Positions 1 through 64,000 of a DNA stretch of 64,000 nt are shown piece after piece. The notes beneath the pieces were generated by a model. The model did not search any database, was not told where the DNA came from, and worked only from the letters and a program-made list of their open reading frames with translations. The translations under genes and the position numbers were made by a program. The stretch's first letter is position 1; every line of letters begins with the position of its first letter. The stretch is taken from positions 80,516-144,515 of the forward strand of contig JBDHWW010000002.1 in assembly GCA_039810425.1 (NCBI GenBank), read 5' to 3'. Origin of the DNA: Pseudobdellovibrionaceae bacterium. GTDB lineage: Bacteria; Bdellovibrionota; Bdellovibrionia; Bdellovibrionales; Bdellovibrionaceae.

Positions 1-521
1 GCTGACTGCGTGATCTGTGTGTAAGACGTATCGAAAATATTCTGCCAGCGCCCAAGTTTCATCGAGCGGGAATATTCTAAGTAGGGATTCGAGATATCGG
101 CCTTGCGATTGCCGTTAGAGTTGGTGACTTCTTCCCACGAGTTGTGAAAGGGCGTTAGAACTAAAACCCCCGTTCCTGCCCGTACGCTATCATGCGCGGT
201 TAGACGATAGGCCACCGCAATGGTTCCGGCAATGGACGTGCTATTATCTTGCGAAGAAATGCCGGCGTAGTTCGGGCGAATCGGGCCAAAAGGAGTTTCT
301 AAATTCCCGCCGTTATAGCTTATGTCGGCCTTGATCGACCACTCTGATTTTGATCCGGACTCCGCCCGCAATTTGGCGTTAGTGATCTCGGCATCAAGGT
401 CCGGAATGTCCGTGGCCTGAGCCACCGTTGTGGGCTTTGGCTTATTCTCCGGTACGCTGGCATCTTGAGCTCGGGCACTCATGACTGAAAATGCCATGAG
501 AGCAACTATGTAAAGTCTCAT
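1..521 (-). CDS. Secreted/outer-membrane protein (probable beta-barrel), 3'-truncated by window edge
   Basis: Not in ORF track. ATG at 521 reads open towards position 1: MRLYIVALMAFSVMSARAQD...DLDAEITNAKLRAESGSKSEWSIKADISYNGG; signal peptide then amphipathic strands. Confidence 0.7.
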   Translation of the reverse strand, partial: MRLYIVALMAFSVMSARAQDASVPENKPKPTTVAQATDIPDLDAEITNAKLRAESGSKSEWSIKADISYNGGNLETPFGPIRPNYAGISSQDNSTSIAGTIAVAYRLTAHDSVRAGTGVLVLTPFHNSWEEVTNSNGNRKADISNPYLEYSRSMKLGRWQNIFDTSYTQITQS

Positions 522-562
522 AGAGCCTCATCATAGGACGTTCCACCGCAATGAATGTGAAG

Positions 563-1384
563 TTAAGGTCCGCATTTCGTAGCAACTTTATGGCCTACAA
601 CAGTTTTGCGATGCCCTTGCGGCTCTCCCTTTTCAAAGAGCCACAATGTCCCCGGTTCAAAGGGAACCCAGGCTTCATTATCTGTCAACGGAGCTGTTGC
701 AATGACCGCCACTTGATCGGTAGACGACGCCACAGAACTAAAGTCCACTTTGACGTCACGATCTTTAAGATGCGCCGTTGGGAACGGCGCCTTGCGAATG
801 ATATAGGAAAGTTTATCGGCCATCGAGCAATGCGCAAAAAGCTGATCACCATTTGAAAACAAGAAGTTGAACTCACCGTGCTTGCCAATTTCTTTGGTAA
901 GCGTTGCCAGAGTTTCAAAGAGCGCTTCCATGCCCGGCATTTGCAAACCATGGCGGTTACGGAATTCCTGCATGATCCAGCAAAAGGCGCGCTCACTGTC
1001 GGTACTTCCCACTGGCAAGAAAGAACCATCGAGTGTCGGTTTGAAATCCGGCACGTTTCCATTGTGTGCGAAAATCCAGTAGCGGCCCCAAAGTTCACGC
1101 ATGAAGGGATGGGTGTTTTCTAAACTCGCCACCCCTTGCGTGGCTTTGCGAATGTGGGCAATGACACTCTTTGAATGAATCGGATAGGCCTTTATGAACT
1201 CGGCCACCGGAGAATGAATCGATGCTTTGGAATCTAAAAATTGCCGAACGGCTTTGCCCTCGAAGAATGCAATCCCCCAACCATCTTTATGATCGCCAGT
1301 AAGACCGCCACGCGCTTGAAAACCGGTGAACGAAAAACAAATATCGGTGGGCACATTGCAATTCATTGCAAGAAGTTGGCACAT
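563..1384 (-). CDS. yafJ: Class II glutamine amidotransferase, YafJ family
   Basis: N-terminal MCQLL (Ntn Cys), DGWGIAF, AHIRKAT, NTHPF, FAHNG, GSTDSE. Confidence 0.9.
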   Translation of the reverse strand: MCQLLAMNCNVPTDICFSFTGFQARGGLTGDHKDGWGIAFFEGKAVRQFLDSKASIHSPVAEFIKAYPIHSKSVIAHIRKATQGVASLENTHPFMRELWGRYWIFAHNGNVPDFKPTLDGSFLPVGSTDSERAFCWIMQEFRNRHGLQMPGMEALFETLATLTKEIGKHGEFNFLFSNGDQLFAHCSMADKLSYIIRKAPFPTAHLKDRDVKVDFSSVASSTDQVAVIATAPLTDNEAWVPFEPGTLWLFEKGEPQGHRKTVVGHKVATKCGP

Positions 1385-1496
1385 ATCCCTATTCTAGCAA
1401 GATTCGGACAAAATGAAAGGATGTCCTGGGCCTTCCACCCGTCATAAGTAGGACCTTGCGGAGGGAGGTCGCCTAGAGAAACAACGAGGTGGGAAC

Positions 1497-1876
1497 GTGG
1501 TTTTGCTGTAAGCCGGATTCTGTCCCAGTCACCAGGTCCCATAAGTTTCCCGATAACCTTGGATGATCATTCCTCTAGGAGGGTCCTTACGGACCCCCTC
1601 AAGCGATCTTACCCGGAAGCTACCCACGGGTCGTGGTACTATTGCTTCCCTATTTGATCTTGCTCCGCGCAGAGTTTGGCTGTTTTCACTCCAGCGGCTC
1701 CCCCGGACCCTCCCGTTCCCGGAATCCGGCTCAATGCCCTGGACATTCTCTCTGTTCCACTGTTCCTTGCATTACTGCAGAGGGGCGTTACCCCTTGCGC
1801 TACCCTTTGGAGTCCGGACTTTCCTCCCCCCAAGAACCCCGAAAGGCCCTTTGGCGGCGATCATCCGCAAAACCGC
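1497..1876 (-). ncRNA. rnpB: RNase P RNA (bacterial type A)
   Basis: Minus strand has GAGGAAAGTCCGGACTCC near the 5' end and GACAGAATCCGGCTTACAG near the 3' end; terminal helix GGTTTTGC/GCAAAACC. Confidence 0.95.
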
Positions 1877-1990
1877 AGTTCTTCTAACACTCTAGGCCAT
1901 AAACTGTAAACCCCCAAACGCTGTTTTGAGTTCACAGGGGGCGATTTTTCTATTAATTTGGGGTTCTTCAGCTAAATAAGGATGCTACAT

Positions 1991-2434
1991 ATGAAAATTT
2001 TAGTTTCAGTTCTCGTTTTCGTGACAGCTTTGACCCTTGGCGTGAGTGCCTTGGCCGAAATGAATAAAGAAGGCGCCATCGATATGGACGGCCTTTTCCC
2101 ACCTCCTAAAAATGATATGAGCCAAAGCGAGCGTCCTGAGAAGCCGGAATTGGTGGCTCCCGTGTTTTTCGCTAAAATCGGCGCCTCTTCGGTCAAGCTG
2201 GAATGGAAGGCGTCTCCTCACGCCGAGGCTTACCACGTGCAAGTAGCAACAGACTCAAGCTTCAAATGGTTGGTCAAAGAAGAGGAGATGTTCAAAGGCA
2301 CTTCTTTGGAAGTCACTGGTCTTGAGGGTGGAAAGCACTATTTCTGGCGTGTTTCTGCGGAAAGGCCCAGCAATAAAGAAGGCCACACACATGGCTCTTT
2401 CGTGTCGTCCATGTTTGCGACTTCCGCGAAGTAG
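1991..2434 (+). CDS. Secreted fibronectin type III domain protein
   Basis: Signal peptide; SVKLEWK, YHVQVA, LEVTGLEGGKHYFWRVSA FN3 pattern. Confidence 0.8.
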   Translation: MKILVSVLVFVTALTLGVSALAEMNKEGAIDMDGLFPPPKNDMSQSERPEKPELVAPVFFAKIGASSVKLEWKASPHAEAYHVQVATDSSFKWLVKEEEMFKGTSLEVTGLEGGKHYFWRVSAERPSNKEGHTHGSFVSSMFATSAK

Positions 2435-2437
2435 TTT

Positions 2438-3211
2438 CTATTTTGTTTTATACTTAGATTTTGTTTTCGGACGGGGCAAGGTTTTTACAAAGGACCTTGC
2501 CTCTTCTTTTTCCAGCTCAGTAATCGCGCCCCAGTCTTTATTCGTGAGTGCACCAATAATCGCATAGGCAAATAGCGAATGTCTGCTCTGAGCATCCGCT
2601 TTTACGAGCTTCACCATGGTTTTTTTCCACCCGAGCTCTATGAATTGTCGAACGGTTTTAATCCCCGCTTTGCGAAATGCTTCTTCACTCTTCGGGCCTA
2701 GGTTTTTAAGATCCGAAATCTTCTTAGCTTTCTTCAAGGCATCTACGGCCGGCTCATCCGAGAACATTCTCGGCGTGCGTGTGTCGATGTTGCCGTAGTC
2801 TTCTTCTTTTTGGGCGCGCTTCTTTTTCGAAGTCTTCGGCTTCGGAACGCTTCCCCAATAGCTTGTCGGCTTCACCGCCTGAGCTATCACCTCAGTGACG
2901 AGGTCTTCGAAATTTTCAGTCTCTAGCGGAAGATAGAGCCACTTCGGCAGAATCGGATGCGGCGTTAAAAAGGGAAAGCGCGCTAACGCCTTTCCCTGAA
3001 ACTCGCGATCCACCGGAAACATACAACCATTCCATATTTCAAATGGATATTTTTGGCGCTTATAAGTGCGATTCCCCGTACTCTCAAAGGTCGCAAGAAC
3101 CATCTTGTCCTCGATATAATAGGCAAAGCCACCGAACATTGCTTTTCGGCGGTACTCGTCTTCGGGAAGAAGACCTTCAATCCATTTAAGTTCTTGGGGT
3201 TCTTTAGCCAT
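2438..3211 (-). CDS. TfoX/Sxy family protein (TfoX_N + TfoX_C)
   Basis: KAMFGGFAYY (TfoX_N); ISDLKNLGPKSEEAFRKAGI and YAIIGAL (TfoX_C). Confidence 0.8.
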   Translation of the reverse strand: MAKEPQELKWIEGLLPEDEYRRKAMFGGFAYYIEDKMVLATFESTGNRTYKRQKYPFEIWNGCMFPVDREFQGKALARFPFLTPHPILPKWLYLPLETENFEDLVTEVIAQAVKPTSYWGSVPKPKTSKKKRAQKEEDYGNIDTRTPRMFSDEPAVDALKKAKKISDLKNLGPKSEEAFRKAGIKTVRQFIELGWKKTMVKLVKADAQSRHSLFAYAIIGALTNKDWGAITELEKEEARSFVKTLPRPKTKSKYKTK

Positions 3212-3354
3212 ACATTCTTATAGCGCGGCTCTCTGTGGGCCGTCTAGGGATTGGTAGTTTCATTGCAAAGCCGCCAAAAGTTCTATCAGGACCTTAGTGC
3301 CCCTCTCGACGGCGGTTTACTTGTGGTCCCATACAAAATGAACAAAAATGGGCC

Positions 3355-4779
3355 ATGGGCTTTAAAATAATTTCTCCCGCGCAGTTAGAAATTCAGCTGC
3401 GGCGGTTTGAAATTCGTCTATCGCAATACTGTGCCGCCAGATTTAAGTGGCTCACTCCTCTGGCGGCAGCGCTTCTGGTTCTCTTAGCCTTTTGGACTAA
3501 ATCCCTGATTGAAGTAGACCCGAAGAGTTTGCAAAACTCCGGCATGTTCTTGTTTACCCACCATGCCCGTTATGTCATGCCTTTTCTTCTGGCGGGTGCG
3601 GGAATCTCTATTTTTTTCCATCGCAAAAATCGGGCGTATTATACGACAGCCGTTACCATGATCGCCTGGGCACTGAATTGCTACATGCTTTTCCTGGGTA
3701 AAGTGCCCGCGGATGTTTTCATCTGCATTCTTTGTTCCTTTCCAACGAATTGTATCTTTACATACTATTTAGGGGTCCATCGCCGCGAAGGCAGGCCCCG
3801 GGTGAGCCTTTCCATCGGCATGATCGCGTACTTTGCATTGACATGGGTTTACATCAGTACGCGACTCTACTCGCAGGATGAATATGGGCAGTTACTACTG
3901 TTTTGGAATTTCAAGCTGCAGTACATGATTCTTGTCGCCATTCAGCTGGCTTTCGCGTTTTCTCCCCGGCCGGTGGATCCATTTCTTGCTTATAATCCGG
4001 TGACAGCGGCCCACAGTATACTTTGGCCCGTCACGACTTTGTTGGCCCGGCGAAACCGCCCTGCGATTTCGCGACTCTGGTGGAATGGGTTTTGGTGCGT
4101 AATTTTGGGATATCTGATTATCTCTCTGCGCATTCAATTGGATAAATCAGACTTGGACGTTTCTAAAAATCTCTTTATTCGATCGACCTCACGCTATTTT
4201 CTGCTGATTCTATCCGACGTTGGTGTTTTCAATCTCGTGACGGGTGTTGCAAGACTTTACGGCTACCGCGCTCGCGATGCCACGAGCTTTTCTTGGTTGG
4301 CTCGAACTCCAGCGGAATATTGGCGCCGTGGCAGCGTTTACCACTACGACTTCATCAATAGATATCTTTATCGTCGGCTATGGAAACGCATCCGGATCCG
4401 ATTTGTAGTAGCTTTCATTTGTTTCTTTTTCTTCTATGTGATGAAAAATGGGGCCCTGGACGTGGGGGCCATGTTCCTAAATTGGATGGGCGCTGATATT
4501 CATGGCGCGTTTTATCGTAGCCCCGATACCCGTTACTCGGTGATTTTGTTCCTCCTGCACTTTCTATTGCTGTACACGACTCAGAGGTATTGGTTTTTTG
4601 AATGGTCACACCAAAAGAAAGTTTGGCAATCGTGGGCCTCGGTTCTCGCAACCTATGCCCTGCAAATATCGGCCATTGCTCTAGCCGTTGTATTGAACAC
4701 TCATGGCCATCAATGGTTGATGCATCTTTGGAAAATTCTTACTTTATTTGGGTCAGGGGGCGATCTAAAGCTTCTGTAA
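3355..4779 (+). CDS. Divergent MBOAT-family membrane-bound O-acyltransferase
   Basis: Multiple TM helices; ARTPAEYWRRGSVYHYDFINRYLY resembles MBOAT S..EFWRRWH....F..YVY; candidate His in LFLLHF. Confidence 0.6.
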   Translation: MGFKIISPAQLEIQLRRFEIRLSQYCAARFKWLTPLAAALLVLLAFWTKSLIEVDPKSLQNSGMFLFTHHARYVMPFLLAGAGISIFFHRKNRAYYTTAVTMIAWALNCYMLFLGKVPADVFICILCSFPTNCIFTYYLGVHRREGRPRVSLSIGMIAYFALTWVYISTRLYSQDEYGQLLLFWNFKLQYMILVAIQLAFAFSPRPVDPFLAYNPVTAAHSILWPVTTLLARRNRPAISRLWWNGFWCVILGYLIISLRIQLDKSDLDVSKNLFIRSTSRYFLLILSDVGVFNLVTGVARLYGYRARDATSFSWLARTPAEYWRRGSVYHYDFINRYLYRRLWKRIRIRFVVAFICFFFFYVMKNGALDVGAMFLNWMGADIHGAFYRSPDTRYSVILFLLHFLLLYTTQRYWFFEWSHQKKVWQSWASVLATYALQISAIALAVVLNTHGHQWLMHLWKILTLFGSGGDLKLL

Positions 4780-5551
4780 CTTTCTTCACTTTAGACATCA
4801 TGCTTTTGAAATCATCAAAAGTCAGCGCTTGAGGTCCATCTGATAGCGCTTCCGCAGGACAAGGATGTACTTCCACGATAACGCCGTCAGCACCCGACGC
4901 CGCCGATGCAATTGCAAGATCTGGAACTAGGGCGCGGATCCCCACCGCATGTGACGGGTCGACAATGACTGGAAATGACGTATTCTTCTTTACGTAAACG
5001 ACCGCATTTAAATCTAGAGTGTTACGAGTCGCCGTTTCAAATGTTCGAATTCCGCGCTCACAAAGAATGACGTTTTCGTTACCACCGTTTGTGATGTACT
5101 CCGCTGCTTTAATCCACTCATCGATCAGGGCGGCGAACCCACGCTTCAAAAGGACCGGTTTGTTCTGCCTGCCCAGTTCTTTTAAGAGCGAGTAATTAAA
5201 CATGTTCCGCGCACCCACTTGAAACATGTCGACGAAATCATGGACCTCTTCGACTTGCTCCGCGTCGGTAATTTCCGAAACGAGACCCATGTTCGTTTCT
5301 TTTAAAACTTCTCGAACAAAATCAAACGAGCTTTCTCCCAAACCTTGAAAGGTCTTCGAAGACGTGCGCATCTTCCAAATCCCCCCGCGAAGTAAGCAGG
5401 CCCCATTGGATTTCACTGTCTGGGCTGTATCTAGAAACTGTTTTTTACTCTCGATGGAACAAGGGCCCGCAATGACTGAAAAGCTTTCGCCGCCGACTTC
5501 TACATTTCCGTAAGCAGTTCTAATTTTCACAACGCGGGTGAAGGGATTCAT
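4739..5551 (-). CDS. aroF: DAHP synthase, type I-beta, catalytic barrel only
   Basis: IAGPCSIE, RGGIWKMRTS, QVGARNM, LLKRG, CERGIR, VDPSH, EVHP, SDG. Confidence 0.92.
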   Translation of the reverse strand: MNPFTRVVKIRTAYGNVEVGGESFSVIAGPCSIESKKQFLDTAQTVKSNGACLLRGGIWKMRTSSKTFQGLGESSFDFVREVLKETNMGLVSEITDAEQVEEVHDFVDMFQVGARNMFNYSLLKELGRQNKPVLLKRGFAALIDEWIKAAEYITNGGNENVILCERGIRTFETATRNTLDLNAVVYVKKNTSFPVIVDPSHAVGIRALVPDLAIASAASGADGVIVEVHPCPAEALSDGPQALTFDDFKSMMSKVKKVTEALDRPLTQIK

Positions 5552-5731
5552 ATAATAAGTATCGGTAAATATTAAACTTACCTCAAGCGCTCTCTCGCTG
5601 AAATGAACAGAGTTAACATCGCCGGCTACTTTTAAAATGTGAAGCCCGCACTAGGTCTAGCACCCAATCACTTTTTGCGCTGGTTTTTCGTACCGAGGAG
5701 TATAATAATTACTAAACAGTGAGAGGGAATC

Positions 5732-6028
5732 ATGAGCAAAAACGATACAGCACTGGCCATCTATGAGCTGAGAAATCAGATCGACCTGATAGACAATCAA
5801 ATTGCTGAAGCCCTGAATAAGCGCGCTGCCATCGTCGAAGAAGTTTGGACACTGAAACAGCAAAGCCAGCTCCCTTTTATTGATCAAGGCAGGGAAAACG
5901 CCATCTTCGCCCGGGTTCGCTCGATCGCAAAAGAGCCTCTGACGGCGGACTCCATGCAAAACATCTTTCAATGCATTCTCCACGAAGTCCGACCAAGAAT
6001 TAAGAGTGCAAAAGCCAAATCAGGATAA
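5732..6028 (+). CDS. Chorismate mutase type II (AroQ-like), stand-alone
   Basis: LRNQIDLIDNQIAEALNKRAAIVEEVWTLK...IDQGRE; SD GAGGGA; TATAAT at 5701. Confidence 0.85.
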   Translation: MSKNDTALAIYELRNQIDLIDNQIAEALNKRAAIVEEVWTLKQQSQLPFIDQGRENAIFARVRSIAKEPLTADSMQNIFQCILHEVRPRIKSAKAKSG

Positions 6029-6031
6029 AAA

Positions 6032-7504
6032 GTGGTCGCTAAAAACGTAAAGAAAAAAACACCCTTTGAAGTCGAGCCTGGCTTCTACCTAGAAGACAAC
6101 CGCAACCAACGGGCTGTCGTCCCCGTCACCAAAGAAACTCTTGAAACCAAACACGCAGCCATTATGCCTGAATGGGTGGTCGAAGGAAAAAGCGTACTCG
6201 ATTTGGGCTGCTGCCTGGCGGCTACGGGACATTGGTGTCTTTCTTATGGCGCAAAAAAGTACACTGGCGTGGAACTCCAGCCCGTCTATGCCAAAAAAGC
6301 CAAAGAGCTTCTTGGCAAGCATTGGTCTAAGGATCAGTTTAAAATTGTCCAATCGGAAATTTCTGATTTTCTCGATGAAGTCAAAAAAGATGAATACGAT
6401 ATCGTGATGATGGCTGGCGTGCTTTATGTCTTCCTCGACTACTTCTCAGTTCTGGAGAAAATGGCCTATGCTTCGAAGGAATGGGTTCTGCTGGAATCCA
6501 TCATGCCACAAAAAAATTTAGATCCAGAAACTCCATATGTCGAATTCGTGAACAAGCAAACCATCACCTTACCGAACGGGCAAGAACGCGCACGCGGTAT
6601 TGGCAGTCGTGTGAGTCCCGGCGGCTTAAAGATGGTTATGGAGCACTTTGGTTTCACAAGCCAAGAGGGTATTATTACCCCGGCTGCGGTTAAAGACACT
6701 CACGATGCTTTCAACGAAGTAATTCCGGGTTGGAAATCTCCGGTGCGTTTTATGATGCGCTTTCAAAAAAGTGGCGCAAAAGTCGCGGATTTATCCACCG
6801 AGCTCAAAACGGGTAGATTCAAACAGCCTAAAGCCGGCTTCGACTCCTACAAGCCCGGAACGAAATTGAAAGCCGGCTCTTGGCAGTTTAACGACATAGT
6901 CGCCGATGAGTTTGAAAATATCGCACTGACTTCGATTCCCCGCTACAAAGAAGTCATCGGCATGTGTGTCGAACTCGCCGCCAAAGCATATCCGGATAAA
7001 AAGTGCCGTGTTCTGGATGTGGGTTCTGCCATTGGCAAAACCATGGACGAATTCCATAGCAACGGATTCAAAGACGTTTGGGGCGTTGAAAAGTCCGAGG
7101 CCATGATCAAGGGGTCTAAATACCGTGATCATGTTATTCACTCCGACACTTTCCCGCCTGGCCAAAAGCCCTTCCACATAGTGTGCGCGAACTGGACACT
7201 TCATTTCGTGAAAGAGCGCCGGGCTTATTTGAAAGATATCTACAATGGCCTGGAGAAAGATGGCTTTTTAATTTTGTCTGATAAAACTCAGGGAAATCCA
7301 TTTCTTCTTGAGCTGTATCATGATTTTAAGCGCCGAAATGGCCTGACAGAGCAGCAGATTGCAGACAAAGCGGAATCTATCAAAGGGGTTCTGGAACCTT
7401 ATCCTTTGACTTGGTATTTGGTCGAATTGAAAAACATCGGTTTTAACGAGGTTCACGTGATCAATGCCTACTATCACTTCACAACCTTTTTGGCGCGCAA
7501 GTAG
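6032..7504 (+). CDS. Two-domain class I methyltransferase: N-terminal CmoB-like, C-terminal CmoA-like
   Basis: Domain 1 VLDLGC...YDIVMMAGVLY; domain 2 WQFNDIVADEF...SIPRY, VLDVGSAIG, NWTLHF, YHDFKRRNG..EQQIADK, collinear with CmoA. Confidence 0.75.
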   Translation: MVAKNVKKKTPFEVEPGFYLEDNRNQRAVVPVTKETLETKHAAIMPEWVVEGKSVLDLGCCLAATGHWCLSYGAKKYTGVELQPVYAKKAKELLGKHWSKDQFKIVQSEISDFLDEVKKDEYDIVMMAGVLYVFLDYFSVLEKMAYASKEWVLLESIMPQKNLDPETPYVEFVNKQTITLPNGQERARGIGSRVSPGGLKMVMEHFGFTSQEGIITPAAVKDTHDAFNEVIPGWKSPVRFMMRFQKSGAKVADLSTELKTGRFKQPKAGFDSYKPGTKLKAGSWQFNDIVADEFENIALTSIPRYKEVIGMCVELAAKAYPDKKCRVLDVGSAIGKTMDEFHSNGFKDVWGVEKSEAMIKGSKYRDHVIHSDTFPPGQKPFHIVCANWTLHFVKERRAYLKDIYNGLEKDGFLILSDKTQGNPFLLELYHDFKRRNGLTEQQIADKAESIKGVLEPYPLTWYLVELKNIGFNEVHVINAYYHFTTFLARK

Positions 7505-7548
7505 TTTTATATTGATCGCTAAATTTGTTTTTGAGACAGTTTATATCT

Positions 7549-8247
7549 ATGGAAGCAGCTAAAGTAAGAGCCTCACGCAGAAGTATTTGTATTTTGTGGC
7601 ATTTGAAATCGAAAAGAATTCTCTGCGTGACTCGCTATACTAGTACCGCCCAAGCACTGATGTCTTCCGGAATGGAGATGGGTTTTAATATTGTGTCTAG
7701 GGCCAAACCCATCCTCCACTCCGAAGACCGTGTCGAGCGTTTAAGACGTATCCCGCCGGAAGAACTCCCGAACTATCTTTTCCATCGCCAGTCCGGGACC
7801 ATCGTAAAAATTGAGAATCCAAAGCCCCTCACAGAAAAACAGAAAAATGCCTGCATTCTGCTCGCCGGCCGCGCTCGTTATCTTCGACGGGTCACTCGGG
7901 TGGTGAGTCAGGCTCGTAAACGCGTGGCGCCTTCTGAGCTCTATGGAGCCTTCGTTGACCAGATTCGCCGCGAACAAGCGTTGAAGTTCCGTGCATCCGG
8001 GTATGACGAGGCTTTGATTCAAGAATGCCTTTTCGTATTTCAGTATGCCCAAGTGAAGAAGATCACGGCACGAGCGGCGGCTGATGAGATCATCTTCCGC
8101 TTTAGCTTGTTTGAAGCTGACCTGTGGAAAACAGAAGAAGTGAAGTTGAAATATTACGACCTCTTTGCCAATGCCGCAAATTTAGAAGACCTTCATGATA
8201 TTTTTCAAGATTTTATCAGGGAGTACTATTTAAATGCCCGTGTCTAA
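7549..8247 (+). CDS. Hypothetical protein, probable paralog of 10383..10955
   Basis: ORF in operon, overlaps next start; N-term ILWHLKSKRILCVTR, C-term ANAANLEDLHDIF. Confidence 0.7.
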   Translation: MEAAKVRASRRSICILWHLKSKRILCVTRYTSTAQALMSSGMEMGFNIVSRAKPILHSEDRVERLRRIPPEELPNYLFHRQSGTIVKIENPKPLTEKQKNACILLAGRARYLRRVTRVVSQARKRVAPSELYGAFVDQIRREQALKFRASGYDEALIQECLFVFQYAQVKKITARAAADEIIFRFSLFEADLWKTEEVKLKYYDLFANAANLEDLHDIFQDFIREYYLNARV

Positions 8248-9349
8248 AAATATTTATATTTATAATCCCATGCTCATTACGAAGAAAAAGCTGCAGGATC
8301 TGCCGGGAATCCGGGCTTTTCGGCATGTGTTACATCTTTTCAATGAAAATGTTGTTTTGGTCGATCGCACCAATACCATTCAGGTGCCTGTGAATGTCAC
8401 GGTTCACGCTCCAATTCCGGAGTTTCGTATGATTGACAAGTCTTACGAACAAATTTGTGATGAGCGTGCCCAGGAACTGCTTCACCGGTCGGATGAACAT
8501 GATTTACCGATCAATGTGTTCTATTCGGGCGGCATTGATTCCACTCTCGTTCTGGTTTCTCTCTTAAAAAATGCGACGGAAGCGCAGAAAAATCGCATCT
8601 GTGCTTTTATGTCCCAAGAATCTATCAACGAAAATCCCGCTTTCTACCGCGATCACCTCCGCGGCAAAGTCAAACTCGAGGCGGCCGCAATTTATCCCTA
8701 CGCGCTGTCTAAGCGAGCCCTATTTGTCGGTGGTGAGCACAATGATCAAATCTTTGGGTCGGCATTATTTAAAGACTTCCTAGACCTCCATGGTGAAGAT
8801 GCCCTCGCGAAGAAATACAGCCGTAGTCAAATGGGGCAAATGTTTGGTCGAAAATGGCACAATGATGTCGTGATCTCTTGGTATATGGACCTCTTTGAAA
8901 AAGTGCGTGCGGCGGCTCCTTGTCCGGTGGATTCCAATGCGGATTTCCTATGGTGGATTAATTTTTCTTTAAAGTGGCAGTCCGTTTATTTCCGAATGCT
9001 AACTTATGCTTCGGACTTTGTGATTCACAACATTGATCGAGATTTCATTGATAATAACTTCTTTCATTTCTATGGTACTGATGCTTTCCAGCTCTGGTCC
9101 ATGGGGAATCCGGATAAGCGTGTCGTGACGAAATGGGAGTCTTACAAGCAAGAAGCAAAAGATGTGATTTATCGCTTTAATAAAGATTCAGAGTATCGCG
9201 ACTATAAAACAAAAAATGGCTCACTCGCATGGGTGATTATGCATCAGATCCAAAAGAACTTTATTGATGATCAAATGCATATGTACATGACTTTGCCGCG
9301 TAAGGATTGGTTCAATCCCAATAATAGCTTTAGGGACGCTCCATTTTAG
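8234..9349 (+). CDS. Asparagine-synthetase-like adenine nucleotide alpha hydrolase (no glutaminase domain), copy 1
   Basis: PP-loop YSGGIDST, GGEHNDQIFG, WWINFSLKWQ, HFYGTDAFQLWS, YKQEAKD. Confidence 0.75.
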   Translation: MPVSKNIYIYNPMLITKKKLQDLPGIRAFRHVLHLFNENVVLVDRTNTIQVPVNVTVHAPIPEFRMIDKSYEQICDERAQELLHRSDEHDLPINVFYSGGIDSTLVLVSLLKNATEAQKNRICAFMSQESINENPAFYRDHLRGKVKLEAAAIYPYALSKRALFVGGEHNDQIFGSALFKDFLDLHGEDALAKKYSRSQMGQMFGRKWHNDVVISWYMDLFEKVRAAAPCPVDSNADFLWWINFSLKWQSVYFRMLTYASDFVIHNIDRDFIDNNFFHFYGTDAFQLWSMGNPDKRVVTKWESYKQEAKDVIYRFNKDSEYRDYKTKNGSLAWVIMHQIQKNFIDDQMHMYMTLPRKDWFNPNNSFRDAPF

Positions 9350-9352
9350 AAT

Positions 9353-10393
9353 ATGGAAAAACTCCTAAATCTGAGCTTTAAATCTAGCCAAAGCCTTAAG
9401 AAGGTTATCTTTCAGGAAGATCTTTTATTTGATCCCTTCGATAAGGCTGTTAGCCGTCTCAACTACAAGCCGGATCTTTTCAACTACGATCTTCAATCGG
9501 AAACAGTTATTAGCATTCAAAAGCTCCACAAAGCAAAGACATGGGAAGAGTGCTGTGCGGAAAGGGCGTTAAGCTTACTGAAACTCGAATATGAAAATTA
9601 TTGGTTTGCCTACAGTGGTGGCATCGATAGCACGGCGATGCTCACTTCGATCCTGAAGTTTTGGCCCGTCAAAGACCTAGCTCGTGTTTCCGTTGTGCTC
9701 ACCCATCACTCTGTCGAGGAGAATCCATTTTTTTTTGATAAGTATATCGTGAAGTTTAATCTTATTAACACTCTTCGCCCGCTCTCAAAAATGTTGTTGA
9801 AGGAACGCACGCTCTTGGTGACCGGTGAACTTGGCGATCAACTTTTTGGCTCCGATATACTAGGGGCTGGTAGCCGCCATTATGGCGATGAGGTCCTTTT
9901 TAAAAACTATAAAGACGTGGCTCCAAAGATTATTGAAGCTTACCTTGGCACAAAAGGGCCTGGAAAAAGTATTTTTGAGCACTTTTATCCGATTGTTGAA
10001 GAAGCTCCTTTCCCGATTAAGACAGCCTATGACTTTTTTTGGTGGTTGAACTTCTCGCAAAAATGGCAACACGTGAAATTTCGTTTTACCGAAAGCAAAA
10101 GTTGGCATTTGGCGGCCAAATATGGCAGTCATATCCAGCACTTCTACGACAGCCCGGACTTCCAAAGCTGGAGCTTACAGAATCATGATTTAAAAGTTCG
10201 CAGTACTTGGCAGTCTTACAAGTTCACTGCAAAGGACTACATTGCGGATTTTACCAAGGATCCAGGGCAGCTGGATCTGATGAAGATTCAAAGCCTGGAA
10301 AAAACCTATGTCCTCGATGAAAAACGTATTGGCGTAGACTCGAACTACAAACCGATCCGAGCCTTTGAGGAGCTCAGGCACTATGCCAGATAG
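9353..10393 (+). CDS. Asparagine-synthetase-like adenine nucleotide alpha hydrolase, copy 2
   Basis: YSGGIDST, TGELGDQLFG, WWLNFSQKWQ, HFYDSPDFQSWS, YKFTAKD. Confidence 0.75.
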   Translation: MEKLLNLSFKSSQSLKKVIFQEDLLFDPFDKAVSRLNYKPDLFNYDLQSETVISIQKLHKAKTWEECCAERALSLLKLEYENYWFAYSGGIDSTAMLTSILKFWPVKDLARVSVVLTHHSVEENPFFFDKYIVKFNLINTLRPLSKMLLKERTLLVTGELGDQLFGSDILGAGSRHYGDEVLFKNYKDVAPKIIEAYLGTKGPGKSIFEHFYPIVEEAPFPIKTAYDFFWWLNFSQKWQHVKFRFTESKSWHLAAKYGSHIQHFYDSPDFQSWSLQNHDLKVRSTWQSYKFTAKDYIADFTKDPGQLDLMKIQSLEKTYVLDEKRIGVDSNYKPIRAFEELRHYAR

Positions 10394-10955
10394 AGTAAAG
10401 CTCTTCATTTATACCGACGCTAAAACTCACCGTGTACTTTTAACAAAGCGAAGTACGAGGTTCAATTTTCTGGTAACTGTTCAAGGTGTTCATGTGCACA
10501 TTCTCAGTTCGCGCCTTGAACTTCCGGAAATCAAGCCTATGGCTCAAACTTACACACCTAAAGTGGGACTGAAGAAGGCTGGATCAAAACTTGGCAAGCC
10601 GGCGCAAGAGCGCCTGGGCATTTTGCGTCGAAAGGTCGAGATCGTCATTCTGGTGCTGACGAGCCTCTATATTATGCGCGATGAGATGAAGGCCACCTTC
10701 GCAAAGCGTGTTCTTGAAAACACCCCGATAAGTTCAGATAACTTCAAAAAATACTGGCTTTTTTCCGCCGAAGAAAAGAATCTCCTATCTGTGCGTCTTC
10801 AAAAATTCGAGAAAAAGTTCACTATGGCGGTCAATGCCGCAGAAACCCTGGATCAAGTGGATGCTCTTTACGAGCATCTGCATTTTAATGTGAATCTTGG
10901 GGTCTACTCAGTGATGAATAGAGAGAGAAAGGGGCTCCATGGCACAAAAAGTTAG
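10383..10955 (+). CDS. Hypothetical protein, probable paralog of 7549..8247
   Basis: SD GAGGAG before ATG 10383; N-term IYTDAKTHRVLLTKR, C-term VNAAETLDQVDALY. Confidence 0.7.
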   Translation: MPDRVKLFIYTDAKTHRVLLTKRSTRFNFLVTVQGVHVHILSSRLELPEIKPMAQTYTPKVGLKKAGSKLGKPAQERLGILRRKVEIVILVLTSLYIMRDEMKATFAKRVLENTPISSDNFKKYWLFSAEEKNLLSVRLQKFEKKFTMAVNAAETLDQVDALYEHLHFNVNLGVYSVMNRERKGLHGTKS

Positions 10956-11283
10956 TATTGATATCTTAAAGAAGGCCCTTCTGGAGGTTAATCCTCGTGT
11001 GCGTAAGATAAACTTCACGGCACAAACAGATCTCTTTGAAGAGGGAATTCTGGATTCATACTCCGTGATTCAGCTTGTGAATACTTTTGAAAAGCGCTTT
11101 GGTATTGTCTTTGATTATGCCGATTTGAAGGCGGCGTATTTTAGGAACCTCATAAGTCTTATCGGTATCCTCACGATGAAGTATAAGCTCAAGGAGGGCA
11201 AGAATCCTCCGCCAAATAAGAAGAAAAAGAAAAGAAAGGCCAAAAAAGCCGGGGTCGTCAAAAAGGCTAAAAAGAAGAATTAA
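10939..11283 (+). CDS. Acyl carrier protein (DltC-like) with Lys-rich tail
   Basis: DLFEEGILDSYSVIQLVNTFEKRFGI, with phosphopantetheine-acceptor Ser in LDS; tail NKKKKKRKAKKAGVVKKAKKKN. Confidence 0.8.
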   Translation: MAQKVSIDILKKALLEVNPRVRKINFTAQTDLFEEGILDSYSVIQLVNTFEKRFGIVFDYADLKAAYFRNLISLIGILTMKYKLKEGKNPPPNKKKKKRKAKKAGVVKKAKKKN

Positions 11284-11936
11284 AACTTCGTAAATGTTCG
11301 ATTTAACATCGGATGAGAATCATCTGTCGGCCCGGTATCCGAATCCGGATGAAAGGCGATAATTTTCAATTTTTCGCCGAAAGAATTGAATGAGTGAACT
11401 AAACCCTCCGGTAAATAGAAGGCCATGCCCGGTTTCAAAGGGAGTTTCTGATTCGGCATCACACACTCCCCTTCACCTTCAAACACGACACCAAGACGAA
11501 CCGTCGGATGAATATGCGGCGTTTGAACCACTTTGGGCGGAAATACTAAAAGGTTGAAAACGGGATCCCCCATACGGGGCGGCGGAATGATAATTGTTGT
11601 GTTGGAATTATCGATGTAACAGAGACGACCACTGTCTTCTACGGGGCCACCTACATGGAGAAGCCCCCGGTATCCGACGCGTTCGATGACGATGATTTCG
11701 CCATCCCCTTTGATATGAAACGGGCCGGGCGCAGAGAAGTACATGCCACCCTGAAGTGTGACATAGTGTTGCCCCTGGCGCTGCAATTCATATTTGCCAT
11801 TGAGAACGAATCCAAAGTAAGTACTTGTCGGGAGCGCAAAACTCTCATCACAGCGTCCGAAGCCTTTTAAGACACTCGGATACATCGTGGCAGACGCATC
11901 TAAAACACATCCTTCTTTAACCTGCTTATAAATCAT
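11280..11936 (-). CDS. Cupin-domain protein
   Basis: HIHP...GVVFEGEG and P.GLVHSF cupin motifs; FHPDSDTGPTDDSHPM. Confidence 0.75.
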   Translation of the reverse strand: MIYKQVKEGCVLDASATMYPSVLKGFGRCDESFALPTSTYFGFVLNGKYELQRQGQHYVTLQGGMYFSAPGPFHIKGDGEIIVIERVGYRGLLHVGGPVEDSGRLCYIDNSNTTIIIPPPRMGDPVFNLLVFPPKVVQTPHIHPTVRLGVVFEGEGECVMPNQKLPLKPGMAFYLPEGLVHSFNSFGEKLKIIAFHPDSDTGPTDDSHPMLNRTFTKF

Positions 11937-12025
11937 AGTTGCTCCCCCACTCCTCTACTTTAAAGACTATCTCCCTATTTCCATTCGCTGTCATGGTCCA
12001 ATGCATATGGATCCAGACCTAAGTT

Positions 12026-12994
12026 TTAAATCGTCGCCTTCGCTTTCTGCTTCTTATGCATTGTTTTTGGCTTCTTTGTTTCCGCCTTCATCTTTTCTGC
12101 ATTTTCTTTTCTATTTTTTTCCATGGCTAAATAGCTTGAGATCATCGGCTTGATTATTTGAAAGCTCTTATTGACGCCATTCGAATTTAGCTGCGTCCTC
12201 GAACCACCCATAAGATTTTCTGAGCGGAAAAGTTGATAGAACTCCCGCGTAAGTAATTGAAAATTGAAGCCAGAATAAGCCAAATATTCTTTTATCTCTT
12301 TTTTATCTACGTTAGCGCCGCTGAAAAATATTTGAGCTACAGAGGAACTCATTTGATTGTCAGGAAATATTTCACGGTTATATCGTATTCTTTCTGGAGA
12401 TATAAGAAAGACGACTCGGGCTTTATCTTTCAATAAGAACTGGATAGACCGGAGTGGCACGAAACTTACATCGAGAAAAAATTCCCTTTTGTCGGTAGCC
12501 GAGCCTTCGACATTCCAGCTCGTCTCCAATCTATCCTGTATGAAAATGGCCTTCTTAACGGGCAACAGATAATCTAATCTAGGCAACAACACTCGCGACC
12601 ACGTGGGTTGATTCGTAAAAATTTCATCTTTAGAAAAGACTTCTGCAGTGAGAGGCGTGTCAGGTAAGTTCCTGCTAAAAAGCACTTCTTCAAAATCCCT
12701 TGCAAACATTCTGGACGGCTGGACATAGAAAATGTAGTCAGGCTGTGACGTCTTTAGACGCTCTTGGAGAAAGAAGTACTGGCTAAGAGCGAATCCCGGA
12801 GATGTCTTTAGCTCCACTTGAACCGGCCTTCCCAAAGACTGTAACAAATAGGATTCCAGGTTGTGCAGGCTCGTTTTGAGTTCTGGCGTATCAGCACTCC
12901 AAATCTCCGGCGCAACAAGCCACACGATCAGTGGCCCGTCATCTGCTTTAGCCTGTAGACATAATAGTACAAGAAAGCTTAAAACGTACTTCAA
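12026..12994 (-). CDS. Exported protein, possibly degenerate SGNH/DltD-like fold
   Basis: Signal peptide; SPGFALSQY...SQPDYIF and QLNSNG resemble SGNH blocks II/III/V, but catalytic Ser/His are not evident. Confidence 0.45.
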   Translation of the reverse strand: MKYVLSFLVLLCLQAKADDGPLIVWLVAPEIWSADTPELKTSLHNLESYLLQSLGRPVQVELKTSPGFALSQYFFLQERLKTSQPDYIFYVQPSRMFARDFEEVLFSRNLPDTPLTAEVFSKDEIFTNQPTWSRVLLPRLDYLLPVKKAIFIQDRLETSWNVEGSATDKREFFLDVSFVPLRSIQFLLKDKARVVFLISPERIRYNREIFPDNQMSSSVAQIFFSGANVDKKEIKEYLAYSGFNFQLLTREFYQLFRSENLMGGSRTQLNSNGVNKSFQIIKPMISSYLAMEKNRKENAEKMKAETKKPKTMHKKQKAKATI

Positions 12995-14325
12995 TAGAGT
13001 TCTCCAGTTTTGACTGCGTGGTTTAATTTATACTGATTTGGATAAAAAAGAACCTTTTGAGCCCAATCTTTCATCCCGTTACGATACCAATAAATGCTCT
13101 TATATCCTTTGGATTTTAAGTAAATAGCGGCTTTATACGCACGCCAATCATACTCGTTCTCACCAATGAGAACGATCGTCTTATTTTTTGGTATGTTGAT
13201 ACTATTCTTATAGCCTTCCTTGTGTCTCCTCAATCCTTTCGCATTCATCCTGCCACGAAAGACCGGCATGGAAAGTGCGTTTCTTTTTTCGGGGAAAGAC
13301 ATCGCTAATGTTCCCGGCAAAGAGAATTTTTTTTCCAAGCGAACGTCGACTATTGTATTTTTCTTTTTATCCCGCATAAACTCTCGAACTTGATTTGCCT
13401 CGACGACTATTGCCGCATCAGACTTATCCGGCGTTAGACACGGCTTTGCTTTGTCTCCATACTCCGCCATTCCACCGGGAAACCAACCTACGTTTCTATA
13501 CCCCATAGAGACTAGCAGTGTGACCGTGTTATAAGCAGAGTACTCTGCGGGACACCCAGAAATGATATTTACAGGCTCGCCTTTATTTGCGGGAAGAGGG
13601 TTTTTACTAAACATGATCTTATGTTTTTTCATTTCCTCCGGTGACAAAATCTCAGAGGAAATTCGCATATAGTCAACATACTCAAGAGCCTTTGCATACT
13701 CCAGGGGAACCTTCTTTTTTAAGGTCGCGGGCCGGATATCATATACGTGACTGTTTTTTAAACTCTCCATGAACTCCTTTTTTTTAAGACTCTTAGCCTC
13801 AGGATGCACGCGAGGACTTCCATAAGATTTCAAAGTGTCGGACAAATGATCCGCTATGACAGTTACGGCAATAAGAGGAGCCATATCAAGATCGGGACCT
13901 TTTCTCCCGGTAAAGTCAGCAATCTTATTTTTAAAATAATTTAACTCTTTTTCAGTCGCCTGGTGTGATTCACGTTTTTTGTACTCAGCATAGTTAATTT
14001 TTTCTACTTTCAGGATTTTAACAGTCCCTCTGTTTGCCCGCCAAAATACCAGGCTTTCTGAATTTTTCGTCTCTACCAACTCAATTTTTTGATTAGGCAT
14101 AAAACATTTATCGGTGTTCACAAAATAGAGCGTTTCTGGCTGGTTCTTAATCACCTTCCAAAATTTGGCACTATTCATGTGTATATTTTTTTCCGCTGTT
14201 TTCTCTGAGCATGCTACGGCCGTGACGCCCTCCACGGCTGTCTTTTCGGCCGCCACCACAGGCCAGGCCAGTAGTGATAAGGCTAAAATGAAACAAGCAA
14301 TATAACCGTTATAATTCACTTCCAT
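12991..14325 (-). CDS. Exported tandem rhodanese-like domain protein
   Basis: Signal peptide; two repeats VYDIR...MGYRNVGWFPGGMAEY and IVDVR...KGYKSIYWYRNGMKDW. Confidence 0.7.
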   Translation of the reverse strand: MEVNYNGYIACFILALSLLAWPVVAAEKTAVEGVTAVACSEKTAEKNIHMNSAKFWKVIKNQPETLYFVNTDKCFMPNQKIELVETKNSESLVFWRANRGTVKILKVEKINYAEYKKRESHQATEKELNYFKNKIADFTGRKGPDLDMAPLIAVTVIADHLSDTLKSYGSPRVHPEAKSLKKKEFMESLKNSHVYDIRPATLKKKVPLEYAKALEYVDYMRISSEILSPEEMKKHKIMFSKNPLPANKGEPVNIISGCPAEYSAYNTVTLLVSMGYRNVGWFPGGMAEYGDKAKPCLTPDKSDAAIVVEANQVREFMRDKKKNTIVDVRLEKKFSLPGTLAMSFPEKRNALSMPVFRGRMNAKGLRRHKEGYKNSINIPKNKTIVLIGENEYDWRAYKAAIYLKSKGYKSIYWYRNGMKDWAQKVLFYPNQYKLNHAVKTGELY

Positions 14326-16712
14326 CGAACAAGCCCCCCAGACGTATCGAGTGAAAAAATAATTTCGCCATTGTTAATCCAAGGAACAGAACTCAAACGG
14401 TCTCCGAGATTAATCCGCCTTTTAATGGTCCCTTTTAAAGAATTAAAAATACATAGTTCTCTTTCAAAACAATTTGCCAGAAGCTCCTCCTGCTGATTTT
14501 TCCCTTTTTTTTCTACAAGCAATACCGGGCTTGAGAAAAAAACTCCGCTTCCTTGATGCCGCCACAGTTCTTTTCCGTTCGAGAAGTCAAGGGCTATGGT
14601 TCTTCCAGAAGACGTGCTAATGTAGACAGCATTCGCTTTTTTTGACCATGTCGGCGAGCTTTGACAAGCGCCTTCTAAAGGCGAATTCCAAAGGAGCTCA
14701 CCCGTAGCTGCCTTCACCTTATAGATATTCTTGTCCCAAGAGCAGAAGACCACCGAACCATCAGCGACCATGGGTGTGCCCTTAATCGCCAGTCCAATGG
14801 GGTACCGCCATGCAAACTTCCCGGTCACCACATCTAACGCGTTTAAATAGCCATTGTTCGAGCCCACAAAGACCAGCCTGCCGTCTTCTGAAAGTGCGGG
14901 CGACGAATGCGCCTGATCTCCAAAGAAGGGACTCTTCCACTGAAGCTCTCCTGTGGCGGCGTCAATTTTGGCAATAAAGCCGTCCGGTGGTGAAAAGGTC
15001 TCTACAGCAACGTAGATTGAACCTCGATCATATAAAGGCGAAGATCCAATAGTCTGGCCCAGAGGTAATAGCCAATTGAGTTCACCTGACTCTTTATTAG
15101 CTGAATAAAGCATGCCGTCGTAGTCACCCCAATAAACTGAGTTTCCCGCTATAAGCCCGCTGCCGTGGATTCCTTTGTCCGCTGATGTCGTCCACCGCCA
15201 AATTTCCCTTCCTGACATATCTATCGCAGAGAAATAGCCCTGATCAGAACCAGCAAAGATCTTAGTGCCGTCTGATATCGGAGAACTTTTACTCGCTGTA
15301 TGCCGTGAATCATTCCAATTTGGTTTGCGCCATATAGGTCGGCTCATCGGATGAATTAGCTCCTTAGTCTGGACAACTCCAGTACGTTGAGCATCTTCAC
15401 GATACATCACCGTCCTCTGCGAAGAATCCAATTTCGCACTTTGATAGCGCCATGGAGTGATTTCAGCCGAGCCATTCTTATTTGTCTCTATCCAAGGGTT
15501 GCTCCAAAGAGGGTTAAAGGATGGACTGCTCTTACAAATGTCATCCAATTTTACCGTCGGATGAAAATTGCTTTCACTGCTCAATCGCGTCTGCAAAAAA
15601 AGGCTTACGGAAGCAGCGTCATTGTTTTTGCGATTGTACTCGCAAAGACGACGTGCGAATTCGAGATATAAGTAGGGCTCACAGCGAATCCGGGTTCCCA
15701 CGTTTTCCAAATTGATCTGCATTTGAACATAGTGCCCTACTCCTTTATTGATCACAAAGCTATGTCGGCAAACCGCGCGGGCATCAAACATGTTGAGAGA
15801 GACAAGCCGGCCCTCCCCTGTTAGCGCCGAATTACCAGACAAAAGCATGGGGTAAATTTGGGCAAGAATAAATGCCCCAATTAAGAAACGATGTGGTCTA
15901 TAAGACCAAATATCAGAAAGTCGTGGCGACGGAGTATCCGTCTTAAACATGAATATAAAAATGCTGAGGACACAAAACATAACGGCTGGATAAAATAGTC
16001 CTACAATTTGAATGGAGTATATGTGAAAGATAAAAAATTGAATCAAGGAGACTTTTTGTAAATGTCGTCTCGAACTCAAAAGTAAAAAAGAAATCCCAAT
16101 CTCTAAAACTATCACATATACCGTGGCAAGCTGAATTGGAATCCATTTTAATGGCCCAATATCACCATAGAGAGCACTTCCTGAAATCCACTCATTGTTC
16201 AGCTTAAGAACACCTGCTCCTAGATAGATCATGACAATGGCTATTGGAATCAATTGAATTTTACGTGGGACTAACAAGAAAATAAGAATAAAGATGAAGT
16301 GGATATAATGAAAGTTGCCCATCAAACGATAGTCTTGCGAATAAATAAAGAACTTAAATAATAGAATAAAGAATGAATAGCTGTAAGCCGCGGCAATTGA
16401 TTTTCTTAGCCATAACGTCGATCCAATCAAACCCGCAATAAAATAAGTGACAAGAATCCAACGCCACAGCTCTGGCGTGCCAAAGCGAAAACTTTCGCAA
16501 AATTGCATAAAGGGCTGGCAATACCCCGGCGTGGCTTTGCTGATCTGGTTGTAGACTTCGCCGACAAAAAACCAATAAGAAAAAGTGAAGAAGTGAATAA
16601 GGGACAAAAGAAATCCATAATTTCGCAACGCCGGCGATTTCTGAATTTCTTCCCTATTAACCCGTATGAATTGCTTACTTTTTGCTGGCAAACCAGACGT
16701 CAACGACTTCAC
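14316..16712 (-). CDS. HTTM (vitamin K-dependent carboxylase-like) membrane domain fused to PQQ-like/BamB-type beta-propeller
   Basis: IYLGAGVLKLNNEWISG, GNFHY, GRLVSLNMF; C-terminal repeats SSP...G.L.A.D..TG...W. Confidence 0.75.
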   Translation of the reverse strand: MKSLTSGLPAKSKQFIRVNREEIQKSPALRNYGFLLSLIHFFTFSYWFFVGEVYNQISKATPGYCQPFMQFCESFRFGTPELWRWILVTYFIAGLIGSTLWLRKSIAAAYSYSFFILLFKFFIYSQDYRLMGNFHYIHFIFILIFLLVPRKIQLIPIAIVMIYLGAGVLKLNNEWISGSALYGDIGPLKWIPIQLATVYVIVLEIGISFLLLSSRRHLQKVSLIQFFIFHIYSIQIVGLFYPAVMFCVLSIFIFMFKTDTPSPRLSDIWSYRPHRFLIGAFILAQIYPMLLSGNSALTGEGRLVSLNMFDARAVCRHSFVINKGVGHYVQMQINLENVGTRIRCEPYLYLEFARRLCEYNRKNNDAASVSLFLQTRLSSESNFHPTVKLDDICKSSPSFNPLWSNPWIETNKNGSAEITPWRYQSAKLDSSQRTVMYREDAQRTGVVQTKELIHPMSRPIWRKPNWNDSRHTASKSSPISDGTKIFAGSDQGYFSAIDMSGREIWRWTTSADKGIHGSGLIAGNSVYWGDYDGMLYSANKESGELNWLLPLGQTIGSSPLYDRGSIYVAVETFSPPDGFIAKIDAATGELQWKSPFFGDQAHSSPALSEDGRLVFVGSNNGYLNALDVVTGKFAWRYPIGLAIKGTPMVADGSVVFCSWDKNIYKVKAATGELLWNSPLEGACQSSPTWSKKANAVYISTSSGRTIALDFSNGKELWRHQGSGVFFSSPVLLVEKKGKNQQEELLANCFERELCIFNSLKGTIKRRINLGDRLSSVPWINNGEIIFSLDTSGGLVRWK

Positions 16713-18237
16713 CCTTCATTCTTTTACCGCTCTTCAATAGAGTAAAAGAGGACCGCTCTCTTAGCTCCGCCCGACTCCCAATTGCCAACGCCGCATTCTT
16801 CGAGTATCTCAAAGAAATAGATTCGACACCCGCCTCTTTCAAAGTTTTTAAATCCTTTTTTAGAGTTACACCCTTCCCTGTGGAGTCATGCCAAAGCCGC
16901 AGTTGGGGATAAATCGGATCTTTGGCGTCGATAACTCCATCTCCATTCTCATCAAATACGGCCAAGAGTTCAAACCCATTTAAGGAACTATCCTCGCTGC
17001 CAAACATTTCAGTGACATCGTTGATTATTCCATCGCTGTTTCTATCCAAAACTAAGAAGGCCGCATTAAGCTCTGGCTCTGGCCAATAAGTTTTATCCGC
17101 ATAACTACTCATTTTGAAATCGATGAATCGATTAAACTGGGCTTCCTGTCGATCGAAGAACAGCATCAATGGAGAAAAGTACCCCCCACAGAAATCGACT
17201 TGGCCTGGAAAGGCCGCGGTGATATTTAAGACTTTGAAATCGCTGGACCAAAAGGCTTCCCAATTTACGGAAATACCGCCATCTCTGCCCATATATTTTT
17301 GAATGTCCGCGGGCGCGTTAGTGTAATTGAATGGATTTGGAACTGGATTAACAACCGCATCGATGGCCCGTATTTGGTTCCACCAGGCGAAGCGTGGCTG
17401 GCCCCATCCGGGATCTTTATTAAATGCCGGCCCATCACGCATTGGTACCTCATCCACCACGGGGGTTCCTGGATCATTGATCGTTCCGCCACCGCCATCG
17501 CCGCCGCCATCACCGCCATCGCCGCCTGCATATGACTTTTCCGTAGCGCCCCATGAAAGCCACTTAAATGGAGTCATGAAAGAGGATAGTGCCGTTTGAA
17601 TTCCCCAAGGCCTTATCTTTTGCTTTTCTTCAAGCTTTGAGACCTTAACTTGTCCCACGACACTGTACACATCTTGAGTGACATCAACTTGGCTCACTAA
17701 AGAAGCGAAGTCGGAATTCGTATAGGTATTTCCCGTGAGTGGAACCCCGGGGGTTATGCTTAGTGGTGCATTAAAAATGATAGTATTTCCAAAAGCGCTG
17801 GTGAGGCCTGGCTGGCGTCCGGTCGGCTCGTAAGGCCAGTCATTGTTGTCTGGCGATTTATCAACATAAAAAACAGAGCCATTAACAATAGCCAGCGGAT
17901 TAGGAAAGGGTACCATCGTGCTTTGCTTTGTATTCATAACCATCCAGCCAGGAAATACGATGGAAAATGAATCTCCATTTCGAAAGGCCATACTAAACTT
18001 GATACTTCCGGTCGGCGAAATAGGATTTGGAACACTACGAAGATTCGTGCCAAAACACGAAACATTCATTCTTACTTGAAAGCCCATTGTAGGATCGCTA
18101 AAAGAGCTGGCTTGATCAGAAAATATTATTGTATCTGTGGCCCGGCCCGCTTGGCTGGGACGAACCAACACTTGAGCCCCCTGCACCGGGCCTGATGTTG
18201 CTGCCAATAAAATGCTTAGAAATACTTTTTTCTTCAT
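16675..18237 (-). CDS. Secreted protein with C-terminal EF-hand-like Ca-binding domain
   Basis: Signal peptide; SPLML, LVLDRNSDGII, NGFELLAVFDENGDGVIDAKD, LRLWHD; Gly/Asp linker. Confidence 0.7.
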   Translation of the reverse strand: MKKKVFLSILLAATSGPVQGAQVLVRPSQAGRATDTIIFSDQASSFSDPTMGFQVRMNVSCFGTNLRSVPNPISPTGSIKFSMAFRNGDSFSIVFPGWMVMNTKQSTMVPFPNPLAIVNGSVFYVDKSPDNNDWPYEPTGRQPGLTSAFGNTIIFNAPLSITPGVPLTGNTYTNSDFASLVSQVDVTQDVYSVVGQVKVSKLEEKQKIRPWGIQTALSSFMTPFKWLSWGATEKSYAGGDGGDGGGDGGGGTINDPGTPVVDEVPMRDGPAFNKDPGWGQPRFAWWNQIRAIDAVVNPVPNPFNYTNAPADIQKYMGRDGGISVNWEAFWSSDFKVLNITAAFPGQVDFCGGYFSPLMLFFDRQEAQFNRFIDFKMSSYADKTYWPEPELNAAFLVLDRNSDGIINDVTEMFGSEDSSLNGFELLAVFDENGDGVIDAKDPIYPQLRLWHDSTGKGVTLKKDLKTLKEAGVESISLRYSKNAALAIGSRAELRERSSFTLLKSGKRMKGEVVDVWFASKK

Positions 18238-18238
18238 T

Positions 18239-19234
18239 TTATTTTCCTAGCCTTTGCTCCGACGTTTGAGGTGTCACATCAATGGTGATTGTTGGATCGC
18301 TGATGTTAGGTCGGGCGAATACCACCTGAACGATGCGATCGCCAATGAGAACCGGAGAACCAAAGCTCGCTCCATTCCAAGTACTATAGTAAAAGTCGCC
18401 CGCATGGTTTCCGTAGGCCACTACCGGATTTGCTTTTATCTCATACTTTATCAATCGCACGGTTCGCACCAAGAGTGGCGGGATACCGCCACTAGCTGGT
18501 GGAATGGTTTTCAAATAGTCATCAAAATCTAAGATACTAACTGCGTTGTTTTGAGCATTTTTAAAAGAAACCACGCCACCAAAATTCTCTGTATTGCAGG
18601 GTGTTCCAGGGACATTTGTACAGCGGATAAAGTAACTGGTTGAATTCGGCATGGTGCTCGTCGAAGCTCCAATATTTCTCATCGTCGAGGGCACATAAAC
18701 TTCGAGAACCTGGGTCGCCTTCATTAGGAAGTTTGGGTTCAAAGCACTGACAAATTGCCTAAAGAGACTCCAGTCCAACAGGGAGGTCGCCGGCGTGGAA
18801 GCCAAGGAAAGGTTGTAGAATTTCGCCGGGTCCATAAGTAGAACTTCGGGGTATCCACTACTAACTTGCGCGGTGAATGATTCGCTTAAAAGCGCAAGAA
18901 AACTAGTGCTTCCGCCAGTTAAGTTCAGCGTGATTTTCCGAGTCATGCCCGGAGTACTTGTCGTCACCGCCAGATCGCGGTTTAAATCATAGAAATTTTG
19001 ACTGTTATCGTCGGGTTGAAGCACATTATTGAAAGATGGCGCTGCATTTTTCAAGTGCATCCAAACATATCTTTCAGCAAGTGCCTGTGTAGTGTGAGAG
19101 TCGCTCTTAACACGAACTCGATTTTCCATAATACGCATGTATTGGACTATGTCCATAAGCGCGAGCAACACCATGCCGGCAAGGGCGATGGCGACACACA
19201 ACTCTGTGATGGTGAAACCCCGACTGTCTCTCAT
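18239..19234 (-). CDS. Type IV prepilin-like (PilW/PulJ-like) protein
   Basis: Class III signal MRDSRG|FTITELCVAIAL. Confidence 0.8.
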   Translation of the reverse strand: MRDSRGFTITELCVAIALAGMVLLALMDIVQYMRIMENRVRVKSDSHTTQALAERYVWMHLKNAAPSFNNVLQPDDNSQNFYDLNRDLAVTTSTPGMTRKITLNLTGGSTSFLALLSESFTAQVSSGYPEVLLMDPAKFYNLSLASTPATSLLDWSLFRQFVSALNPNFLMKATQVLEVYVPSTMRNIGASTSTMPNSTSYFIRCTNVPGTPCNTENFGGVVSFKNAQNNAVSILDFDDYLKTIPPASGGIPPLLVRTVRLIKYEIKANPVVAYGNHAGDFYYSTWNGASFGSPVLIGDRIVQVVFARPNISDPTITIDVTPQTSEQRLGK

Positions 19235-19240
19235 ACCTAC

Positions 19241-19777
19241 CTAGTTTGTATTAATCAAAAAGTAGTAAAAATTATCCTGCAACTCTGTTGCCGTTGCACT
19301 CAGATCTTTCTGAATATGGGCGACACGAATCGTTCCTTCAAACATCCCACTCACGTTTGTCGAGGGTAAAATTGTATATGAAATTAAACCGTCGCAATAC
19401 GAATCCGTGGGTAAATTGGATCCATTAGGCGTCGCTGTTAATGTCGGATTATTTGGATCACATTTTGGAGGGTTACCATTACTACCGACATACATAACAG
19501 CTCCAGCGTAACCGTAAGAGAAACTTGACAAGAAACTTTGGCTGGTCCCCGCATTAATAGTAAAGTTTTTCTGATAAACTGCAGGTTCACCTTTAATCGT
19601 TTCAATAATTTGAGAAACGACTTGATATTCAGATGTCGCTCTCACTGTATTACTGTCTGTTTTAAAAAGCTGAAGACTTCCATCCACAATCATATAGAAC
19701 ACTGCCACCAGCAAAACCATCGCTAACAAGCTTTCAATAATAGTCTGACCATGGTTGTTTCTGATGAAATTTCTCAC
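19241..19777 (-). CDS. Type IV prepilin-like (PilV-like) protein
   Basis: NNHG|QTIIESLLAMVLL with Glu at +5. Confidence 0.75.
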   Translation of the reverse strand: MRNFIRNNHGQTIIESLLAMVLLVAVFYMIVDGSLQLFKTDSNTVRATSEYQVVSQIIETIKGEPAVYQKNFTINAGTSQSFLSSFSYGYAGAVMYVGSNGNPPKCDPNNPTLTATPNGSNLPTDSYCDGLISYTILPSTNVSGMFEGTIRVAHIQKDLSATATELQDNFYYFLINTN

Positions 19778-22530
19778 TGTAACTCGCTTGTTCGACTGAT
19801 TTCATTCACAATGTAGTTCACTGCATGCTTTTGGCATTGCACGTAGGTGTTCCCTGCCACAATACCGCAATCAGGATCCACCGCTGTCCAGGTAAAAGGA
19901 TTCGCACTATCACGCAACGAAATGACATTACATTTCCGGAAACCGTCATATTCAGTATTGGTCAAATTCGGCCACCAAATTGGGAGTGATGGCGGCGTAG
20001 AACACGCATTGCCGTTTTTATCTTTCAAAATACCTTCGGCAATCAAATCATTTGTCGATTGAGAATGATAAATACTTCTAAACGAGATGCCATTCAGAAC
20101 CGCCGATGGATCGATTTCGGCCCTACCTACGATGAAAGTTCCTATCATTTTTAAAGGTGAAGTTCGCGGCTGAATGACCAGCCGATCACAAGTCATAAAA
20201 CCAGCAGCGACCGTCGTTGAACTAGGAACGATGCATTCACTGATAATCGATTTCACATAAAACACACCGTTTTGTATCGTAACAGTATTCCCCGGGCTTA
20301 CCGGAATATTGTCATAGGCCTTGTCCGGTTGCGTGGGCATAGGGTCCGGAGCAAAATGCCAAGAATGGCGCGTTGTCGAGGCAAACGGACTGTTCCAACC
20401 AATAGATTTAAAGGCAATAGCATTTGATCCGCCATTATTCGAAAAGCATTTATTAACCAAACCTTGATAGTCCCAAGCTGGGTTCGGCAAAGTTGCCGTT
20501 GGAATATCAGTCGGAACTAGATTAATCGGGACGGCACCAGGCACGGGAGTGGGGTTTGGGGCAAGAGTCGTCAAACTAGTCACCTGATAAGGGGCTAAGG
20601 GTCCCAATGGTGGCGGCGGATAGTCAACAGGGAGATTTTGCGAAGGACCATCCAGTCTTTGGAAAGCCGCGACCGCGCCATGAGGAGATCCATCAGAATT
20701 GATCCAGCTTAAAGTGTGTGTTGGGCCGGTCGCAGATCCACCCGTGACCTGGAAATGAAGCCAACCTTCCATCGAATGCCCTTCAATGAGCGAAGGATCT
20801 GGGGTCACCAACGGATCTGCAGGATAGCGTCGATCACGGCCCGCAAAAACACCTAAATCAAACGCCTTCATATAAAGAGAAAAGCGCTGAACAGTTTCTG
20901 GAGGATACCGTGTCGCCGGGAGATTAACCCGTAACTCTACCAACTGCTGCTGCATAGCCGGGTTGCCGCCTATGTAAACCGGTAGTAACGCGACTTCAAC
21001 TCTTCCATTCCTGGGTTTACCGTTTATATATGGATGCTTCATGGTTGCCATAGATCCTGGGCGAAGCGTGAATGCGGTGGTGTACGCATTTGTAGTTCCA
21101 GGCGTTGTCGTCTGATAGGTACTCCCGCCCAGTGCGGTACCTGCCGCGGCAGATCCTGAGTCAAATCTAAAAAACATGGTCGCCTGACCATTTAATTTGT
21201 TTCCAATAGTCATTGTGCTTATGTCCGTCAAAAAAGCTCGTCCCATAGCCCCATAGGGGAAGTAAGGCCGCAGCTCTTGAGGTAAAAACATGTTTCCGCG
21301 GGTTAATCCCAATAGAAATCGCAGATGCGGCGTCGACACACCAGGATCTGGGGGAAGCTGTAAAAAGACCAAATCTGAATCGTTAGTGCTTGCCAACCTG
21401 TAAAATACCTTATTAACACCAATGCAATCAGATGCAGCCTGAGCCGCGTTTGCAGGCGGCGGTACCGCATTGTATCCGGCCAGGACATCCAGCCCCAGAT
21501 CCCGAATACCATCAACATCAATACCTTTTTTAAAACCGCCGAAATTTGGTAAAGCCGAATATAAGTAGCCGGACATGTTCCCGTTATTAGGAGCGGTGAA
21601 AGGACTTCCGCTCCTCATAATACGTCCGCCGCTACTGCCGTCGAATCCACCCAAAATCACGCGATTTGTAAACGTCGCTGAAGTGTAGCTGGCGACGGTA
21701 TCAGGAATATGAATATCACCATTAACAAAAACGGGACTCTCAAAAGTGATGCCCGCGCCGCCCGTTCCAGATGGTATTCCAATATCACCGCTATTACCGG
21801 CAAGCCCGGGGACTGTACCATCCAAATATAAGTCCCGTGGGACAATCAAAGAGAAATAGTTTAATTCGCGAGGATTCACCATCAACCTGCTCGTCGCTGA
21901 AATGGCAGAAAGACTTCTGAAAATCACGGACCCCGACATTAATGTCACTTTAACATCCAAAAAAATTTCGCGGCCACGGCGAGGAATATTTATATTGTTC
22001 ACTCTTTTAACTTTAATCCCAATTTGCGTAACCGCGCTGCCGGTCTTATCAAGATTTTTAATAATGTTGAATAACGGATGTGCGCTAGTGATTTGGCTAA
22101 CATTCACTATAGTACTAATCGTTTCAGATACTATTCCTGATGATGTAAAAGTCGCGTCGCCCGCATTCAAATCACGAAGTGCGGTGATCGCGCTACCATC
22201 CAAAGTCAAGCGCTCAAGACTCATGAGATTTTTAATATCGCAACTTGCCAAATCGCGAGTCCAGGTCGAAGTCATGCACCAGCGATTCTTGATGGCATAA
22301 TTAGTATAATCAATCACACCATCCAAGACGGCGGAATACGAAACGATATTACGATTGATAATAGCTTGCCGCTTAGAAATCAGAACCAATTCTATGAGGG
22401 AAAAAAACAAGGCGGCTGCAATCGGGGCAGCGATCATTACTAAAAGGAGTACGGAGCCTTTGTTGTTCCGGCCAAGGCGGAGCCAACGACGGCGAGTCAC
22501 TTTCACCATAGGGTCGTTTAATCGAGACAC
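19774..22530 (-). CDS. Large PilX/GspK-like minor pilin (918 aa)
   Basis: NNKG|SVLLLVMIAA lacking E+5; large Cys-containing extracytoplasmic region; GTG start with SD GAAGG. Confidence 0.65.
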   Translation of the reverse strand: MSRLNDPMVKVTRRRWLRLGRNNKGSVLLLVMIAAPIAAALFFSLIELVLISKRQAIINRNIVSYSAVLDGVIDYTNYAIKNRWCMTSTWTRDLASCDIKNLMSLERLTLDGSAITALRDLNAGDATFTSSGIVSETISTIVNVSQITSAHPLFNIIKNLDKTGSAVTQIGIKVKRVNNINIPRRGREIFLDVKVTLMSGSVIFRSLSAISATSRLMVNPRELNYFSLIVPRDLYLDGTVPGLAGNSGDIGIPSGTGGAGITFESPVFVNGDIHIPDTVASYTSATFTNRVILGGFDGSSGGRIMRSGSPFTAPNNGNMSGYLYSALPNFGGFKKGIDVDGIRDLGLDVLAGYNAVPPPANAAQAASDCIGVNKVFYRLASTNDSDLVFLQLPPDPGVSTPHLRFLLGLTRGNMFLPQELRPYFPYGAMGRAFLTDISTMTIGNKLNGQATMFFRFDSGSAAAGTALGGSTYQTTTPGTTNAYTTAFTLRPGSMATMKHPYINGKPRNGRVEVALLPVYIGGNPAMQQQLVELRVNLPATRYPPETVQRFSLYMKAFDLGVFAGRDRRYPADPLVTPDPSLIEGHSMEGWLHFQVTGGSATGPTHTLSWINSDGSPHGAVAAFQRLDGPSQNLPVDYPPPPLGPLAPYQVTSLTTLAPNPTPVPGAVPINLVPTDIPTATLPNPAWDYQGLVNKCFSNNGGSNAIAFKSIGWNSPFASTTRHSWHFAPDPMPTQPDKAYDNIPVSPGNTVTIQNGVFYVKSIISECIVPSSTTVAAGFMTCDRLVIQPRTSPLKMIGTFIVGRAEIDPSAVLNGISFRSIYHSQSTNDLIAEGILKDKNGNACSTPPSLPIWWPNLTNTEYDGFRKCNVISLRDSANPFTWTAVDPDCGIVAGNTYVQCQKHAVNYIVNEISRTSELQ

Positions 22531-22593
22531 GTGAGCCTTCCCCAGCAGCGCCCCTAATAACTAGCACAAGAATGACAGCAATTGACATGCTTT

Positions 22594-22609
22594 AGAAACG
22601 TACGGGCCG
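22594..22609 (-). promoter_or_regulatory. Possible sigma54 promoter of the pilin-like operon
   Basis: CGGCCCGTACGTTTCT (GG-N10-TC variant). Confidence 0.35.
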
Positions 22610-22825
22610 CTGATTTTTCAATGCATTTCTCAACTTAATTTTAATTATATTGTAAGTGGGCACTAATGTGTCAAATCACGCCCGGTATTTCCCGTTTTGG
22701 TATGGACCTAGTGCCAGTGCTCGCAAATAAATGCGTGTAAAGTGGAGAGCACCTCCCAAAAGCAATCCCCGTGAAGATCTATAGATAAAAAAACCAATTT
22801 TTTCGAACAGTCTCAAAATGAATTT

Positions 22826-23458
22826 CTAAAGCCTGCGCAACAACTCTTCGCGCTTCTGATTGTACTCCGCCTCTGTAAGAATGCCTTTTTGGAACAACTC
22901 ATAAAGCCCGGCCAGATCCGCCGCTGTAGGAGCGGTTTTGAAGTCTAGCTTTGAAACTGGAGCGCCCTCAGGGCCGCTGCCCGCGCGGTTTTCAGGAATT
23001 TTATCAGTCATGCCCAGCACAGCCAAAACTTGGTGATACCAAGCCTCAAAGAAATTTACGTTCTTCACTTCGCCACGAACAACGAGGGTTTCCGCAGCCA
23101 AATCGTGCAGTGTTTGCTTTTTCTCGGTGAAAAGCATCATCAAAAAGCCAAAGCACAAAAGCACACCACTCACAATGCGAACCAAATAACGAATGAACGC
23201 CTTTTTGAAAGTGATACGCCCGCCACTCATGCTCACCACGCGCATATCAAGCAACGCCTTGCCCGGAGTTGCTTGCAATTCTGAAGCTTCAAAAAACGGG
23301 GTGTATAATAACGCCAGTAAGATATCCAAGCCGACGGAATACAAACCGATCACTTTAAAAAGCAAGCTTGCGATGACGATAAGAAAACCATCAACAATGA
23401 CGGCGCCGAAACGTCTCCAGAAGCCACCATACTCCGTAGTTGCGATTGCGTAATTCAT
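22826..23458 (-). CDS. RDD family membrane protein with C-terminal SHOCT domain
   Basis: YGGFWRRFGAVIVD, ATPGK, KQTLHDLAAET; LYELFQKGILTEAEYNQKREELL. Confidence 0.88.
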   Translation of the reverse strand: MNYAIATTEYGGFWRRFGAVIVDGFLIVIASLLFKVIGLYSVGLDILLALLYTPFFEASELQATPGKALLDMRVVSMSGGRITFKKAFIRYLVRIVSGVLLCFGFLMMLFTEKKQTLHDLAAETLVVRGEVKNVNFFEAWYHQVLAVLGMTDKIPENRAGSGPEGAPVSKLDFKTAPTAADLAGLYELFQKGILTEAEYNQKREELLRRL

Positions 23459-23497
23459 AAGCTCTCCTCATGTGCGAATCCATTTAAATCAAAATTC

Positions 23498-24325
<828 letters not shown>

Positions 24326-24381
24326 TTATTGTCTAAAACAGTCACTATAGTGACGAAGTGACATCTGGAGTGGATCTACAA

Positions 24382-25308
24382 ATGGATATGATCAAAAACC
24401 GCCTTGATAAAAACCACCGCAAACTTAAAGCTTGGGCAAACCGCCACCATATTGAGGCCTACCGCCTGTATGATCGCGATATTCCTGAATATCCCTACAT
24501 CGTCGATGTCTACAAAGACCATTTCGTTGTTTACGATAAAACGGATTCAGTAGTCGATGCGGCTAAGAACTTTTTGCCGCACGTGCTTGAGGCCCTCAAG
24601 GTTTTGTTTAAAACCCCTGACGAAAAAATCGTCGTTAAGCGCCGAGCCCGCCAAGAAGGCCTTCAGCAATATGAAAAACTCGGTCGCCGCGAGGAGACCT
24701 TTTCTGTCCGCGAAAGCCAGGCACAGCTTTACGTGAACCTTCACGACTATCTCGATACCGGGCTTTTTTTGGATCACCGACCGATGCGCCAGGTGGTTTT
24801 TAAATCTGTTCGCGATAAAGATTTCTTGAATCTGTTCTGTTACACGGGCGCGGTCAGCGTCTTTGCCGCGCTGGGCGGAGCTCACAGCACTACCAGCGTC
24901 GATATGTCACAGACTTATCTCAACTGGGCCAAGGAGAACTTCCAGCTCAATCAGATCCCAGCGGGACACCATGAATTTGTAAACATGAATGCTTTAGAGT
25001 TTTTGCACAAAATGCAGGGTCAACAACATTTTGACCTGATCTTCCTCGACCCTCCGACTTTTTCAAACTCCAAAAAGATGGAGGACGCTTTTGAGGTCGA
25101 AAAAGACCAGGATTTCCTCGTTGAAAAGGCCATGAGCATGCTTCGCCCCGGGGGAGTTTTGTATTTTTCTAACAATAAAAGAAAGTTCAAATTGTCGGAA
25201 AATATCCAGCAAAAATATCAAATCAAAGACCTCACACAAGAGTCTATTCCACAGGATTTTCATGACCAAAAAATCCACCACTGTTTTGAAATAAAAAATA
25301 AATTCTAA
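24382..25308 (+). CDS. 23S rRNA methyltransferase, RlmK-like (C-terminal half of RlmKL)
   Basis: [40 protein letters not shown]. Confidence 0.88.
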
Positions 25309-25370
25309 AGACAGACTTTGGGGCAAATAATGATTTACTTTGGGAAAAAAAGCCCTTAATTAACCCCTCT

Positions 25371-26651
25371 ATGAAGTCATTAGGCCGCCATATTTTAGTT
25401 GAATTTAGCAACTGTAACGCTCAAGTTTTGAACGATGCCCAAATCGTGGAAGAAGCTATGATTAGTGCCGCGAAAACCGCGGGTGCCACAGTGATCAATT
25501 CCACCTTCCATCACTTTTCTCCGTGGGGTATTTCTGGAGTGGTTGTGATCCAGGAAAGCCATTTGGCGATCCACACATGGCCTGAATACAAATACGCGGC
25601 CGTTGACCTCTTCACATGTGGCGAGAGCGTCGACCCTTGGGTGTGCTTTGAGCACTTAAAGCAAGTCTTTCAGGCGAATTACTCAGCAATGGAACTCAAC
25701 CGCGGTTCTTTGCACTTGATCAAAAAGTCCGAATTTGTGCCTCAAGCAACTCGCCACGAGCCAAGCCCGATCCACGATCCACACGTTGAGCGTAGCGTTT
25801 GGTTCACCGACAAAGATGAGAACCAGGCCCTTTCACTCCGCTATAACGGCGAGGTTCTGTTCAACGAGGTTTCTCCGTTTCAGCAGGTGCGCGTTTTCAA
25901 AACTCACGCTTACGGTAAGATGCTGGCGATCAACAACATGATCATGTGCACTGAGCGCGATGAGTATCACTATCACGAAATGATCACTCACCCGATCATG
26001 CAAATGCATGGCAACGCGAAGAACATCCTGGTGATCGGCGGCGGTGATGGCGGGACAATCCGCGAACTTTTCAAATACGACGTTGAGAAAGTCACGATGG
26101 TCGAAATCGATGACGCAGTTATCCGCGCCTCGAAACAGCATCTGCCAACCGTGGCGTCTGAGTTCAATAATCCAAAACTGGATCTCATTGTCGGTGACGG
26201 CATCCAGTTCGTGAAGAGCGCTGCTCCAAATAGTTTTGATGTGATCGTCGTCGACGGTTCAGACCCGGTAGGTCCAGCTAAAGGTCTTTTCACGGCAGAA
26301 TTCTACGGCAATTGCCGTAACGCGCTTAAAGAGGGCGGTGCTTTGATCACTCAGGGCGAATCACCAATGTTCCACGAAGAGACCTTCATGGAGCTCAATA
26401 AGTGCTTAAAAGACATCTTCGGCAAAGAGCAAACGCATACGATGCTCTTCCATGCGACAACTTACCCATCCGGCATGTGGAGTCTTCAAATGGGTGTTAA
26501 AGGACACACTCACCCTGTGAGGAACTTTAACGCCGATAGAGCGCGTCAGTTCGCGTCGGCAAAGAAATTGAAATACTACAATCACGAATTGCATACAGCG
26601 GCATTCAGTCTCCCTACCTTTGTCAGAAATATGTTGGGAGAGAGCGTTTAA
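25371..26651 (+). CDS. speE: S-adenosylmethionine decarboxylase / spermidine synthase fusion (SpeD-SpeE)
   Basis: [42 protein letters not shown]. Confidence 0.92.
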
Positions 26652-26654
26652 ATT

Positions 26655-26672
26655 GGACCTCGAAAGGGGTCC
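26655..26672 (+). terminator. Hairpin after speDE
   Basis: GGACCTC-GAAA-GGGGTCC, no U tract. Confidence 0.4.
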
Positions 26673-26745
26673 TGGCTATAGTGTCCTCTTGGAAATCAAT
26701 TGAGAAATAGTGAACTCAATTTTATCTCACTTCAAGGAGACATCT

Positions 26746-27366
26746 ATGTTTAAACTACCTACACTTCCCTACGCTAAAACGGCTCTCGCCCCTTTCTTGT
26801 CAGAAGAGCAAATGACTTATCACTACGATAAGCATCACAAAGCTTACATCGACAATTTGAACAAATTCATGGAAACAGACGCCTCTCTCAAAGGAAAATC
26901 TTTGGAAGAAATCGTTTTGTCCTCGACGGGCGGCGTATTCAACAATGCCGCTCAGGCGTACAACCACACATTCTTCTGGTTCAATATGCAACCAAACTCG
27001 ACAATGAAGCCTTCTGCAAATTTACTGGCGGCGGTCACTCGTGACTTCGGCGGCTTGGATCAACTCAAAGAAAAGTTTGTTGATGGCGGCGTGAAGACTT
27101 TCGGCTCTGGCTGGATCTGGCTGTGCGCTGACAACTCTGGCAAATTGAGCCTTGTTTCTACTTCAAATGCACAAGTGCCCTTTACCAACAACGGCCCGCG
27201 TCCATTGATGGTGGCCGATGTTTGGGAGCATGCTTACTATATTGATTACCGAAACTTGCGCGCTAAGTTCCTTGAGACATTCTGGAACAACGTAAACTGG
27301 GACTTCGTATCTCAAAACTTTGACTCTCAAAAAGTTCGCGAATTAACGACTTCCATGAAGGCGTAG
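26746..27366 (+). CDS. sodB: Superoxide dismutase (Fe/Mn family, Fe-type residues)
   Basis: HYDKHHKAY, NNAAQAYNHTFFW, DVWEHAYY; SD AAGGAG. Confidence 0.93.
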   Translation: MFKLPTLPYAKTALAPFLSEEQMTYHYDKHHKAYIDNLNKFMETDASLKGKSLEEIVLSSTGGVFNNAAQAYNHTFFWFNMQPNSTMKPSANLLAAVTRDFGGLDQLKEKFVDGGVKTFGSGWIWLCADNSGKLSLVSTSNAQVPFTNNGPRPLMVADVWEHAYYIDYRNLRAKFLETFWNNVNWDFVSQNFDSQKVRELTTSMKA

Positions 27367-27403
27367 TTTTGCTATACTGATTCCACGCTGATGAAAAGGC
27401 GGA

Positions 27404-27438
27404 CAAGAACCCTCACTAAGCCTTAGTGGGGGTTCTTG
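27404..27438 (+). terminator. Terminator hairpin after sod
   Basis: CAAGAACCCTCACTAAG/CTTAGTGGGGGTTCTTG followed by CATTTT. Confidence 0.65.
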
Positions 27439-27459
27439 CATTTTGCGGTCTGCAAAAGA

Positions 27460-27488
27460 GAACGGGGAGCCTTTTCGGCTCCCCGTTC
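27460..27488 (-). terminator. Terminator after hpf
   Basis: GAACGGGGAGCC-TTTTC-GGCTCCCCGTTC with T-rich tail on minus strand. Confidence 0.7.
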
Positions 27489-27524
27489 AGCAGGGTAGAA
27501 TAAATCACACTTCATAATTTCTAA

Positions 27525-27890
27525 TCACGCGACGAGATCACGCAGTTCGCGTGTGTGCTCATGTCGGCGATGTTGTGCTTTTTTAGCAGAACGTCGACTC
27601 AAAACAGTCTTGAGGGCCGCTGAGGCCTCACTCACAGCGGTATAAACATCCTCTGCATGCTTTGAGATTTTGATGAGTTGTTTAGATCGTGTCGGTTTTA
27701 AGATAATTTCGCAATGGAACGAAGGCTTTCTGGTTTGACTGCGGCGACGGTCTAATTCAATTCGGACCGTCGCTGTTGTATTTGGTTGATATTTCAGGAA
27801 GTTTTCAATACTGGCCCCTACTTTTTCCTCTAAATAAGTCTCGAGGGCTTCGGATCGGTCCAGGTCTCGGAAGAGTGTCTGTATTCTCAT
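27525..27890 (-). CDS. HPF/RaiA family ribosome-associated protein
   Basis: FRDLDRSEALETYLEEKV...EDVYTAVSEA. Confidence 0.75.
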   Translation of the reverse strand: MRIQTLFRDLDRSEALETYLEEKVGASIENFLKYQPNTTATVRIELDRRRSQTRKPSFHCEIILKPTRSKQLIKISKHAEDVYTAVSEASAALKTVLSRRSAKKAQHRRHEHTRELRDLVA

Positions 27891-27982
27891 AACGTTCTCC
27901 TATCTTGTTCCTGAGATAAGTATCGTTGATTTGAGACATTAGTTAAAATATATAATATCTAACTAATAGTTAGGATTTATAT

Positions 27983-28903
27983 ATGTTTAACTACAATCAC
28001 CTTTACTACTTCTATGTGACGGCTCGTCTGGATGGTGTTAGCAACGCCTCAAAACACCTCGCAATCAGCCAACCTTCACTGAGCGCGCAAATTAAAACCT
28101 TTGAAAACAGCATCAACCGCAAACTCTTCGAGAAAAATGGAAGAAAAATGCAACTCACCAGAGACGGTGAACAAGTTTATACTTACTGCCGGCAAATTTT
28201 TGAAATCGCAGATCACCTGGCGAACCATCTAAAAAGTCCCGAGCAGCTTGAAAAACGCCGGATTCACATTGGTGTCAGCGATCAGGTTGAGCGCCCCTTT
28301 GTTGCAGATTTGCTAGGAGACATCCTCCAGCAAGGCAAGGACCATATTAACTGTATTCTTAATATCAGCTCTGCCAGCGAGCCCGAACTCTTAATAAAAC
28401 TGAAGTCTCATAAGATTGATCTTTTTCTGACAAACAATCCGGTGCAGAATGAAAACCTGCACGAGGTGGTGTCCGTGCGCATGCCGGTCGCCTTGGTGAT
28501 CTCTAAAGACTTGCTCCGTAAGAACGGCTATCGCAAAATTCCAAAATTCAGCGAACTTTTTAAAAATGATAAAGTGGGTTTACTCCTCCCCGCGCCGGAT
28601 CTTCGCCTGCGCCAGGAAGCAGATATTTTTCTGCGGCAGAAAAACCTCAAAAAGCCGATTCTGATGGAAAGCGATATCGTTTCCGTCGTCGTCCGCGCCG
28701 TGGTGGATAGCGGTGGATGCGCATTCCTGCCGATTCCTTATTTTGCAAGTGAATTAAAGATGGGTCTCGTGAAGATCATTGGGCCGTCAGAGGGGCTTTG
28801 GAAACATAACTTGAGCTTGATCTCCAGAAAGCAGATCAAGTACGATCCGCTTTTTGAAGAGATTAAGAATAATCTCCTGGACCTCAATCGGCCGGTGGTC
28901 TAG
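27983..28903 (+). CDS. LysR family regulator (NhaR-like)
   Basis: FNYNHLYYFY, ISQPSLSAQIK HTH. Confidence 0.9.
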   Translation: MFNYNHLYYFYVTARLDGVSNASKHLAISQPSLSAQIKTFENSINRKLFEKNGRKMQLTRDGEQVYTYCRQIFEIADHLANHLKSPEQLEKRRIHIGVSDQVERPFVADLLGDILQQGKDHINCILNISSASEPELLIKLKSHKIDLFLTNNPVQNENLHEVVSVRMPVALVISKDLLRKNGYRKIPKFSELFKNDKVGLLLPAPDLRLRQEADIFLRQKNLKKPILMESDIVSVVVRAVVDSGGCAFLPIPYFASELKMGLVKIIGPSEGLWKHNLSLISRKQIKYDPLFEEIKNNLLDLNRPVV

Positions 28904-28940
28904 CGCAGCCGACAAGCGTAAGCCCGTATCAAATAGCGCA

Positions 28941-30539
28941 CTAAATGTGGCTTTCAAAACGCAAGACTCCTTTTCCATCGGGGCGGTTTTCCACCCGAGG
29001 ACCCTTTTCGATATAGAAGCGGTTTAAGTATTTGAGTAGCTGAGTGATATCCAGCGCATCGTCACAATAACAAACGTAACCATCCGGGCGAACAAGGATC
29101 AAACCGTCTCTGTAAATTCCGAAGACTTGCAAAATGGTATGTAAATCCGGCCGCTTATCCAGAGTATGGAAAATCATCCGGTTGTCCAAAAACTTTTCCA
29201 GCACGTCCATCGTCTGCTTTTGCGCTTCTTGTCCGCCAACCAGGAAGGCATGGAACATCCCGTTCTGGCAACCCACTTGGCAAAAACGATCCCCTGCGCG
29301 AAGCGCTCCAGCGGCTGAGAAGCATTGTTGCGTGAGTGAACTCCCTCGGTATTGAATGCCGATTTGCGAAACTAGTTTGAAAAAAGCCGCGCGAAAGAAA
29401 TTAAACTTTGAAACCAGTCCCAAAATACGTGGTACTAAATGCAACCGTGTCCAACGCACATAGGGCTTTTGGTTGATCACAAAAGAAAAACCCTGATCGG
29501 CCCTATGAATCAGTTTGCGGGCGATCGGATGGCGTTCCTCATGATAGGTTTCTAAAATTTTTGGCAGTGCTCTTCCAGACAGAGTGGAGGAAAGCTTCCA
29601 TGCAAGATTGTAAGCATCCTGAATTCCAGTATTCATCCCCTGCCCTCCAGCCGGGCTATGAACGTGGGCTGCATCACCCGCAAAGAAACACCTCTGTTCC
29701 TTGAAGCGATTTACACCGCGGTGATGAAGATTATAACTCGAGAACCAGCGTGGAGCGGAAATTTTTAACGGCAGTTCCGAGCGTAAACTAATTTCCCCGG
29801 CAATGAGCCCCTGCATTCCGGCTTCACTCTTTGGAAAGTCGTTGCTCAAAAGGCTAATGGCTCTAAAGTGATCCGCACCATCCAGCGGAAAGAATTCGAC
29901 AAATCCCCTCTCCGAAAGGCAAAGGGAAACATGGCGGCGCGAAACTGGCCCCTGCGCCTGAATATCAGCAAGCAGGAAGCAGTTCTCAGAAGTCACACCT
30001 TCAAACGGCAGTTGCAGAAAGGCCCGCACCGAGCTTCGTGCTCCGTCGGCGGCCACCAGGTACTTTGCACGGACGGTCTCCATCCGCTCTCCCCCGGCCA
30101 CATAGGCTTCGACAAACTCGGGGTGTTGAACAAGTTCAACCAACTCGTGTTGCCATTCTACTTTTTTTCCGAAGCTCTCCAGTTTATCCGCGAGGAGTTT
30201 TTCAGTTCTATTCTGCGCTAGAATTAATACGTAAGGATACTTCGTATACACCTGACCATATTCCCGAAGATCAATACTGACACGGGGCTTTCCCTCAACA
30301 ATCAGATCAAACCCGTCTGCGGGATGGCCCTGTTCCAAGGCTTTTTCCGTGAGGTCGAGTTGTTCAAAGAGCTCCAAGGTCCTTGCTTGAATGGCGAGGG
30401 CCTTGGAATGCTCGGTGAGGCCTTTGTTTTTCTCAATGATCCGGAATTTGATTCCGAATTGCGCCAAGAGACAGGCCATCGTCAGGCCTGTGGGGCCGGC
30501 CCCGACAATAAGAACATCAACATCGGTTGGATGTGTCAT
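28941..30539 (-). CDS. FAD-dependent monooxygenase (FAD_binding_3)
   Basis: GAGPTG, ADGARSSVR, GDAAHVHSPAGGQGMNTG, LVRPDGYV. Confidence 0.9.
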   Translation of the reverse strand: MTHPTDVDVLIVGAGPTGLTMACLLAQFGIKFRIIEKNKGLTEHSKALAIQARTLELFEQLDLTEKALEQGHPADGFDLIVEGKPRVSIDLREYGQVYTKYPYVLILAQNRTEKLLADKLESFGKKVEWQHELVELVQHPEFVEAYVAGGERMETVRAKYLVAADGARSSVRAFLQLPFEGVTSENCFLLADIQAQGPVSRRHVSLCLSERGFVEFFPLDGADHFRAISLLSNDFPKSEAGMQGLIAGEISLRSELPLKISAPRWFSSYNLHHRGVNRFKEQRCFFAGDAAHVHSPAGGQGMNTGIQDAYNLAWKLSSTLSGRALPKILETYHEERHPIARKLIHRADQGFSFVINQKPYVRWTRLHLVPRILGLVSKFNFFRAAFFKLVSQIGIQYRGSSLTQQCFSAAGALRAGDRFCQVGCQNGMFHAFLVGGQEAQKQTMDVLEKFLDNRMIFHTLDKRPDLHTILQVFGIYRDGLILVRPDGYVCYCDDALDITQLLKYLNRFYIEKGPRVENRPDGKGVLRFESHI

Positions 30540-30628
30540 AGAAGGCTCCCGAAGCAATTGAACATCGACATTCAAAAGTGGACCACTTATAGTGGGTCCA
30601 AAACAATCACTATGAATGGAAGATTTGT

Positions 30629-31855
30629 ATGCAAAAAATTAAAGTCACCAATCCTGTAGTAGAGCTTGATGGCGACGAAATGACTCGCGTCATCTGGTCC
30701 TTTATTAAGAACAAACTCATCACTCCTTACCTCGATATGGATATCAAGTATTACGATTTGGGTATGGAACATCGTGATGCCACTAATGACGAAGTGACTG
30801 TTGCTGCCGCGGAAGCGATCAAAAAATACAATGTGGGTATCAAGTGCGCAACGATCACTCCTGACGAAGCCCGCGTAAAAGAATTTAACTTAAAGCAGAT
30901 GTGGAAATCACCAAACGGAACTATCAGAAATATTTTGGATGGCACAGTTTTCCGCGAACCTATCGTTTGTGAAAACATTCCTCGTTTGGTTCCTAACTGG
31001 ACCGCCCCGATCTGCATCGGCCGTCACGCGTTCGGCGATCAGTATCGTGCAACTGATTTCGTTACTAAAGGCAAAGGTAAACTGACGATCACTTTCGAAC
31101 CAGAAGGCGGCGAGAAAATTTCTCACGAAGTTTACAACTTTAAAGGCGATGGCGTTGCTTTGGCAATGTACAATACGGACGAATCAATCCGTGGCTTTGC
31201 GCGCTCTTGCTTTAACATGGCTTTGACAAAGAAATGGCCTTTGTATTTCTCTTCTAAGAACACGATCTTGAAGAAGTACGATGGTCGCTTTAAAGACATC
31301 TTCCAAGAGCTCTATGACAAAGAATTCAAAGAGACTTTCGCAAAAGCCGGAATCACTTACGAGCATCGTCTAATCGACGACATGGTTGCCTCGGCGTTAA
31401 AGTGGAACGGAAACTTCGTATGGGCTTGTAAGAACTACGATGGGGACGTCCAATCAGATACCGTTGCTCAAGGTTTCGGTTCCTTGGGCTTGATGACTTC
31501 TGTCTTGATCACTCCAGACGGTAAGACCATGGAGTCCGAAGCAGCTCACGGCACTGTGACCCGTCACTTCCGCGCGCACCAGCAAGGTAAATCAACCTCT
31601 ACCAACCCAATTGCTTCGATCTTTGCATGGACCCGTGGCCTTGAGCATCGTGGTAACTTGGATGGTAACAAAGCTTTGGTTAACTTTGCGCGGACATTGG
31701 AGACAGTTTGTGTGGACACAGTTCAATCCGGCAATATGACTAAAGACCTCGCAGTTTGTATCTACGGCGACAAAGTCACTCAAGATCAGTATATGAATAC
31801 TGAGCCGTTCTTGGAGTTGTTGGACAGCAACTTGAAAAAAGCGCTTACTAAGTAA
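30629..31855 (+). CDS. icd: NADP-dependent isocitrate dehydrogenase
   Basis: [52 protein letters not shown]. Confidence 0.96.
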
Positions 31856-31864
31856 TTCATTCAA

Positions 31865-31892
31865 CTCCTAGCGGCCTTCGGGCTGTTAGGAG
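31865..31892. terminator. Hairpin between convergent icd and kinase genes
   Basis: CTCCTAGCGGCC-TTCG-GGCTGTTAGGAG. Confidence 0.55.
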
Positions 31893-33115
31893 CTCTTTCG
31901 AAATCCCATCTGCTTTTTCGGTAGCGTCAGGACAAAACAGGTGTTTTTGGCGATCGAATCAAGTTCCAATCGACCACCATGTTCTTCGGCAATCGCTTTG
32001 GAAATACTCAAACCTAAACCGGTTCCCTGATGCATTTCTTTCGTCGTAAAGAATGGTTGCATGATTCTCTCTTGCATATTTTCAGCAATGCCCGGACCGC
32101 TGTCTGTAATGCGAATGACCCAGAAGTCTCGGTTATCAAAAACCGTGATATCCACCCACTTCTGAGGCAAATCTCGAACCGCATCGAACGAATTGCTCAT
32201 AAGATTAATGATAATCTGTTCGATCTGAACAGGGCGACACTCTATCGGCGCCCCCGCAGCCGGCAAGTTCTGGCGAATTTCAATTCCGTGATAGATGAAC
32301 TTCTCGCCGTTGAGAGAGTTGGCATTAATAATCGACGTGGTTAAATCCACCGTTTCATAGAGGTCGCTGAACCCATCTCGCGAAAGCGCCTTAAGGCCGC
32401 GGATGATTTTGTCAATTCTATGCACGGTCTTCTCAATGCTTTCCAAGTACTGATTGGCTTTTGGCAAATGTCCCTCAGGAATGTGGCTGAAAATTCTGCG
32501 TAAGAGCCCCACATTTCCGTTGATGATCGTTAGTGGATTGTTGATCTCATGGGCTATCGAAGCGGCCATTTCACCGAGCGATGCGAGCTTTGTTTTATGA
32601 ACAAGTTTTGCCCGTTGATCATTAAACTGTGATTTGCTTTTACGAAGTTCCAGCAGCGCGACCACCTGACGGGCTAATACCGTCAAGGTTTTCATCTGTT
32701 CCGAGGTCATGAACCTCGGCTCAATATCCATCACACAGAGAGCGCCGAGCCCAATGCCCTCGGGAGATATCAGTGGTACTCCGGCATAAAAGCGAATGAA
32801 AGGAGGCCCCCTCATAAGTTCCAAATCGCGGAAGCGCGGATCATTCATGGTGTCGGGCACAATCATCGGCTGGCGGTCTCGTGCGACGTACGCGCAGATC
32901 GAAGTATCCAATGAAGTTTGTTGAAGTGAGGATCCCCTATGTGATTTGAACCATTGTCGGTCCCTATCGATGAAACTCACTAAAGAAATGGGTGTACGAC
33001 AGATCGCCGAAGCCAGATAGGTGATATCATCGTACGCTTGCTCCGCTTCTGAATCGAGGATTTGATAGTCTTTTAAAACACGCAGTCTGAGTTGTTCGTC
33101 AGTGTTTAATTCCAA
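31886..33115 (-). CDS. GAF-domain sensor histidine kinase
   Basis: GAF (RFYAGVPL); AHEINNPL, DSGPGI, FFTTK, GTGLGL. Confidence 0.92.
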   Translation of the reverse strand: MELNTDEQLRLRVLKDYQILDSEAEQAYDDITYLASAICRTPISLVSFIDRDRQWFKSHRGSSLQQTSLDTSICAYVARDRQPMIVPDTMNDPRFRDLELMRGPPFIRFYAGVPLISPEGIGLGALCVMDIEPRFMTSEQMKTLTVLARQVVALLELRKSKSQFNDQRAKLVHKTKLASLGEMAASIAHEINNPLTIINGNVGLLRRIFSHIPEGHLPKANQYLESIEKTVHRIDKIIRGLKALSRDGFSDLYETVDLTTSIINANSLNGEKFIYHGIEIRQNLPAAGAPIECRPVQIEQIIINLMSNSFDAVRDLPQKWVDITVFDNRDFWVIRITDSGPGIAENMQERIMQPFFTTKEMHQGTGLGLSISKAIAEEHGGRLELDSIAKNTCFVLTLPKKQMGFRKSS

Positions 33116-33239
33116 GTGTTGCAGCCTTCTCGTTGTGTTCGAATAAGTCTATAAACAAACTTAGTCTATGGATACATTATTCTGACTCTTATCCTCCATA
33201 GGTCTAGCAATTCCGGCCTTTCAGAGGTATTTTGCAAAC

Positions 33240-33614
33240 ATGATGGGCCACTTCGAATTGCTACTCAGATACACACTTGGAATACAACTCATATTTTGGG
33301 GACTCAATGGATTCTTCCACTGGAGGCAAATTCCACCCTCCGCAAAGGTGATCGACAACTTCACAACCGCTTGTACTGACATCCGATTCATTATGCCCAT
33401 CGTTAAAATTTTTGAAGTTGTATTTGGTGTGTTTCTTTTGGCGAACTTTGCAGTACCGCTCGCATTGGTACTACTGGCGCCGATCATCTTTGTGGTTACT
33501 GGACTTCATGCACTCTTTAGTAAAAAATCCTGGAAAGTCTTAGTGCCAATATCGCTGCCTTTTGCCGTCCTTGTAATTTTGCACTATGAGGCCTGGCGGA
33601 AACTACTTAACTAA
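33240..33614 (+). CDS. DoxX family membrane protein
   Basis: LLRYTLG..LIFWGLNGF; four TM helices. Confidence 0.75.
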   Translation: MMGHFELLLRYTLGIQLIFWGLNGFFHWRQIPPSAKVIDNFTTACTDIRFIMPIVKIFEVVFGVFLLANFAVPLALVLLAPIIFVVTGLHALFSKKSWKVLVPISLPFAVLVILHYEAWRKLLN

Positions 33615-34496
33615 ATCGTTGGCGGATTTACCAAGGTCTAAAAGCATCTGCTGAACTTTGTCGTAGTCCTTTAGATTCGCGTCTTTGAAATCATCCATGT
33701 GATAAAGATTATAGATAATCTTACCGCCTTTTTCGTCTTTGACCATTTTCTTCAACGTATCCACAATTTTCTTCCTTAACTCAGGCGGAAAGCCTTTTCT
33801 GAAAACAACAGGATCATTCGGAATAGCCTCGGTCTTCGCAATAATAACGATCTGATCGAATACATCCGGGAACTGAGTCTTCACAAGTTTGCGCGCATCT
33901 TGGGGCTCGCCATTTTCCGCAGGCGTATGATAAGTCGCCCCGGCATCTACTTGGCGCTGATAAACCATCGTGACAACACTGTCGTGGCGTCCAGCAAAGA
34001 CGACTTCTTTCGGCTGCACTTTTTCGTCTTTCAAAAGCTTCGAGGGCAAAACAAAACCTGATCCAGATGACGGATCGACAAAAGCGATTTTTTTATTGCT
34101 CAGATCTTTGAGCGTTTTCGGTCCGTCTTTTCGTGCAATAATCTGGCCCCAGTAAACGTCGCGGCCTTTATGAACACCTGTTAACGCCGCTTCGGCGCCA
34201 TACTTGTCGTGGGCAATGACATAGCCAAATGTGTTTATAATCGCCATGTCAGCCCGCTTTGAACCAAGAGCTTCAATTACCGCGATAAAACTTGACGGAA
34301 CATTGACCTCAAATGGCAAACCGGTTTTCTCGTGAAGGTAAGCCTCCAGCTCTTTGCCATTTTCTTCGAGAAGCTTTGTATCTTGGCCGGGAACCAAAGA
34401 AATTTTAATAGGGTTTCCAGGCGCGCCCACCTCAGACTTCGAGGTGCAATTTGCAAAAACCAAGATACTTGCGAGAATTAGAAGATATTTAGTCAT
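33603..34496 (-). CDS. PhnD/PtxB-like phosphate/phosphonate-binding lipoprotein
   Basis: Lipobox FANC; DPSSGSGF, GRHD, IPNDP. Confidence 0.85.
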   Translation of the reverse strand: MTKYLLILASILVFANCTSKSEVGAPGNPIKISLVPGQDTKLLEENGKELEAYLHEKTGLPFEVNVPSSFIAVIEALGSKRADMAIINTFGYVIAHDKYGAEAALTGVHKGRDVYWGQIIARKDGPKTLKDLSNKKIAFVDPSSGSGFVLPSKLLKDEKVQPKEVVFAGRHDSVVTMVYQRQVDAGATYHTPAENGEPQDARKLVKTQFPDVFDQIVIIAKTEAIPNDPVVFRKGFPPELRKKIVDTLKKMVKDEKGGKIIYNLYHMDDFKDANLKDYDKVQQMLLDLGKSANDLVK

Positions 34497-34666
34497 AGGC
34501 TGACCGTTCAGCTCCGGATTTGATGTCGCTACTAGGACGATTCTTTTATTTTCAAGTTCAGCCATCGCTTAATGCTATTTCAAGTCGCATAATTAGCAAG
34601 TGAAAACCGGGCCCTCATGGACCAACTAATGTTCGAAGGGATTTGCAAGGCCTTTCCTTCTTGGCA

Positions 34667-34697
34667 CTAAAATGACTCACAAAGTGAGTCATTTTAG
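34667..34697. promoter_or_regulatory. Perfect 14-bp inverted repeat between divergent genes
   Basis: CTAAAATGACTCAC-AAA-GTGAGTCATTTTAG. Confidence 0.6.
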
Positions 34698-34735
34698 CTC
34701 TCGAAAAAACTTGAAAAAATGCCGATCTATTACAC

Positions 34736-35506
34736 ATGACACTATCCAAAAAGCGTATCGGCGTTTTCGCCATTTTGTCGGGCTGGGGCCTCGCGGTTCT
34801 GCTGTTTCAAAACATGACACTCGTCGAGTTCTCGATGCTGAATCTGCCTAGCGTGGACGAGCAAGCGCGCCAGGATCAAGCACGCGAACTCTTAGGGGTC
34901 TCATACAACGGTAGCCTTGCGCAGCGCTTCGAGGGTGAACAAGCCCTTAATTACCTAGTTTATAAAAAGATCGAGTCTTCCATGGATGAGAAATGGAAGG
35001 GCCGTCTTGCTGAGATTACAGAAGCGGTGATTAGGGAAAGTCGTAACCAGGAATTAGATCCTATTTTCGTCCTCGCCGTTATCCAGACAGAAAGTGGTTT
35101 TAACACTGATGCCCGTGGAGACGCGGGTGAAATTGGCCTCATGCAAATTCTACCGAAGACCGCCGAGTGGATTGCCAAAAAATATAAACTGCCGTGGCTG
35201 GGGCCAAAATCTCTTTTTGACCCTATAACAAACATCAAGATTGGGATCACTTACTTTGCCCATCTCCGTAGTGAGTTCGACAGCCGGGCTTACCACTACC
35301 TTCCGGCCTACAATATGGGTCCAAAGAATATGCGTAGAGTCAGCCGCACGATCGGCAGCATTTCACCTGATGGCAAAATCATCAAACGAGACTACGCGAT
35401 GCGAGTCATGAAAAACTACACCAGTATCTATGAGCAGATGGTGTCCACTCAAAAATTAATGGTGCAGGTTGCAAAAGACGGCAAAGGGGAACAAATCGCA
35501 CGTTAG
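34736..35506 (+). CDS. Lytic transglycosylase (SLT domain)
   Basis: AVIQTESGF, GLMQI, AYNMGP. Confidence 0.9.
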   Translation: MTLSKKRIGVFAILSGWGLAVLLFQNMTLVEFSMLNLPSVDEQARQDQARELLGVSYNGSLAQRFEGEQALNYLVYKKIESSMDEKWKGRLAEITEAVIRESRNQELDPIFVLAVIQTESGFNTDARGDAGEIGLMQILPKTAEWIAKKYKLPWLGPKSLFDPITNIKIGITYFAHLRSEFDSRAYHYLPAYNMGPKNMRRVSRTIGSISPDGKIIKRDYAMRVMKNYTSIYEQMVSTQKLMVQVAKDGKGEQIAR

Positions 35507-35573
35507 TAGTTAGTTAATCGCTATATTGACAAATTCGACACACTTCTTTATCTAAGAGTTAGTAAAGGGCCCC

Positions 35574-36053
35574 GTGGATAAGAAAAAACTGCTTGCTCAC
35601 ATTCGTGCTGAACTGGAAAAAGATCTTTTAGTATTAAAAGAATCTGAACGTGCGACCCGCGAAGCCGCGACTCATGAGGAAAACAAGCCTGAGAATGAGT
35701 ATGATACGCGGGCACTGGAGGCCTCTTATTTGGCGGGTGCCCAGTCTAAGCGCATTACGGATACGGAAGAACTTTTAGTACTCTTCAAACACGCAGCGCC
35801 TAAATCCTTTACTGACAAAGATCCGATTTCAGCCACCGCACTCATTGAGACCGAGCTCAACGGTAAAAGTAGCTACTTTTTTGTGATGGCTAAAGGTGGC
35901 GGGGTGAATGTCACGTTTGAGGGAAAAAAGATCCAAGTGATCACGCCAAGCAGCCCGCTGGGCGAAGCCCTTCTTGGGCTTAAAGTCGGAGACACCGCTC
36001 TGCTTGAGCAGGGTGATAAAACTCTCGAGTACGATATTATTTCTATCCAGTAA
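35574..36053 (+). CDS. GreA/GreB family transcription factor
   Basis: ENEYDTRALEASYLA coiled coil; ITPSSPLGEALLG. Confidence 0.82.
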   Translation: MDKKKLLAHIRAELEKDLLVLKESERATREAATHEENKPENEYDTRALEASYLAGAQSKRITDTEELLVLFKHAAPKSFTDKDPISATALIETELNGKSSYFFVMAKGGGVNVTFEGKKIQVITPSSPLGEALLGLKVGDTALLEQGDKTLEYDIISIQ

Positions 36054-36792
36054 GAACTTTGTTAGCACGCTTCAAGCGCTGAGAAAGCGTTTTCACCAGA
36101 GCCCGTGCCCATGAAGGCTTCGAGAAAATCACGTTGTCCAAAGAACTCATCGGAATTTCAACAAGATCCACATCGGTGACAGCTTCGATCGTTGCTGACC
36201 GTGGTTCGTGATTGAAGTGACCCATCTCGCCGACGAACTCGCCTGCACCGATTTCACCTAAAGTAACACGGCCACCTGAGAGTGCATCTGAATACGCTTT
36301 CAGCGTTCCGTTCTTTACTATATAGACGGACTGAGTGGCATCGCCCTCTTTAAAAAGCACTTCACCGGCTTGGAGATGGCGGAGCGTATACTCTGTCGTT
36401 TGTGTCCCCGTTTTTGGAGTCACAAGCTTTGCGACCACTTCCACCACGGCCTGTTCGCGCTCCGGCTCGGTGAGATAATGAATACGGCCATTTGGAGGAT
36501 ATAGATCCAAATCCGCCACCACCGACATGATCACTATATGAACATCGCTATGATTTTTCTCTTTATAGATTTTTGCGACAATCTCAAGACCAGAACACTT
36601 GGGCAGATACTCATCGACAAAGACCATCTTTGGAAAGACATTGTCGATCTTATATTTCGTATCAAACCAGTCCGCTGCATGAAAAATCGAGCAGTTCGTA
36701 AAGTTCTTATTGATAAATTCGGACATCGCAGTGATGCGGTTCCCGTTACCACTAACAATGAGAAAGACATTCTTATCTTGTGGACGTGCCAT
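36043..36792 (-). CDS. Receiver-like domain plus cyclic-nucleotide-binding domain protein
   Basis: FVDEYLP..SGLE; LFKEGD, GEFVGEMG, PRSAT. Confidence 0.82.
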   Translation of the reverse strand: MARPQDKNVFLIVSGNGNRITAMSEFINKNFTNCSIFHAADWFDTKYKIDNVFPKMVFVDEYLPKCSGLEIVAKIYKEKNHSDVHIVIMSVVADLDLYPPNGRIHYLTEPEREQAVVEVVAKLVTPKTGTQTTEYTLRHLQAGEVLFKEGDATQSVYIVKNGTLKAYSDALSGGRVTLGEIGAGEFVGEMGHFNHEPRSATIEAVTDVDLVEIPMSSLDNVIFSKPSWARALVKTLSQRLKRANKVLTG

Positions 36793-36961
36793 GTTGTACC
36801 TTCCATTCCAATTCGCCTCTTCTTGAGACGCAACCGACGTACTACTTTATACAACAATTATCTCCCGCTTTGTGTTCCGGCTCAAGCCGCTGTCAAAAGG
36901 AACGCCAGATTCGATTTAGTTCGCACCAAGATGAGAAAAGCCGGCGAACTTCTATACGGTC

Positions 36962-37516
36962 TTATGGATAACACCATGGTCGCGGAGTGACTACGCGGGT
37001 GATCTCGTTTGCGCGCATATATAGGAATTCATTACCGACCGCGATTTTCAAGCGCTCTGTTTTCGGTGAGCGCGCCGAGACCGTCATGATCTGTGCAAAC
37101 CCGTCACTATCCGTTGTTGTGACTCCCTGATTGGGTTTCATATTCCACCGCACCGGACGGTTTGCAATTGCGGTCAGATCGGCACTTGTGACGCCCGTTG
37201 CAACAGTGCCCTCAGAGTCGCGGCACTGCAACTGAATATTGATCACCACCATGTACTGTTTGTGACAATTATGCGTGGTCGAATAACCATAGCCGGCTTG
37301 GCAGGTTTCAAATGGTTTTTCACGATAACCCAGTTTTTCCACGGGAATTTCCATCCCCATGGCTCTTTGCAAGCCCACATAGTCAACGGATGGTTGCTCA
37401 TTGCTAACAGGTTCACTCGGTGGCATCGTTTTTTCTTTATGTAGAGATGATTCAACAGGCGCTGAAGAGCATGCCGTAGCCAGCGCCGCAAGAACGACGA
37501 TACCGATCCATTTCAT
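36962..37516 (-). CDS. Hypothetical lipoprotein
   Basis: Lipobox ATAC; SD AGGAG. Confidence 0.7.
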   Translation of the reverse strand: MKWIGIVVLAALATACSSAPVESSLHKEKTMPPSEPVSNEQPSVDYVGLQRAMGMEIPVEKLGYREKPFETCQAGYGYSTTHNCHKQYMVVINIQLQCRDSEGTVATGVTSADLTAIANRPVRWNMKPNQGVTTTDSDGFAQIMTVSARSPKTERLKIAVGNEFLYMRANEITRVVTPRPWCYP

Positions 37517-37598
37517 AGTGACTCCTAGGTAGAACTCTAAGATATCAAACAAACTGCGGCAGGGATCTATGTTTTAGTCCAGTTTTGTAGCGGCTTTT

Positions 37599-38033
37599 TT
37601 AGAGAACTTTCTTGCTGAATGCGTAGGCACGTTTAGTCCAGTGGTTCTTCTCGTAGAACTTGATCCCAAGATCATTTTCAAGAACCGCACAAAGACGCAT
37701 TGATTTACAATGAAGAGCCTTCGCCATGACCTCGGCTTTTTTCAGCATTTCAGCCCCAAGCCCTTTGGAGCGCATCTTTTCTGTACTGACAAGATCATCG
37801 ATGTACAGATGACGGCCGCGAACGAAGTCATACAAAATTCTGTAACCCATCACCGCGACAACTGCACCCTTGTACTCCATCGCAATAATTTCGTATCCAT
37901 CCATGGCATGGGCATGTCGGTAGATTTCCAGATACTCTTGCACATTCAAATGAGGACGCAGTTCTTTCATCACGGGAAAGCAGCGCTCAAGTTCCTCTCG
38001 ATTTTGAATTTTAACAAAAGTAGTGTCCTTCAT
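37599..38033 (-). CDS. GNAT family N-acetyltransferase
   Basis: LYIDDLV...RSKGLG, FYEK. Confidence 0.88.
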   Translation of the reverse strand: MKDTTFVKIQNREELERCFPVMKELRPHLNVQEYLEIYRHAHAMDGYEIIAMEYKGAVVAVMGYRILYDFVRGRHLYIDDLVSTEKMRSKGLGAEMLKKAEVMAKALHCKSMRLCAVLENDLGIKFYEKNHWTKRAYAFSKKVL

Positions 38034-38077
38034 GATTCCTACTAAATCTAAGAGGGATGTACATTAATTTGACGGAC

Positions 38078-38323
38078 TTATTCTTTAGTTTTCAATTTGT
38101 CGTCGTTTTCTTCGATAAATTTTTTGATGTCGTCAGCAATGCCTAAAAGCTTTAGCCATTGCTCTTTATAAAGAGTAACCGGGAAGCGGCCCATCCCGTA
38201 AACAGACAAAGCGCCTTTCTCACTGACTTTCATGGAAAGCGTGCCTTTCGCGCCTTTTTTAGTCTTCAAAGCTTCATTCTCAGCCTTTAAACGTTCAATT
38301 TCCGCCTTTAAATCATCTGACAT
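38078..38323 (-). CDS. Conserved small hypothetical protein
   Basis: SD GAGGAG; KVSEKGALSVYGMGRFPVTLYKEQW. Confidence 0.75.
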   Translation of the reverse strand: MSDDLKAEIERLKAENEALKTKKGAKGTLSMKVSEKGALSVYGMGRFPVTLYKEQWLKLLGIADDIKKFIEENDDKLKTKE

Positions 38324-38418
38324 AAAAAATCTCCTCGTCAACCAATAAACCTTACTATAAATCCAACGTTCTGATTAATACAATCCAAAATGGATCGCGA
38401 GAACCCAGAGGTCACTCT

Positions 38419-39177
38419 TTATGCGCTGGCTAGTTTCTTTCGATCCCGGCGGTAGCGAAGGTGGCCGGGCTTATTCTCGGAAAGTTTTATGAATTCCAAT
38501 TGCCGTTCAACCATCCTATCGAAAACATAAAGAAGTTTATCGTGTTCTCTCGAAGCAGTTTCAAACCCCTGACTGTTTCCCAAGAGTTCAATCGTATGAT
38601 GAATGGCTTCGATCGTGGAATAGCAGGCAACATTTGGTTGCTTACGTACACGAAATGTTGATGGTTTCTCTGGTGAAAAGCAGATCCTTGGCAACGCATG
38701 CAGATTTTTACTCTGGCGAACGGTTCTTCTTGCGGTCGCCCAAGTTCCATCAATGACGAACACAGTCAACTTCTTATCTTGAGGGAACAATTCCAACCGC
38801 TCTTTCTCATTGAGGAGACTGATATTTTGAGAAACCCGGCCTGGGTAAAGCATCACGCAATGGCGTAAAGGATCTGCCAACAACCGGTTCACTTCAGCGT
38901 GCTCAGTATAGTCTTGGCCCATAATCAGGTGAGAATTCTGCAACGTGAGGTGCGACATCCTGCCAGTTGCAATCCTGCGATGCACTTCGATCGGATGAAT
39001 TAGAACGATAAAATCGATTTGTGGGTCGAACTTTTGAATATGCTCACAATAGCAGCTGAATTTCGGCTGAATACAAACCATGCACAACTCACGGTATTTT
39101 GGTTGCTGCTCATTTTGCAGCTGGCGTCTTTCCCGATAACGTTGAATATCCACAGCGTCTTCTCCTGACGCCTTCAT
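38419..39177 (-). CDS. DTW-domain tRNA aminocarboxypropyltransferase (TapT-like)
   Basis: C..C....CYC, HPIE, IDGTW, STIEA. Confidence 0.88.
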   Translation of the reverse strand: MKASGEDAVDIQRYRERRQLQNEQQPKYRELCMVCIQPKFSCYCEHIQKFDPQIDFIVLIHPIEVHRRIATGRMSHLTLQNSHLIMGQDYTEHAEVNRLLADPLRHCVMLYPGRVSQNISLLNEKERLELFPQDKKLTVFVIDGTWATARRTVRQSKNLHALPRICFSPEKPSTFRVRKQPNVACYSTIEAIHHTIELLGNSQGFETASREHDKLLYVFDRMVERQLEFIKLSENKPGHLRYRRDRKKLASA

Positions 39178-39236
39178 AGTAACCGAAACAAAAGACTGAC
39201 TTAAGATTTACACCCGAGAACTGGACCAAGAAAGGG

Positions 39237-39728
39237 CTAAGACCGCGAGATCTTTCTATCACTGAGATTTGCGGGAACACCCGTTCCGCTCCATCTCTGG
39301 GTTTGATATGTGCCGCTACGGATCTTCTCAGAGGTGATATCCACATCGATCAAACTATTGTAATCCTTTTGAACGGCAAAAAAGGCCAAGCGAAGCAAAG
39401 TTTCATCGTGATCCGCACAATCCTTCACATGGAAAACTTCGTTGGATCTTTTCACAAGCCGGGTTTCTTTTGCCTGATCTTTGAAAAACACGGCGATATT
39501 CTTTGCCCGCTTCATAATGTCGTCATATTCCGCAAGCTCTGGAGCGACCTTCTCGTCAAAACACGGTCCACAATAGGTGCCATGAGTTAGATCTTCTGGA
39601 ACTTTCGTCAAAAACGAAAAACTATCTTCTTGAGTGAACTCAGCGCACTTTTTACAGACAGCCTGTGTACAGATCCCACAAACAAGGGTTGCTTTCGGTT
39701 TTTGGCAGACACAACATGAGTTTTCCAT
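39237..39728 (-). CDS. Zn-finger hypothetical protein
   Basis: Four CxxC pairs. Confidence 0.65.
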   Translation of the reverse strand: MENSCCVCQKPKATLVCGICTQAVCKKCAEFTQEDSFSFLTKVPEDLTHGTYCGPCFDEKVAPELAEYDDIMKRAKNIAVFFKDQAKETRLVKRSNEVFHVKDCADHDETLLRLAFFAVQKDYNSLIDVDITSEKIRSGTYQTQRWSGTGVPANLSDRKISRS

Positions 39729-39771
39729 AGGCCCAACCTAGCATATTTCATGGGTTTTACCCTGATTTTTT

Positions 39772-40725
39772 TTAGAAATTCAGGTTGATCGCGAAAGTAA
39801 TACCCAAAACCCTCTTAAAATCCAGGGATCTTTGGAAATCCACGTTCGGAGTCACCTGAAAATCCAGGATTTTACGGTAGAGAATCTGGCTGTAACCGAC
39901 CCCAAAGTTATAACTTTCCAGATGGTAATTCGGTTGATTATTGGAGCCGGCAAACACGTTATAAGAAAGAGCCGACTTACGAGTCAGGATTTGGCCGAAA
40001 GAAATACCATTGGATACCGAATACAAGTGGGACTTTTCTTCGTAGTTTCCTTGATTGACCAGTGTGATTGACCAAATTTTATTCAGCTGAAAATAAAAGT
40101 TCAAGGCTTGAAAAGTTCCAACTCCCTTGTCGGGCGTCGCCCAGAACTCTAGCTTTGGGTTAATTTCGTATCCCGTCATGTGCGCGACACTTTCAAAACT
40201 CAACGAATGCGACACACTTAAAGGATCTTTGAGCTCAATGCGGGGCTCAAAGGACGTTCTGATATTTCCTAATTTTTTGAAGACCCCGACTGTCGCGCCG
40301 TAGTTCCCTTCACGCGGTGTTTGACGAAGATAGTCACTCGGCCCATTACGCCTGTCTTCACGATCATCATACGTGGCAAATTTCAAATGCCAGTATTCTT
40401 CTAAATTTGGCAGTCGGGGATTAACCCCGACGCTGACAGAGTTGTTGAGCGCTTTCCCCTCTTGGGAAACAGCTATGTTTTCAATGCGTAGACTGGATTC
40501 GTTCACACGATTAGTCACACGACGGCCGACTAAGAATAGATCCAAACCCTCGGCGACGCCATCGAACCATTTTGAAATCGCGATGTTGCTGTCGATAAAA
40601 GTTTGTTCCCAGGTTTTACCCTCTTCTTTTTCAGTTTCTTCCTCTTGACCAAAACTCCGAGCCTGAAACAAAGAAATCCCCAGACATAGCCCCCACAAGA
40701 AAGCTTTTCTGCAAACTATTTTCAT
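39772..40725 (-). CDS. Outer-membrane beta-barrel protein
   Basis: Signal peptide; C-terminal ITFAINLNF. Confidence 0.65.
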   Translation of the reverse strand: MKIVCRKAFLWGLCLGISLFQARSFGQEEETEKEEGKTWEQTFIDSNIAISKWFDGVAEGLDLFLVGRRVTNRVNESSLRIENIAVSQEGKALNNSVSVGVNPRLPNLEEYWHLKFATYDDREDRRNGPSDYLRQTPREGNYGATVGVFKKLGNIRTSFEPRIELKDPLSVSHSLSFESVAHMTGYEINPKLEFWATPDKGVGTFQALNFYFQLNKIWSITLVNQGNYEEKSHLYSVSNGISFGQILTRKSALSYNVFAGSNNQPNYHLESYNFGVGYSQILYRKILDFQVTPNVDFQRSLDFKRVLGITFAINLNF

Positions 40726-40760
40726 TGGATTTTCTTGACTATAAATTCTATTCTTCACGT

Positions 40761-41396
40761 ATGAGATATCTTATAAGGGCTTTTATCATTTTGCTATTCC
40801 TTACTGGAAAGACCTTTGCTTATGACCCGGTAGAGGGTCAGGTCACAGCGACCTTGGGCCCTTACTATAGCCGCACCAACTATGCTGGCTTTAATTCCGA
40901 TACTAATTCTTCCTTTAAAAGCGGCGTAGGTTTAATTGCGGTTGGTGACTTTAACTCTCACTCCAGCCTTGAAATCAGTATGTTTTATTTTCCGCAAATG
41001 TTCTTTCGTGACAGCGATGGCTATCGAATTGCTGAGAAATCACAAGTTATCCACATTGGAATGGGTTATCGGCGCTGGTTAGCCGCTTATTTTTCCACAT
41101 CTCTGGCATTTTACTCGTCATATACCATGGGGGAACCCGAAACAATCTATTCAAGCGTTCCTGCCGGCATCTATGTGGACACTTCGGCCCGCGACATCAC
41201 GGAGTATGGATTGGATTGGTCTGTTCAAGGGGACATTTGGAACCAAGACCGTCTCGCCGTGGTTTTAGAAGGGCGTTATTCCCTGTCATTCACTAGTAAA
41301 CCAGGCGAAAAATCCGATCAGTATGGGGCCCTGATCGGACTCCGCTATATGGTTCAAGAAGAAAAACGGGTTATTGCACCTCCACCGGTGAGATGA
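40761..41396 (+). CDS. Outer-membrane beta-barrel-like protein
   Basis: Signal peptide TFA|Y; amphipathic strands ending IGLRY. Confidence 0.6.
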   Translation: MRYLIRAFIILLFLTGKTFAYDPVEGQVTATLGPYYSRTNYAGFNSDTNSSFKSGVGLIAVGDFNSHSSLEISMFYFPQMFFRDSDGYRIAEKSQVIHIGMGYRRWLAAYFSTSLAFYSSYTMGEPETIYSSVPAGIYVDTSARDITEYGLDWSVQGDIWNQDRLAVVLEGRYSLSFTSKPGEKSDQYGALIGLRYMVQEEKRVIAPPPVR

Positions 41397-42594
41397 GCGG
41401 TTTTAGTTCTTCTATCAATCGCCCGGCATCGACCGGCCTTTTCTCACTCCGGAATTGTAGGTCAAAGATGCCTGATGAAACCTCTTTCGGCCCTAGAACA
41501 ATTTTTACAAATGGCCTGAGACGATGTGCAAAAAGAATTCTCTTTGAAAGGCTTCCCTGATTCAAATCCACGTGCACGCGGATATTACTAGATAAAAGCT
41601 TTTTCTCAAGTTCCTTTGCAAAAGGAACCTGAACTTCACTGACTGGAAGCAAATAGACTTGAACCGGGCTGAGCCAACCAGGAAGTTGCCCGTTATAGTA
41701 TTCAAGCAACAGGGCCACGAATCGTTCATGACTGCCCAGTGGAGCCCGGTGAATAATCCACGGCCGCTGACTCTGGCCTGATTTACCAATGAAATTCAGA
41801 TCAAACTTGTCCGCGGAGTTAAAATCCAACTGCACACTGGCGATGGATTCCTCATCCCCGCCCCCCATCTTCATTTGCACATCCACTTTTGGTCCGTAGA
41901 ACGCAGCCTCTCCTTCGGCCTCAAAGAACTGAAGACTCTTTTCGACAAGACACTCTCGTAGAATCTCTTCTCCTTTTAGCCAAAGCTCTCTGTCGCCATC
42001 GAAATCCGCCATGTGCCGTGGATCATGTTTCGAAAGCCGATAGCGATAGCCCTTCAAACCGAGAGCCGCATAGCATTTCTCATGCATATCAAGAACGTTC
42101 TTGATCTCGGACTTGACTTCACATGGATCTATATAGATATGGGCGTCGTTTTGACAAAGCCCCCGGACCCGGGAAAGACCTTTCAGTGAGCCGCTATTTT
42201 CATAACGGTAAACTTGCCCATACTCCGCAATCCTGAGGGGGAGCTGGCGATAACTACGAAGGCTCGAAGAGAACACTTTATGATGGTGAGGGCAATTCAT
42301 CGGTTTTAAATAGTAATGACTCTGATCCTCCGGCCATTGCATCGGCGGAAACATATCTTTCTGAAAAGCGCGCAAATGACCCGAGATTTCATAAAGCTCG
42401 CTCTTCGCGACATGGGGGCTTGAGACTCTTTGATAACCGGCAAGATGTTCCAGATTTTTCACAAAGGCTTCCAAAGAATCTCTCATGGCGACTCCATTGG
42501 GTAACCACACTGGTAGTCCAGCACCTATTTGTTCATTAAAAAAAAAGATTTCCATTTCATCGGCGAGTTGCCGATGATCAAAAATTTTAGACAT
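41371..42594 (-). CDS. thrS: Threonyl-tRNA synthetase, short form lacking TGS/editing domains
   Basis: Begins at DHR; KPMNCPHH, YRYENSG, RVRGLCQNDAHI, AFYGPK, IHRAPLGSHERF; SD GAGG. Confidence 0.88.
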   Translation of the reverse strand: MSKIFDHRQLADEMEIFFFNEQIGAGLPVWLPNGVAMRDSLEAFVKNLEHLAGYQRVSSPHVAKSELYEISGHLRAFQKDMFPPMQWPEDQSHYYLKPMNCPHHHKVFSSSLRSYRQLPLRIAEYGQVYRYENSGSLKGLSRVRGLCQNDAHIYIDPCEVKSEIKNVLDMHEKCYAALGLKGYRYRLSKHDPRHMADFDGDRELWLKGEEILRECLVEKSLQFFEAEGEAAFYGPKVDVQMKMGGGDEESIASVQLDFNSADKFDLNFIGKSGQSQRPWIIHRAPLGSHERFVALLLEYYNGQLPGWLSPVQVYLLPVSEVQVPFAKELEKKLLSSNIRVHVDLNQGSLSKRILFAHRLRPFVKIVLGPKEVSSGIFDLQFRSEKRPVDAGRLIEELKPLISPVEVQ

Positions 42595-42684
42595 AAAATA
42601 CCTCTGATATTTAAGCTAAGTCGTTAGAAATAGACGTAAGAATTTCTGGGATTGTCCGACAAGGACAAAATTATGCGACAACCC

Positions 42685-42738
42685 CTATGGGGTGGTGTGG
42701 AAAAAGCAGAATAGAGGTAAAGAAGACAAGGCTTTCAT
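42685..42738 (-). CDS. Putative thrS leader peptide MKALSSLPLFCFFHTTP*
   Basis: 17-codon ORF ending ACC ACC CCA TAG; -10-like TAAACT 6 nt before ATG; alternative hairpins downstream. Confidence 0.5.
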   Translation of the reverse strand: MKALSSLPLFCFFHTTP

Positions 42739-42855
42739 ACTTGCAGTTTATCTAAAAGAGCCGGTATTTCCCAATTAGATTTACTTATGGGGTCCAAAAG
42801 AAGGTTGAATACCGGCTTTGTCTATAAGTACTATAGTTTCAAAGGAGATCACCGC

Positions 42856-43215
42856 TTGCAGAAAAACCAAAATTTTTATAATCGCTTCCTTTTCGCTTGG
42901 AATGGACTGCGTTCTACTTTCAAACAGGAAAATAGCTTTAAGACAGAAGTGGTTTTTGCCCTCGTTGCAAGTGTCATTCTTTTTTTTCTGAAAGCTGAAC
43001 CTCTTTGGTGGGCAATTTTTCTGATTCTGATGTCAAGTATCCTGGCTTTGGAACTCGTCAATACGGCGATTGAAAACGTCCTAGACCGTCTTCACCCAGA
43101 GCAGAACCCTCAGATCGGCCTCGCCAAAGATTGTGCGGCGGCGGCCATTTTTTTAATGTGTGTTATTTCTATCGTGATCTTTTTTATTTTTCTGTACGAA
43201 AAATTTAACATCTAA
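42856..43215 (+). CDS. dgkA: Diacylglycerol/undecaprenol kinase
   Basis: FAWNGL, ELVNTAIE..LD, AKDCAAAA; SD AAGGAG before TTG. Confidence 0.88.
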   Translation: MQKNQNFYNRFLFAWNGLRSTFKQENSFKTEVVFALVASVILFFLKAEPLWWAIFLILMSSILALELVNTAIENVLDRLHPEQNPQIGLAKDCAAAAIFLMCVISIVIFFIFLYEKFNI

Positions 43216-43576
43216 ATGTGCTTTTAATACATACACTTATGCGGGATCTGAAAAATTCTTTTTCCGGCTGCCTTGACTTCTTTCAATACAAACAGATCTT
43301 TGCGGTATGAGAAAGCATTCCTGCGGCCTTTCGGTCGCTCCTCCCAACTAAAGATTCAAGAATTAGAAATCAAATAGTTATTTTCAATTGTGAGACTGAA
43401 ATTCTCAACAGGGGGTGTTCTTTTGTCTCAAATACTGGATCGCATATCGAGAAAAATAGTTTTTATTCTGGGGTTGGCGGCTTTACTTTTTGTGGCGACA
43501 TCGCCTTGACAGCTAAAATAGAAAACACATTGTCTAACTAGAAAGAGAAATCAAAAAAACCAATAGGAGGTTTGAA

Positions 43577-44029
43577 ATGAGAGCAACACACCCTTTCTTT
43601 ACTACAGGTCTTCATTCTGATCTCTGGAGGCAGATGGATCGCGTCTTTGAAGAAACAGTCGAATTTACTCCCGCTTATGAGGTGAGTGAACGAGACGATC
43701 ACTATGCGATTAGCCTGGATATTCCTGGGGTCAAAAAAGACGAGATCAAGATCGAAGTCTTAGATAAAACTCTCACCATTAGTGGTGAAAGAAAAAAACT
43801 TGAAAAGTCTTATGGCACATTTAAACGCAGCTTTGTGCTACCGAGCACAGTGAGTACCGAAAAAATCGAAGCTCATTATGAGGACGGCGTTTTGAATCTT
43901 TATGTTCCAAAAACACCGGCTGCTCAGGCCCGAACAATTGAAGTTCAGGCCGGCAAAAGCAGCTTTCTAGAAAAATTCTTGGGCGCCAAAGCAGCACAAG
44001 ATTCCACACAAACGACTCAAGTAAACTGA
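43577..44029 (+). CDS. Hsp20/alpha-crystallin small heat-shock protein
   Basis: DIPGV, LTISGER, YGTFKRSF.LP, AHYEDGVL; SD GGAGG. Confidence 0.92.
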   Translation: MRATHPFFTTGLHSDLWRQMDRVFEETVEFTPAYEVSERDDHYAISLDIPGVKKDEIKIEVLDKTLTISGERKKLEKSYGTFKRSFVLPSTVSTEKIEAHYEDGVLNLYVPKTPAAQARTIEVQAGKSSFLEKFLGAKAAQDSTQTTQVN

Positions 44030-44045
44030 GCCCACTTCCCCATAA

Positions 44046-44081
44046 ACGAGCCAGTCCTTCGGGCTGGCTCGTCCTTTTTTT
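44046..44081 (+). terminator. Rho-independent terminator after hsp20
   Basis: ACGAGCCAGTCC-TTCG-GGCTGGCTCGT followed by CC and T7. Confidence 0.8.
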
Positions 44082-44127
44082 CAGCAACTCGTTGTGAAAT
44101 TCGCGTTCGCCCACTAAAATCGGATGC

Positions 44128-45021
44128 ATGAACGAAATTATCACGACCCGCACAGTGAATGCCTCTTCGGACAAAGTTTTTAAGGCCTGGACTCACCCAC
44201 ACTACTTGGCTCAATGGTGGGGACCGAAAGATTTCAAAAATACTTTTCGTGAATTTGATTTAAAACCGGGCGGCGCATGGAATTTTGTCATGCACGGTCC
44301 TAATGGCGTCGACTATCCTAATAGCAGTCAATTCGTTGAAATCAAAGCGCCAGACCGCTTGGTCCTGAATCATATTTCCAATCCGAGATTTCAAGTTGTT
44401 GCGACTTTTGAAGAAGTCGGCAGTCAAACAAAGGTCACCTTTCGCCAAATCTTTCCGACAAAGGATGAAGCAGACAAGATCCGCGCGTTTGTGAAAGAAG
44501 CGAATGAACAAAACATGGACCGTATGGAATCCGTCGTTGCTGACATGATTTTAGATCGCTCGATCCGTGAGGTGACTACGCACCGAATGTTTGATGCAAC
44601 TCCTGAAGAAATCTACTCGGCGTGGACGGACCCTAAAAAGCTGGGTCATTGGTGGGGAACCAATGGGCTTGGCCTGACCACACATTCAATTGATGTGAAA
44701 GCCGGAGGTCTCTGGCGTTTCCTCGTTCATAGTACCGATGGAACTCTTTACCCAAACAGGGTAGAATATACCGAAGCAGTGCGGCCATCACTTTTGTGTT
44801 ATATCCAAGGAAACGATCACGAGCCAGAACAACTAAAAACCATGGTCCACTTAGAAAGAGTCGAAAGGCAAACCAAAGTCACCGTGCAAGTGACCTTTCC
44901 AAATCCGCAAGCTTTTGAGGCCGCCAAGAAATCCAAATCCTATGAAAGTAGCCGCCAAACGCTCGATCGCCTGGCGACCTTCTTAACAAAAAATTCTTCG
45001 TTCTTTTCCAGCGCACCCTAA
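44128..45021 (+). CDS. Tandem SRPBCC (AHSA1-like) protein
   Basis: Two AWT.P..L..WWG repeats. Confidence 0.85.
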   Translation: MNEIITTRTVNASSDKVFKAWTHPHYLAQWWGPKDFKNTFREFDLKPGGAWNFVMHGPNGVDYPNSSQFVEIKAPDRLVLNHISNPRFQVVATFEEVGSQTKVTFRQIFPTKDEADKIRAFVKEANEQNMDRMESVVADMILDRSIREVTTHRMFDATPEEIYSAWTDPKKLGHWWGTNGLGLTTHSIDVKAGGLWRFLVHSTDGTLYPNRVEYTEAVRPSLLCYIQGNDHEPEQLKTMVHLERVERQTKVTVQVTFPNPQAFEAAKKSKSYESSRQTLDRLATFLTKNSSFFSSAP

Positions 45022-45030
45022 AAAACCAGC

Positions 45031-45489
45031 CTACTTAGTTGGAATTAGGATCTCAGTAACGAGTTCCTCTTCTGGAGTCACTCGTGGATCATTCACGTAA
45101 TTCTCAATAAAGAAATTATCCTCGACTGAGAGACCGGTTTCTTTCACGGTATGAAATACACGGCCACAGGCTTCAGGCAGCTGCGAGTAGGAGCCTGTCA
45201 GCACAAAGCGGGAGTACTTACCACCCTGGAATTTTTCATACTTAAAACCAGGAGGGATTGTTTCTGGCTTTCTATCCAGCGCAACACCCGCGCGATAAAG
45301 CATCTTTGGCGCCATTTTATAGAGACTCATATAGCCATTGATTTTTCCTTGGTTGGCAATTTGATCGACGCCTTTGTGCAGAGTTTGCCAAGCCGCTGGC
45401 GCCGTTTCAAGGAAGGGACCAACGCTTTCGACGAAGACATAGTGAGTTTCGGGCCAGTTCACAACATCGGGTTTTAGTGTGAGATTCAT
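45031..45489 (-). CDS. GyrI-like small-molecule-binding protein
   Basis: GGKYSRF..GSY, ENYVNDP..TPEEELVTEI. Confidence 0.85.
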   Translation of the reverse strand: MNLTLKPDVVNWPETHYVFVESVGPFLETAPAAWQTLHKGVDQIANQGKINGYMSLYKMAPKMLYRAGVALDRKPETIPPGFKYEKFQGGKYSRFVLTGSYSQLPEACGRVFHTVKETGLSVEDNFFIENYVNDPRVTPEEELVTEILIPTK

Positions 45490-45497
45490 AGCGTCCT

Positions 45498-46040
45498 CTA
45501 TTTCTGCGCTTCGATAAGCGTTTTCAAGTTTTTAATACCTGCTTCAAACTGACCAGCGATCATCTTTTCACAATCAATAAAGACAGAGATCAGCTTTGTC
45601 AGAAAACCACCATCACCTGACATGGACCAAGTAAAGCGGGTGCCGCCGGTGGCTTCTGGCGTGAGTTTATAAGTGACGATATTCTCAGCATGAACCGGTT
45701 TTGTCATGATAAGCTTAATTTCAACCAACTCGTTAGGAACTACACGAAGCATCTCAAGGCGGCCTGAACCCGCATCGCTATTCCCTTCAAAGTCCATAGT
45801 CTGACCGACTTGCGCCGGTGGGCCCGAAATCGTCTTTTTCATATTTGGATCGATCTTTTCATAAGGAGACCACTCACCACCTTTAGAAAAGTCACTTAAG
45901 TATGGAAAAATTTTTTCCGCCGTGGCGTTGATGACTCCGCTGCGGGAATAATTAAATTTACCTTCGCGAGTTGAGACGTATCCCAAAAAGACAACCAATG
46001 CAGCGACAATACCAATTAAAATCTTTCCTATCACAGGCAC
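45498..46040 (-). CDS. SRPBCC (polyketide cyclase-like) protein
   Basis: WSPYEKIDP, GNSDAGSG, FEAGIKNLK. Confidence 0.82.
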   Translation of the reverse strand: MPVIGKILIGIVAALVVFLGYVSTREGKFNYSRSGVINATAEKIFPYLSDFSKGGEWSPYEKIDPNMKKTISGPPAQVGQTMDFEGNSDAGSGRLEMLRVVPNELVEIKLIMTKPVHAENIVTYKLTPEATGGTRFTWSMSGDGGFLTKLISVFIDCEKMIAGQFEAGIKNLKTLIEAQK

Positions 46041-46070
46041 CCCCTTTTATATATTTAGTATCAAAAACTT

Positions 46071-46090
46071 AACATACCAATTAGTATGTT
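46071..46090. promoter_or_regulatory. Probable TetR operator
   Basis: AACATAC-CAATTA-GTATGTT palindrome between divergent SRPBCC and tetR genes. Confidence 0.65.
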
Positions 46091-46124
46091 GTCAACTGGG
46101 TCCGGCTTTGATAAAGTTAGGTCT

Positions 46125-46754
46125 ATGAAATCAAAGACTTCGCGTGCCAAAAAGACCCGTAACCTAGAGAACTCTAAAAAAGAGATTTTAGCGGTCGCAT
46201 TTGGTGAGATTTTTAGACATGGCTTTCAAGGCGTCAGTGTCGATGATATCGTGAAAAAAACATCACTGACCAAAGGAGCTTTCTATCATCACTTTCCGAC
46301 AAAATTAGATCTCGGCTACGCGTTGGTTGATGAAGTGATTGCGCCCCTGACCGTGAGCCGGTGGACGGCTCCTCTCGAGGAGTATGACAATCCTCTTGAG
46401 GGTATTCTCAAGCAGATGCGCCACAATATCGGTATGGCCGAACCGAAAGACTTAAAACTCGGTTGCCCGTTAAATAATCTTGTGCAAGAGATGTCTCCTC
46501 TCGATGAGGGCTTCCGCAAACGCCTCGATACAGCTTTGAATTTGTGGATTGACGAAACAGATAGGCATCTTCAGCGAGCAAAGAAAAATGGCTATCTTAA
46601 AAAGGGCATCAACACCCGTCACGTCGCTCAATTTATCGTTATGGCTCATGAAGGTTTCTACGGCATGCTGAAAGGAATGCAGGATGCAAAGACTTTCGAA
46701 GTTCTGTACAACTCCCTTGAGATCTATTTTGACTCTCTACAAGAAAAGAAATAG
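46125..46754 (+). CDS. TetR/AcrR family regulator
   Basis: GFQGVSVDDI, TKGAFYHHF; GCPLNN. Confidence 0.9.
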   Translation: MKSKTSRAKKTRNLENSKKEILAVAFGEIFRHGFQGVSVDDIVKKTSLTKGAFYHHFPTKLDLGYALVDEVIAPLTVSRWTAPLEEYDNPLEGILKQMRHNIGMAEPKDLKLGCPLNNLVQEMSPLDEGFRKRLDTALNLWIDETDRHLQRAKKNGYLKKGINTRHVAQFIVMAHEGFYGMLKGMQDAKTFEVLYNSLEIYFDSLQEKK

Positions 46755-46778
46755 AACCCATTCAACGGGGAGAATCAC

Positions 46779-47135
46779 ATGAGCACAGAACCCAAATGCC
46801 CACAATGCGGATCAGAGCATACGTATGCCGACGGAAATCTATGGGTATGCCCAGAGTGCGCTCATGAATGGAGCCAGCTGGCTTCGGCAGATGCTCCTGT
46901 TGAAGCCGTCGAAGACAATTCTATCCGCGACGCAAATGGCAATGTTCTTGCCGATGGCGATAGTGTCACTGTGATTAAAGAACTAAAAATTAAAGGGTCT
47001 TCTGCAGTCGTAAAAGTGGGCACGAAAGTTAAAAATATTCGTCTTACTGATGGCGCCGATGGCCACAACATCTCATGTAAAATTGACGGCATCGGCGCAA
47101 TGAATTTGAAATCTGAATTCGTTCGCAAGGCCTAA
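46779..47135 (+). CDS. YjdM/PhnA family zinc-ribbon protein
   Basis: CPQC...[25 protein letters not shown]. Confidence 0.9.
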
Positions 47136-47266
47136 GGCACCAAAAGCCCTGAATTTTGGGACATCGGCCCATGACAACGGAAGTTATTCCCCAAAACGCC
47201 TGCGAACGGTCACATTGGAATCACAATCGTGCCGTCCAATAAAAGAGGCTTTAAAGGGAGGTTTTC

Positions 47267-47770
47267 ATGGAGACCAATGAGACAATTGATCCGCAAGTTA
47301 AAAAATTTTGTGGCCTCGTCGATGATATTAAGATTGCGATGCTCGTGACGATATCTAATGGTAATGTCTTGCATAGTGCCCCACTAGTCACCCAAGATAT
47401 GGGCCGTGATGGCAGTTTGTGGTTTTTAGTTTCTAAAACATCACAAATCGTGATGAATATAGAAAACAGCAGCCACGTCGCCGTGACTTACGCCGGTTCT
47501 GGCAAATTTGTTTCAGCCATGGGTATTGCGGAACTCGTTAATGATGATATAGATAAGATTCATCAGCTTTGGTCGAAGCCCTATGAAATCTGGTTCTCTC
47601 AAGGGCCGAATGATCCGAAAATTCAGCTTCTCAAAATAGAAGTCGAGAAGGTGGAGTACTGGGAAGGCCACTCATATCCCGTAGCGCAGATTCTTAAGTT
47701 CGCCAAGTACGTCACCGGTTCTGAGAACATCAAGATGGGCGACCATGGCGAACTCAATATTAGACACTAG
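47267..47770 (+). CDS. General stress protein 26 / pyridoxamine-oxidase-like FMN-binding protein
   Basis: IAMLVT, LWF, W...WF..GP.DP, EYWE. Confidence 0.8.
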   Translation: METNETIDPQVKKFCGLVDDIKIAMLVTISNGNVLHSAPLVTQDMGRDGSLWFLVSKTSQIVMNIENSSHVAVTYAGSGKFVSAMGIAELVNDDIDKIHQLWSKPYEIWFSQGPNDPKIQLLKIEVEKVEYWEGHSYPVAQILKFAKYVTGSENIKMGDHGELNIRH

Positions 47771-47858
47771 TGGGCTGATCTTTTCACAAACGTACATGTT
47801 TCGCAATTGCACCACCGACTTAGCCCGTTAATAAGATAGCCAGCAAGGAAATAAAACC

Positions 47859-48269
47859 ATGAATGTTAAAGACAGTGAATTCAAAGCTCTTTTAGAAAAG
47901 TACAAAAAATTTGTGGTCTACGGGTTAAGTCCCGACGCCGGCAAAGCCAGTCACTATGTCCCTGAGTATATGCGCAATCACGGTTGGGACATGGTCGGCA
48001 CCTATCCCAAAGCACACGATGCTGGTGGCTTTAAAATCTACGCCTCATTAAAAGAAGTCCCGGCAGAGTATCGTAAGTTCATAGATGTCTTTAGAAGCTC
48101 CGACCGCATTGATGACGTCGTCAATGAGGCCCTCGCTGTAGGCGGTATCGAGGTCCTGTGGCTGCAACTTGGCATTTCAAATCCAGAAGCTGAGGCTCGC
48201 GCCGAAAAAGCCGGGATCAAAGTCGTTTCCAACCGTTGTCTGATCATTGAACACAAAAAGTACTTCTAA
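47859..48269 (+). CDS. CoA-binding protein
   Basis: GLSP, IDVFR, LWLQLGI, NRC..IEH. Confidence 0.85.
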   Translation: MNVKDSEFKALLEKYKKFVVYGLSPDAGKASHYVPEYMRNHGWDMVGTYPKAHDAGGFKIYASLKEVPAEYRKFIDVFRSSDRIDDVVNEALAVGGIEVLWLQLGISNPEAEARAEKAGIKVVSNRCLIIEHKKYF

Positions 48270-48274
48270 GGCAT

Positions 48275-48304
48275 AAAAAAAGGAGAAGGCTTCCCTTCTC
48301 CTTT
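48275..48304. terminator. Terminator between convergent genes
   Basis: AAAGGAGAAGG-CTTC-CCTTCTCCTTT, A-tract on left flank. Confidence 0.7.
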
Positions 48305-48326
48305 CCGTTTTATCTATTTCCAGATG

Positions 48327-50399
48327 CTAGTCGTGCCAAGGCTCAAAAGCAGACGTCAAACCAGTCATCTTTGATTTCAGCTCAGGCATATGGCGCCCGA
48401 TAACCTGCGCCATAGTCCCTTCGTTGTCGATCCAATCTAGACCCGCTTGCGTGTAGTGGGCTGCATTGTAATCAACCGTGTAAAAACGGTCTGTCATCAA
48501 ACGACGTGATGCCATCAGGATAAAGATTTGGAAGAGTGTTTCACCGAAGCCGAAGTCTTTAGGACGAACTTCCTCTGCCAAAGTACCCACGAGCAAATCG
48601 ATCATCTCAACGTTATCGTTACCTACTGAATCACGACCGTAAACTTTGTAGAACTTGTCTACAACAGCAACCTGTCTTGCATCCAAAGGCTTACTCACAG
48701 GAAAGAAGTCCTTGTAAGACTTGATTGGCTTTAAGCCGATCGCTCTTCTGAATTGGTTGTAACGAGGCACACCTCTTTCGCGGTCTCTGATGATATCAAC
48801 CATGCCCAAATCCATTTCGCCGTGGCCTGGAACTGTAAATTCCTGCATGAATTTTGGGAAGTTGTTCAAAACCAACTGCCCTGGGTGCTGAGTACCGAAA
48901 GAGTAGTACAAATCTTTCAAACTGTGAGTCGCCATGATGTTGTAACTTTTATTATTACGAGTCTCGGCAAACGGGACTGGCTCGACTTTACCAGGTTGAC
49001 CTAAAACCTTAAAGTTTAAAGTTTCCGGCAACAATGAGTGCAGCCGATAAACAGATGTGAACTCTTCAGTGATGGAGAACGGGACACCCGCATTCCAAGT
49101 TTTATCACCAACCACACCACCCACTAAGTACCCTTCTTTGAGGCCGGGAATGATGTCTGTTTTGCCTAAACCAGGAATGCGCTTTATAAGCTTCGACCAA
49201 GTTTGTGGATTCGACAACCCGTACCAGTTACCGTACATACCGGCACGCAAAACCTTATTAGGTAAGATTGCCGGAGTCCATTCCACGGTATGAATTTTTG
49301 CCAAAACGGCCGCGTTGATCAACCGAGCGGTTTGGAACACTTGCTCATCGAGGCCTTTTTCGTCAAGAACTTTAACTTCCTTGCCGTTTTTCCATGTGAA
49401 CTTTTGACTATTTGGATCATAAGTCACATACTTCTTCATCAATGTGTCTGCTATCGCGTTGTGCTCTTTTACGAAGAGAGTGTGCAGCATACTAAGACCA
49501 ACCCACCAGTTGTCACGGAAGCCCGTCACTTCATAACCGTTGTTCTGTCTGTTATCAGCTGGATTCAGATTATTATTTTTAGGTAAGATCTCGTTACCGT
49601 TAACAACTTCAGTACGCATTTTACCGCGTGAGAAACTCCTCAACACATTTTGTTCGTTTTGCCTGTTACCATAGATCTGAGAAGCATCCCACCAGTGAGT
49701 AGAATCATTGGCGGAAACTTTATCGTAACCGTCTTTATATTGAGAACGAACGGCCGGATTGTCCTTGGTTCTGTCGACCACATGTTCAACACCGTCTGGA
49801 CCTTTGATTTTATATTGATTGCCGACCATGTTAGGCCCGTGAGTCAGCCAATCATGATTCATGAACTGGATCCAAACACCGGCCAGCATGTTCAAAAATG
49901 GAACTGGCTTGAATTCATCGCGCGTGAAGAACTCTTTTGAAACCACTGCCGGGTTGGGAATCATCACCTTCTCTTGGGCTTTCTTATCGATAAACTCAGG
50001 CGCTACGTTGCGGCCAAAAGCAACACCGGCAGCCCCGATATGACCATCTGAAAGATCATTGCAAGAACCGTCCGCTTGTCTAAAGTTCGTATTTACTTTT
50101 GAACAATCGATCGGAGCGTAACCGAAATAACCAACATGGGGATCATGAAGATTATTCTTAAAGAGACTGTCGCGCATTTTTTTTAGATCAAGTAAACCTC
50201 TCAGCTGACCTTTTTCCGACCAAGTTGTCCAAGGAGTGTCCGCCAATTCAGAACTTGGTGCCCGACGAACTTCATCGCTTCCCGTGGGAATCGAAGTATC
50301 AAAAATATACTGTGTTGTATTCGTAGCAGGCCCATGGGCGCAAGACGACAGCACCATGCTCGTGCTGATAAGAACGGATATTATCATCCTCTGATTCAT
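48327..50399 (-). CDS. Heme peroxidase-cyclooxygenase family lipoprotein, fatty-acid alpha-dioxygenase-like
   Basis: Lipobox LSSC; WIQFMNHDW, HWWDASQIYG, KIHTVEWTPAIL, EEFTSVYRLHSLLP, RDRERGVPRYN. Confidence 0.88.
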   Translation of the reverse strand: MNQRMIISVLISTSMVLSSCAHGPATNTTQYIFDTSIPTGSDEVRRAPSSELADTPWTTWSEKGQLRGLLDLKKMRDSLFKNNLHDPHVGYFGYAPIDCSKVNTNFRQADGSCNDLSDGHIGAAGVAFGRNVAPEFIDKKAQEKVMIPNPAVVSKEFFTRDEFKPVPFLNMLAGVWIQFMNHDWLTHGPNMVGNQYKIKGPDGVEHVVDRTKDNPAVRSQYKDGYDKVSANDSTHWWDASQIYGNRQNEQNVLRSFSRGKMRTEVVNGNEILPKNNNLNPADNRQNNGYEVTGFRDNWWVGLSMLHTLFVKEHNAIADTLMKKYVTYDPNSQKFTWKNGKEVKVLDEKGLDEQVFQTARLINAAVLAKIHTVEWTPAILPNKVLRAGMYGNWYGLSNPQTWSKLIKRIPGLGKTDIIPGLKEGYLVGGVVGDKTWNAGVPFSITEEFTSVYRLHSLLPETLNFKVLGQPGKVEPVPFAETRNNKSYNIMATHSLKDLYYSFGTQHPGQLVLNNFPKFMQEFTVPGHGEMDLGMVDIIRDRERGVPRYNQFRRAIGLKPIKSYKDFFPVSKPLDARQVAVVDKFYKVYGRDSVGNDNVEMIDLLVGTLAEEVRPKDFGFGETLFQIFILMASRRLMTDRFYTVDYNAAHYTQAGLDWIDNEGTMAQVIGRHMPELKSKMTGLTSAFEPWHD

Positions 50400-50669
50400 G
50401 CAAACTCCTTTTACATGTTTGTATTTAAATTTTAAACAGTATGAATTTACTCTAAGATAGATACACTACGCTCGCAACACCAATGCGGGATACTTGTCCC
50501 GTCCTTGCAATGTGCGTTCGAAACCTCGACTAAGGAACCGTGGCGGGCCCAACAATGCATTAACAAACTTCATGGTGCATATTTGCACTGGACGCGATCC
50601 CGCGGGCGAAAATTTGTCTATGCAAACGCAGTTCAAGCACTGTTACAATAGAAGAGTTTCGGAGGATTC

Positions 50670-51668
50670 ATGAAAAAAAGGACAATTTCGTTTGGTGTAC
50701 TCGTCATCGCACTCATTGCAACTTACTCAATCGTCGATCTCGTGATCGAGCCCCCTGCAGCACGCGAACCCGCTTCTGTTCCGTCAAACTATGAATCCAT
50801 GAAGGCTTGTGAAAAGCAAGACGTCCTCTGGAGCAAAATCCAAGAAACCGTGTATAAAGAATTACCATCGGATCGCGATTTCGGATTGTTTCAATTGATG
50901 GCGATGAGTAAGCAAGAGGTCGGTGTTAAGGGAAAGAACTATTCCGATTTCGCTCCAACAGGCTGGAAAAAATACCTCCATGGCCGCTCAAGTGTCGCGA
51001 AGGCAAAACTCGTTCCCGTTGTCGGCAACAAATACACCGGCCTTCTTCAAAGCGGTGCCGAGTGCGCACTTTTAAGAATCTCTTTGACATACAAACCGAC
51101 CAGCAGCCGCCCGGTGGCTCCGGGCTTGGCATTTAAGATTTTCCGCGATGGAAATCCCAGCACTAACATTTCCGCATTAGTTTCATTGGATGGCCAGGGC
51201 CAAGACTACAATTTCTTTAAAAACCCCATGTCTAACATTGTTCCGGTAGGCGATGGTTTCGGTCAAAAAATGGTTCACAAAATTTTCTTAACAGCTACGC
51301 AGTATCCTGAGGAACTTGGCGCGCACGAATTCGGAGAAATGGACGTCCATGGGCAGAGAGTCGCTACTCCAGTGTCTCCCCGCCAGTTATTCTTTGTTCC
51401 AGGTCCTGGCTTAGGCTTCTCGTCGACTCCCCACGAACTTCGCGAAGACTATGCGAAAATTCCCGCAAACACCGTGATCTATCAAATCTTCGCGGCACCT
51501 GAAAAATACATTAGCTTTAACTATCTGATGGAGTATCAGCCCGCAAATGCTCAACTTTTTTTAAAAGAGTCCGAGCACATTGCAGATATCGTGACGACCT
51601 CAAGCTTCGTGGCTTCTCAGTTTGGCGACGACGGTATTTTCTTCAGACACCAACTCAGGCCTAAATAA
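50670..51668 (+). CDS. Exported catalase-fold (catalase-related) protein
   Basis: KYLHGRS, YTGL, LLRISL, PGLAFKIF parallel catalase H/RFS/GFAVKF motifs; N-terminal anchor. Confidence 0.55.
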   Translation: MKKRTISFGVLVIALIATYSIVDLVIEPPAAREPASVPSNYESMKACEKQDVLWSKIQETVYKELPSDRDFGLFQLMAMSKQEVGVKGKNYSDFAPTGWKKYLHGRSSVAKAKLVPVVGNKYTGLLQSGAECALLRISLTYKPTSSRPVAPGLAFKIFRDGNPSTNISALVSLDGQGQDYNFFKNPMSNIVPVGDGFGQKMVHKIFLTATQYPEELGAHEFGEMDVHGQRVATPVSPRQLFFVPGPGLGFSSTPHELREDYAKIPANTVIYQIFAAPEKYISFNYLMEYQPANAQLFLKESEHIADIVTTSSFVASQFGDDGIFFRHQLRPK

Positions 51669-51697
51669 TTCTACAAAGGCATCTTGCTATCGGCGGA

Positions 51698-52300
51698 CTA
51701 GGGATGTGGGTTATGAACAGCGCTGATCTTTTGACTCACTGCTTTTAGACTTTGCCCCAAAGAATCAGCGCCCTGCTCAAGAATTTTGATTTTGGACTCT
51801 TGCCCTATTTTCTTCATAGTCAATGCCTCTTCAATCAATGGTCGCAACTGCGTTTCAAACTCTGCTAGACGTGTCTTCAATTGAGCCTGCTCCTCTTCAG
51901 TGAGCTGTACGCCCTCTTGAAGCCTAAAGCCATTCAATGAAGAGGTCAGATCGCGCACCTTTTCACCGAGAAGACGGAACTCCTCCATCTTGCGCTGTTG
52001 CTCTTCTTTTCTTGTCTGTAAAATATCCGCACGAACTGCAACGATCTTAGCTGCGTGCTCGGCTTGACCACGGAGATCCGATAGTGCCTGGGACATCACG
52101 ACCACTTCTTGTGAGACACCTTCTCCGCATTCAGCGAAGTACCTGACCAAACGCTCCACTTGGTCAAAGTCAAAATCGGACTTGAGGTCTATAGTTTCGA
52201 TTTTCTCGCCCAAGCGGACGAGCTCAGAAAAGTAATTATCGAGCTTTAAAACAGATTGCAAAAAAGGCGACGGATTTTTGATTTTAAGAGAATCATTCAT
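51698..52300 (-). CDS. Coiled-coil hypothetical protein
   Basis: Heptad-rich ORF. Confidence 0.6.
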   Translation of the reverse strand: MNDSLKIKNPSPFLQSVLKLDNYFSELVRLGEKIETIDLKSDFDFDQVERLVRYFAECGEGVSQEVVVMSQALSDLRGQAEHAAKIVAVRADILQTRKEEQQRKMEEFRLLGEKVRDLTSSLNGFRLQEGVQLTEEEQAQLKTRLAEFETQLRPLIEEALTMKKIGQESKIKILEQGADSLGQSLKAVSQKISAVHNPHP

Positions 52301-52396
52301 AGAGCGGTTTATGACATATTTGTTTATAAAAGCCAAATTTTTAACCACCGCCAAAGAAGAATTTGCTCTACGAAATCGATGTAATTTAAATATACA

Positions 52397-52795
52397 ATGG
52401 TTTCAGGGGCTTATATGATCATCAAGATGAACGACCGCTCGCCTTTTTCTAAAAAAGTTATTCAGCTTATCCAGGCAATTCCGAAAGGTAAAATTGCTAC
52501 TTACGGGCAAATCGCAAAGCTTGCCGGAAAGCCGCAGGGCTCACGCGGAGTTTCGTGGATTCTGCACTCCTCGTCAAAGGCTCACAATCTGCCTTGGCAG
52601 CGGGTGCTGAATTCTAAAGGAATGATTTCGTTTCCGATGGATTCCGCGGAGTTCAAAAGACAAAAGCAGCTTCTCGTCAAAGAGGGCATCGATTTCAACG
52701 AAGCCGACCAAATTGATCTTAAAAAGTTTCAGTGGAGAAGAAAGCCCGCGGCCAAGAAGCCAGCGAAGAACAAGCCAAAATTATTTTCCTCGTAA
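52397..52795 (+). CDS. MGMT/ATL family alkyl-DNA binding protein
   Basis: IPKGKIATYGQIA, LPWQRV (Trp in place of catalytic Cys); start uncertain. Confidence 0.85.
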   Translation: MVSGAYMIIKMNDRSPFSKKVIQLIQAIPKGKIATYGQIAKLAGKPQGSRGVSWILHSSSKAHNLPWQRVLNSKGMISFPMDSAEFKRQKQLLVKEGIDFNEADQIDLKKFQWRRKPAAKKPAKNKPKLFSS

Positions 52796-54139
52796 ACGCT
52801 TCAACTGAGCTCGTTGATAAGCCCCGAAGACTCCGTTAAAAAGGCAGCGGATGAGGGGGTCTTCGACAATATCCGCCTCTGCAATTTCCCGCTCAATCGT
52901 AGAGGCGAAAGTCACGCCGTTAATCCGCACATACATAGACGTCAGTGATTCACCTTCGGCTAGCGCACCGAAAAGCTTCGCCATAGGGACTTCTGTCGTC
53001 CATCCGAGCTCGCTCTCAGGAACATCTTTCTCTAACTGAAGAGTGCTTCGTTGGGCACGATAAAAAAAATGAGTGGCCTGGCCGTAATGATCATAAATCG
53101 TAAGCCGCCAAGCACGCGCTTTACTAAAGTAACAGCTCTCAGGCTCGTCTAACGATTGATACTTTTCGATTATTCCGCAGCGACAATATTCTAAGACCGC
53201 CGCTTTTTGCTCCGCACTGAGAGGGGTAAAATGCTTGGCAATTTCCGCTGTCGCCGGCGGCGGCAGTTTCGGCCAGTAATCGTAGTCCAAGTTTTGCTCC
53301 CCGACAGGCTGAATCCACGGCAGTGGCTCCGCGGAAGCCAGCGCCTGGGCGGTTAAATAGACTGATGCCGACGGGTTCAGGCGCACCACTTGCGCGGCTG
53401 GTAACGCCGCTTGGACTTCTTTTGCAAACCGTGCGTACGTCACTGGAAAAAAAGCATGATTGTACCAAGACCACGGTTCCATCTGAAACTGACACGAACT
53501 CGGAATCACATAACGCGGTTTCAAAATGCGCAACTGTGCAAGCCACTCGCCGGGTATGGAATCCGGCGCGGGCTCCGCGCGCAAAGGCGCAATCACCTCG
53601 AGTTCCCGCATCGTTTGAAACGGCCACATGACCAAGTCCCAAGGACTTTCGTTTGCAAGCAACTCCAGAGTGTCGTGATCAATCCATGCATCGACAACAT
53701 TCAGAATATTCATTCCGCCCGCTTTGACTTGCAATATGGAGTCGACGTCCGCATCCAGCGCCCGGCGTGGAATCACTTCGATAGCACCAATCCCTACCGG
53801 TACATTGAGATTCAGCGGGAACACATTTTGAAATCCAAGTTCGCGAATCCAATCAAAAATCTCCTCGAATACGCAAAACATGTAGATCGGAGTTTCTCGT
53901 GAAAGCAGGTTCAGGCTTTCGAAGGAGCAATGATCGTCATGAAAGTGTGAAATGAAGACCGCATCGAATTTCAGTTCACGGATTTTTTCTTCATCAAAAT
54001 GAACTGGCGGAAAGGCATAGCAGTTTCTACTAAAGGGATTCTCAAAGATCGTATCAAACGCGATCTTTTTAGTTTGACCATTCTCGGTGCATTCTATGAC
54101 GTAACCGGCATGCAGAATTCGTGAAATCTTCAACGACAT
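52781..54139 (-). CDS. Metallo-beta-lactamase-fold protein
   Basis: ISHFHDDH, HAGY, DVDS, NVVD. Confidence 0.78.
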   Translation of the reverse strand: MSLKISRILHAGYVIECTENGQTKKIAFDTIFENPFSRNCYAFPPVHFDEEKIRELKFDAVFISHFHDDHCSFESLNLLSRETPIYMFCVFEEIFDWIRELGFQNVFPLNLNVPVGIGAIEVIPRRALDADVDSILQVKAGGMNILNVVDAWIDHDTLELLANESPWDLVMWPFQTMRELEVIAPLRAEPAPDSIPGEWLAQLRILKPRYVIPSSCQFQMEPWSWYNHAFFPVTYARFAKEVQAALPAAQVVRLNPSASVYLTAQALASAEPLPWIQPVGEQNLDYDYWPKLPPPATAEIAKHFTPLSAEQKAAVLEYCRCGIIEKYQSLDEPESCYFSKARAWRLTIYDHYGQATHFFYRAQRSTLQLEKDVPESELGWTTEVPMAKLFGALAEGESLTSMYVRINGVTFASTIEREIAEADIVEDPLIRCLFNGVFGAYQRAQLKRLRGK

Positions 54140-54193
54140 CGTGGCCACAATATCTATATAACTTATTGAAATTGCAAGAATAATCATCGACTA

Positions 54194-54254
54194 TTGACTT
54201 TTTTACCGCTTTATTTATATACTTAACTCATAAGTTAATTAACCTGAAGGTAAA
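54194..54254 (+). promoter_or_regulatory. Sigma70 promoter with tandem ArsR-type operators
   Basis: TTGACT-N18-TATACT; TTAACT-N4-AGTTAA and TTAACC-N4-GGTAAA at 54223-54254. Confidence 0.65.
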
Positions 54255-54256
54255 AT

Positions 54257-54622
54257 ATGCAAGATCACTTAAGCCAAACCTTTGCAGCCCTCGCGGATCC
54301 GACTCGTAGAGCGATGTTGGCCCGGCTTTCAAAAGGCGAAGCCAATGTTTCTGATTTAGCAAAACCCTTTTTGAAAGACATGAGCCTACCCGCGGTGACA
54401 AAGCACCTCAAAGTTTTAGAAAAAGCGGGACTCATTACAAAATCTAAAGACGCGCAATGGAGGCCCTGCAAGCTCAACAGCGAAGGCCTCAAAGACGTGG
54501 CCGATTGGATGGAACAGTATCGAATCTTCTGGGAAGAAAGTTTGGATCGTCTCGGAGACTATTTAAAAACCGTCACAGTGAAAGAAAAAACGAAAGGGAA
54601 AAAAAATGAGCGCAAAAGATAA
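54257..54622 (+). CDS. ArsR/SmtB family regulator
   Basis: FAALADPTRR, SLPAVTKHLKVLE, AQWRPC. Confidence 0.92.
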   Translation: MQDHLSQTFAALADPTRRAMLARLSKGEANVSDLAKPFLKDMSLPAVTKHLKVLEKAGLITKSKDAQWRPCKLNSEGLKDVADWMEQYRIFWEESLDRLGDYLKTVTVKEKTKGKKNERKR

Positions 54623-55562
54623 TGCCCACTCAATGACTCTCACACGTATCTACGATGCCCCGGTCAAGGCCGTGTGGGACGCTTGGACTGACCCGAAGCA
54701 GGTCGCCCAATGGTGGGGTCCGCGTGGCTTCACGATCACAACACACGCAAAAGATCTCCGTCCGGGAGGGTTCTGGAAATACACGATGCACGGACCTGAT
54801 GGCGTTAACTACCCAAACAATACGATCTATTATGAAGTAGAAAAGTATTCGCGCTTGGTTTACGACCACGGCGGCAGTGACAACACCCCTCCCCTTTTCC
54901 GAGTGACAGCAACTTTCAAAGAAATCGCCAAAGATAGAACAGAGCTCAAAATGACGATGGCGTTTGCTTCTGCGCAAGTTCTTGCAGAGTCGAAAAAGAT
55001 GATCAAAGCGGCGAACGGCAACTCCACCTGGGACCGTTTGGCGGAATTCCTGGACAAGGGATCCACTGGCAAAGAGAAGTTCGTTATCAACCGCACTTTC
55101 GATACGCCAATAACCACAATGTTTGAGATGTGGACGAATCCCAAGCACTTTTCAAAGTGGCTTGCACCGACGGGTTTTGATATGCATTTCATCCGCGCTG
55201 ACATTAAGCCAGGCGGCAGTAGTTTCTATTATATGAGTAATGCCGACGGTATGAAGATGTTCGGCCGCGCTGAGTACCTTGAAGTAAAGAGCCCCAACCG
55301 CATCGTTTACACTCAGCAATTTGCTGATGAGAACGAAAAAATCTCCCGCCACCCAATGGCACCGACGTGGCCGGCAACAATGCTGACCGTGGTGACCTTG
55401 GCTGAAGAGGGCCCGCATCAAACACGCGTGACCGTCGAGTGGGAAGCCACCGGAAGCGTGACTCCGGAAGAACTCGACACTTTCATCAAAGGAAGGGCGG
55501 GTATGACAATGGGTTGGACTGGTTCCTTCGACAAACTTGAAGAATACATCACCAAAATATAG
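54606..55562 (+). CDS. Tandem SRPBCC (AHSA1-like) protein
   Basis: AWTDP..VAQWWGP, MHGPDG; second domain ends GWTGSFDKL. Confidence 0.88.
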   Translation: MSAKDNAHSMTLTRIYDAPVKAVWDAWTDPKQVAQWWGPRGFTITTHAKDLRPGGFWKYTMHGPDGVNYPNNTIYYEVEKYSRLVYDHGGSDNTPPLFRVTATFKEIAKDRTELKMTMAFASAQVLAESKKMIKAANGNSTWDRLAEFLDKGSTGKEKFVINRTFDTPITTMFEMWTNPKHFSKWLAPTGFDMHFIRADIKPGGSSFYYMSNADGMKMFGRAEYLEVKSPNRIVYTQQFADENEKISRHPMAPTWPATMLTVVTLAEEGPHQTRVTVEWEATGSVTPEELDTFIKGRAGMTMGWTGSFDKLEEYITKI

Positions 55563-55574
55563 ATTTATTCCTCC

Positions 55575-55610
55575 CGGAAAGCTGCACTAGCTGCGGCTTT
55601 CCGAAATTTT
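55575..55610 (+). terminator. Terminator after ArsR-SRPBCC operon
   Basis: CGGAAAGCTGCA-CTAGC-TGCGGCTTTCCG then AAATTTT. Confidence 0.55.
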
Positions 55611-55747
55611 CAAAACGGGAAAACTGTTCGGTCTGATTTTGCGGCTCGTTCTGAGACTCTGGGAACAAACCTGGAACTCTACAGTATCCGATTCTTAGAC
55701 AGTGACTAAAGCGTGTGCGGTTTTAACAGTCGTGGTCGCCGCCTCAA

Positions 55748-55763
55748 CGGCATCAGGTTTGCT
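55748..55763 (+). promoter_or_regulatory. Sigma54 promoter
   Basis: CGGCATCAGGTTTGCT (GG-N10-GC). Confidence 0.6.
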
Positions 55764-55776
55764 CATCAAATAGTCC

Positions 55777-56526
55777 ATGAAGTATTCCATACTGCTCAAG
55801 CTTACAGGTCATGTGCTGGGTGCCTCGATCTTTTTGAACATCGCGGAAGCGGGTATTCAACACCTCTGCGCATCTAATATTGCAACGACGTCCGTCTATT
55901 ATACTCCAGATGTAAACCGCATCTGCGGACAATCAGTTCCATGCAAAAGTTTTAAGAAGGAAGTCCGGCTACAAGGCTCAGGAACTCTACCAGGTGGCAA
56001 GATCTATACCTACACTGGAAAAACCTCTAAATTAGATACCTCGTGTGATACGACCATTGGCTCAAGCGGTAAATGCCTCATTCCGTTCATCTCCGTCGCC
56101 GCAGACATGCGCTATTATGAACCTGGTGACATCATTCAAATGCCATCGCTCAAGGGAAAAATTATTAATCTTCCGGATGGTAGCAAAATGGTTCATCCGG
56201 GATATCTCGTCGTACAAGACACGGGCGGCTCGATTCGAGGGCCAAATCGCTTTGATTTCTATATGGGGTCGATGGGCCTTCGTGACCCGCGTACCGGTAA
56301 AATTAATCGCGAGAACTCTTTCGGCTATTCCGCTTCAAGAGACACTCGCATGGTTGATGCTTCGGAATGCTCAGACTCAAAATCATTCACCGTTGTACGC
56401 CGTGGATCTGTTTCCTATGAAACGTCTTTAGCCGCGATTGACGATGCGCTTCGCGACGTCAGCGGCAATACACGTATGGCGCTTGCGAGCATCACACGTC
56501 ACCGCTTACCGGCAGGATTTCAATAA
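55777..56526 (+). CDS. Secreted 3D-domain (MltA-like) peptidoglycan-active protein
   Basis: LQGSG, SVAAD, QDTGGSIRG, RFDFY. Confidence 0.8.
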   Translation: MKYSILLKLTGHVLGASIFLNIAEAGIQHLCASNIATTSVYYTPDVNRICGQSVPCKSFKKEVRLQGSGTLPGGKIYTYTGKTSKLDTSCDTTIGSSGKCLIPFISVAADMRYYEPGDIIQMPSLKGKIINLPDGSKMVHPGYLVVQDTGGSIRGPNRFDFYMGSMGLRDPRTGKINRENSFGYSASRDTRMVDASECSDSKSFTVVRRGSVSYETSLAAIDDALRDVSGNTRMALASITRHRLPAGFQ

Positions 56527-56966
56527 TGAACCCAATTAAAGTTGTCTGCGCTCTTATAATAGTGAACCTTTTAGCCGCGAGCCTGGCGTTCGCAAGCAAA
56601 GATATTTTACCTAGCCAAGAGCCCGACTCAACACCCGTGGATATGTCTAAACCGCCTTTCTTTATGTCGTCATATGACACCTTCCATGATCTTCAAGAAT
56701 CACAGAAGGATTTCTATCTCGCAAATATCCTGCCTTTATTAAAAAAAATCCCGGCGCTCAGACAGAAAACGCAAAAAGACCTCGACGAAGCCCGCGATTG
56801 GTATCAGTCTTGGGATCAAATCCGCAAAAAGGTCTATGAGTACTGCCAAGATCAAACAGTGCAGAAAACTTGCGATGAAATCGCTGACGTGCGCTTAAAA
56901 ACGTTCGATCTTTTTGCCAATCAGAAATACGAAAATCGTCTAGCTGACACCCAGCCCGTCAAGTAA
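56526..56966 (+). CDS. Secreted hypothetical protein
   Basis: Signal peptide AFA|; coupled by TAATG overlap. Confidence 0.65.
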   Translation: MNPIKVVCALIIVNLLAASLAFASKDILPSQEPDSTPVDMSKPPFFMSSYDTFHDLQESQKDFYLANILPLLKKIPALRQKTQKDLDEARDWYQSWDQIRKKVYEYCQDQTVQKTCDEIADVRLKTFDLFANQKYENRLADTQPVK

Positions 56967-57026
56967 CTGGGCTTTCGCTTTGTTATTTATAGCGAAAATC
57001 CCGGTTTTGGGAGATTATGTCGGTCT

Positions 57027-57056
57027 ATGAAACTAGTCTCTTGGAATGTAAACGGC
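57027..57056 (+). pseudogene. xth: 5' stub of exodeoxyribonuclease III gene (MKLVSWNVNG)
   Basis: Typical ExoIII N-terminus with SD-like GGGAG; similarity stops after Gly10 and the frame runs antisense into the next gene. Confidence 0.65.
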
Positions 57057-57143
57057 CGCTCACTGCCCGGAAGTCATGGGCTCAGACCACTGCCCTGTAC
57101 GCTTGACATGAAAGAAGTAGGTTCTGCTGAAGCAGCTTTTATC

Positions 57144-57641
57144 TTAGTCTTTCTTGTAGTTACTGATATTTTCGAAAAGCTTTTCCATGCGATAGTAAAG
57201 GTCGGCAATATTCTTGGATGGATCTTTTCCACCAAGCATGGAAGCTTCTTCAATCTTTTCAATGCAACGAATATCCTGGCAGATGAAATAAGACGTGCTG
57301 ACATTACCGTTCATCGCGATGGATAGCATTCCGATATCTTCAGAAGAGCCATAGGCGTGACACCAGTTACAAAGGCCACCCGTAGGTTCACCAATAGAAG
57401 CGGTGCGCTTAAACGCGACTCCACGCGGGCTTTCCCAATTCGGCATTTTAAAAACTAGATAGATGTAAACACCGGAAGGCTCTTTCCAGGTAAAATACGA
57501 ACGGACATTGAACGGGAATGAAAGCTTCTCAGGCAAGATCAGTTTCTTTTGATCGCGGTAACGAAATGCCTGGACGAGCTCACTTTCAGAAGCGATCGAG
57601 AATGTGATTTCAGTTCTATTCTTGTTTGTCACTGTGATCAT
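57144..57641 (-). CDS. FBP/FusB-family C-terminal Zn-finger protein
   Basis: W.EPSG..YLV, GLCNWCH, YFICQDIRC. Confidence 0.7.
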   Translation of the reverse strand: MITVTNKNRTEITFSIASESELVQAFRYRDQKKLILPEKLSFPFNVRSYFTWKEPSGVYIYLVFKMPNWESPRGVAFKRTASIGEPTGGLCNWCHAYGSSEDIGMLSIAMNGNVSTSYFICQDIRCIEKIEEASMLGGKDPSKNIADLYYRMEKLFENISNYKKD

Positions 57642-57669
57642 AGTAGCTTTACCACCGTCAGAAGATAGC

Positions 57670-57864
57670 TTAGTGATCACCATCAGCATCGCTCATTTTC
57701 TTTAAAACCATGGCGATGGTTTTAGAATCGACATTCGCCCGCTTCATCAAAGACCTTGCACGGCCGGCATCGTCAGAGTCAATAGCTTCAAAGAATGCTT
57801 CGACCTTACCGATCTCAGCCAGTTTCTCTAATACGAGAGTTCCTTCAAAGTCCTGTTCATCCAT
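57670..57864 (-). CDS. Small hypothetical protein
   Basis: MDEQDFEGTLVLEKLAEIG; SD-like AGGGAAG. Confidence 0.6.
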   Translation of the reverse strand: MDEQDFEGTLVLEKLAEIGKVEAFFEAIDSDDAGRARSLMKRANVDSKTIAMVLKKMSDADGDH

Positions 57865-57890
57865 TTTAGCTTCCCTTTTCCAAAACGATT

Positions 57891-57924
57891 TTGGCACCAC
57901 TCCTCATCTGAGAAGTGGTGCCAA
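57891..57924. repeat. Intergenic inverted repeat (REP-like or terminator)
   Basis: TTGGCACCACT-CCTCATCTGAGA-AGTGGTGCCAA. Confidence 0.55.
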
Positions 57925-58000
57925 TGATATCAAAGCCAGAAAGAATATTCAGCAATAACACATCGCGCTCTACGGTGCCGCCGGAGCCCGGCTTGATTTA

Positions 58001-60238
<2,238 letters not shown>

Positions 60239-60617
60239 TTATGGTTCCTAGGAGGAAATCAATTCCCGGACGAGTTGTCCAATGACGTTCTAAGTAAATT
60301 TTTTCTGCTGTCTAGCTCAATAACATATTTTCGTAGGCTTTGCTTATTGGCACATAATTAAAATTGAAGAAATTGGCAAAGCCCGTCTTCAGAAGGAAAC
60401 ATGCCATCTTTCCATTCCGGCTTTGTTATGACAGTGTCGAAGGCCCTAAACGGCGACGCAAAGATAGAATCGGCCCTTCTGAGATCGTTTGCTTCGATCA
60501 CTGACGAACCACCGCCAGAGACGACAAAAGAACCCGTAGAGCTTCTAACAGACGTCGCCCTGACGTACTTCGAACACCTATCCTCCCAGCCTTTTATTTC
60601 CAAAACCCGCCTCTGCG

Positions 60618-61754
60618 CTAATTTGAAATTGGCAAAGACTGAATACGCGTGCGGCAATCGCTGGCTGTCATAGCCGTTCTGTTGTAGTCACCGGCGTAAG
60701 AATAGTCCGAACAGCCTTTGACCGTCGCAATTTTATTTGTGAGGTCGTAGTTATGTGTGTAAAAAACATTCGAAGCGCCACGCTGAAGTTCGCGATCGAC
60801 CGAGCTTTGTAGACGATCGTAGGTCCTGTCGTCTTGATTTTTTTCCGGAAGAATTTCAAGCTCGGTATCTGTCAAGAAGTGAGTCACGCCATTTTGGCGG
60901 ATGTAAAGCTCACTGCTATTTCCCACCAATCGGAGGCCATCGCGGTTGGCGAGAGCGGGATCCGTCGCTTTATTCATCTGGAAGATGGCATTGATGTTCG
61001 TAAAATCCGGCTTAAGAATGCCTGATCGACTTTTATAGAAGAACTGCTCTTGGCTCATGCGGCCCGCGCCGATACCCAATTCATTCGGGCGGTTTTCAAA
61101 GCCTTGGCTAATAGCGGATGAGGAAAGGCCTGAAGCAAAAATCGAGTACAAGTTATGTCCCAGGCGGATGGAACGAAGAGCACGAGAGCCGATGAAATCT
61201 CCACTAGAACTATCGCGATAGCCGGTATCATAGAATTCCACCTCTACGGTACGCACATTTTTTGGGGCGATGGTCTTGCGAAGGTTATCATAGATAGCTT
61301 GGGTGATTTCATTTCTTTTGTTTTCGTCCTTTAGAGGGCTCAATTCAGATAAAGTGCCTTTATAGGTTGGTGAGCATCTATCGTCGTAGTCAGGGAGTGT
61401 AAGCATGAGTTTAAAGCCAGGGTGCGAAATCTCGGGACGATGCTGTAGTTGACTATAGTATTTCAGCGCCGTCGAGCAAGTACCTTGAATTTGAAAGCCC
61501 TCACTGGTGTTAGACACTGAAAACGAGTGGACAAAGTTAAAGCTGTTGGCTTCGGTGCGTGAATGCTTTTCAGTGCTATTGTTAGAGTGCAAAGTGCAGA
61601 TCATACCCGCAATTGCATGGGCGGTGGTTAGTGTCAGTTGGCGAAATGCTTGGCCACAGTTATTGTTGGCGGCAGCCTGTGATTGAGAAGTGGAAAACAA
61701 GGTGAAGATGAGTGTAACAGCTACTAAAAGACGTTCCGTCTGCGATTTTTTCAT
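60618..61754 (-). CDS. Secreted hypothetical protein
   Basis: Signal peptide SQA|; SD GAGG; sigma54-like promoter upstream. Confidence 0.65.
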   Translation of the reverse strand: MKKSQTERLLVAVTLIFTLFSTSQSQAAANNNCGQAFRQLTLTTAHAIAGMICTLHSNNSTEKHSRTEANSFNFVHSFSVSNTSEGFQIQGTCSTALKYYSQLQHRPEISHPGFKLMLTLPDYDDRCSPTYKGTLSELSPLKDENKRNEITQAIYDNLRKTIAPKNVRTVEVEFYDTGYRDSSSGDFIGSRALRSIRLGHNLYSIFASGLSSSAISQGFENRPNELGIGAGRMSQEQFFYKSRSGILKPDFTNINAIFQMNKATDPALANRDGLRLVGNSSELYIRQNGVTHFLTDTELEILPEKNQDDRTYDRLQSSVDRELQRGASNVFYTHNYDLTNKIATVKGCSDYSYAGDYNRTAMTASDCRTRIQSLPISN

Positions 61755-61801
61755 ACTCTATATCCTCGAAAATGTGTTTAAGATCTCGTATCCAATGGTA
61801 T

Positions 61802-61817
61802 TGCAACAGATACGCCA
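61802..61817 (-). promoter_or_regulatory. Sigma54 promoter
   Basis: TGGCGTATCTGTTGCA. Confidence 0.65.
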
Positions 61818-61971
61818 TCCCGTCTGCCTGGGAAATGAGTTATAAGGCTTCGCCGACCCTCTTTCCCAATCGCGGTGACTTTTCTCGCAAATCAGCGACT
61901 GGGAAATGAATAGACATCTTTATGTTTGTTGGTCTTAGAAAAAGACACGGGTGAAAAAAGAACTCTATCTC

Positions 61972-62997
61972 TTATTTTTTAGGGCTGGCTTCAAGTTCTT
62001 GCAGAATTTTTTTTGCTTCGTCTATTTGTAACTGAAGTGCGCTGATTCGGTACTTTTTAAAGCTGTTCAAGCGTTTTGTAATCTGGTCGTACAATTGATT
62101 GCGTTGGATATCTTCCTCCGGCGTCCAGTCCGAATCCGACTGTTTCGCACCTGTACGGATAGTATCCATCAGCGCGAAGACACCTTCCACGCGAAACAAA
62201 GAGCCATTCACAATACTTTTTTGCGCATACAACAGAATGCCTTCATTTGCGCGTGCAACGTCAAAGTGCGGCGACTTTACTTCGATCATCAGCTTAAGCA
62301 GACCCACTTCGATCGCCACTTCTTCCGCATTGATGTAGCCTTGAGCATTTTCGAAAGTTTTGGAATACTCATTAATATATTCATCATAGTTCTCGCGCCA
62401 GTTGCGTCGAGATAAAGAATAATCGTCCATTAAAGCACCCGTTACTCTGCGGTTGTAAATGCGAAGAAAATCTTGAAATTCTTTTTGGTTTTTCGACAGC
62501 GCCAAAGTTTCACTGTGATTTTGTGTTTCAAACAAGTGATGGGCAAACTCATGAAACACAGTCCCGGGTTTTGCGTATTCTGAAATCAAAATAACGTTCT
62601 TATCACTATCGAAGTCGTTCCAAGTTACGAAAAGAGCTCCCTCTCCATTGACTTCAGCAATTTGACTTTCTAAACGTGTTTTTAAGTGCTCTGGAACTGG
62701 GGGTAAAAATTCAAATGTTCGAGATTTGCCCTTTAGATCAGGATCTGCGGATGCATCAACAGCCACTTTATAGATCAAGACATTTGATTTCCGCATTTCA
62801 TTCACGGCACCAAGCAGTGTAGGGCTCATAAGCACTTTACGTAGAGCGAGCACATCTGCTTCTCGATCATAAATGGTTTTAAAAACCGGGTTTTTTGCTG
62901 CTGCGGTGAGGGAGACCAGCACCAATAACACCGAGATTCCTGCTTTTAAAATTTGAAGGGCGATAGGACGAGCTTTAAAATGAACTGTTGTAATCAT
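61972..62997 (-). CDS. Secreted hypothetical protein with HExxH zincin-like motif
   Basis: VFHEFAHHLFE plus downstream EE; SD AGGAG. Confidence 0.6.
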   Translation of the reverse strand: MITTVHFKARPIALQILKAGISVLLVLVSLTAAAKNPVFKTIYDREADVLALRKVLMSPTLLGAVNEMRKSNVLIYKVAVDASADPDLKGKSRTFEFLPPVPEHLKTRLESQIAEVNGEGALFVTWNDFDSDKNVILISEYAKPGTVFHEFAHHLFETQNHSETLALSKNQKEFQDFLRIYNRRVTGALMDDYSLSRRNWRENYDEYINEYSKTFENAQGYINAEEVAIEVGLLKLMIEVKSPHFDVARANEGILLYAQKSIVNGSLFRVEGVFALMDTIRTGAKQSDSDWTPEEDIQRNQLYDQITKRLNSFKKYRISALQLQIDEAKKILQELEASPKK

Positions 62998-63021
62998 GGT
63001 CAGATCTCCTAAAACCTGTCT

Positions 63022-63037
63022 TGCTAGAGCTGTTCCA
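63022..63037 (-). promoter_or_regulatory. Sigma54 promoter
   Basis: TGGAACAGCTCTAGCA. Confidence 0.55.
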
Positions 63038-63446
63038 ATAATTGAGACACAGGGACGCCCTAAATTAAATTTGAAATCGATTTAAAATAAAGAGACTGAC
63101 TTTTGCCGTTACGCCGTCAAAATTTTTAACAGTTCTCAGATTCTTTGACAATCGCTCTGCTCTTTTTGTGGGTTCGACTGGCCCTTCCCCCGCCATTTTT
63201 GATAGTATGCGAACCCTCGATAGGGTGAATCTTAGAATCCTTTATAAGGTGATACAGCGGATTTGACCTGAGTTTCTAAATAATATCAATAGCTTAGAGA
63301 GGACCTCTAACAACCTTTAATTCTTAGAGTTTTTCCGTCTCAATTTGAAACGAAAAGCCGTCAAATCCTATAAACAGTGAAACGACGATGAACGCACAAT
63401 ACCTGACCGCTCACCGAACTTTTTTAAAAACCGATACTATAAGAGT

Positions 63447-63974
63447 ATGAATCAACTCTTAAAATGCCCCAATAAGAAGTGTAAGTATCACGCCCAACCC
63501 GAACGAAAAATGTTTAAGGGAAAAGGAACTCATCAACGAAACGGGAAGGAAGTTCAGCGTTATCAGTGTCGTGCCTGTGGAAGAAGTTTTTGCCAAAACT
63601 CCATAGGAGTTTCGACCTATTTTAGAAAAGATGTAGATTTAGTAAAAGATATTTTTACTCGATACACGAGTGGATACACGCTGGCGAACCTTTCAAGAGA
63701 TCTTCATATAAGTAAAAAAACTGCCCTCCGTTATCTTGAAGAACTGGCGGGACTTTGTAGGCGTTATCATCAAGCATATTTATCCCACGGATTTCTTCGA
63801 ACTCGTTTTGTATTTTTAGATGAGATGGAAACTTTTGTAATTTCTAAAAAATATCCCTACTCCATCAGTCTTGCTGTAGATACGGGATACAACCGAATAA
63901 TTTGTGCTTATACTCACGAGATAATGTCTAGCTTTTTTCTCGTCGGACTTTTAACGCAGAAGTTTAGTGCATAG
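63447..63974 (+). mobile_element. IS1-like transposase, truncated
   Basis: Zn ribbon CP...C / QRYQCRAC, HTH, start of DDE domain (LDEMETFV, LAVD), then early stop. Confidence 0.6.
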
Positions 63975-64000
63975 TTTTTTCATCCCAAAGTTTTCTGTTC

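Follow-up and report, generated by a model that had tools for sequence, protein, structure and literature searches.

A fused CmoB-like/CmoA-like protein encoded beside a chorismate mutase in Bdellovibrionales: a candidate for carboxy-SAM synthesis and transfer to a non-tRNA acceptor

The few known acceptors of carboxy-SAM (Cx-SAM) are ho5U in tRNA, the thiol of a peptide, a peptidyl-cytidylate and cytosine in phage DNA. The reference system is CmoA/CmoB of Escherichia coli, which serves tRNA cmo5U34. In TglE/TglF (3-thiaglutamate) and MccS/MccB (microcin C-like), Cx-SAM is made and used on a non-tRNA acceptor within a biosynthetic cluster, and the accessible text of PMC10491745 and bioRxiv 10.1101/338681 describes TglE/F as close to CmoA/B, with Lys91 kept. 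The Synechococcus phage S-B43 clusters a Cx-SAM synthase without Arg199 (CmoA), a transferase (CmoX) that is a DNA cytosine-C5 methyltransferase, and an asparagine-synthetase-like amide ligase (CmoY), according to the accessible part of PMC12783734. Given TglE/F, MccS/B and phage CmoA/X/Y, a non-tRNA acceptor of Cx-SAM is not new in itself. Here we compare these systems, TglE/F and MccS by their descriptions, with a locus from a Bdellovibrionales genome of 99.88% completeness (G000), in which a stretch of 64,000 nucleotides, analysed as a whole and called the window below, encodes a single protein with both a CmoB-like and a CmoA-like part (Table 1).

Table 1. Coordinates of the cassette genes and of the two fusion domains in the window.
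Feature	Position	Strand	Remarks
MBOAT-like membrane protein	3355..4779	+	474 aa, putative acyl-transfer step
Class I-beta DAHP synthase	4739..5551	-	270 aa, TIGR01361 342.8 bits (cut-off 267.75)
Stand-alone AroQ chorismate mutase (CM)	5732..6028	+	98 aa, PF01817 73.8 bits (threshold 27)
CmoB-like/CmoA-like fusion	6032..7504	+	490 aa, GTG start, no internal stop
Fusion N domain, aa 1-250	6032..6781	+	CmoB-like transferase core without the CmoB N-terminal domain
Fusion C domain, aa 275-490	6854..7504	+	CmoA-like, NWTLHF clade
Helical protein	7525..8247	+	240 aa, true start probably downstream; weak phrog_8983 match
Asparagine-synthetase-like PP-loop ATP-dependent ligase 1	8234..9349	+	SGGIDS and GE..DQ.FG motifs
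Asparagine-synthetase-like ligase 2	9353..10393	+	27% identical to ligase 1
Protein, 196 aa	10365..10955	+	Only in Bdellovibrionales cassettes
Acyl carrier protein-like (DltC-like, DSY serine)	10939..11283	+	PF00550 25.1 bits; DltC models below cut-off
Cupin	11280..11936	-	PF07883; part of module

The fusion protein combines two methyltransferase folds, one a core resembling CmoB and the other a domain resembling CmoA. This confirms the original prediction, with profiles and hhalign placing the C half clearly with CmoA and the N half weakly with CmoB. The CM gene indeed ends 3 nt before the fusion gene, whose start codon is preceded by AGGA at a distance of 6 nt. Assembly did not create the fusion artificially, as 74 of the 77 matches to the fusion protein span 91% or more of the query. 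Homologs were found with an alignment query, single-protein scans of genome and viral contigs having given none, and longer multi-domain forms were found by an HMMER scan. Our literature search, in which subscription journals were thinly covered, found no description of the fusion or of its module, a negative further limited by the phage CmoA list of PMC12783734 (4,257 by the count in its accessible text), which may include members of the NWTLHF clade. A promoter and terminator scan of the locus gave no excess over shuffles. The GC content of the cassette (0.457, against 0.490 for the genome) resembles that of the next 10 kb (0.448) and thus marks no island.

Compared with CmoA and CmoB, the same two folds are present here but are fused with the B-like domain first, and both halves score far below the family cut-offs. 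The C half reaches 96.7 bits against the CmoA model TIGR00740 (curated cut-off 193.3) and aligns with E. coli CmoA over 215 columns (hhalign, 99.9%, E 3.9e-36); hhalign and VIA both indicate the Rossmann fold and the CmoA helical lid. Equivalents of CmoA Y39, D62, G64, N132, F137, K165, K185 and K198 are retained. Most SAM contacts are present as Y305, D329, G331, E353, N387 and F392, with A333 at the position of CmoA S66 (contact list Y39, D62, G64, S66, D89, N132 and F137, as given in the accessible text of PMC3663124). All three lysines, K165, K185 and K198, are kept by 147 of the 151 C domains of the family, by 31 canonical CmoAs with one exception (none at K198) and by 6/7 phage CmoAs; MM_2633 (3DTN) and 8K5L lack them. 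We infer that these CmoA-type lysines bind prephenate.

The same domain departs from CmoA at Arg199 (Ala447 in the fusion), Gln136 (His391) and Phe133 (Trp388). Arg199, which in CmoA binds the carboxymethyl carboxylate and which the accessible text of PMC3663124 treats as the hallmark, is retained in 10 of 151 family members versus 30 of 30 canonical CmoAs, which counts against Cx-SAM synthesis. So do the family's own invariants, His391, Trp388 and the change of Ser66 to Ala, which neither canonical nor phage CmoAs share. We rejected the stronger argument that loss of Arg199 rules out Cx-SAM synthesis: our alignment places Glu at position 199 of S-B43 CmoA, an active Cx-SAM synthase with a reported kcat of 2.33 s−1 versus 0.23 s−1 for E. 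coli CmoA (accessible part of PMC12783734). Because this assayed enzyme also lacks Arg199, the loss speaks against membership in CmoA and not against function. We infer that the chemistry of the C domain is Cx-SAM synthesis, with Arg199 replaced and an active site that differs from that of CmoA.

The N half scores 20.5 bits against the CmoB model (PRK15068/TIGR00452), under the curated cut-off of 209, and 96.2% by hhalign (E 1.6e-9); CmoB is also the NCBIfam model matched by most family members (33/57, best E 1.9e-9). Alignment begins at CmoB residue 83, and the CmoB-specific N-terminal domain, of about 100 residues in the accessible text of PMC10491745, is absent. CmoB K110, G197, Y200 and R315 have equivalents in K40, G129, Y132 and R239, the R315 region being aligned with low confidence. 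Across 113 N domains, R239 is found in 105, Lys or Arg at position 40 in 108, and Tyr, His or Phe at position 132 in 107 (Tyr 66, His 34); D22, R24 and R27 are conserved across the family. CmoB Lys91, reported to be essential for Cx-SAM selectivity (PMC4482062, accessible part), aligns with K9 of the fusion and is Lys in 16 of the 113 relatives, a further point against the Cx-SAM reading, and the invariant R24 or R27 might, judging from the alignment, stand in for it. Modelling of the N domain from its sequence alone gave a poor result (pLDDT 43.5), which was left unused.

The CM residues R14, R31, K42, D51, R54 and E55 match the catalytic set of the E. coli enzyme, and the Ser84 and Gln88 positions look replaced. 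The DAHP synthase is transcribed divergently, as originally predicted, and is assigned as lacking the N-terminal regulatory domain because PRK08673 matched only from profile position 85. Its paralog in the menD/menF/menG (menaquinone) cluster is 79% identical and also short (279 aa). We rejected the idea that the short form marks a deregulated specialist, the housekeeping copy being short as well. The window CM is the single CM match in the genome, in which no AroH, prephenate dehydratase (PDT), prephenate dehydrogenase (PDH) or U32 hydroxylase was found. The original prediction had also raised canonical cmoAB and the rest of the shikimate pathway; AroB and AroC are present, and no other cmoA or cmoB match, and no canonical cmoAB, was found in this genome.

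Among seven genomes of the genus, three carry the fusion with an adjacent CM and no U32 gene (G000, G175 and G211), three carry CM beside U32 and no fusion (G584, G585 and G586), and the one-contig genome G131 is without fusion, CM and U32. U32 enzymes (TrhP/RlhA-like) are prephenate-dependent according to the accessible text of PMC6599085, and a U32 gene lies within the examined stretch at 19 of 26 chosen short stand-alone CM loci outside the genus. The CM and U32 pairs of Bdellovibrionales likewise set a stand-alone CM beside an enzyme with prephenate as co-substrate; in the cassettes described here the fusion takes the place of U32, which was not found in these genomes. The DAHP synthase gene adjoins CM in the window, in G175 (L214) and in L056, and is absent from the cassette of G211, a genome with PDT, PDH and a second CM that yet retains the cassette CM. 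In the wider family, a neighbouring CM is seen in only 1 of 81 clusters, 72 of which have at least 1 kb upstream; the link is therefore one evolutionary event, and family-wide linkage was rejected. A CM turned up in none of 24 virus records and in 2 of 13 Patescibacteria genomes carrying the family. The predicted linkage to CM accordingly holds in the Bdellovibrionales clade and fails in the rest. The support for a dedicated prephenate supply (a single CM, an additional DAHP synthase copy, and no match to PDT, PDH or U32) applies to this lineage and does not extend to a family rule.

The pair of N and C domains forms a clade widespread in phages, Patescibacteria and proteobacteria. In 64 of 81 clusters the two occur together, fused in 38, adjacent in 23 and near each other in 3, a pairing that looks obligatory and in this respect supports the original prediction. 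Their recurring partners are an asparagine-synthetase-like ligase and a cupin. The ligase is fused to both domains in P0167, P0170, P0177 and P0198, and one chain holds ligase, N domain, C domain and cupin in P0170, P0177 and P0198, as well as in P0180 with a partial ligase. The cupin is a neighbour in 8 of 81 clusters, and 6 of the 14 long proteins examined carry it fused behind the C domain. Ligase 1 has no direct Pfam match and PDB profile matches at E 0.06-0.5, and hhalign links it at 96.6% to a neighbour family matching PF00733; its family invariants are S98, G100, D102 and S103. The arrangement recalls S-B43, but the transferase here is built on a class I core of CmoB type, the resemblance of the ligase to CmoY is distant (hhalign 30%), and the C domains form a clade separate from the phage CmoAs (support 0.965, 122 leaves). 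Neither a precursor peptide nor a pearlin ligase was recognised at the fusion locus.

The helical-protein family occurs in 11 of 81 clusters, usually directly 5′ of the ligase gene in relatives. ACP-like and MBOAT-like genes are confined to Bdellovibrionales cassettes, with MBOAT-like homologs in L007/L215 and L214 only. The MBOAT-like protein has no Pfam or NCBIfam match; its similarity to Atlas MBOAT clusters (0.84-0.85) is no more than a lead, and its WRR..Y motif presumably resembles that of DltB/AlgI. Of the ACP and ligase context in the original prediction, the link to an ATP-dependent ligase is upheld, up to single-polypeptide fusions, and the ACP belongs to the Bdellovibrionales clade.

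We consider it somewhat better than even (about 0.55) that the fusion makes Cx-SAM and transfers the carboxymethyl group to a non-tRNA acceptor, followed by amide ligation. The extra DAHP synthase would raise shikimate flux, and the CM, identified by its profile match, would convert chorismate to prephenate, as a local add-on for a host that does not otherwise make it. The C domain, a divergent CmoA, could then form Cx-SAM from SAM and prephenate with release of phenylpyruvate, and the N domain could pass the carboxymethyl group to a nucleophile other than tRNA, perhaps a thiol or hydroxyl that the cupin has made ready. By analogy with phage CmoY, the ligases would activate the new carboxylate by adenylation and convert it to an amide. 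In the Bdellovibrionales lineage, the ACP and MBOAT-like genes may, speculatively, carry the product to an envelope polymer. Phages and epibionts with the module would take prephenate from their hosts.

An unlikely alternative, though the foremost one, is that two ordinary SAM methyltransferases modify a small molecule one after the other, for instance a 2-oxo acid derived from prephenate that is methylated at C or O. His391, Asp417 and Tyr429 would then be a base or metal site as in CysG/BelI, and CM would supply the substrate and not the CO2 donor. The fold does not separate these possibilities, since the best VIA match of the C half, the CmoA structure 4GEK (Z 25.6, rmsd 2.4, 207 aligned), is close to the CysG/BelI methyltransferases (Z 23.9), and the sequence profile strongly favours CmoA (1IM8, E 1.5e-37, versus 2e-11 for CysG). 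In the Foldseek list for the whole chain of the fusion, tandem phosphoethanolamine methyltransferases rank first, and the low rank of CmoB says little because the N-domain model is poor. The invariant His391 in place of Gln136, the lost Arg199 and the lack of a conserved Lys91 would suit simple methylation, whereas the three lysines and the lid motifs are of CmoA type, three arginines of the N domain (R24, R27 and R239) are nearly invariant, and no PDT that could make phenylpyruvate was found in G000 or G175.

It is less probable again that the C domain is a CmoA descendant whose rebuilt pocket produces a different derivative of SAM or takes the carboxyl group from a donor that is not prephenate, with the N domain transferring the resulting group. 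The single, well-supported clade with its distinct invariants fits this, as do carriers that mostly have no CM nearby and, among Patescibacteria, mostly no CM found at all. Against it, the gene recruited in the sole lineage where gene order shows the supply is a CM, and prephenate-using phage CmoAs also vary at positions 31, 34, 132, 133 and 199. Least probable of the three is a fused replacement of cmoAB that makes cmo5U34 in tRNA. The genome does lack a recognisable canonical cmoA or cmoB and encodes a TrhO-type hydroxylase, so that ho5U could be available, but the N domain lacks the CmoB-specific part, the recurring partners are ligase and cupin, and the gene occurs in 2 of 103 other genomes of the host's taxonomic family, with no TIGR00740 match in 35 of 35 others sampled.

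A broader reading, which we think less likely than not, starts from the C domain as part of an undescribed CmoA clade whose active site has been rebuilt (His/Trp, no Arg199). This clade would be the core of a four-domain module of ligase, transferase, synthase and cupin, found alike in large phages, Patescibacteria and predatory bacteria, and probably also in microbial eukaryotes. The module would attach a new group, an amidated carboxymethyl or another derived from SAM, to macromolecules of the surface or the virion or to a small molecule. A fused synthase-transferase could also serve as a scaffold for enzymatic carboxymethylation. The comparison with S-B43 indicates that Arg199 is no basis for excluding Cx-SAM synthases, which affects the reading of many phage and Patescibacteria 'methyltransferases'. 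Overall, the fusion family points to a further class of Cx-SAM acceptor, accessible through one tractable enzyme of 490 aa, and its multi-domain fusion proteins name other enzymes of the pathway.

The original prediction placed a chorismate mutase (CM) gene directly upstream of a CmoB-like/CmoA-like fusion, with a DAHP synthase gene transcribed divergently, and the coordinates of all three were confirmed. Two class I methyltransferase domains make up the fusion protein, and its AlphaFold model, built on a 57-sequence alignment (pLDDT 93.6, pTM 0.62), has a loose linker near residues 265-283. The closest named relatives are from Bdellovibrionales (P0001, 93%; L007, 73%). Among the genes flanking the cassette, the 798-aa membrane protein contains a PQQ-type propeller and has, by motif, an HTTM-like N-terminus.

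Genes of the cassette and adjoining features, in window coordinates
Feature	Position	Strand	Remarks
MBOAT-like membrane protein			upstream side of cassette
DAHP synthase	4739-5551	-
CM	5732-6028	+
Fusion ORF, 490 aa	6032 (GTG) to 7504	+	start 3 nt past CM stop
240-aa protein of no assigned family			downstream of fusion, 1st in order
Two asparagine-synthetase-type PP-loop proteins			next in order
196-aa protein			next in order
ACP-like gene			next in order
Cupin gene			convergent, after ACP-like gene
322-aa protein, multi-rhodanese protein, 798-aa membrane protein	12026-16712	-	conserved with cassette in G175 and G211
Pilin-like cluster (N-methylation motifs), 520-aa protein with EF-hand	16675-22530	-	adjoins cassette
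Bd3614-like deaminase, PF14439	23498-24316	-

Profile analysis of the C-terminal half bore out a CmoA-like domain by every measure, although its TIGR00740 score (96.7 bits) lies under the family cut-off of 193.3. Alignment to CmoA with hhalign gave 99.9%, the top PDB sequence matches were 1IM8, 4GEK and 4IWN, and VIA structure comparison returned Z 25.6 to 4GEK versus 23.9 for CysG/BelI. Arg199 of E. coli CmoA binds the carboxylate of carboxy-SAM (Cx-SAM) and is described as a family hallmark (PMC3663124); it is present in 30/30 canonical CmoAs adjoining cmoB. The equivalent in the fusion is Ala447, and across 151 distinct family C domains from the collected loci this column holds E (70), K (35), A (27) and R (10). 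We considered loss of Arg199 as fatal to Cx-SAM synthesis and dropped the idea, as the CmoA of phage S-B43, which PMC12783734 reports as a Cx-SAM synthase with ten times the speed of E. coli CmoA, has Glu at this position. Since this assayed enzyme does without Arg199, the residue is no valid filter for Cx-SAM synthases. It is kept in only 2/7 phage CmoAs. The S-B43 protein (L321:101-796), identical to S-B05 CmoA, also has no equivalents of Arg34 and Asn132.

Canonical, phage and family sequences share F20, F28, Y39, D62, G64, F137, K165, K185 and K198. The three lysines are all kept in 147/151 locus C domains and 107/109 representatives, none aligns in MM_2633 or 8K5L, and from this sequence pattern they may bind prephenate. 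W388, H391 and A333 are family-specific invariants. A FastTree tree with a single phage sequence as its root places the family C domains in one clade (support 0.965).

For the N-terminal half, a distant CmoB-like core was recovered (hhalign, 96.2%, E 1.6e-9), but not the specific N-terminal domain that CmoB possesses (PMC10491745); its absence follows from an alignment that begins only at CmoB residue 83. CmoB was the NCBIfam model with most family matches (33/57 members, all weak); PDB profile matches of this half were generic. In the CmoB carboxylate triad of Lys91, Tyr200 and Arg315 (PMC4482062), Tyr200 corresponds to Y132 and Arg315 to R239 (Arg in 105/113 relatives). Lys91 aligns with K9 but is Lys in just 16/113 relatives; D22, R24 and R27 are near-invariant instead. 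Under the curated definitions the fusion belongs to neither CmoA nor CmoB.

The source genome (99.88% complete) contains a single detectable CM, the one upstream of the fusion. Searches of it found no prephenate dehydratase (PDT), prephenate dehydrogenase (PDH), U32 hydroxylase or other cmoA/cmoB; AroB and AroC are present. A second DAHP synthase copy, the cassette enzyme shares 79% identity with the one encoded in the menaquinone cluster; KdsA accounts for the third match to PF00793. Three of the seven genomes in the genus encode the fusion: G000 (the source), G175 and G211. In all three the CM gene lies immediately before it and searches found no U32, and G211 keeps the cassette CM despite encoding PDT, PDH and a second CM. 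G584, G585 and G586 have no fusion and their CM adjoins U32; in G131, a single contig, fusion, CM and U32 are all absent. U32 hydroxylases require prephenate (PMC6599085). Outside the genus, we surveyed 26 short stand-alone CM loci (20 hand-picked across genera from 103 CM-positive genomes, plus 6): 19 have a TrhP/RlhA-like U32 in the stretch, 4 lie in aromatic-pathway contexts, 1 adjoins HPPD and 2 are unassigned. From these counts and the like pattern in the genus, an orphan CM in this order usually adjoins its prephenate user. In the cassette the neighboring position is taken by the fusion, a pattern seen in kin genomes and hence not a statistical test. Stand-alone CMs beside U32 hydroxylases (TrhP-like of ~425 aa, or ~850 aa) across Bdellovibrionales (L252-L269, L239, L322-L324) seem to serve as a prephenate source reserved for RNA hydroxylation.

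Alignment-based scans yielded 49 loci from genomes, 80 from metagenomes and 78 from viruses, and located the family in Patescibacteria, alpha- and gammaproteobacteria, cyanobacteria and large phages. Clustering at 70% identity sorted the 190 motif-bearing loci into 81 groups. N and C are fused in 38 of these clusters, encoded by adjacent genes in 23 and near each other in 3; a further 15 have C alone, and 2 lie at a contig edge. A profile from 31 CM sequences, run across 210 loci, matched only the Bdellovibrionales cluster, with at least 1 kb upstream available in 72/81 clusters. The predicted CM linkage therefore holds there and was found in no other cluster, making the CM, DAHP synthase, ACP and MBOAT-like genes local additions. 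CM was found in 0/24 virus records and, irrespective of distance, in 2/13 Patescibacteria genomes; one Gracilibacteria genome with a 748-aa fusion member has a stand-alone CM elsewhere (L282:7695-7958).

Partners nearby in the 81 clusters include an asparagine-synthetase-like gene (21), a cupin (8) and the 240-aa family (11). We examined 14 long proteins. Ligase, N, C and cupin share a single chain in P0170, P0177 and P0198, and also in P0180, where the ligase is partial; P0167 is ligase+N+C and P0148 C+ligase. Because they are joined to N and C in this way, ligase and cupin are not local additions. These long proteins look eukaryotic, and P0206, a more distant C-domain cluster, includes MMETSP transcripts. 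Phage loci (L136-L207) have 2OG-Fe(II) oxygenases as neighbours (12/41 viral clusters for two families), along with radical SAM enzymes, desaturases and TctA/TctC/DctP or MFS transporter genes. In Okeania, Dapis and Trichodesmium (L043-L055), a C-only member sits in a biosynthetic cluster with 2OG dioxygenases, TauD, sulfotransferases, an enolase-family enzyme and dehydrogenases. Five Patescibacteria loci (L008, L012, L020, L031, L128) combine the module with YcaO, a nitroreductase/SagB-like gene, a PQQ-repeat protein whose N-terminus is PRTase-like, and a membrane protein resembling solute symporters; these neighbours suggest peptide or protein modification.

That the fusion is simply two plain methyltransferases is improbable, though the best placed of the alternatives. 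Use of a different SAM derivative or donor we regard as less probable still. Replacement of tRNA cmoAB would agree with the presence of a TrhO-type gene and the lack of other cmoA/cmoB found, yet we hold it very unlikely for a protein missing the CmoB N-terminal domain.

We favor instead, at a probability of roughly 0.55, a Cx-SAM pathway directed to a non-tRNA acceptor; the identity of the genes, their residue patterns and their linkage are observed, whereas the chemistry and the acceptor are inferred. The C domain would convert SAM and prephenate to Cx-SAM, the N domain would transfer the carboxymethyl group to the acceptor, and the asparagine-synthetase-like ligase would amidate the transferred carboxylate. 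Literature searches of incomplete coverage turned up neither the fusion nor the four-domain module. A PEMT/ICMT-type membrane methyltransferase lies directly upstream of six C-only loci from Patescibacteria or metagenomes (Saccharibacteria and related; L021:9262-10630, L023, L068, L084, L089, L107), which fits a donor-making C domain able to serve different transferases. The fusion would work as known non-tRNA Cx-SAM systems do, and phage CmoA/CmoX/CmoY follow the same logic of synthesis, transfer and amidation as the pathway proposed here.

Follow-up and report, generated by a model that had tools for sequence, protein, structure and literature searches.

An asparagine synthetase-like ligase linked to an acyl carrier protein and an MBOAT-like membrane protein in Bdellovibrionales

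The closest described counterparts of the locus analysed here include the Dlt system and the CmoA-containing clusters of phages. The active site of DltB contains two histidines, His289 and His336 (PMC11035591, available part of the text). In CmoA, Arg199 binds the carboxymethyl group (PMC3663124), and a CmoA together with an AsnS-like amide ligase has a precedent in phage DNA hypermodification (PMC12783734). The AsnS homologues known to act on acyl carrier proteins (ACPs) amidate an ACP-tethered acid, namely malonyl or succinyl (available part of bioRxiv 10.64898/2026.04.24.720606); the searches made here yielded no enzyme of the AsnB fold that forms a thioester on an ACP. In searches that covered mostly freely accessible papers, nothing was found joining MBOAT, acyl carrier protein and Bdellovibrio, nor any gene cluster with MBOAT, asparagine synthetase and acyl carrier protein, and, judged by listing, none of the listed papers on asparagine synthetase-like proteins, YcaO and Patescibacteria dealt with this system.

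The window, i.e. the whole stretch of 64,000 nucleotides that was analysed, contains the following features; all open reading frames on which the original prediction was built were found in place.

3355..4779, + strand: divergent membrane protein of 474 aa with a predicted MBOAT fold (hhalign, motif alignment, family survey)
4739..5551, - strand: accessory DAHP synthase, one of two copies that the genome carries (PF00793 and NF006421 above cut-off)
5732..6028, + strand: standalone chorismate mutase (PF01817 above cut-off)
6032..7504, + strand: two-domain methyltransferase (TIGR00740, 96.7 bits; PDB matches YecO/CmoA)
7525..8247, + strand: pA, partner of ligase L1 (predicted complex with L1; fold common to uncharacterised phage proteins)
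8234..9349, + strand: L1, asparagine-synthetase-fold PP-loop ligase of a CPR/phage clade (structure model, tree)
9353..10393, + strand: L2, PP-loop ligase paralogous to L1, ACP-linked clade (identity to L1, tree)
10365..10955, + strand: pB, partner of L2 and distant pA paralogue (hhalign; position after L2)
10939..11283, + strand: acyl carrier protein with Ser40 and a Lys-rich tail (PF00550 above cut-off; alignment)
11280..11936, - strand: cupin (PF07883; alignment of 16)
12026..12994, - strand: orphan protein with a short hydrophobic N-terminus (no family match)
12991..14325, - strand: rhodanese-domain protein with an N-terminal hydrophobic segment (PF00581)
14316..16712, - strand: membrane domain fused to a PQQ-type beta-propeller (PF13360)
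17485..17535, - strand: Gly/Asp-rich insert within a protein of 520 aa (16675-18237), possible acceptor, as no more than a lead

The predicted tight operon at 5732-11283 is borne out by gaps of 3, 20, -14, 3, -29 and -17 bp in gene order, with translational coupling across the entire plus strand run. Family matches likewise confirmed the identities proposed for the DAHP synthase, chorismate mutase, double methyltransferase, ACP and cupin. Since the identical gene set recurs in identical order in genome G005 and, minus the DAHP synthase, in G002, the cluster is neither a product of chance nor an assembly artefact. It is likely a mosaic of two ligase-partner modules, with the MBOAT-like protein, L2, pB and the ACP as the conserved core.

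These four core genes occur together in eight Bdellovibrionales genomes, in rearranged gene orders. The ACP scores 25.1 bits on PF00550 (cut-off 20.8), and its phosphopantetheine attachment residue Ser40 is invariant in 12 of 12 aligned ACPs. Directly downstream of L2, every ACP-linked locus carries pB, which the ACP follows in all nine L2-clade members having downstream sequence. Locus L243 carries L2, pB and ACP, with no MBOAT-like gene within 7 kb. The sister branches of this clade (tree support 0.90) have no ACP. Because all ACP-linked L2 genes form one clade, the eight genomes represent one evolutionary event and not independent trials. The linkage to ACP and MBOAT predicted for the AsnS-like family thus holds for the L2 clade; for the L1 clade and the wider ligase family it does not, an ACP or MBOAT being adjacent in 0 of 78 viral and 3 of 75 genome loci. 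A tie to the carrier protein thus exists for L2 but not for L1.

Where L2 is missing from MBOAT-like loci, an AMP-binding (DltA-type) enzyme is found within 7 kb in six of seven cases and an ACP in five of seven. Where L2 is present, such an enzyme is found in one of eight, and there with its own ACP and a canonical MBOAT. This near mutual exclusion supports a ligase in place of DltA, in line with the original prediction, which had also correctly noted the absence of a DltA-type ligase: the genome holds seven PF00501 (AMP-binding) matches, none of them on contig C2. Tentatively, and with somewhat less than even confidence, the core is read as a Dlt-like relay, in which L2-pB loads the ACP in replacement of a DltA-type enzyme and to which a genus-specific second module has been added. 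A small carboxylic acid would be adenylated by L2-pB and transferred to the ACP, a loading step suggested by the way L2 and AMP-binding enzymes replace each other. The MBOAT-like protein, despite its missing histidines, would then dock the ACP and hand on its cargo to an acceptor within the membrane or on its far side, as the pairing of MBOAT and ACP suggests. Against loading by L2 stand the lack of an AsnB-fold ACP-thioester enzyme among the search results mentioned above and the seven AMP-binding genes on other contigs, whose products could charge the ACP in trans.

Both ligases share the asparagine-synthetase fold, L1 according to its structure model (pLDDT 93.7) and L2 through its 31% identity to L1, which agrees with the two AsnS-like PP-loop ligases proposed earlier. 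The L1 model matches the synthetase domains of TsnB9 (Z 13.6, rmsd 4.4, 255 aligned) and human ASNS (Z 12.1), the matches beginning at target residues 129-178; a sequence search of the PDB with L1 gave 0 matches. The PP-loop motif is present in 182 of 183 ligase-family sequences, and neither L1 nor L2 (371 and 346 aa) has a match to a glutaminase (GATase) domain. From this fold, an adenylation chemistry of the ligases may be inferred. The closest structural matches of L1, however, are amide-forming enzymes, and this bears on an unlikely alternative in which the ACP is loaded in trans and L2-pB then forms an amide on the tethered acid or joins an amine to it, the MBOAT-like protein releasing or exporting an amide-bearing lipid or small molecule. 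Such amidation is the chemistry of the ACP-acting AsnS homologues mentioned above, in the available part of that preprint; the genome offers two further ACP matches besides its AMP-binding genes, and related loci include desaturases and PLP enzymes. However, this alternative leaves the loss of AMP-binding enzymes from L2 loci unexplained, and the locus contains neither a glutaminase domain nor an acyltransferase gene.

As to the partner proteins, pB is related to pA by hhalign (probability 85.7, E 5.5e-6), and pA is predicted to bind L1. The modelled L1-pA complex scored 0.62 against 0.00 for the best control, the mark for this score being attained by 116 of 157 solved pairs and by 2 of 215 mismatched ones; contact agreement was at least 89% and partner pLDDT at least 83. 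The model of pA itself (pLDDT 90.7) yielded no informative fold among solved structures in the PDB, only short generic three-helix bundles, and a weak match in BFVD to DUF4376 (phage tail-fibre assembly; E 0.011, TMq 0.38). PHROGs gave weak matches to entries without known function, phrog_8258 occurring in 2 of 69 members. Many phages and CPR bacteria carry the pA-L1 pair, there without ACP: among the viral loci of the L1 family, 76 of 78 have pA, the Atlas clusters of L1 are 89-94% viral, and the ligase-partner family comprises at least 543 confirmed viral stretches.

Within the tree, L1 groups among CPR ligases (support 0.93), and the CPR loci of its relatives carry YcaO-like and nitroreductase genes as well as short signal-anchored Gly/Asp/Cys-rich peptides. 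These surroundings, and the resemblance of pA to phage proteins including DUF4376, are consistent with ligase-partner pairs that modify proteins or peptides in a RiPP-like manner, where L1-pA would act on Asp of Gly/Asp-rich segments and the target would be the 520-aa neighbour or pilus-associated proteins; in the CPR clusters, the secreted precursor-like peptides may be modified in this way. The 520-aa gene adjoins the island, and its Gly/Asp-rich insert is found in G000 and G005, shortened to a remnant in G002, and in none of 27 other homologues. Nevertheless, a peptide target is unlikely: a CPR precursor profile picked up neither the insert nor a clear precursor among 18,336 ORFs of the genome, in which YcaO was not found either; G002 keeps all enzymes yet has no Asp repeat; no Gly/Asp/Cys-rich peptides were seen in phage loci; and the ACP is given no explanation. 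CPR loci of the L1 family (L015, L017 and others) contain relatives of both halves of the membrane/beta-propeller gene 14316..16712, which by this sequence relationship is probably part of the island. The rhodanese-domain gene was found only in three same-genus loci.

In the Dlt-like reading, the second module added in this genus would comprise the chorismate mutase, the CmoA-like fusion and pA-L1. The chorismate mutase, 3 bp upstream of the fusion gene, is the only one found in the genome (99.88% complete), and PDT, PDH and U32 as prephenate consumers were not found there. A housekeeping role in Phe/Tyr synthesis was therefore rejected. A sole chorismate mutase beside a CmoA-like gene, with no other prephenate consumer found, suggests carboxy-SAM chemistry, and the enzyme likely supplies prephenate to the adjoining methyltransferase gene. 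In favour of this, standalone chorismate mutases elsewhere in the family adjoin U32 prephenate users in 6 of 29 retrieved loci; against it, chorismate mutase is common in the family (103 of 182 genomes).

The methyltransferase stays below the TIGR00740 cut-off of 193.3 bits, and the best PDB matches of its C-domain are YecO/CmoA (E 2e-18). Ala447 occupies the position of CmoA Arg199, the Lys just before it being retained, and Arg is found there in none of 10 neighbourhood homologues. Prephenate as carboxyl donor for this domain is accordingly uncertain, but more likely than the shikimate-derived cargo originally envisaged. The N-domain is a class I methyltransferase without an assigned target. 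The gene is present in 8 of 153 L1-family loci, and copies of the same two-domain type adjoin pA-L1 in phages and CPR bacteria, there with no chorismate mutase next to them. Although proposed as part of the set, the DAHP synthase was rejected as a core component, being present in two of eight core loci and itself a spare copy; the other copy (79% identical, contig C69) lies among genes read by eye as menaquinone genes.

The absence of the methyltransferase from five of eight core loci would fit a patchwork island, in which chorismate mutase and methyltransferase fusion form a CmoA/CmoB analogue for cmo5U-type tRNA modification that has no functional connection with the ligase, ACP and MBOAT genes. 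The genome also encodes TrhO, the enzyme producing ho5U as substrate of the cmo5U pathway (PMC6599085, available part). This arrangement is nonetheless quite improbable, since the N-domain is not CmoB (20.5 bits on CmoB against a cut-off of 209, for PF08003/NF011650 membership; PF08003 not found in the genome), the same two-domain enzyme stands beside pA-L1 in phages and CPR bacteria, and translational coupling spans the whole plus strand. Most improbable is hypermodification of DNA bases by the CmoA-like domain and the ligases, as by phage CmoA/CmoX/CmoY. Synechococcus phage S-B43 likewise couples these enzyme classes (PMC12783734) and the ligase family is mostly viral, but the locus has no C5 cytosine methyltransferase, L1 has no tblastn match among 50,697 cultured-phage records (S-B43 possibly not among them), the ligase-like protein adjoining a phage cmoA failed to align to L1 (1.3%), and the ACP and membrane genes would be left without a role. 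Returning to the Dlt-like relay, its second module would make carboxy-SAM from prephenate and then carboxymethylate a substrate, whose carboxyl L1-pA might amidate as the phage enzymes do on DNA.

The membrane protein of the core had been predicted to be an MBOAT. This holds as far as homology is concerned: hhalign aligned it with canonical MBOATs (probability 97.9, E 3.8e-13, 139 columns), the profile of its family (277 representatives at 50% identity) picks up Pfam-positive MBOATs, and weaker family members do match Pfam MBOAT. The PF03062 cut-off is reached by 0 of 10 family members and by no protein of the genome, the family profile gave 0 matches in the PDB, and Atlas MBOAT clusters were matched at 0.84-0.85 (a lead only). 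The active site is a different matter. Ser327 occupies the position of DltB His289, which is His in 12 of 12 controls and in none of 98 strong family matches, 14 of which have Asn. At the position of His336 (His in 11 of 12 canonical controls) lie Lys364/Asn365, with no His in 361-368; the wider family has His at the 364 column in 24 of 95 members. By its conserved core the protein is an MBOAT relative, albeit without catalytic histidine, and a canonical catalytic role is not supported. The absence of both histidines counts against the Dlt-like reading, which offers no chemistry for a transfer without them.

A further deviation concerns the SGNH half of the expected Dlt/AlgIJ logic, as no SGNH partner was found in the locus. 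The proposed SGNH identity of 12026..12994 was rejected: the protein has no family match, no G-D-S or DxxH motif and only two His, reaches 1% in hhalign against six local DltD/SGNH-like proteins (only one with a Pfam DltD match), and has seven homologues, itself included. The cupin has invariant His141, His143 and His181 and often accompanies the ligase family, namely at 37 of the 78 viral loci and at 25 of the 75 from genomes; its profile matched only generic cupins in the PDB. It might tailor the cargo.

A bolder scenario, which must be considered doubtful, is that predatory bacteria took a two-subunit ligase distributed among phages and CPR bacteria into use and, after its duplication, made it a new carrier-loading class replacing DltA-type ligases, feeding a carboxy-SAM-derived block via a histidine-free MBOAT to a cell-surface protein or polymer. 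If true, the envelope would be decorated by a novel route, and the chemistry of the ligases that hundreds of uncultured phages carry would become accessible for the first time. The ligase-partner family, abundant in these phages and in CPR bacteria, has no assigned function, and one branch beside a small soluble ACP permits a direct, cheap assay of its chemistry. Loading of the ACP by L2-pB would define a new enzyme class for carrier activation, and an Arg-less CmoA relative supplied by a chorismate mutase of its own would broaden the known biology of carboxy-SAM. The MBOAT-like family, invisible to Pfam and partly lacking the catalytic His, can serve to test whether the MBOAT fold is able to act as a plain conduit or to use a different catalytic residue. 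For predatory bacteria, a decorated envelope might also bear on prey recognition or phage avoidance.

Comparison with described systems places the cluster between several of them. Like Dlt (DltA/DltB/DltC/DltD), AlgIJ and PatAB, it combines an ACP and a membrane protein of predicted MBOAT fold in a conserved unit, and in relatives of this MBOAT-like family an AMP-binding enzyme takes the part of DltA. In contrast to Dlt and MBOAT-SGNH pairs, it is devoid of an AMP-binding ligase, of SGNH/DltD and of DltB His289 or His336; instead, an AsnB-fold ligase with a dedicated partner takes the place of the AMP-binding ligase. With AsnB, beta-lactam synthetase, TsnB9 and GbnC-type ACP amidotransferases, L1 and L2 share the synthetase-domain fold and the PP-loop, whereas identity to AsnB-type ligases is only 11-14%, under all family cut-offs, and a separate partner subunit, predicted to bind, is found but no glutaminase domain. 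As in phage CmoA/CmoX/CmoY (PMC12783734), a CmoA-like gene stands next to a further methyltransferase-type domain and to an AsnS-like ligase; however, the C5-MTase and Arg199 are lacking, an ACP and a membrane protein are present, and L1 is not detectably related to cultured-phage proteins. CmoA/YecO are the closest structural relatives of the C-domain, and a prephenate supply gene lies adjacent, but unlike in the CmoA/CmoB tRNA cmo5U pathway the TIGR00740 cut-off is missed, Arg199 is replaced by Ala and the N-domain is not CmoB. L1 and pA belong to the same families as the pA-ligase pairs that occur in YcaO clusters of CPR bacteria and in uncultured phages; in the present genome, no YcaO or precursor peptide was found, and the locus links an additional, diverged pair to an ACP and an MBOAT-like protein. 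Taken together, the system likely follows a Dlt-like logic with uncharacterised enzymes, activating a small acid for the cell envelope by an undescribed route.

The window is part of contig C2 in a source genome of 3.54 Mb and 99.88% completeness, with Bdellovibrionales as its closest named relatives. All open reading frames named in the original prediction are present in it, and the following are referred to here.

3355..4779 (+), MBOAT-like membrane protein of 474 residues
4739..5551 (-), DAHP synthase
5732..6028 (+), chorismate mutase
6032..7504 (+), two-domain methyltransferase with a CmoA-like C-domain
7525..8247 (+), pA, partner of L1
8234..9349 (+), L1, AsnS-fold PP-loop ligase
9353..10393 (+), L2, paralogous AsnS-fold PP-loop ligase
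10365..10955 (+), pB, partner of L2
10939..11283 (+), ACP
11280..11936 (-), cupin

On the forward strand the genes follow one another in the order chorismate mutase, methyltransferase, pA, L1, L2, pB and ACP, with spacings of 3, 20, -14, 3, -29 and -17 bp. The arrangement is real, because the related genome G005 repeats this gene set and order, and so does G002 apart from the DAHP synthase. Distribution of the island is patchy: L1 has matches in 4 of 61 related genomes, and for L2 the 384 genomes of the order gave 22, including two doubtful hits that contain stops. The cupin displays three invariant histidines; 37 of the 78 viral loci of the ligase family and 25 of the 75 genome loci include it. 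The DAHP synthase is a second genomic copy, 79% identical to the one on contig C69, and is found in two of the eight core loci.

Elsewhere in the window, three prepilin-like genes (18239-22530, -), whose N_methyl scores are slightly under the cut-off, are situated upstream of and co-oriented with propeller and rhodanese genes. A non-coding stretch (1563-1909) is a putative RNase P RNA gene on the reverse strand, and a fragment of an IS1-like transposase, identified by eye, lies at the window end (63447-63974, +).

L1 and L2 share 31% identity, and neither scores above any Pfam or NCBIfam cut-off. The predicted structure of L1 (pLDDT 93.7) resembles the synthetase domains of the asparagine synthetase family, with matches to TsnB9 (Z 13.6, r.m.s.d. 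4.4, 255 aligned), human ASNS (Z 12.1) and beta-lactam synthetase (Z 11.8), and a Foldseek search with the model agrees. Both ligases lack a glutaminase domain, and the PP-loop is retained in 182 of 183 family sequences; from the known chemistry of the family, formation of an acyl-adenylate would be expected. Members of the family come mainly from viruses and CPR bacteria, with Atlas clusters comprising 89-94% viruses and with at least 543 confirmed viral stretches and 83 matches in genomes, while 50,697 cultured-phage records gave none. DNA hypermodification as the role of the island is highly improbable. A tree was built on 183 sequences, chosen from 251 candidates by removing identical rows, two thirds of the viral ones and any that were short, long or low-scoring; L1 nests among CPR ligases in it (support 0.93).

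Nearly all viral loci (76 of 78) contain the partner pA, and so do 26 of the 75 genome loci, counted after dropping one duplicate and within at most 8 kb per side, many loci being cut. The pA model is similar to phage proteins that are uncharacterised and, weakly, to DUF4376; pB is related to pA as a distant paralogue (probability 85.7, E 5.5e-6). The predicted L1-pA complex reached a score of 0.62, the best control 0.00, with the mark being attained by 116 of 157 solved pairs and 2 of 215 mismatched pairs. Across runs, at least 89% of the contacts were common and the partner pLDDT was at least 83. The modelling lends support to a putative two-subunit enzyme of L1 and pA. Two ligase-partner pairs, pA-L1 and L2-pB, are thus present in the window.

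CPR loci share with the island the methyltransferases, the propeller proteins and the membrane domain found at 14316-16712 of the window, and additionally carry YcaO-like genes and precursor-like peptides. Modification of a protein or peptide by the island is a possible role, which we consider unlikely. The peptides of loci L014-L034 are short, signal-anchored and form one family (7 seeds and about 6 further matches), whose members have Gly/Asp/Ser/Cys cores and a site of AHAD type, for example:

L016, 2515-2814, precursor-like peptide
L020, 5104-5298, precursor-like peptide
L033, 1097-1339, precursor-like peptide

Adjacent genes encode YcaO-like, nitroreductase, PRTase-propeller, sodium:solute symporter and TPR proteins, the YcaO and PRTase labels being our own recognition and not the result of a family scan. 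In the window, a secreted-type EF-hand-like protein (16675-18237, -) contains an insert (17485-17535) in which a Gly/Asp repeat comes after an internal A-x-A. The insert is identical in G005, where the proteins are 76% identical overall, shortened in G002 and absent from 27 other homologues. It resembles the CPR peptide cores, whose profile does not retrieve it.

The MBOAT-like gene, L2, pB and ACP occur together in the window and in seven comparison loci (L008, L011, L012, L081, L195, L196 and L200), in L081 and L196 as a compact operon of cupin, membrane protein, L2, pB and ACP. The L2 proteins of these loci form a single clade of ten (support 0.90 in the 183-sequence tree), in which ACP follows pB in nine and the tenth is cut at a contig end; the sister branches have no ACP. 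At L243, L2-pB-ACP is present with no MBOAT-like gene within 7 kb, and among the 78 viral loci neither ACP nor an MBOAT-like gene was seen. A search of the phylum with the membrane family yielded seven more loci without L2. An AMP-binding enzyme lies within 7 kb in six of them, and an ACP is present in five; the seventh lies on a contig of only 5.9 kb, and at L240 the AMP-binding enzyme may serve an adjoining canonical MBOAT. Such an enzyme occurs in one of eight loci with L2 (L195), where it is accompanied by a canonical MBOAT and an ACP of its own, and the seven AMP-binding genes of the source genome are all on contigs other than C2. The case for L2-pB taking the place of DltA rests mainly on this exchange, which is suggestive only, because kin loci are not independent. 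Amidation of an ACP-bound acid, as described for GbnC in bioRxiv 10.64898/2026.04.24.720606, is a rather unlikely alternative use of the pair.

At L236, L237, L239 and L240 the MBOAT-like family is accompanied by an AMP-binding enzyme, an ACP, fatty-acid-desaturase-like genes and either PLP-decarboxylase-like or ATP-grasp genes; these loci may represent a second undescribed ACP pathway. A separate ACP cluster of the source genome (G000:C13:54456-65551) comprises, by eye, an AMP-binding enzyme, two ACP-like genes, ferritin-like proteins, a seryl-tRNA-synthetase-like gene and an ABC exporter. Enzyme islands like phage islands are found at the Bdellovibrionales loci L197-L211 and L360, with further PP-loop subfamilies, desaturases, radical SAM enzymes, TRAP binding proteins and a carbamoyltransferase.

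The assignment of 3355-4779 as an MBOAT stands at the level of profile homology, with an alignment probability of 97.9 to 11 canonical MBOATs, but not in its catalytic residues. Pfam MBOAT matched none of ten family members, and PF03062 was carried by weak members (3 of 55 scanned with E <0.01). DltB uses His289 and His336, as outlined in PMC11035591; in the window protein these sites are occupied by Ser327 and Lys364/Asn365, whereas canonical controls have histidine in 12 of 12 and 11 of 12 cases, respectively. Among the best 150 of 277 family representatives, the first histidine is found in 0 of 98 strong hits, and the 364 column holds His in 24 and Lys or Arg in 33 of 95. Judged by these residues, the protein would be at most a conduit, or an MBOAT with altered chemistry.

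The protein at 12026-12994, originally proposed to be SGNH-like, has no family match, lacks both the G-D-S and the DxxH motif, contains two histidines in total, does not align with local DltD/SGNH-like proteins and has seven homologues, itself included. The MBOAT-SGNH model, as set out in bioRxiv 10.1101/2024.09.17.613324, is not applicable.

The closest solved relatives of the methyltransferase C-domain are YecO (E 2e-18) and CmoA (5e-16); its N-domain is a class I methyltransferase, and an assignment as CmoB was rejected. According to PMC10491745 and PMC7496830, CmoA converts SAM and prephenate to carboxy-SAM, and PMC3663124 has its Arg199 binding the carboxyl group. The window has Ala447 at this position, and none of ten neighbourhood homologues has Arg. 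On the other hand, the adjoining chorismate mutase is the sole one found in the genome, where neither prephenate dehydratase, dehydrogenase nor U32 peptidases were found. Use of prephenate by the C-domain is thus plausible but not secure. In the family, chorismate mutase is present in 103 of 182 genomes and CmoA-like matches in six, three of them the island loci. Standalone chorismate mutases lie beside U32 enzymes, which depend on prephenate (PMC6599085), in 6 of 29 fetched loci; in Bdellovibrionaceae, they often adjoin U32 peptidase (prephenate-dependent hydroxylase) genes (L335, L343, L348, L350, L351 and L352). Phage CmoA/CmoX/CmoY (PMC12783734) provide a precedent for CmoA with an AsnS-like amide ligase. 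In a Staphylococcus phage (L323, 2995-5513), cmoA-like, ligase-like and cytosine methyltransferase genes stand in a row, the CmoA-like protein having Gln at the Arg199 position and Arg one residue on. An independent tRNA modification is improbable.

Our tentative reading, a real possibility short of an even chance, is a Dlt-like relay: L2-pB would act as the ligase that charges ACP, the histidine-less MBOAT-like protein would pass the cargo on, and in this genus carboxymethylation followed by amidation would form a probable additional module. In a library without most subscription journals, no published account of this gene set was found. The island is the known carrier-MBOAT logic in altered form, made up of uncharacterised parts.
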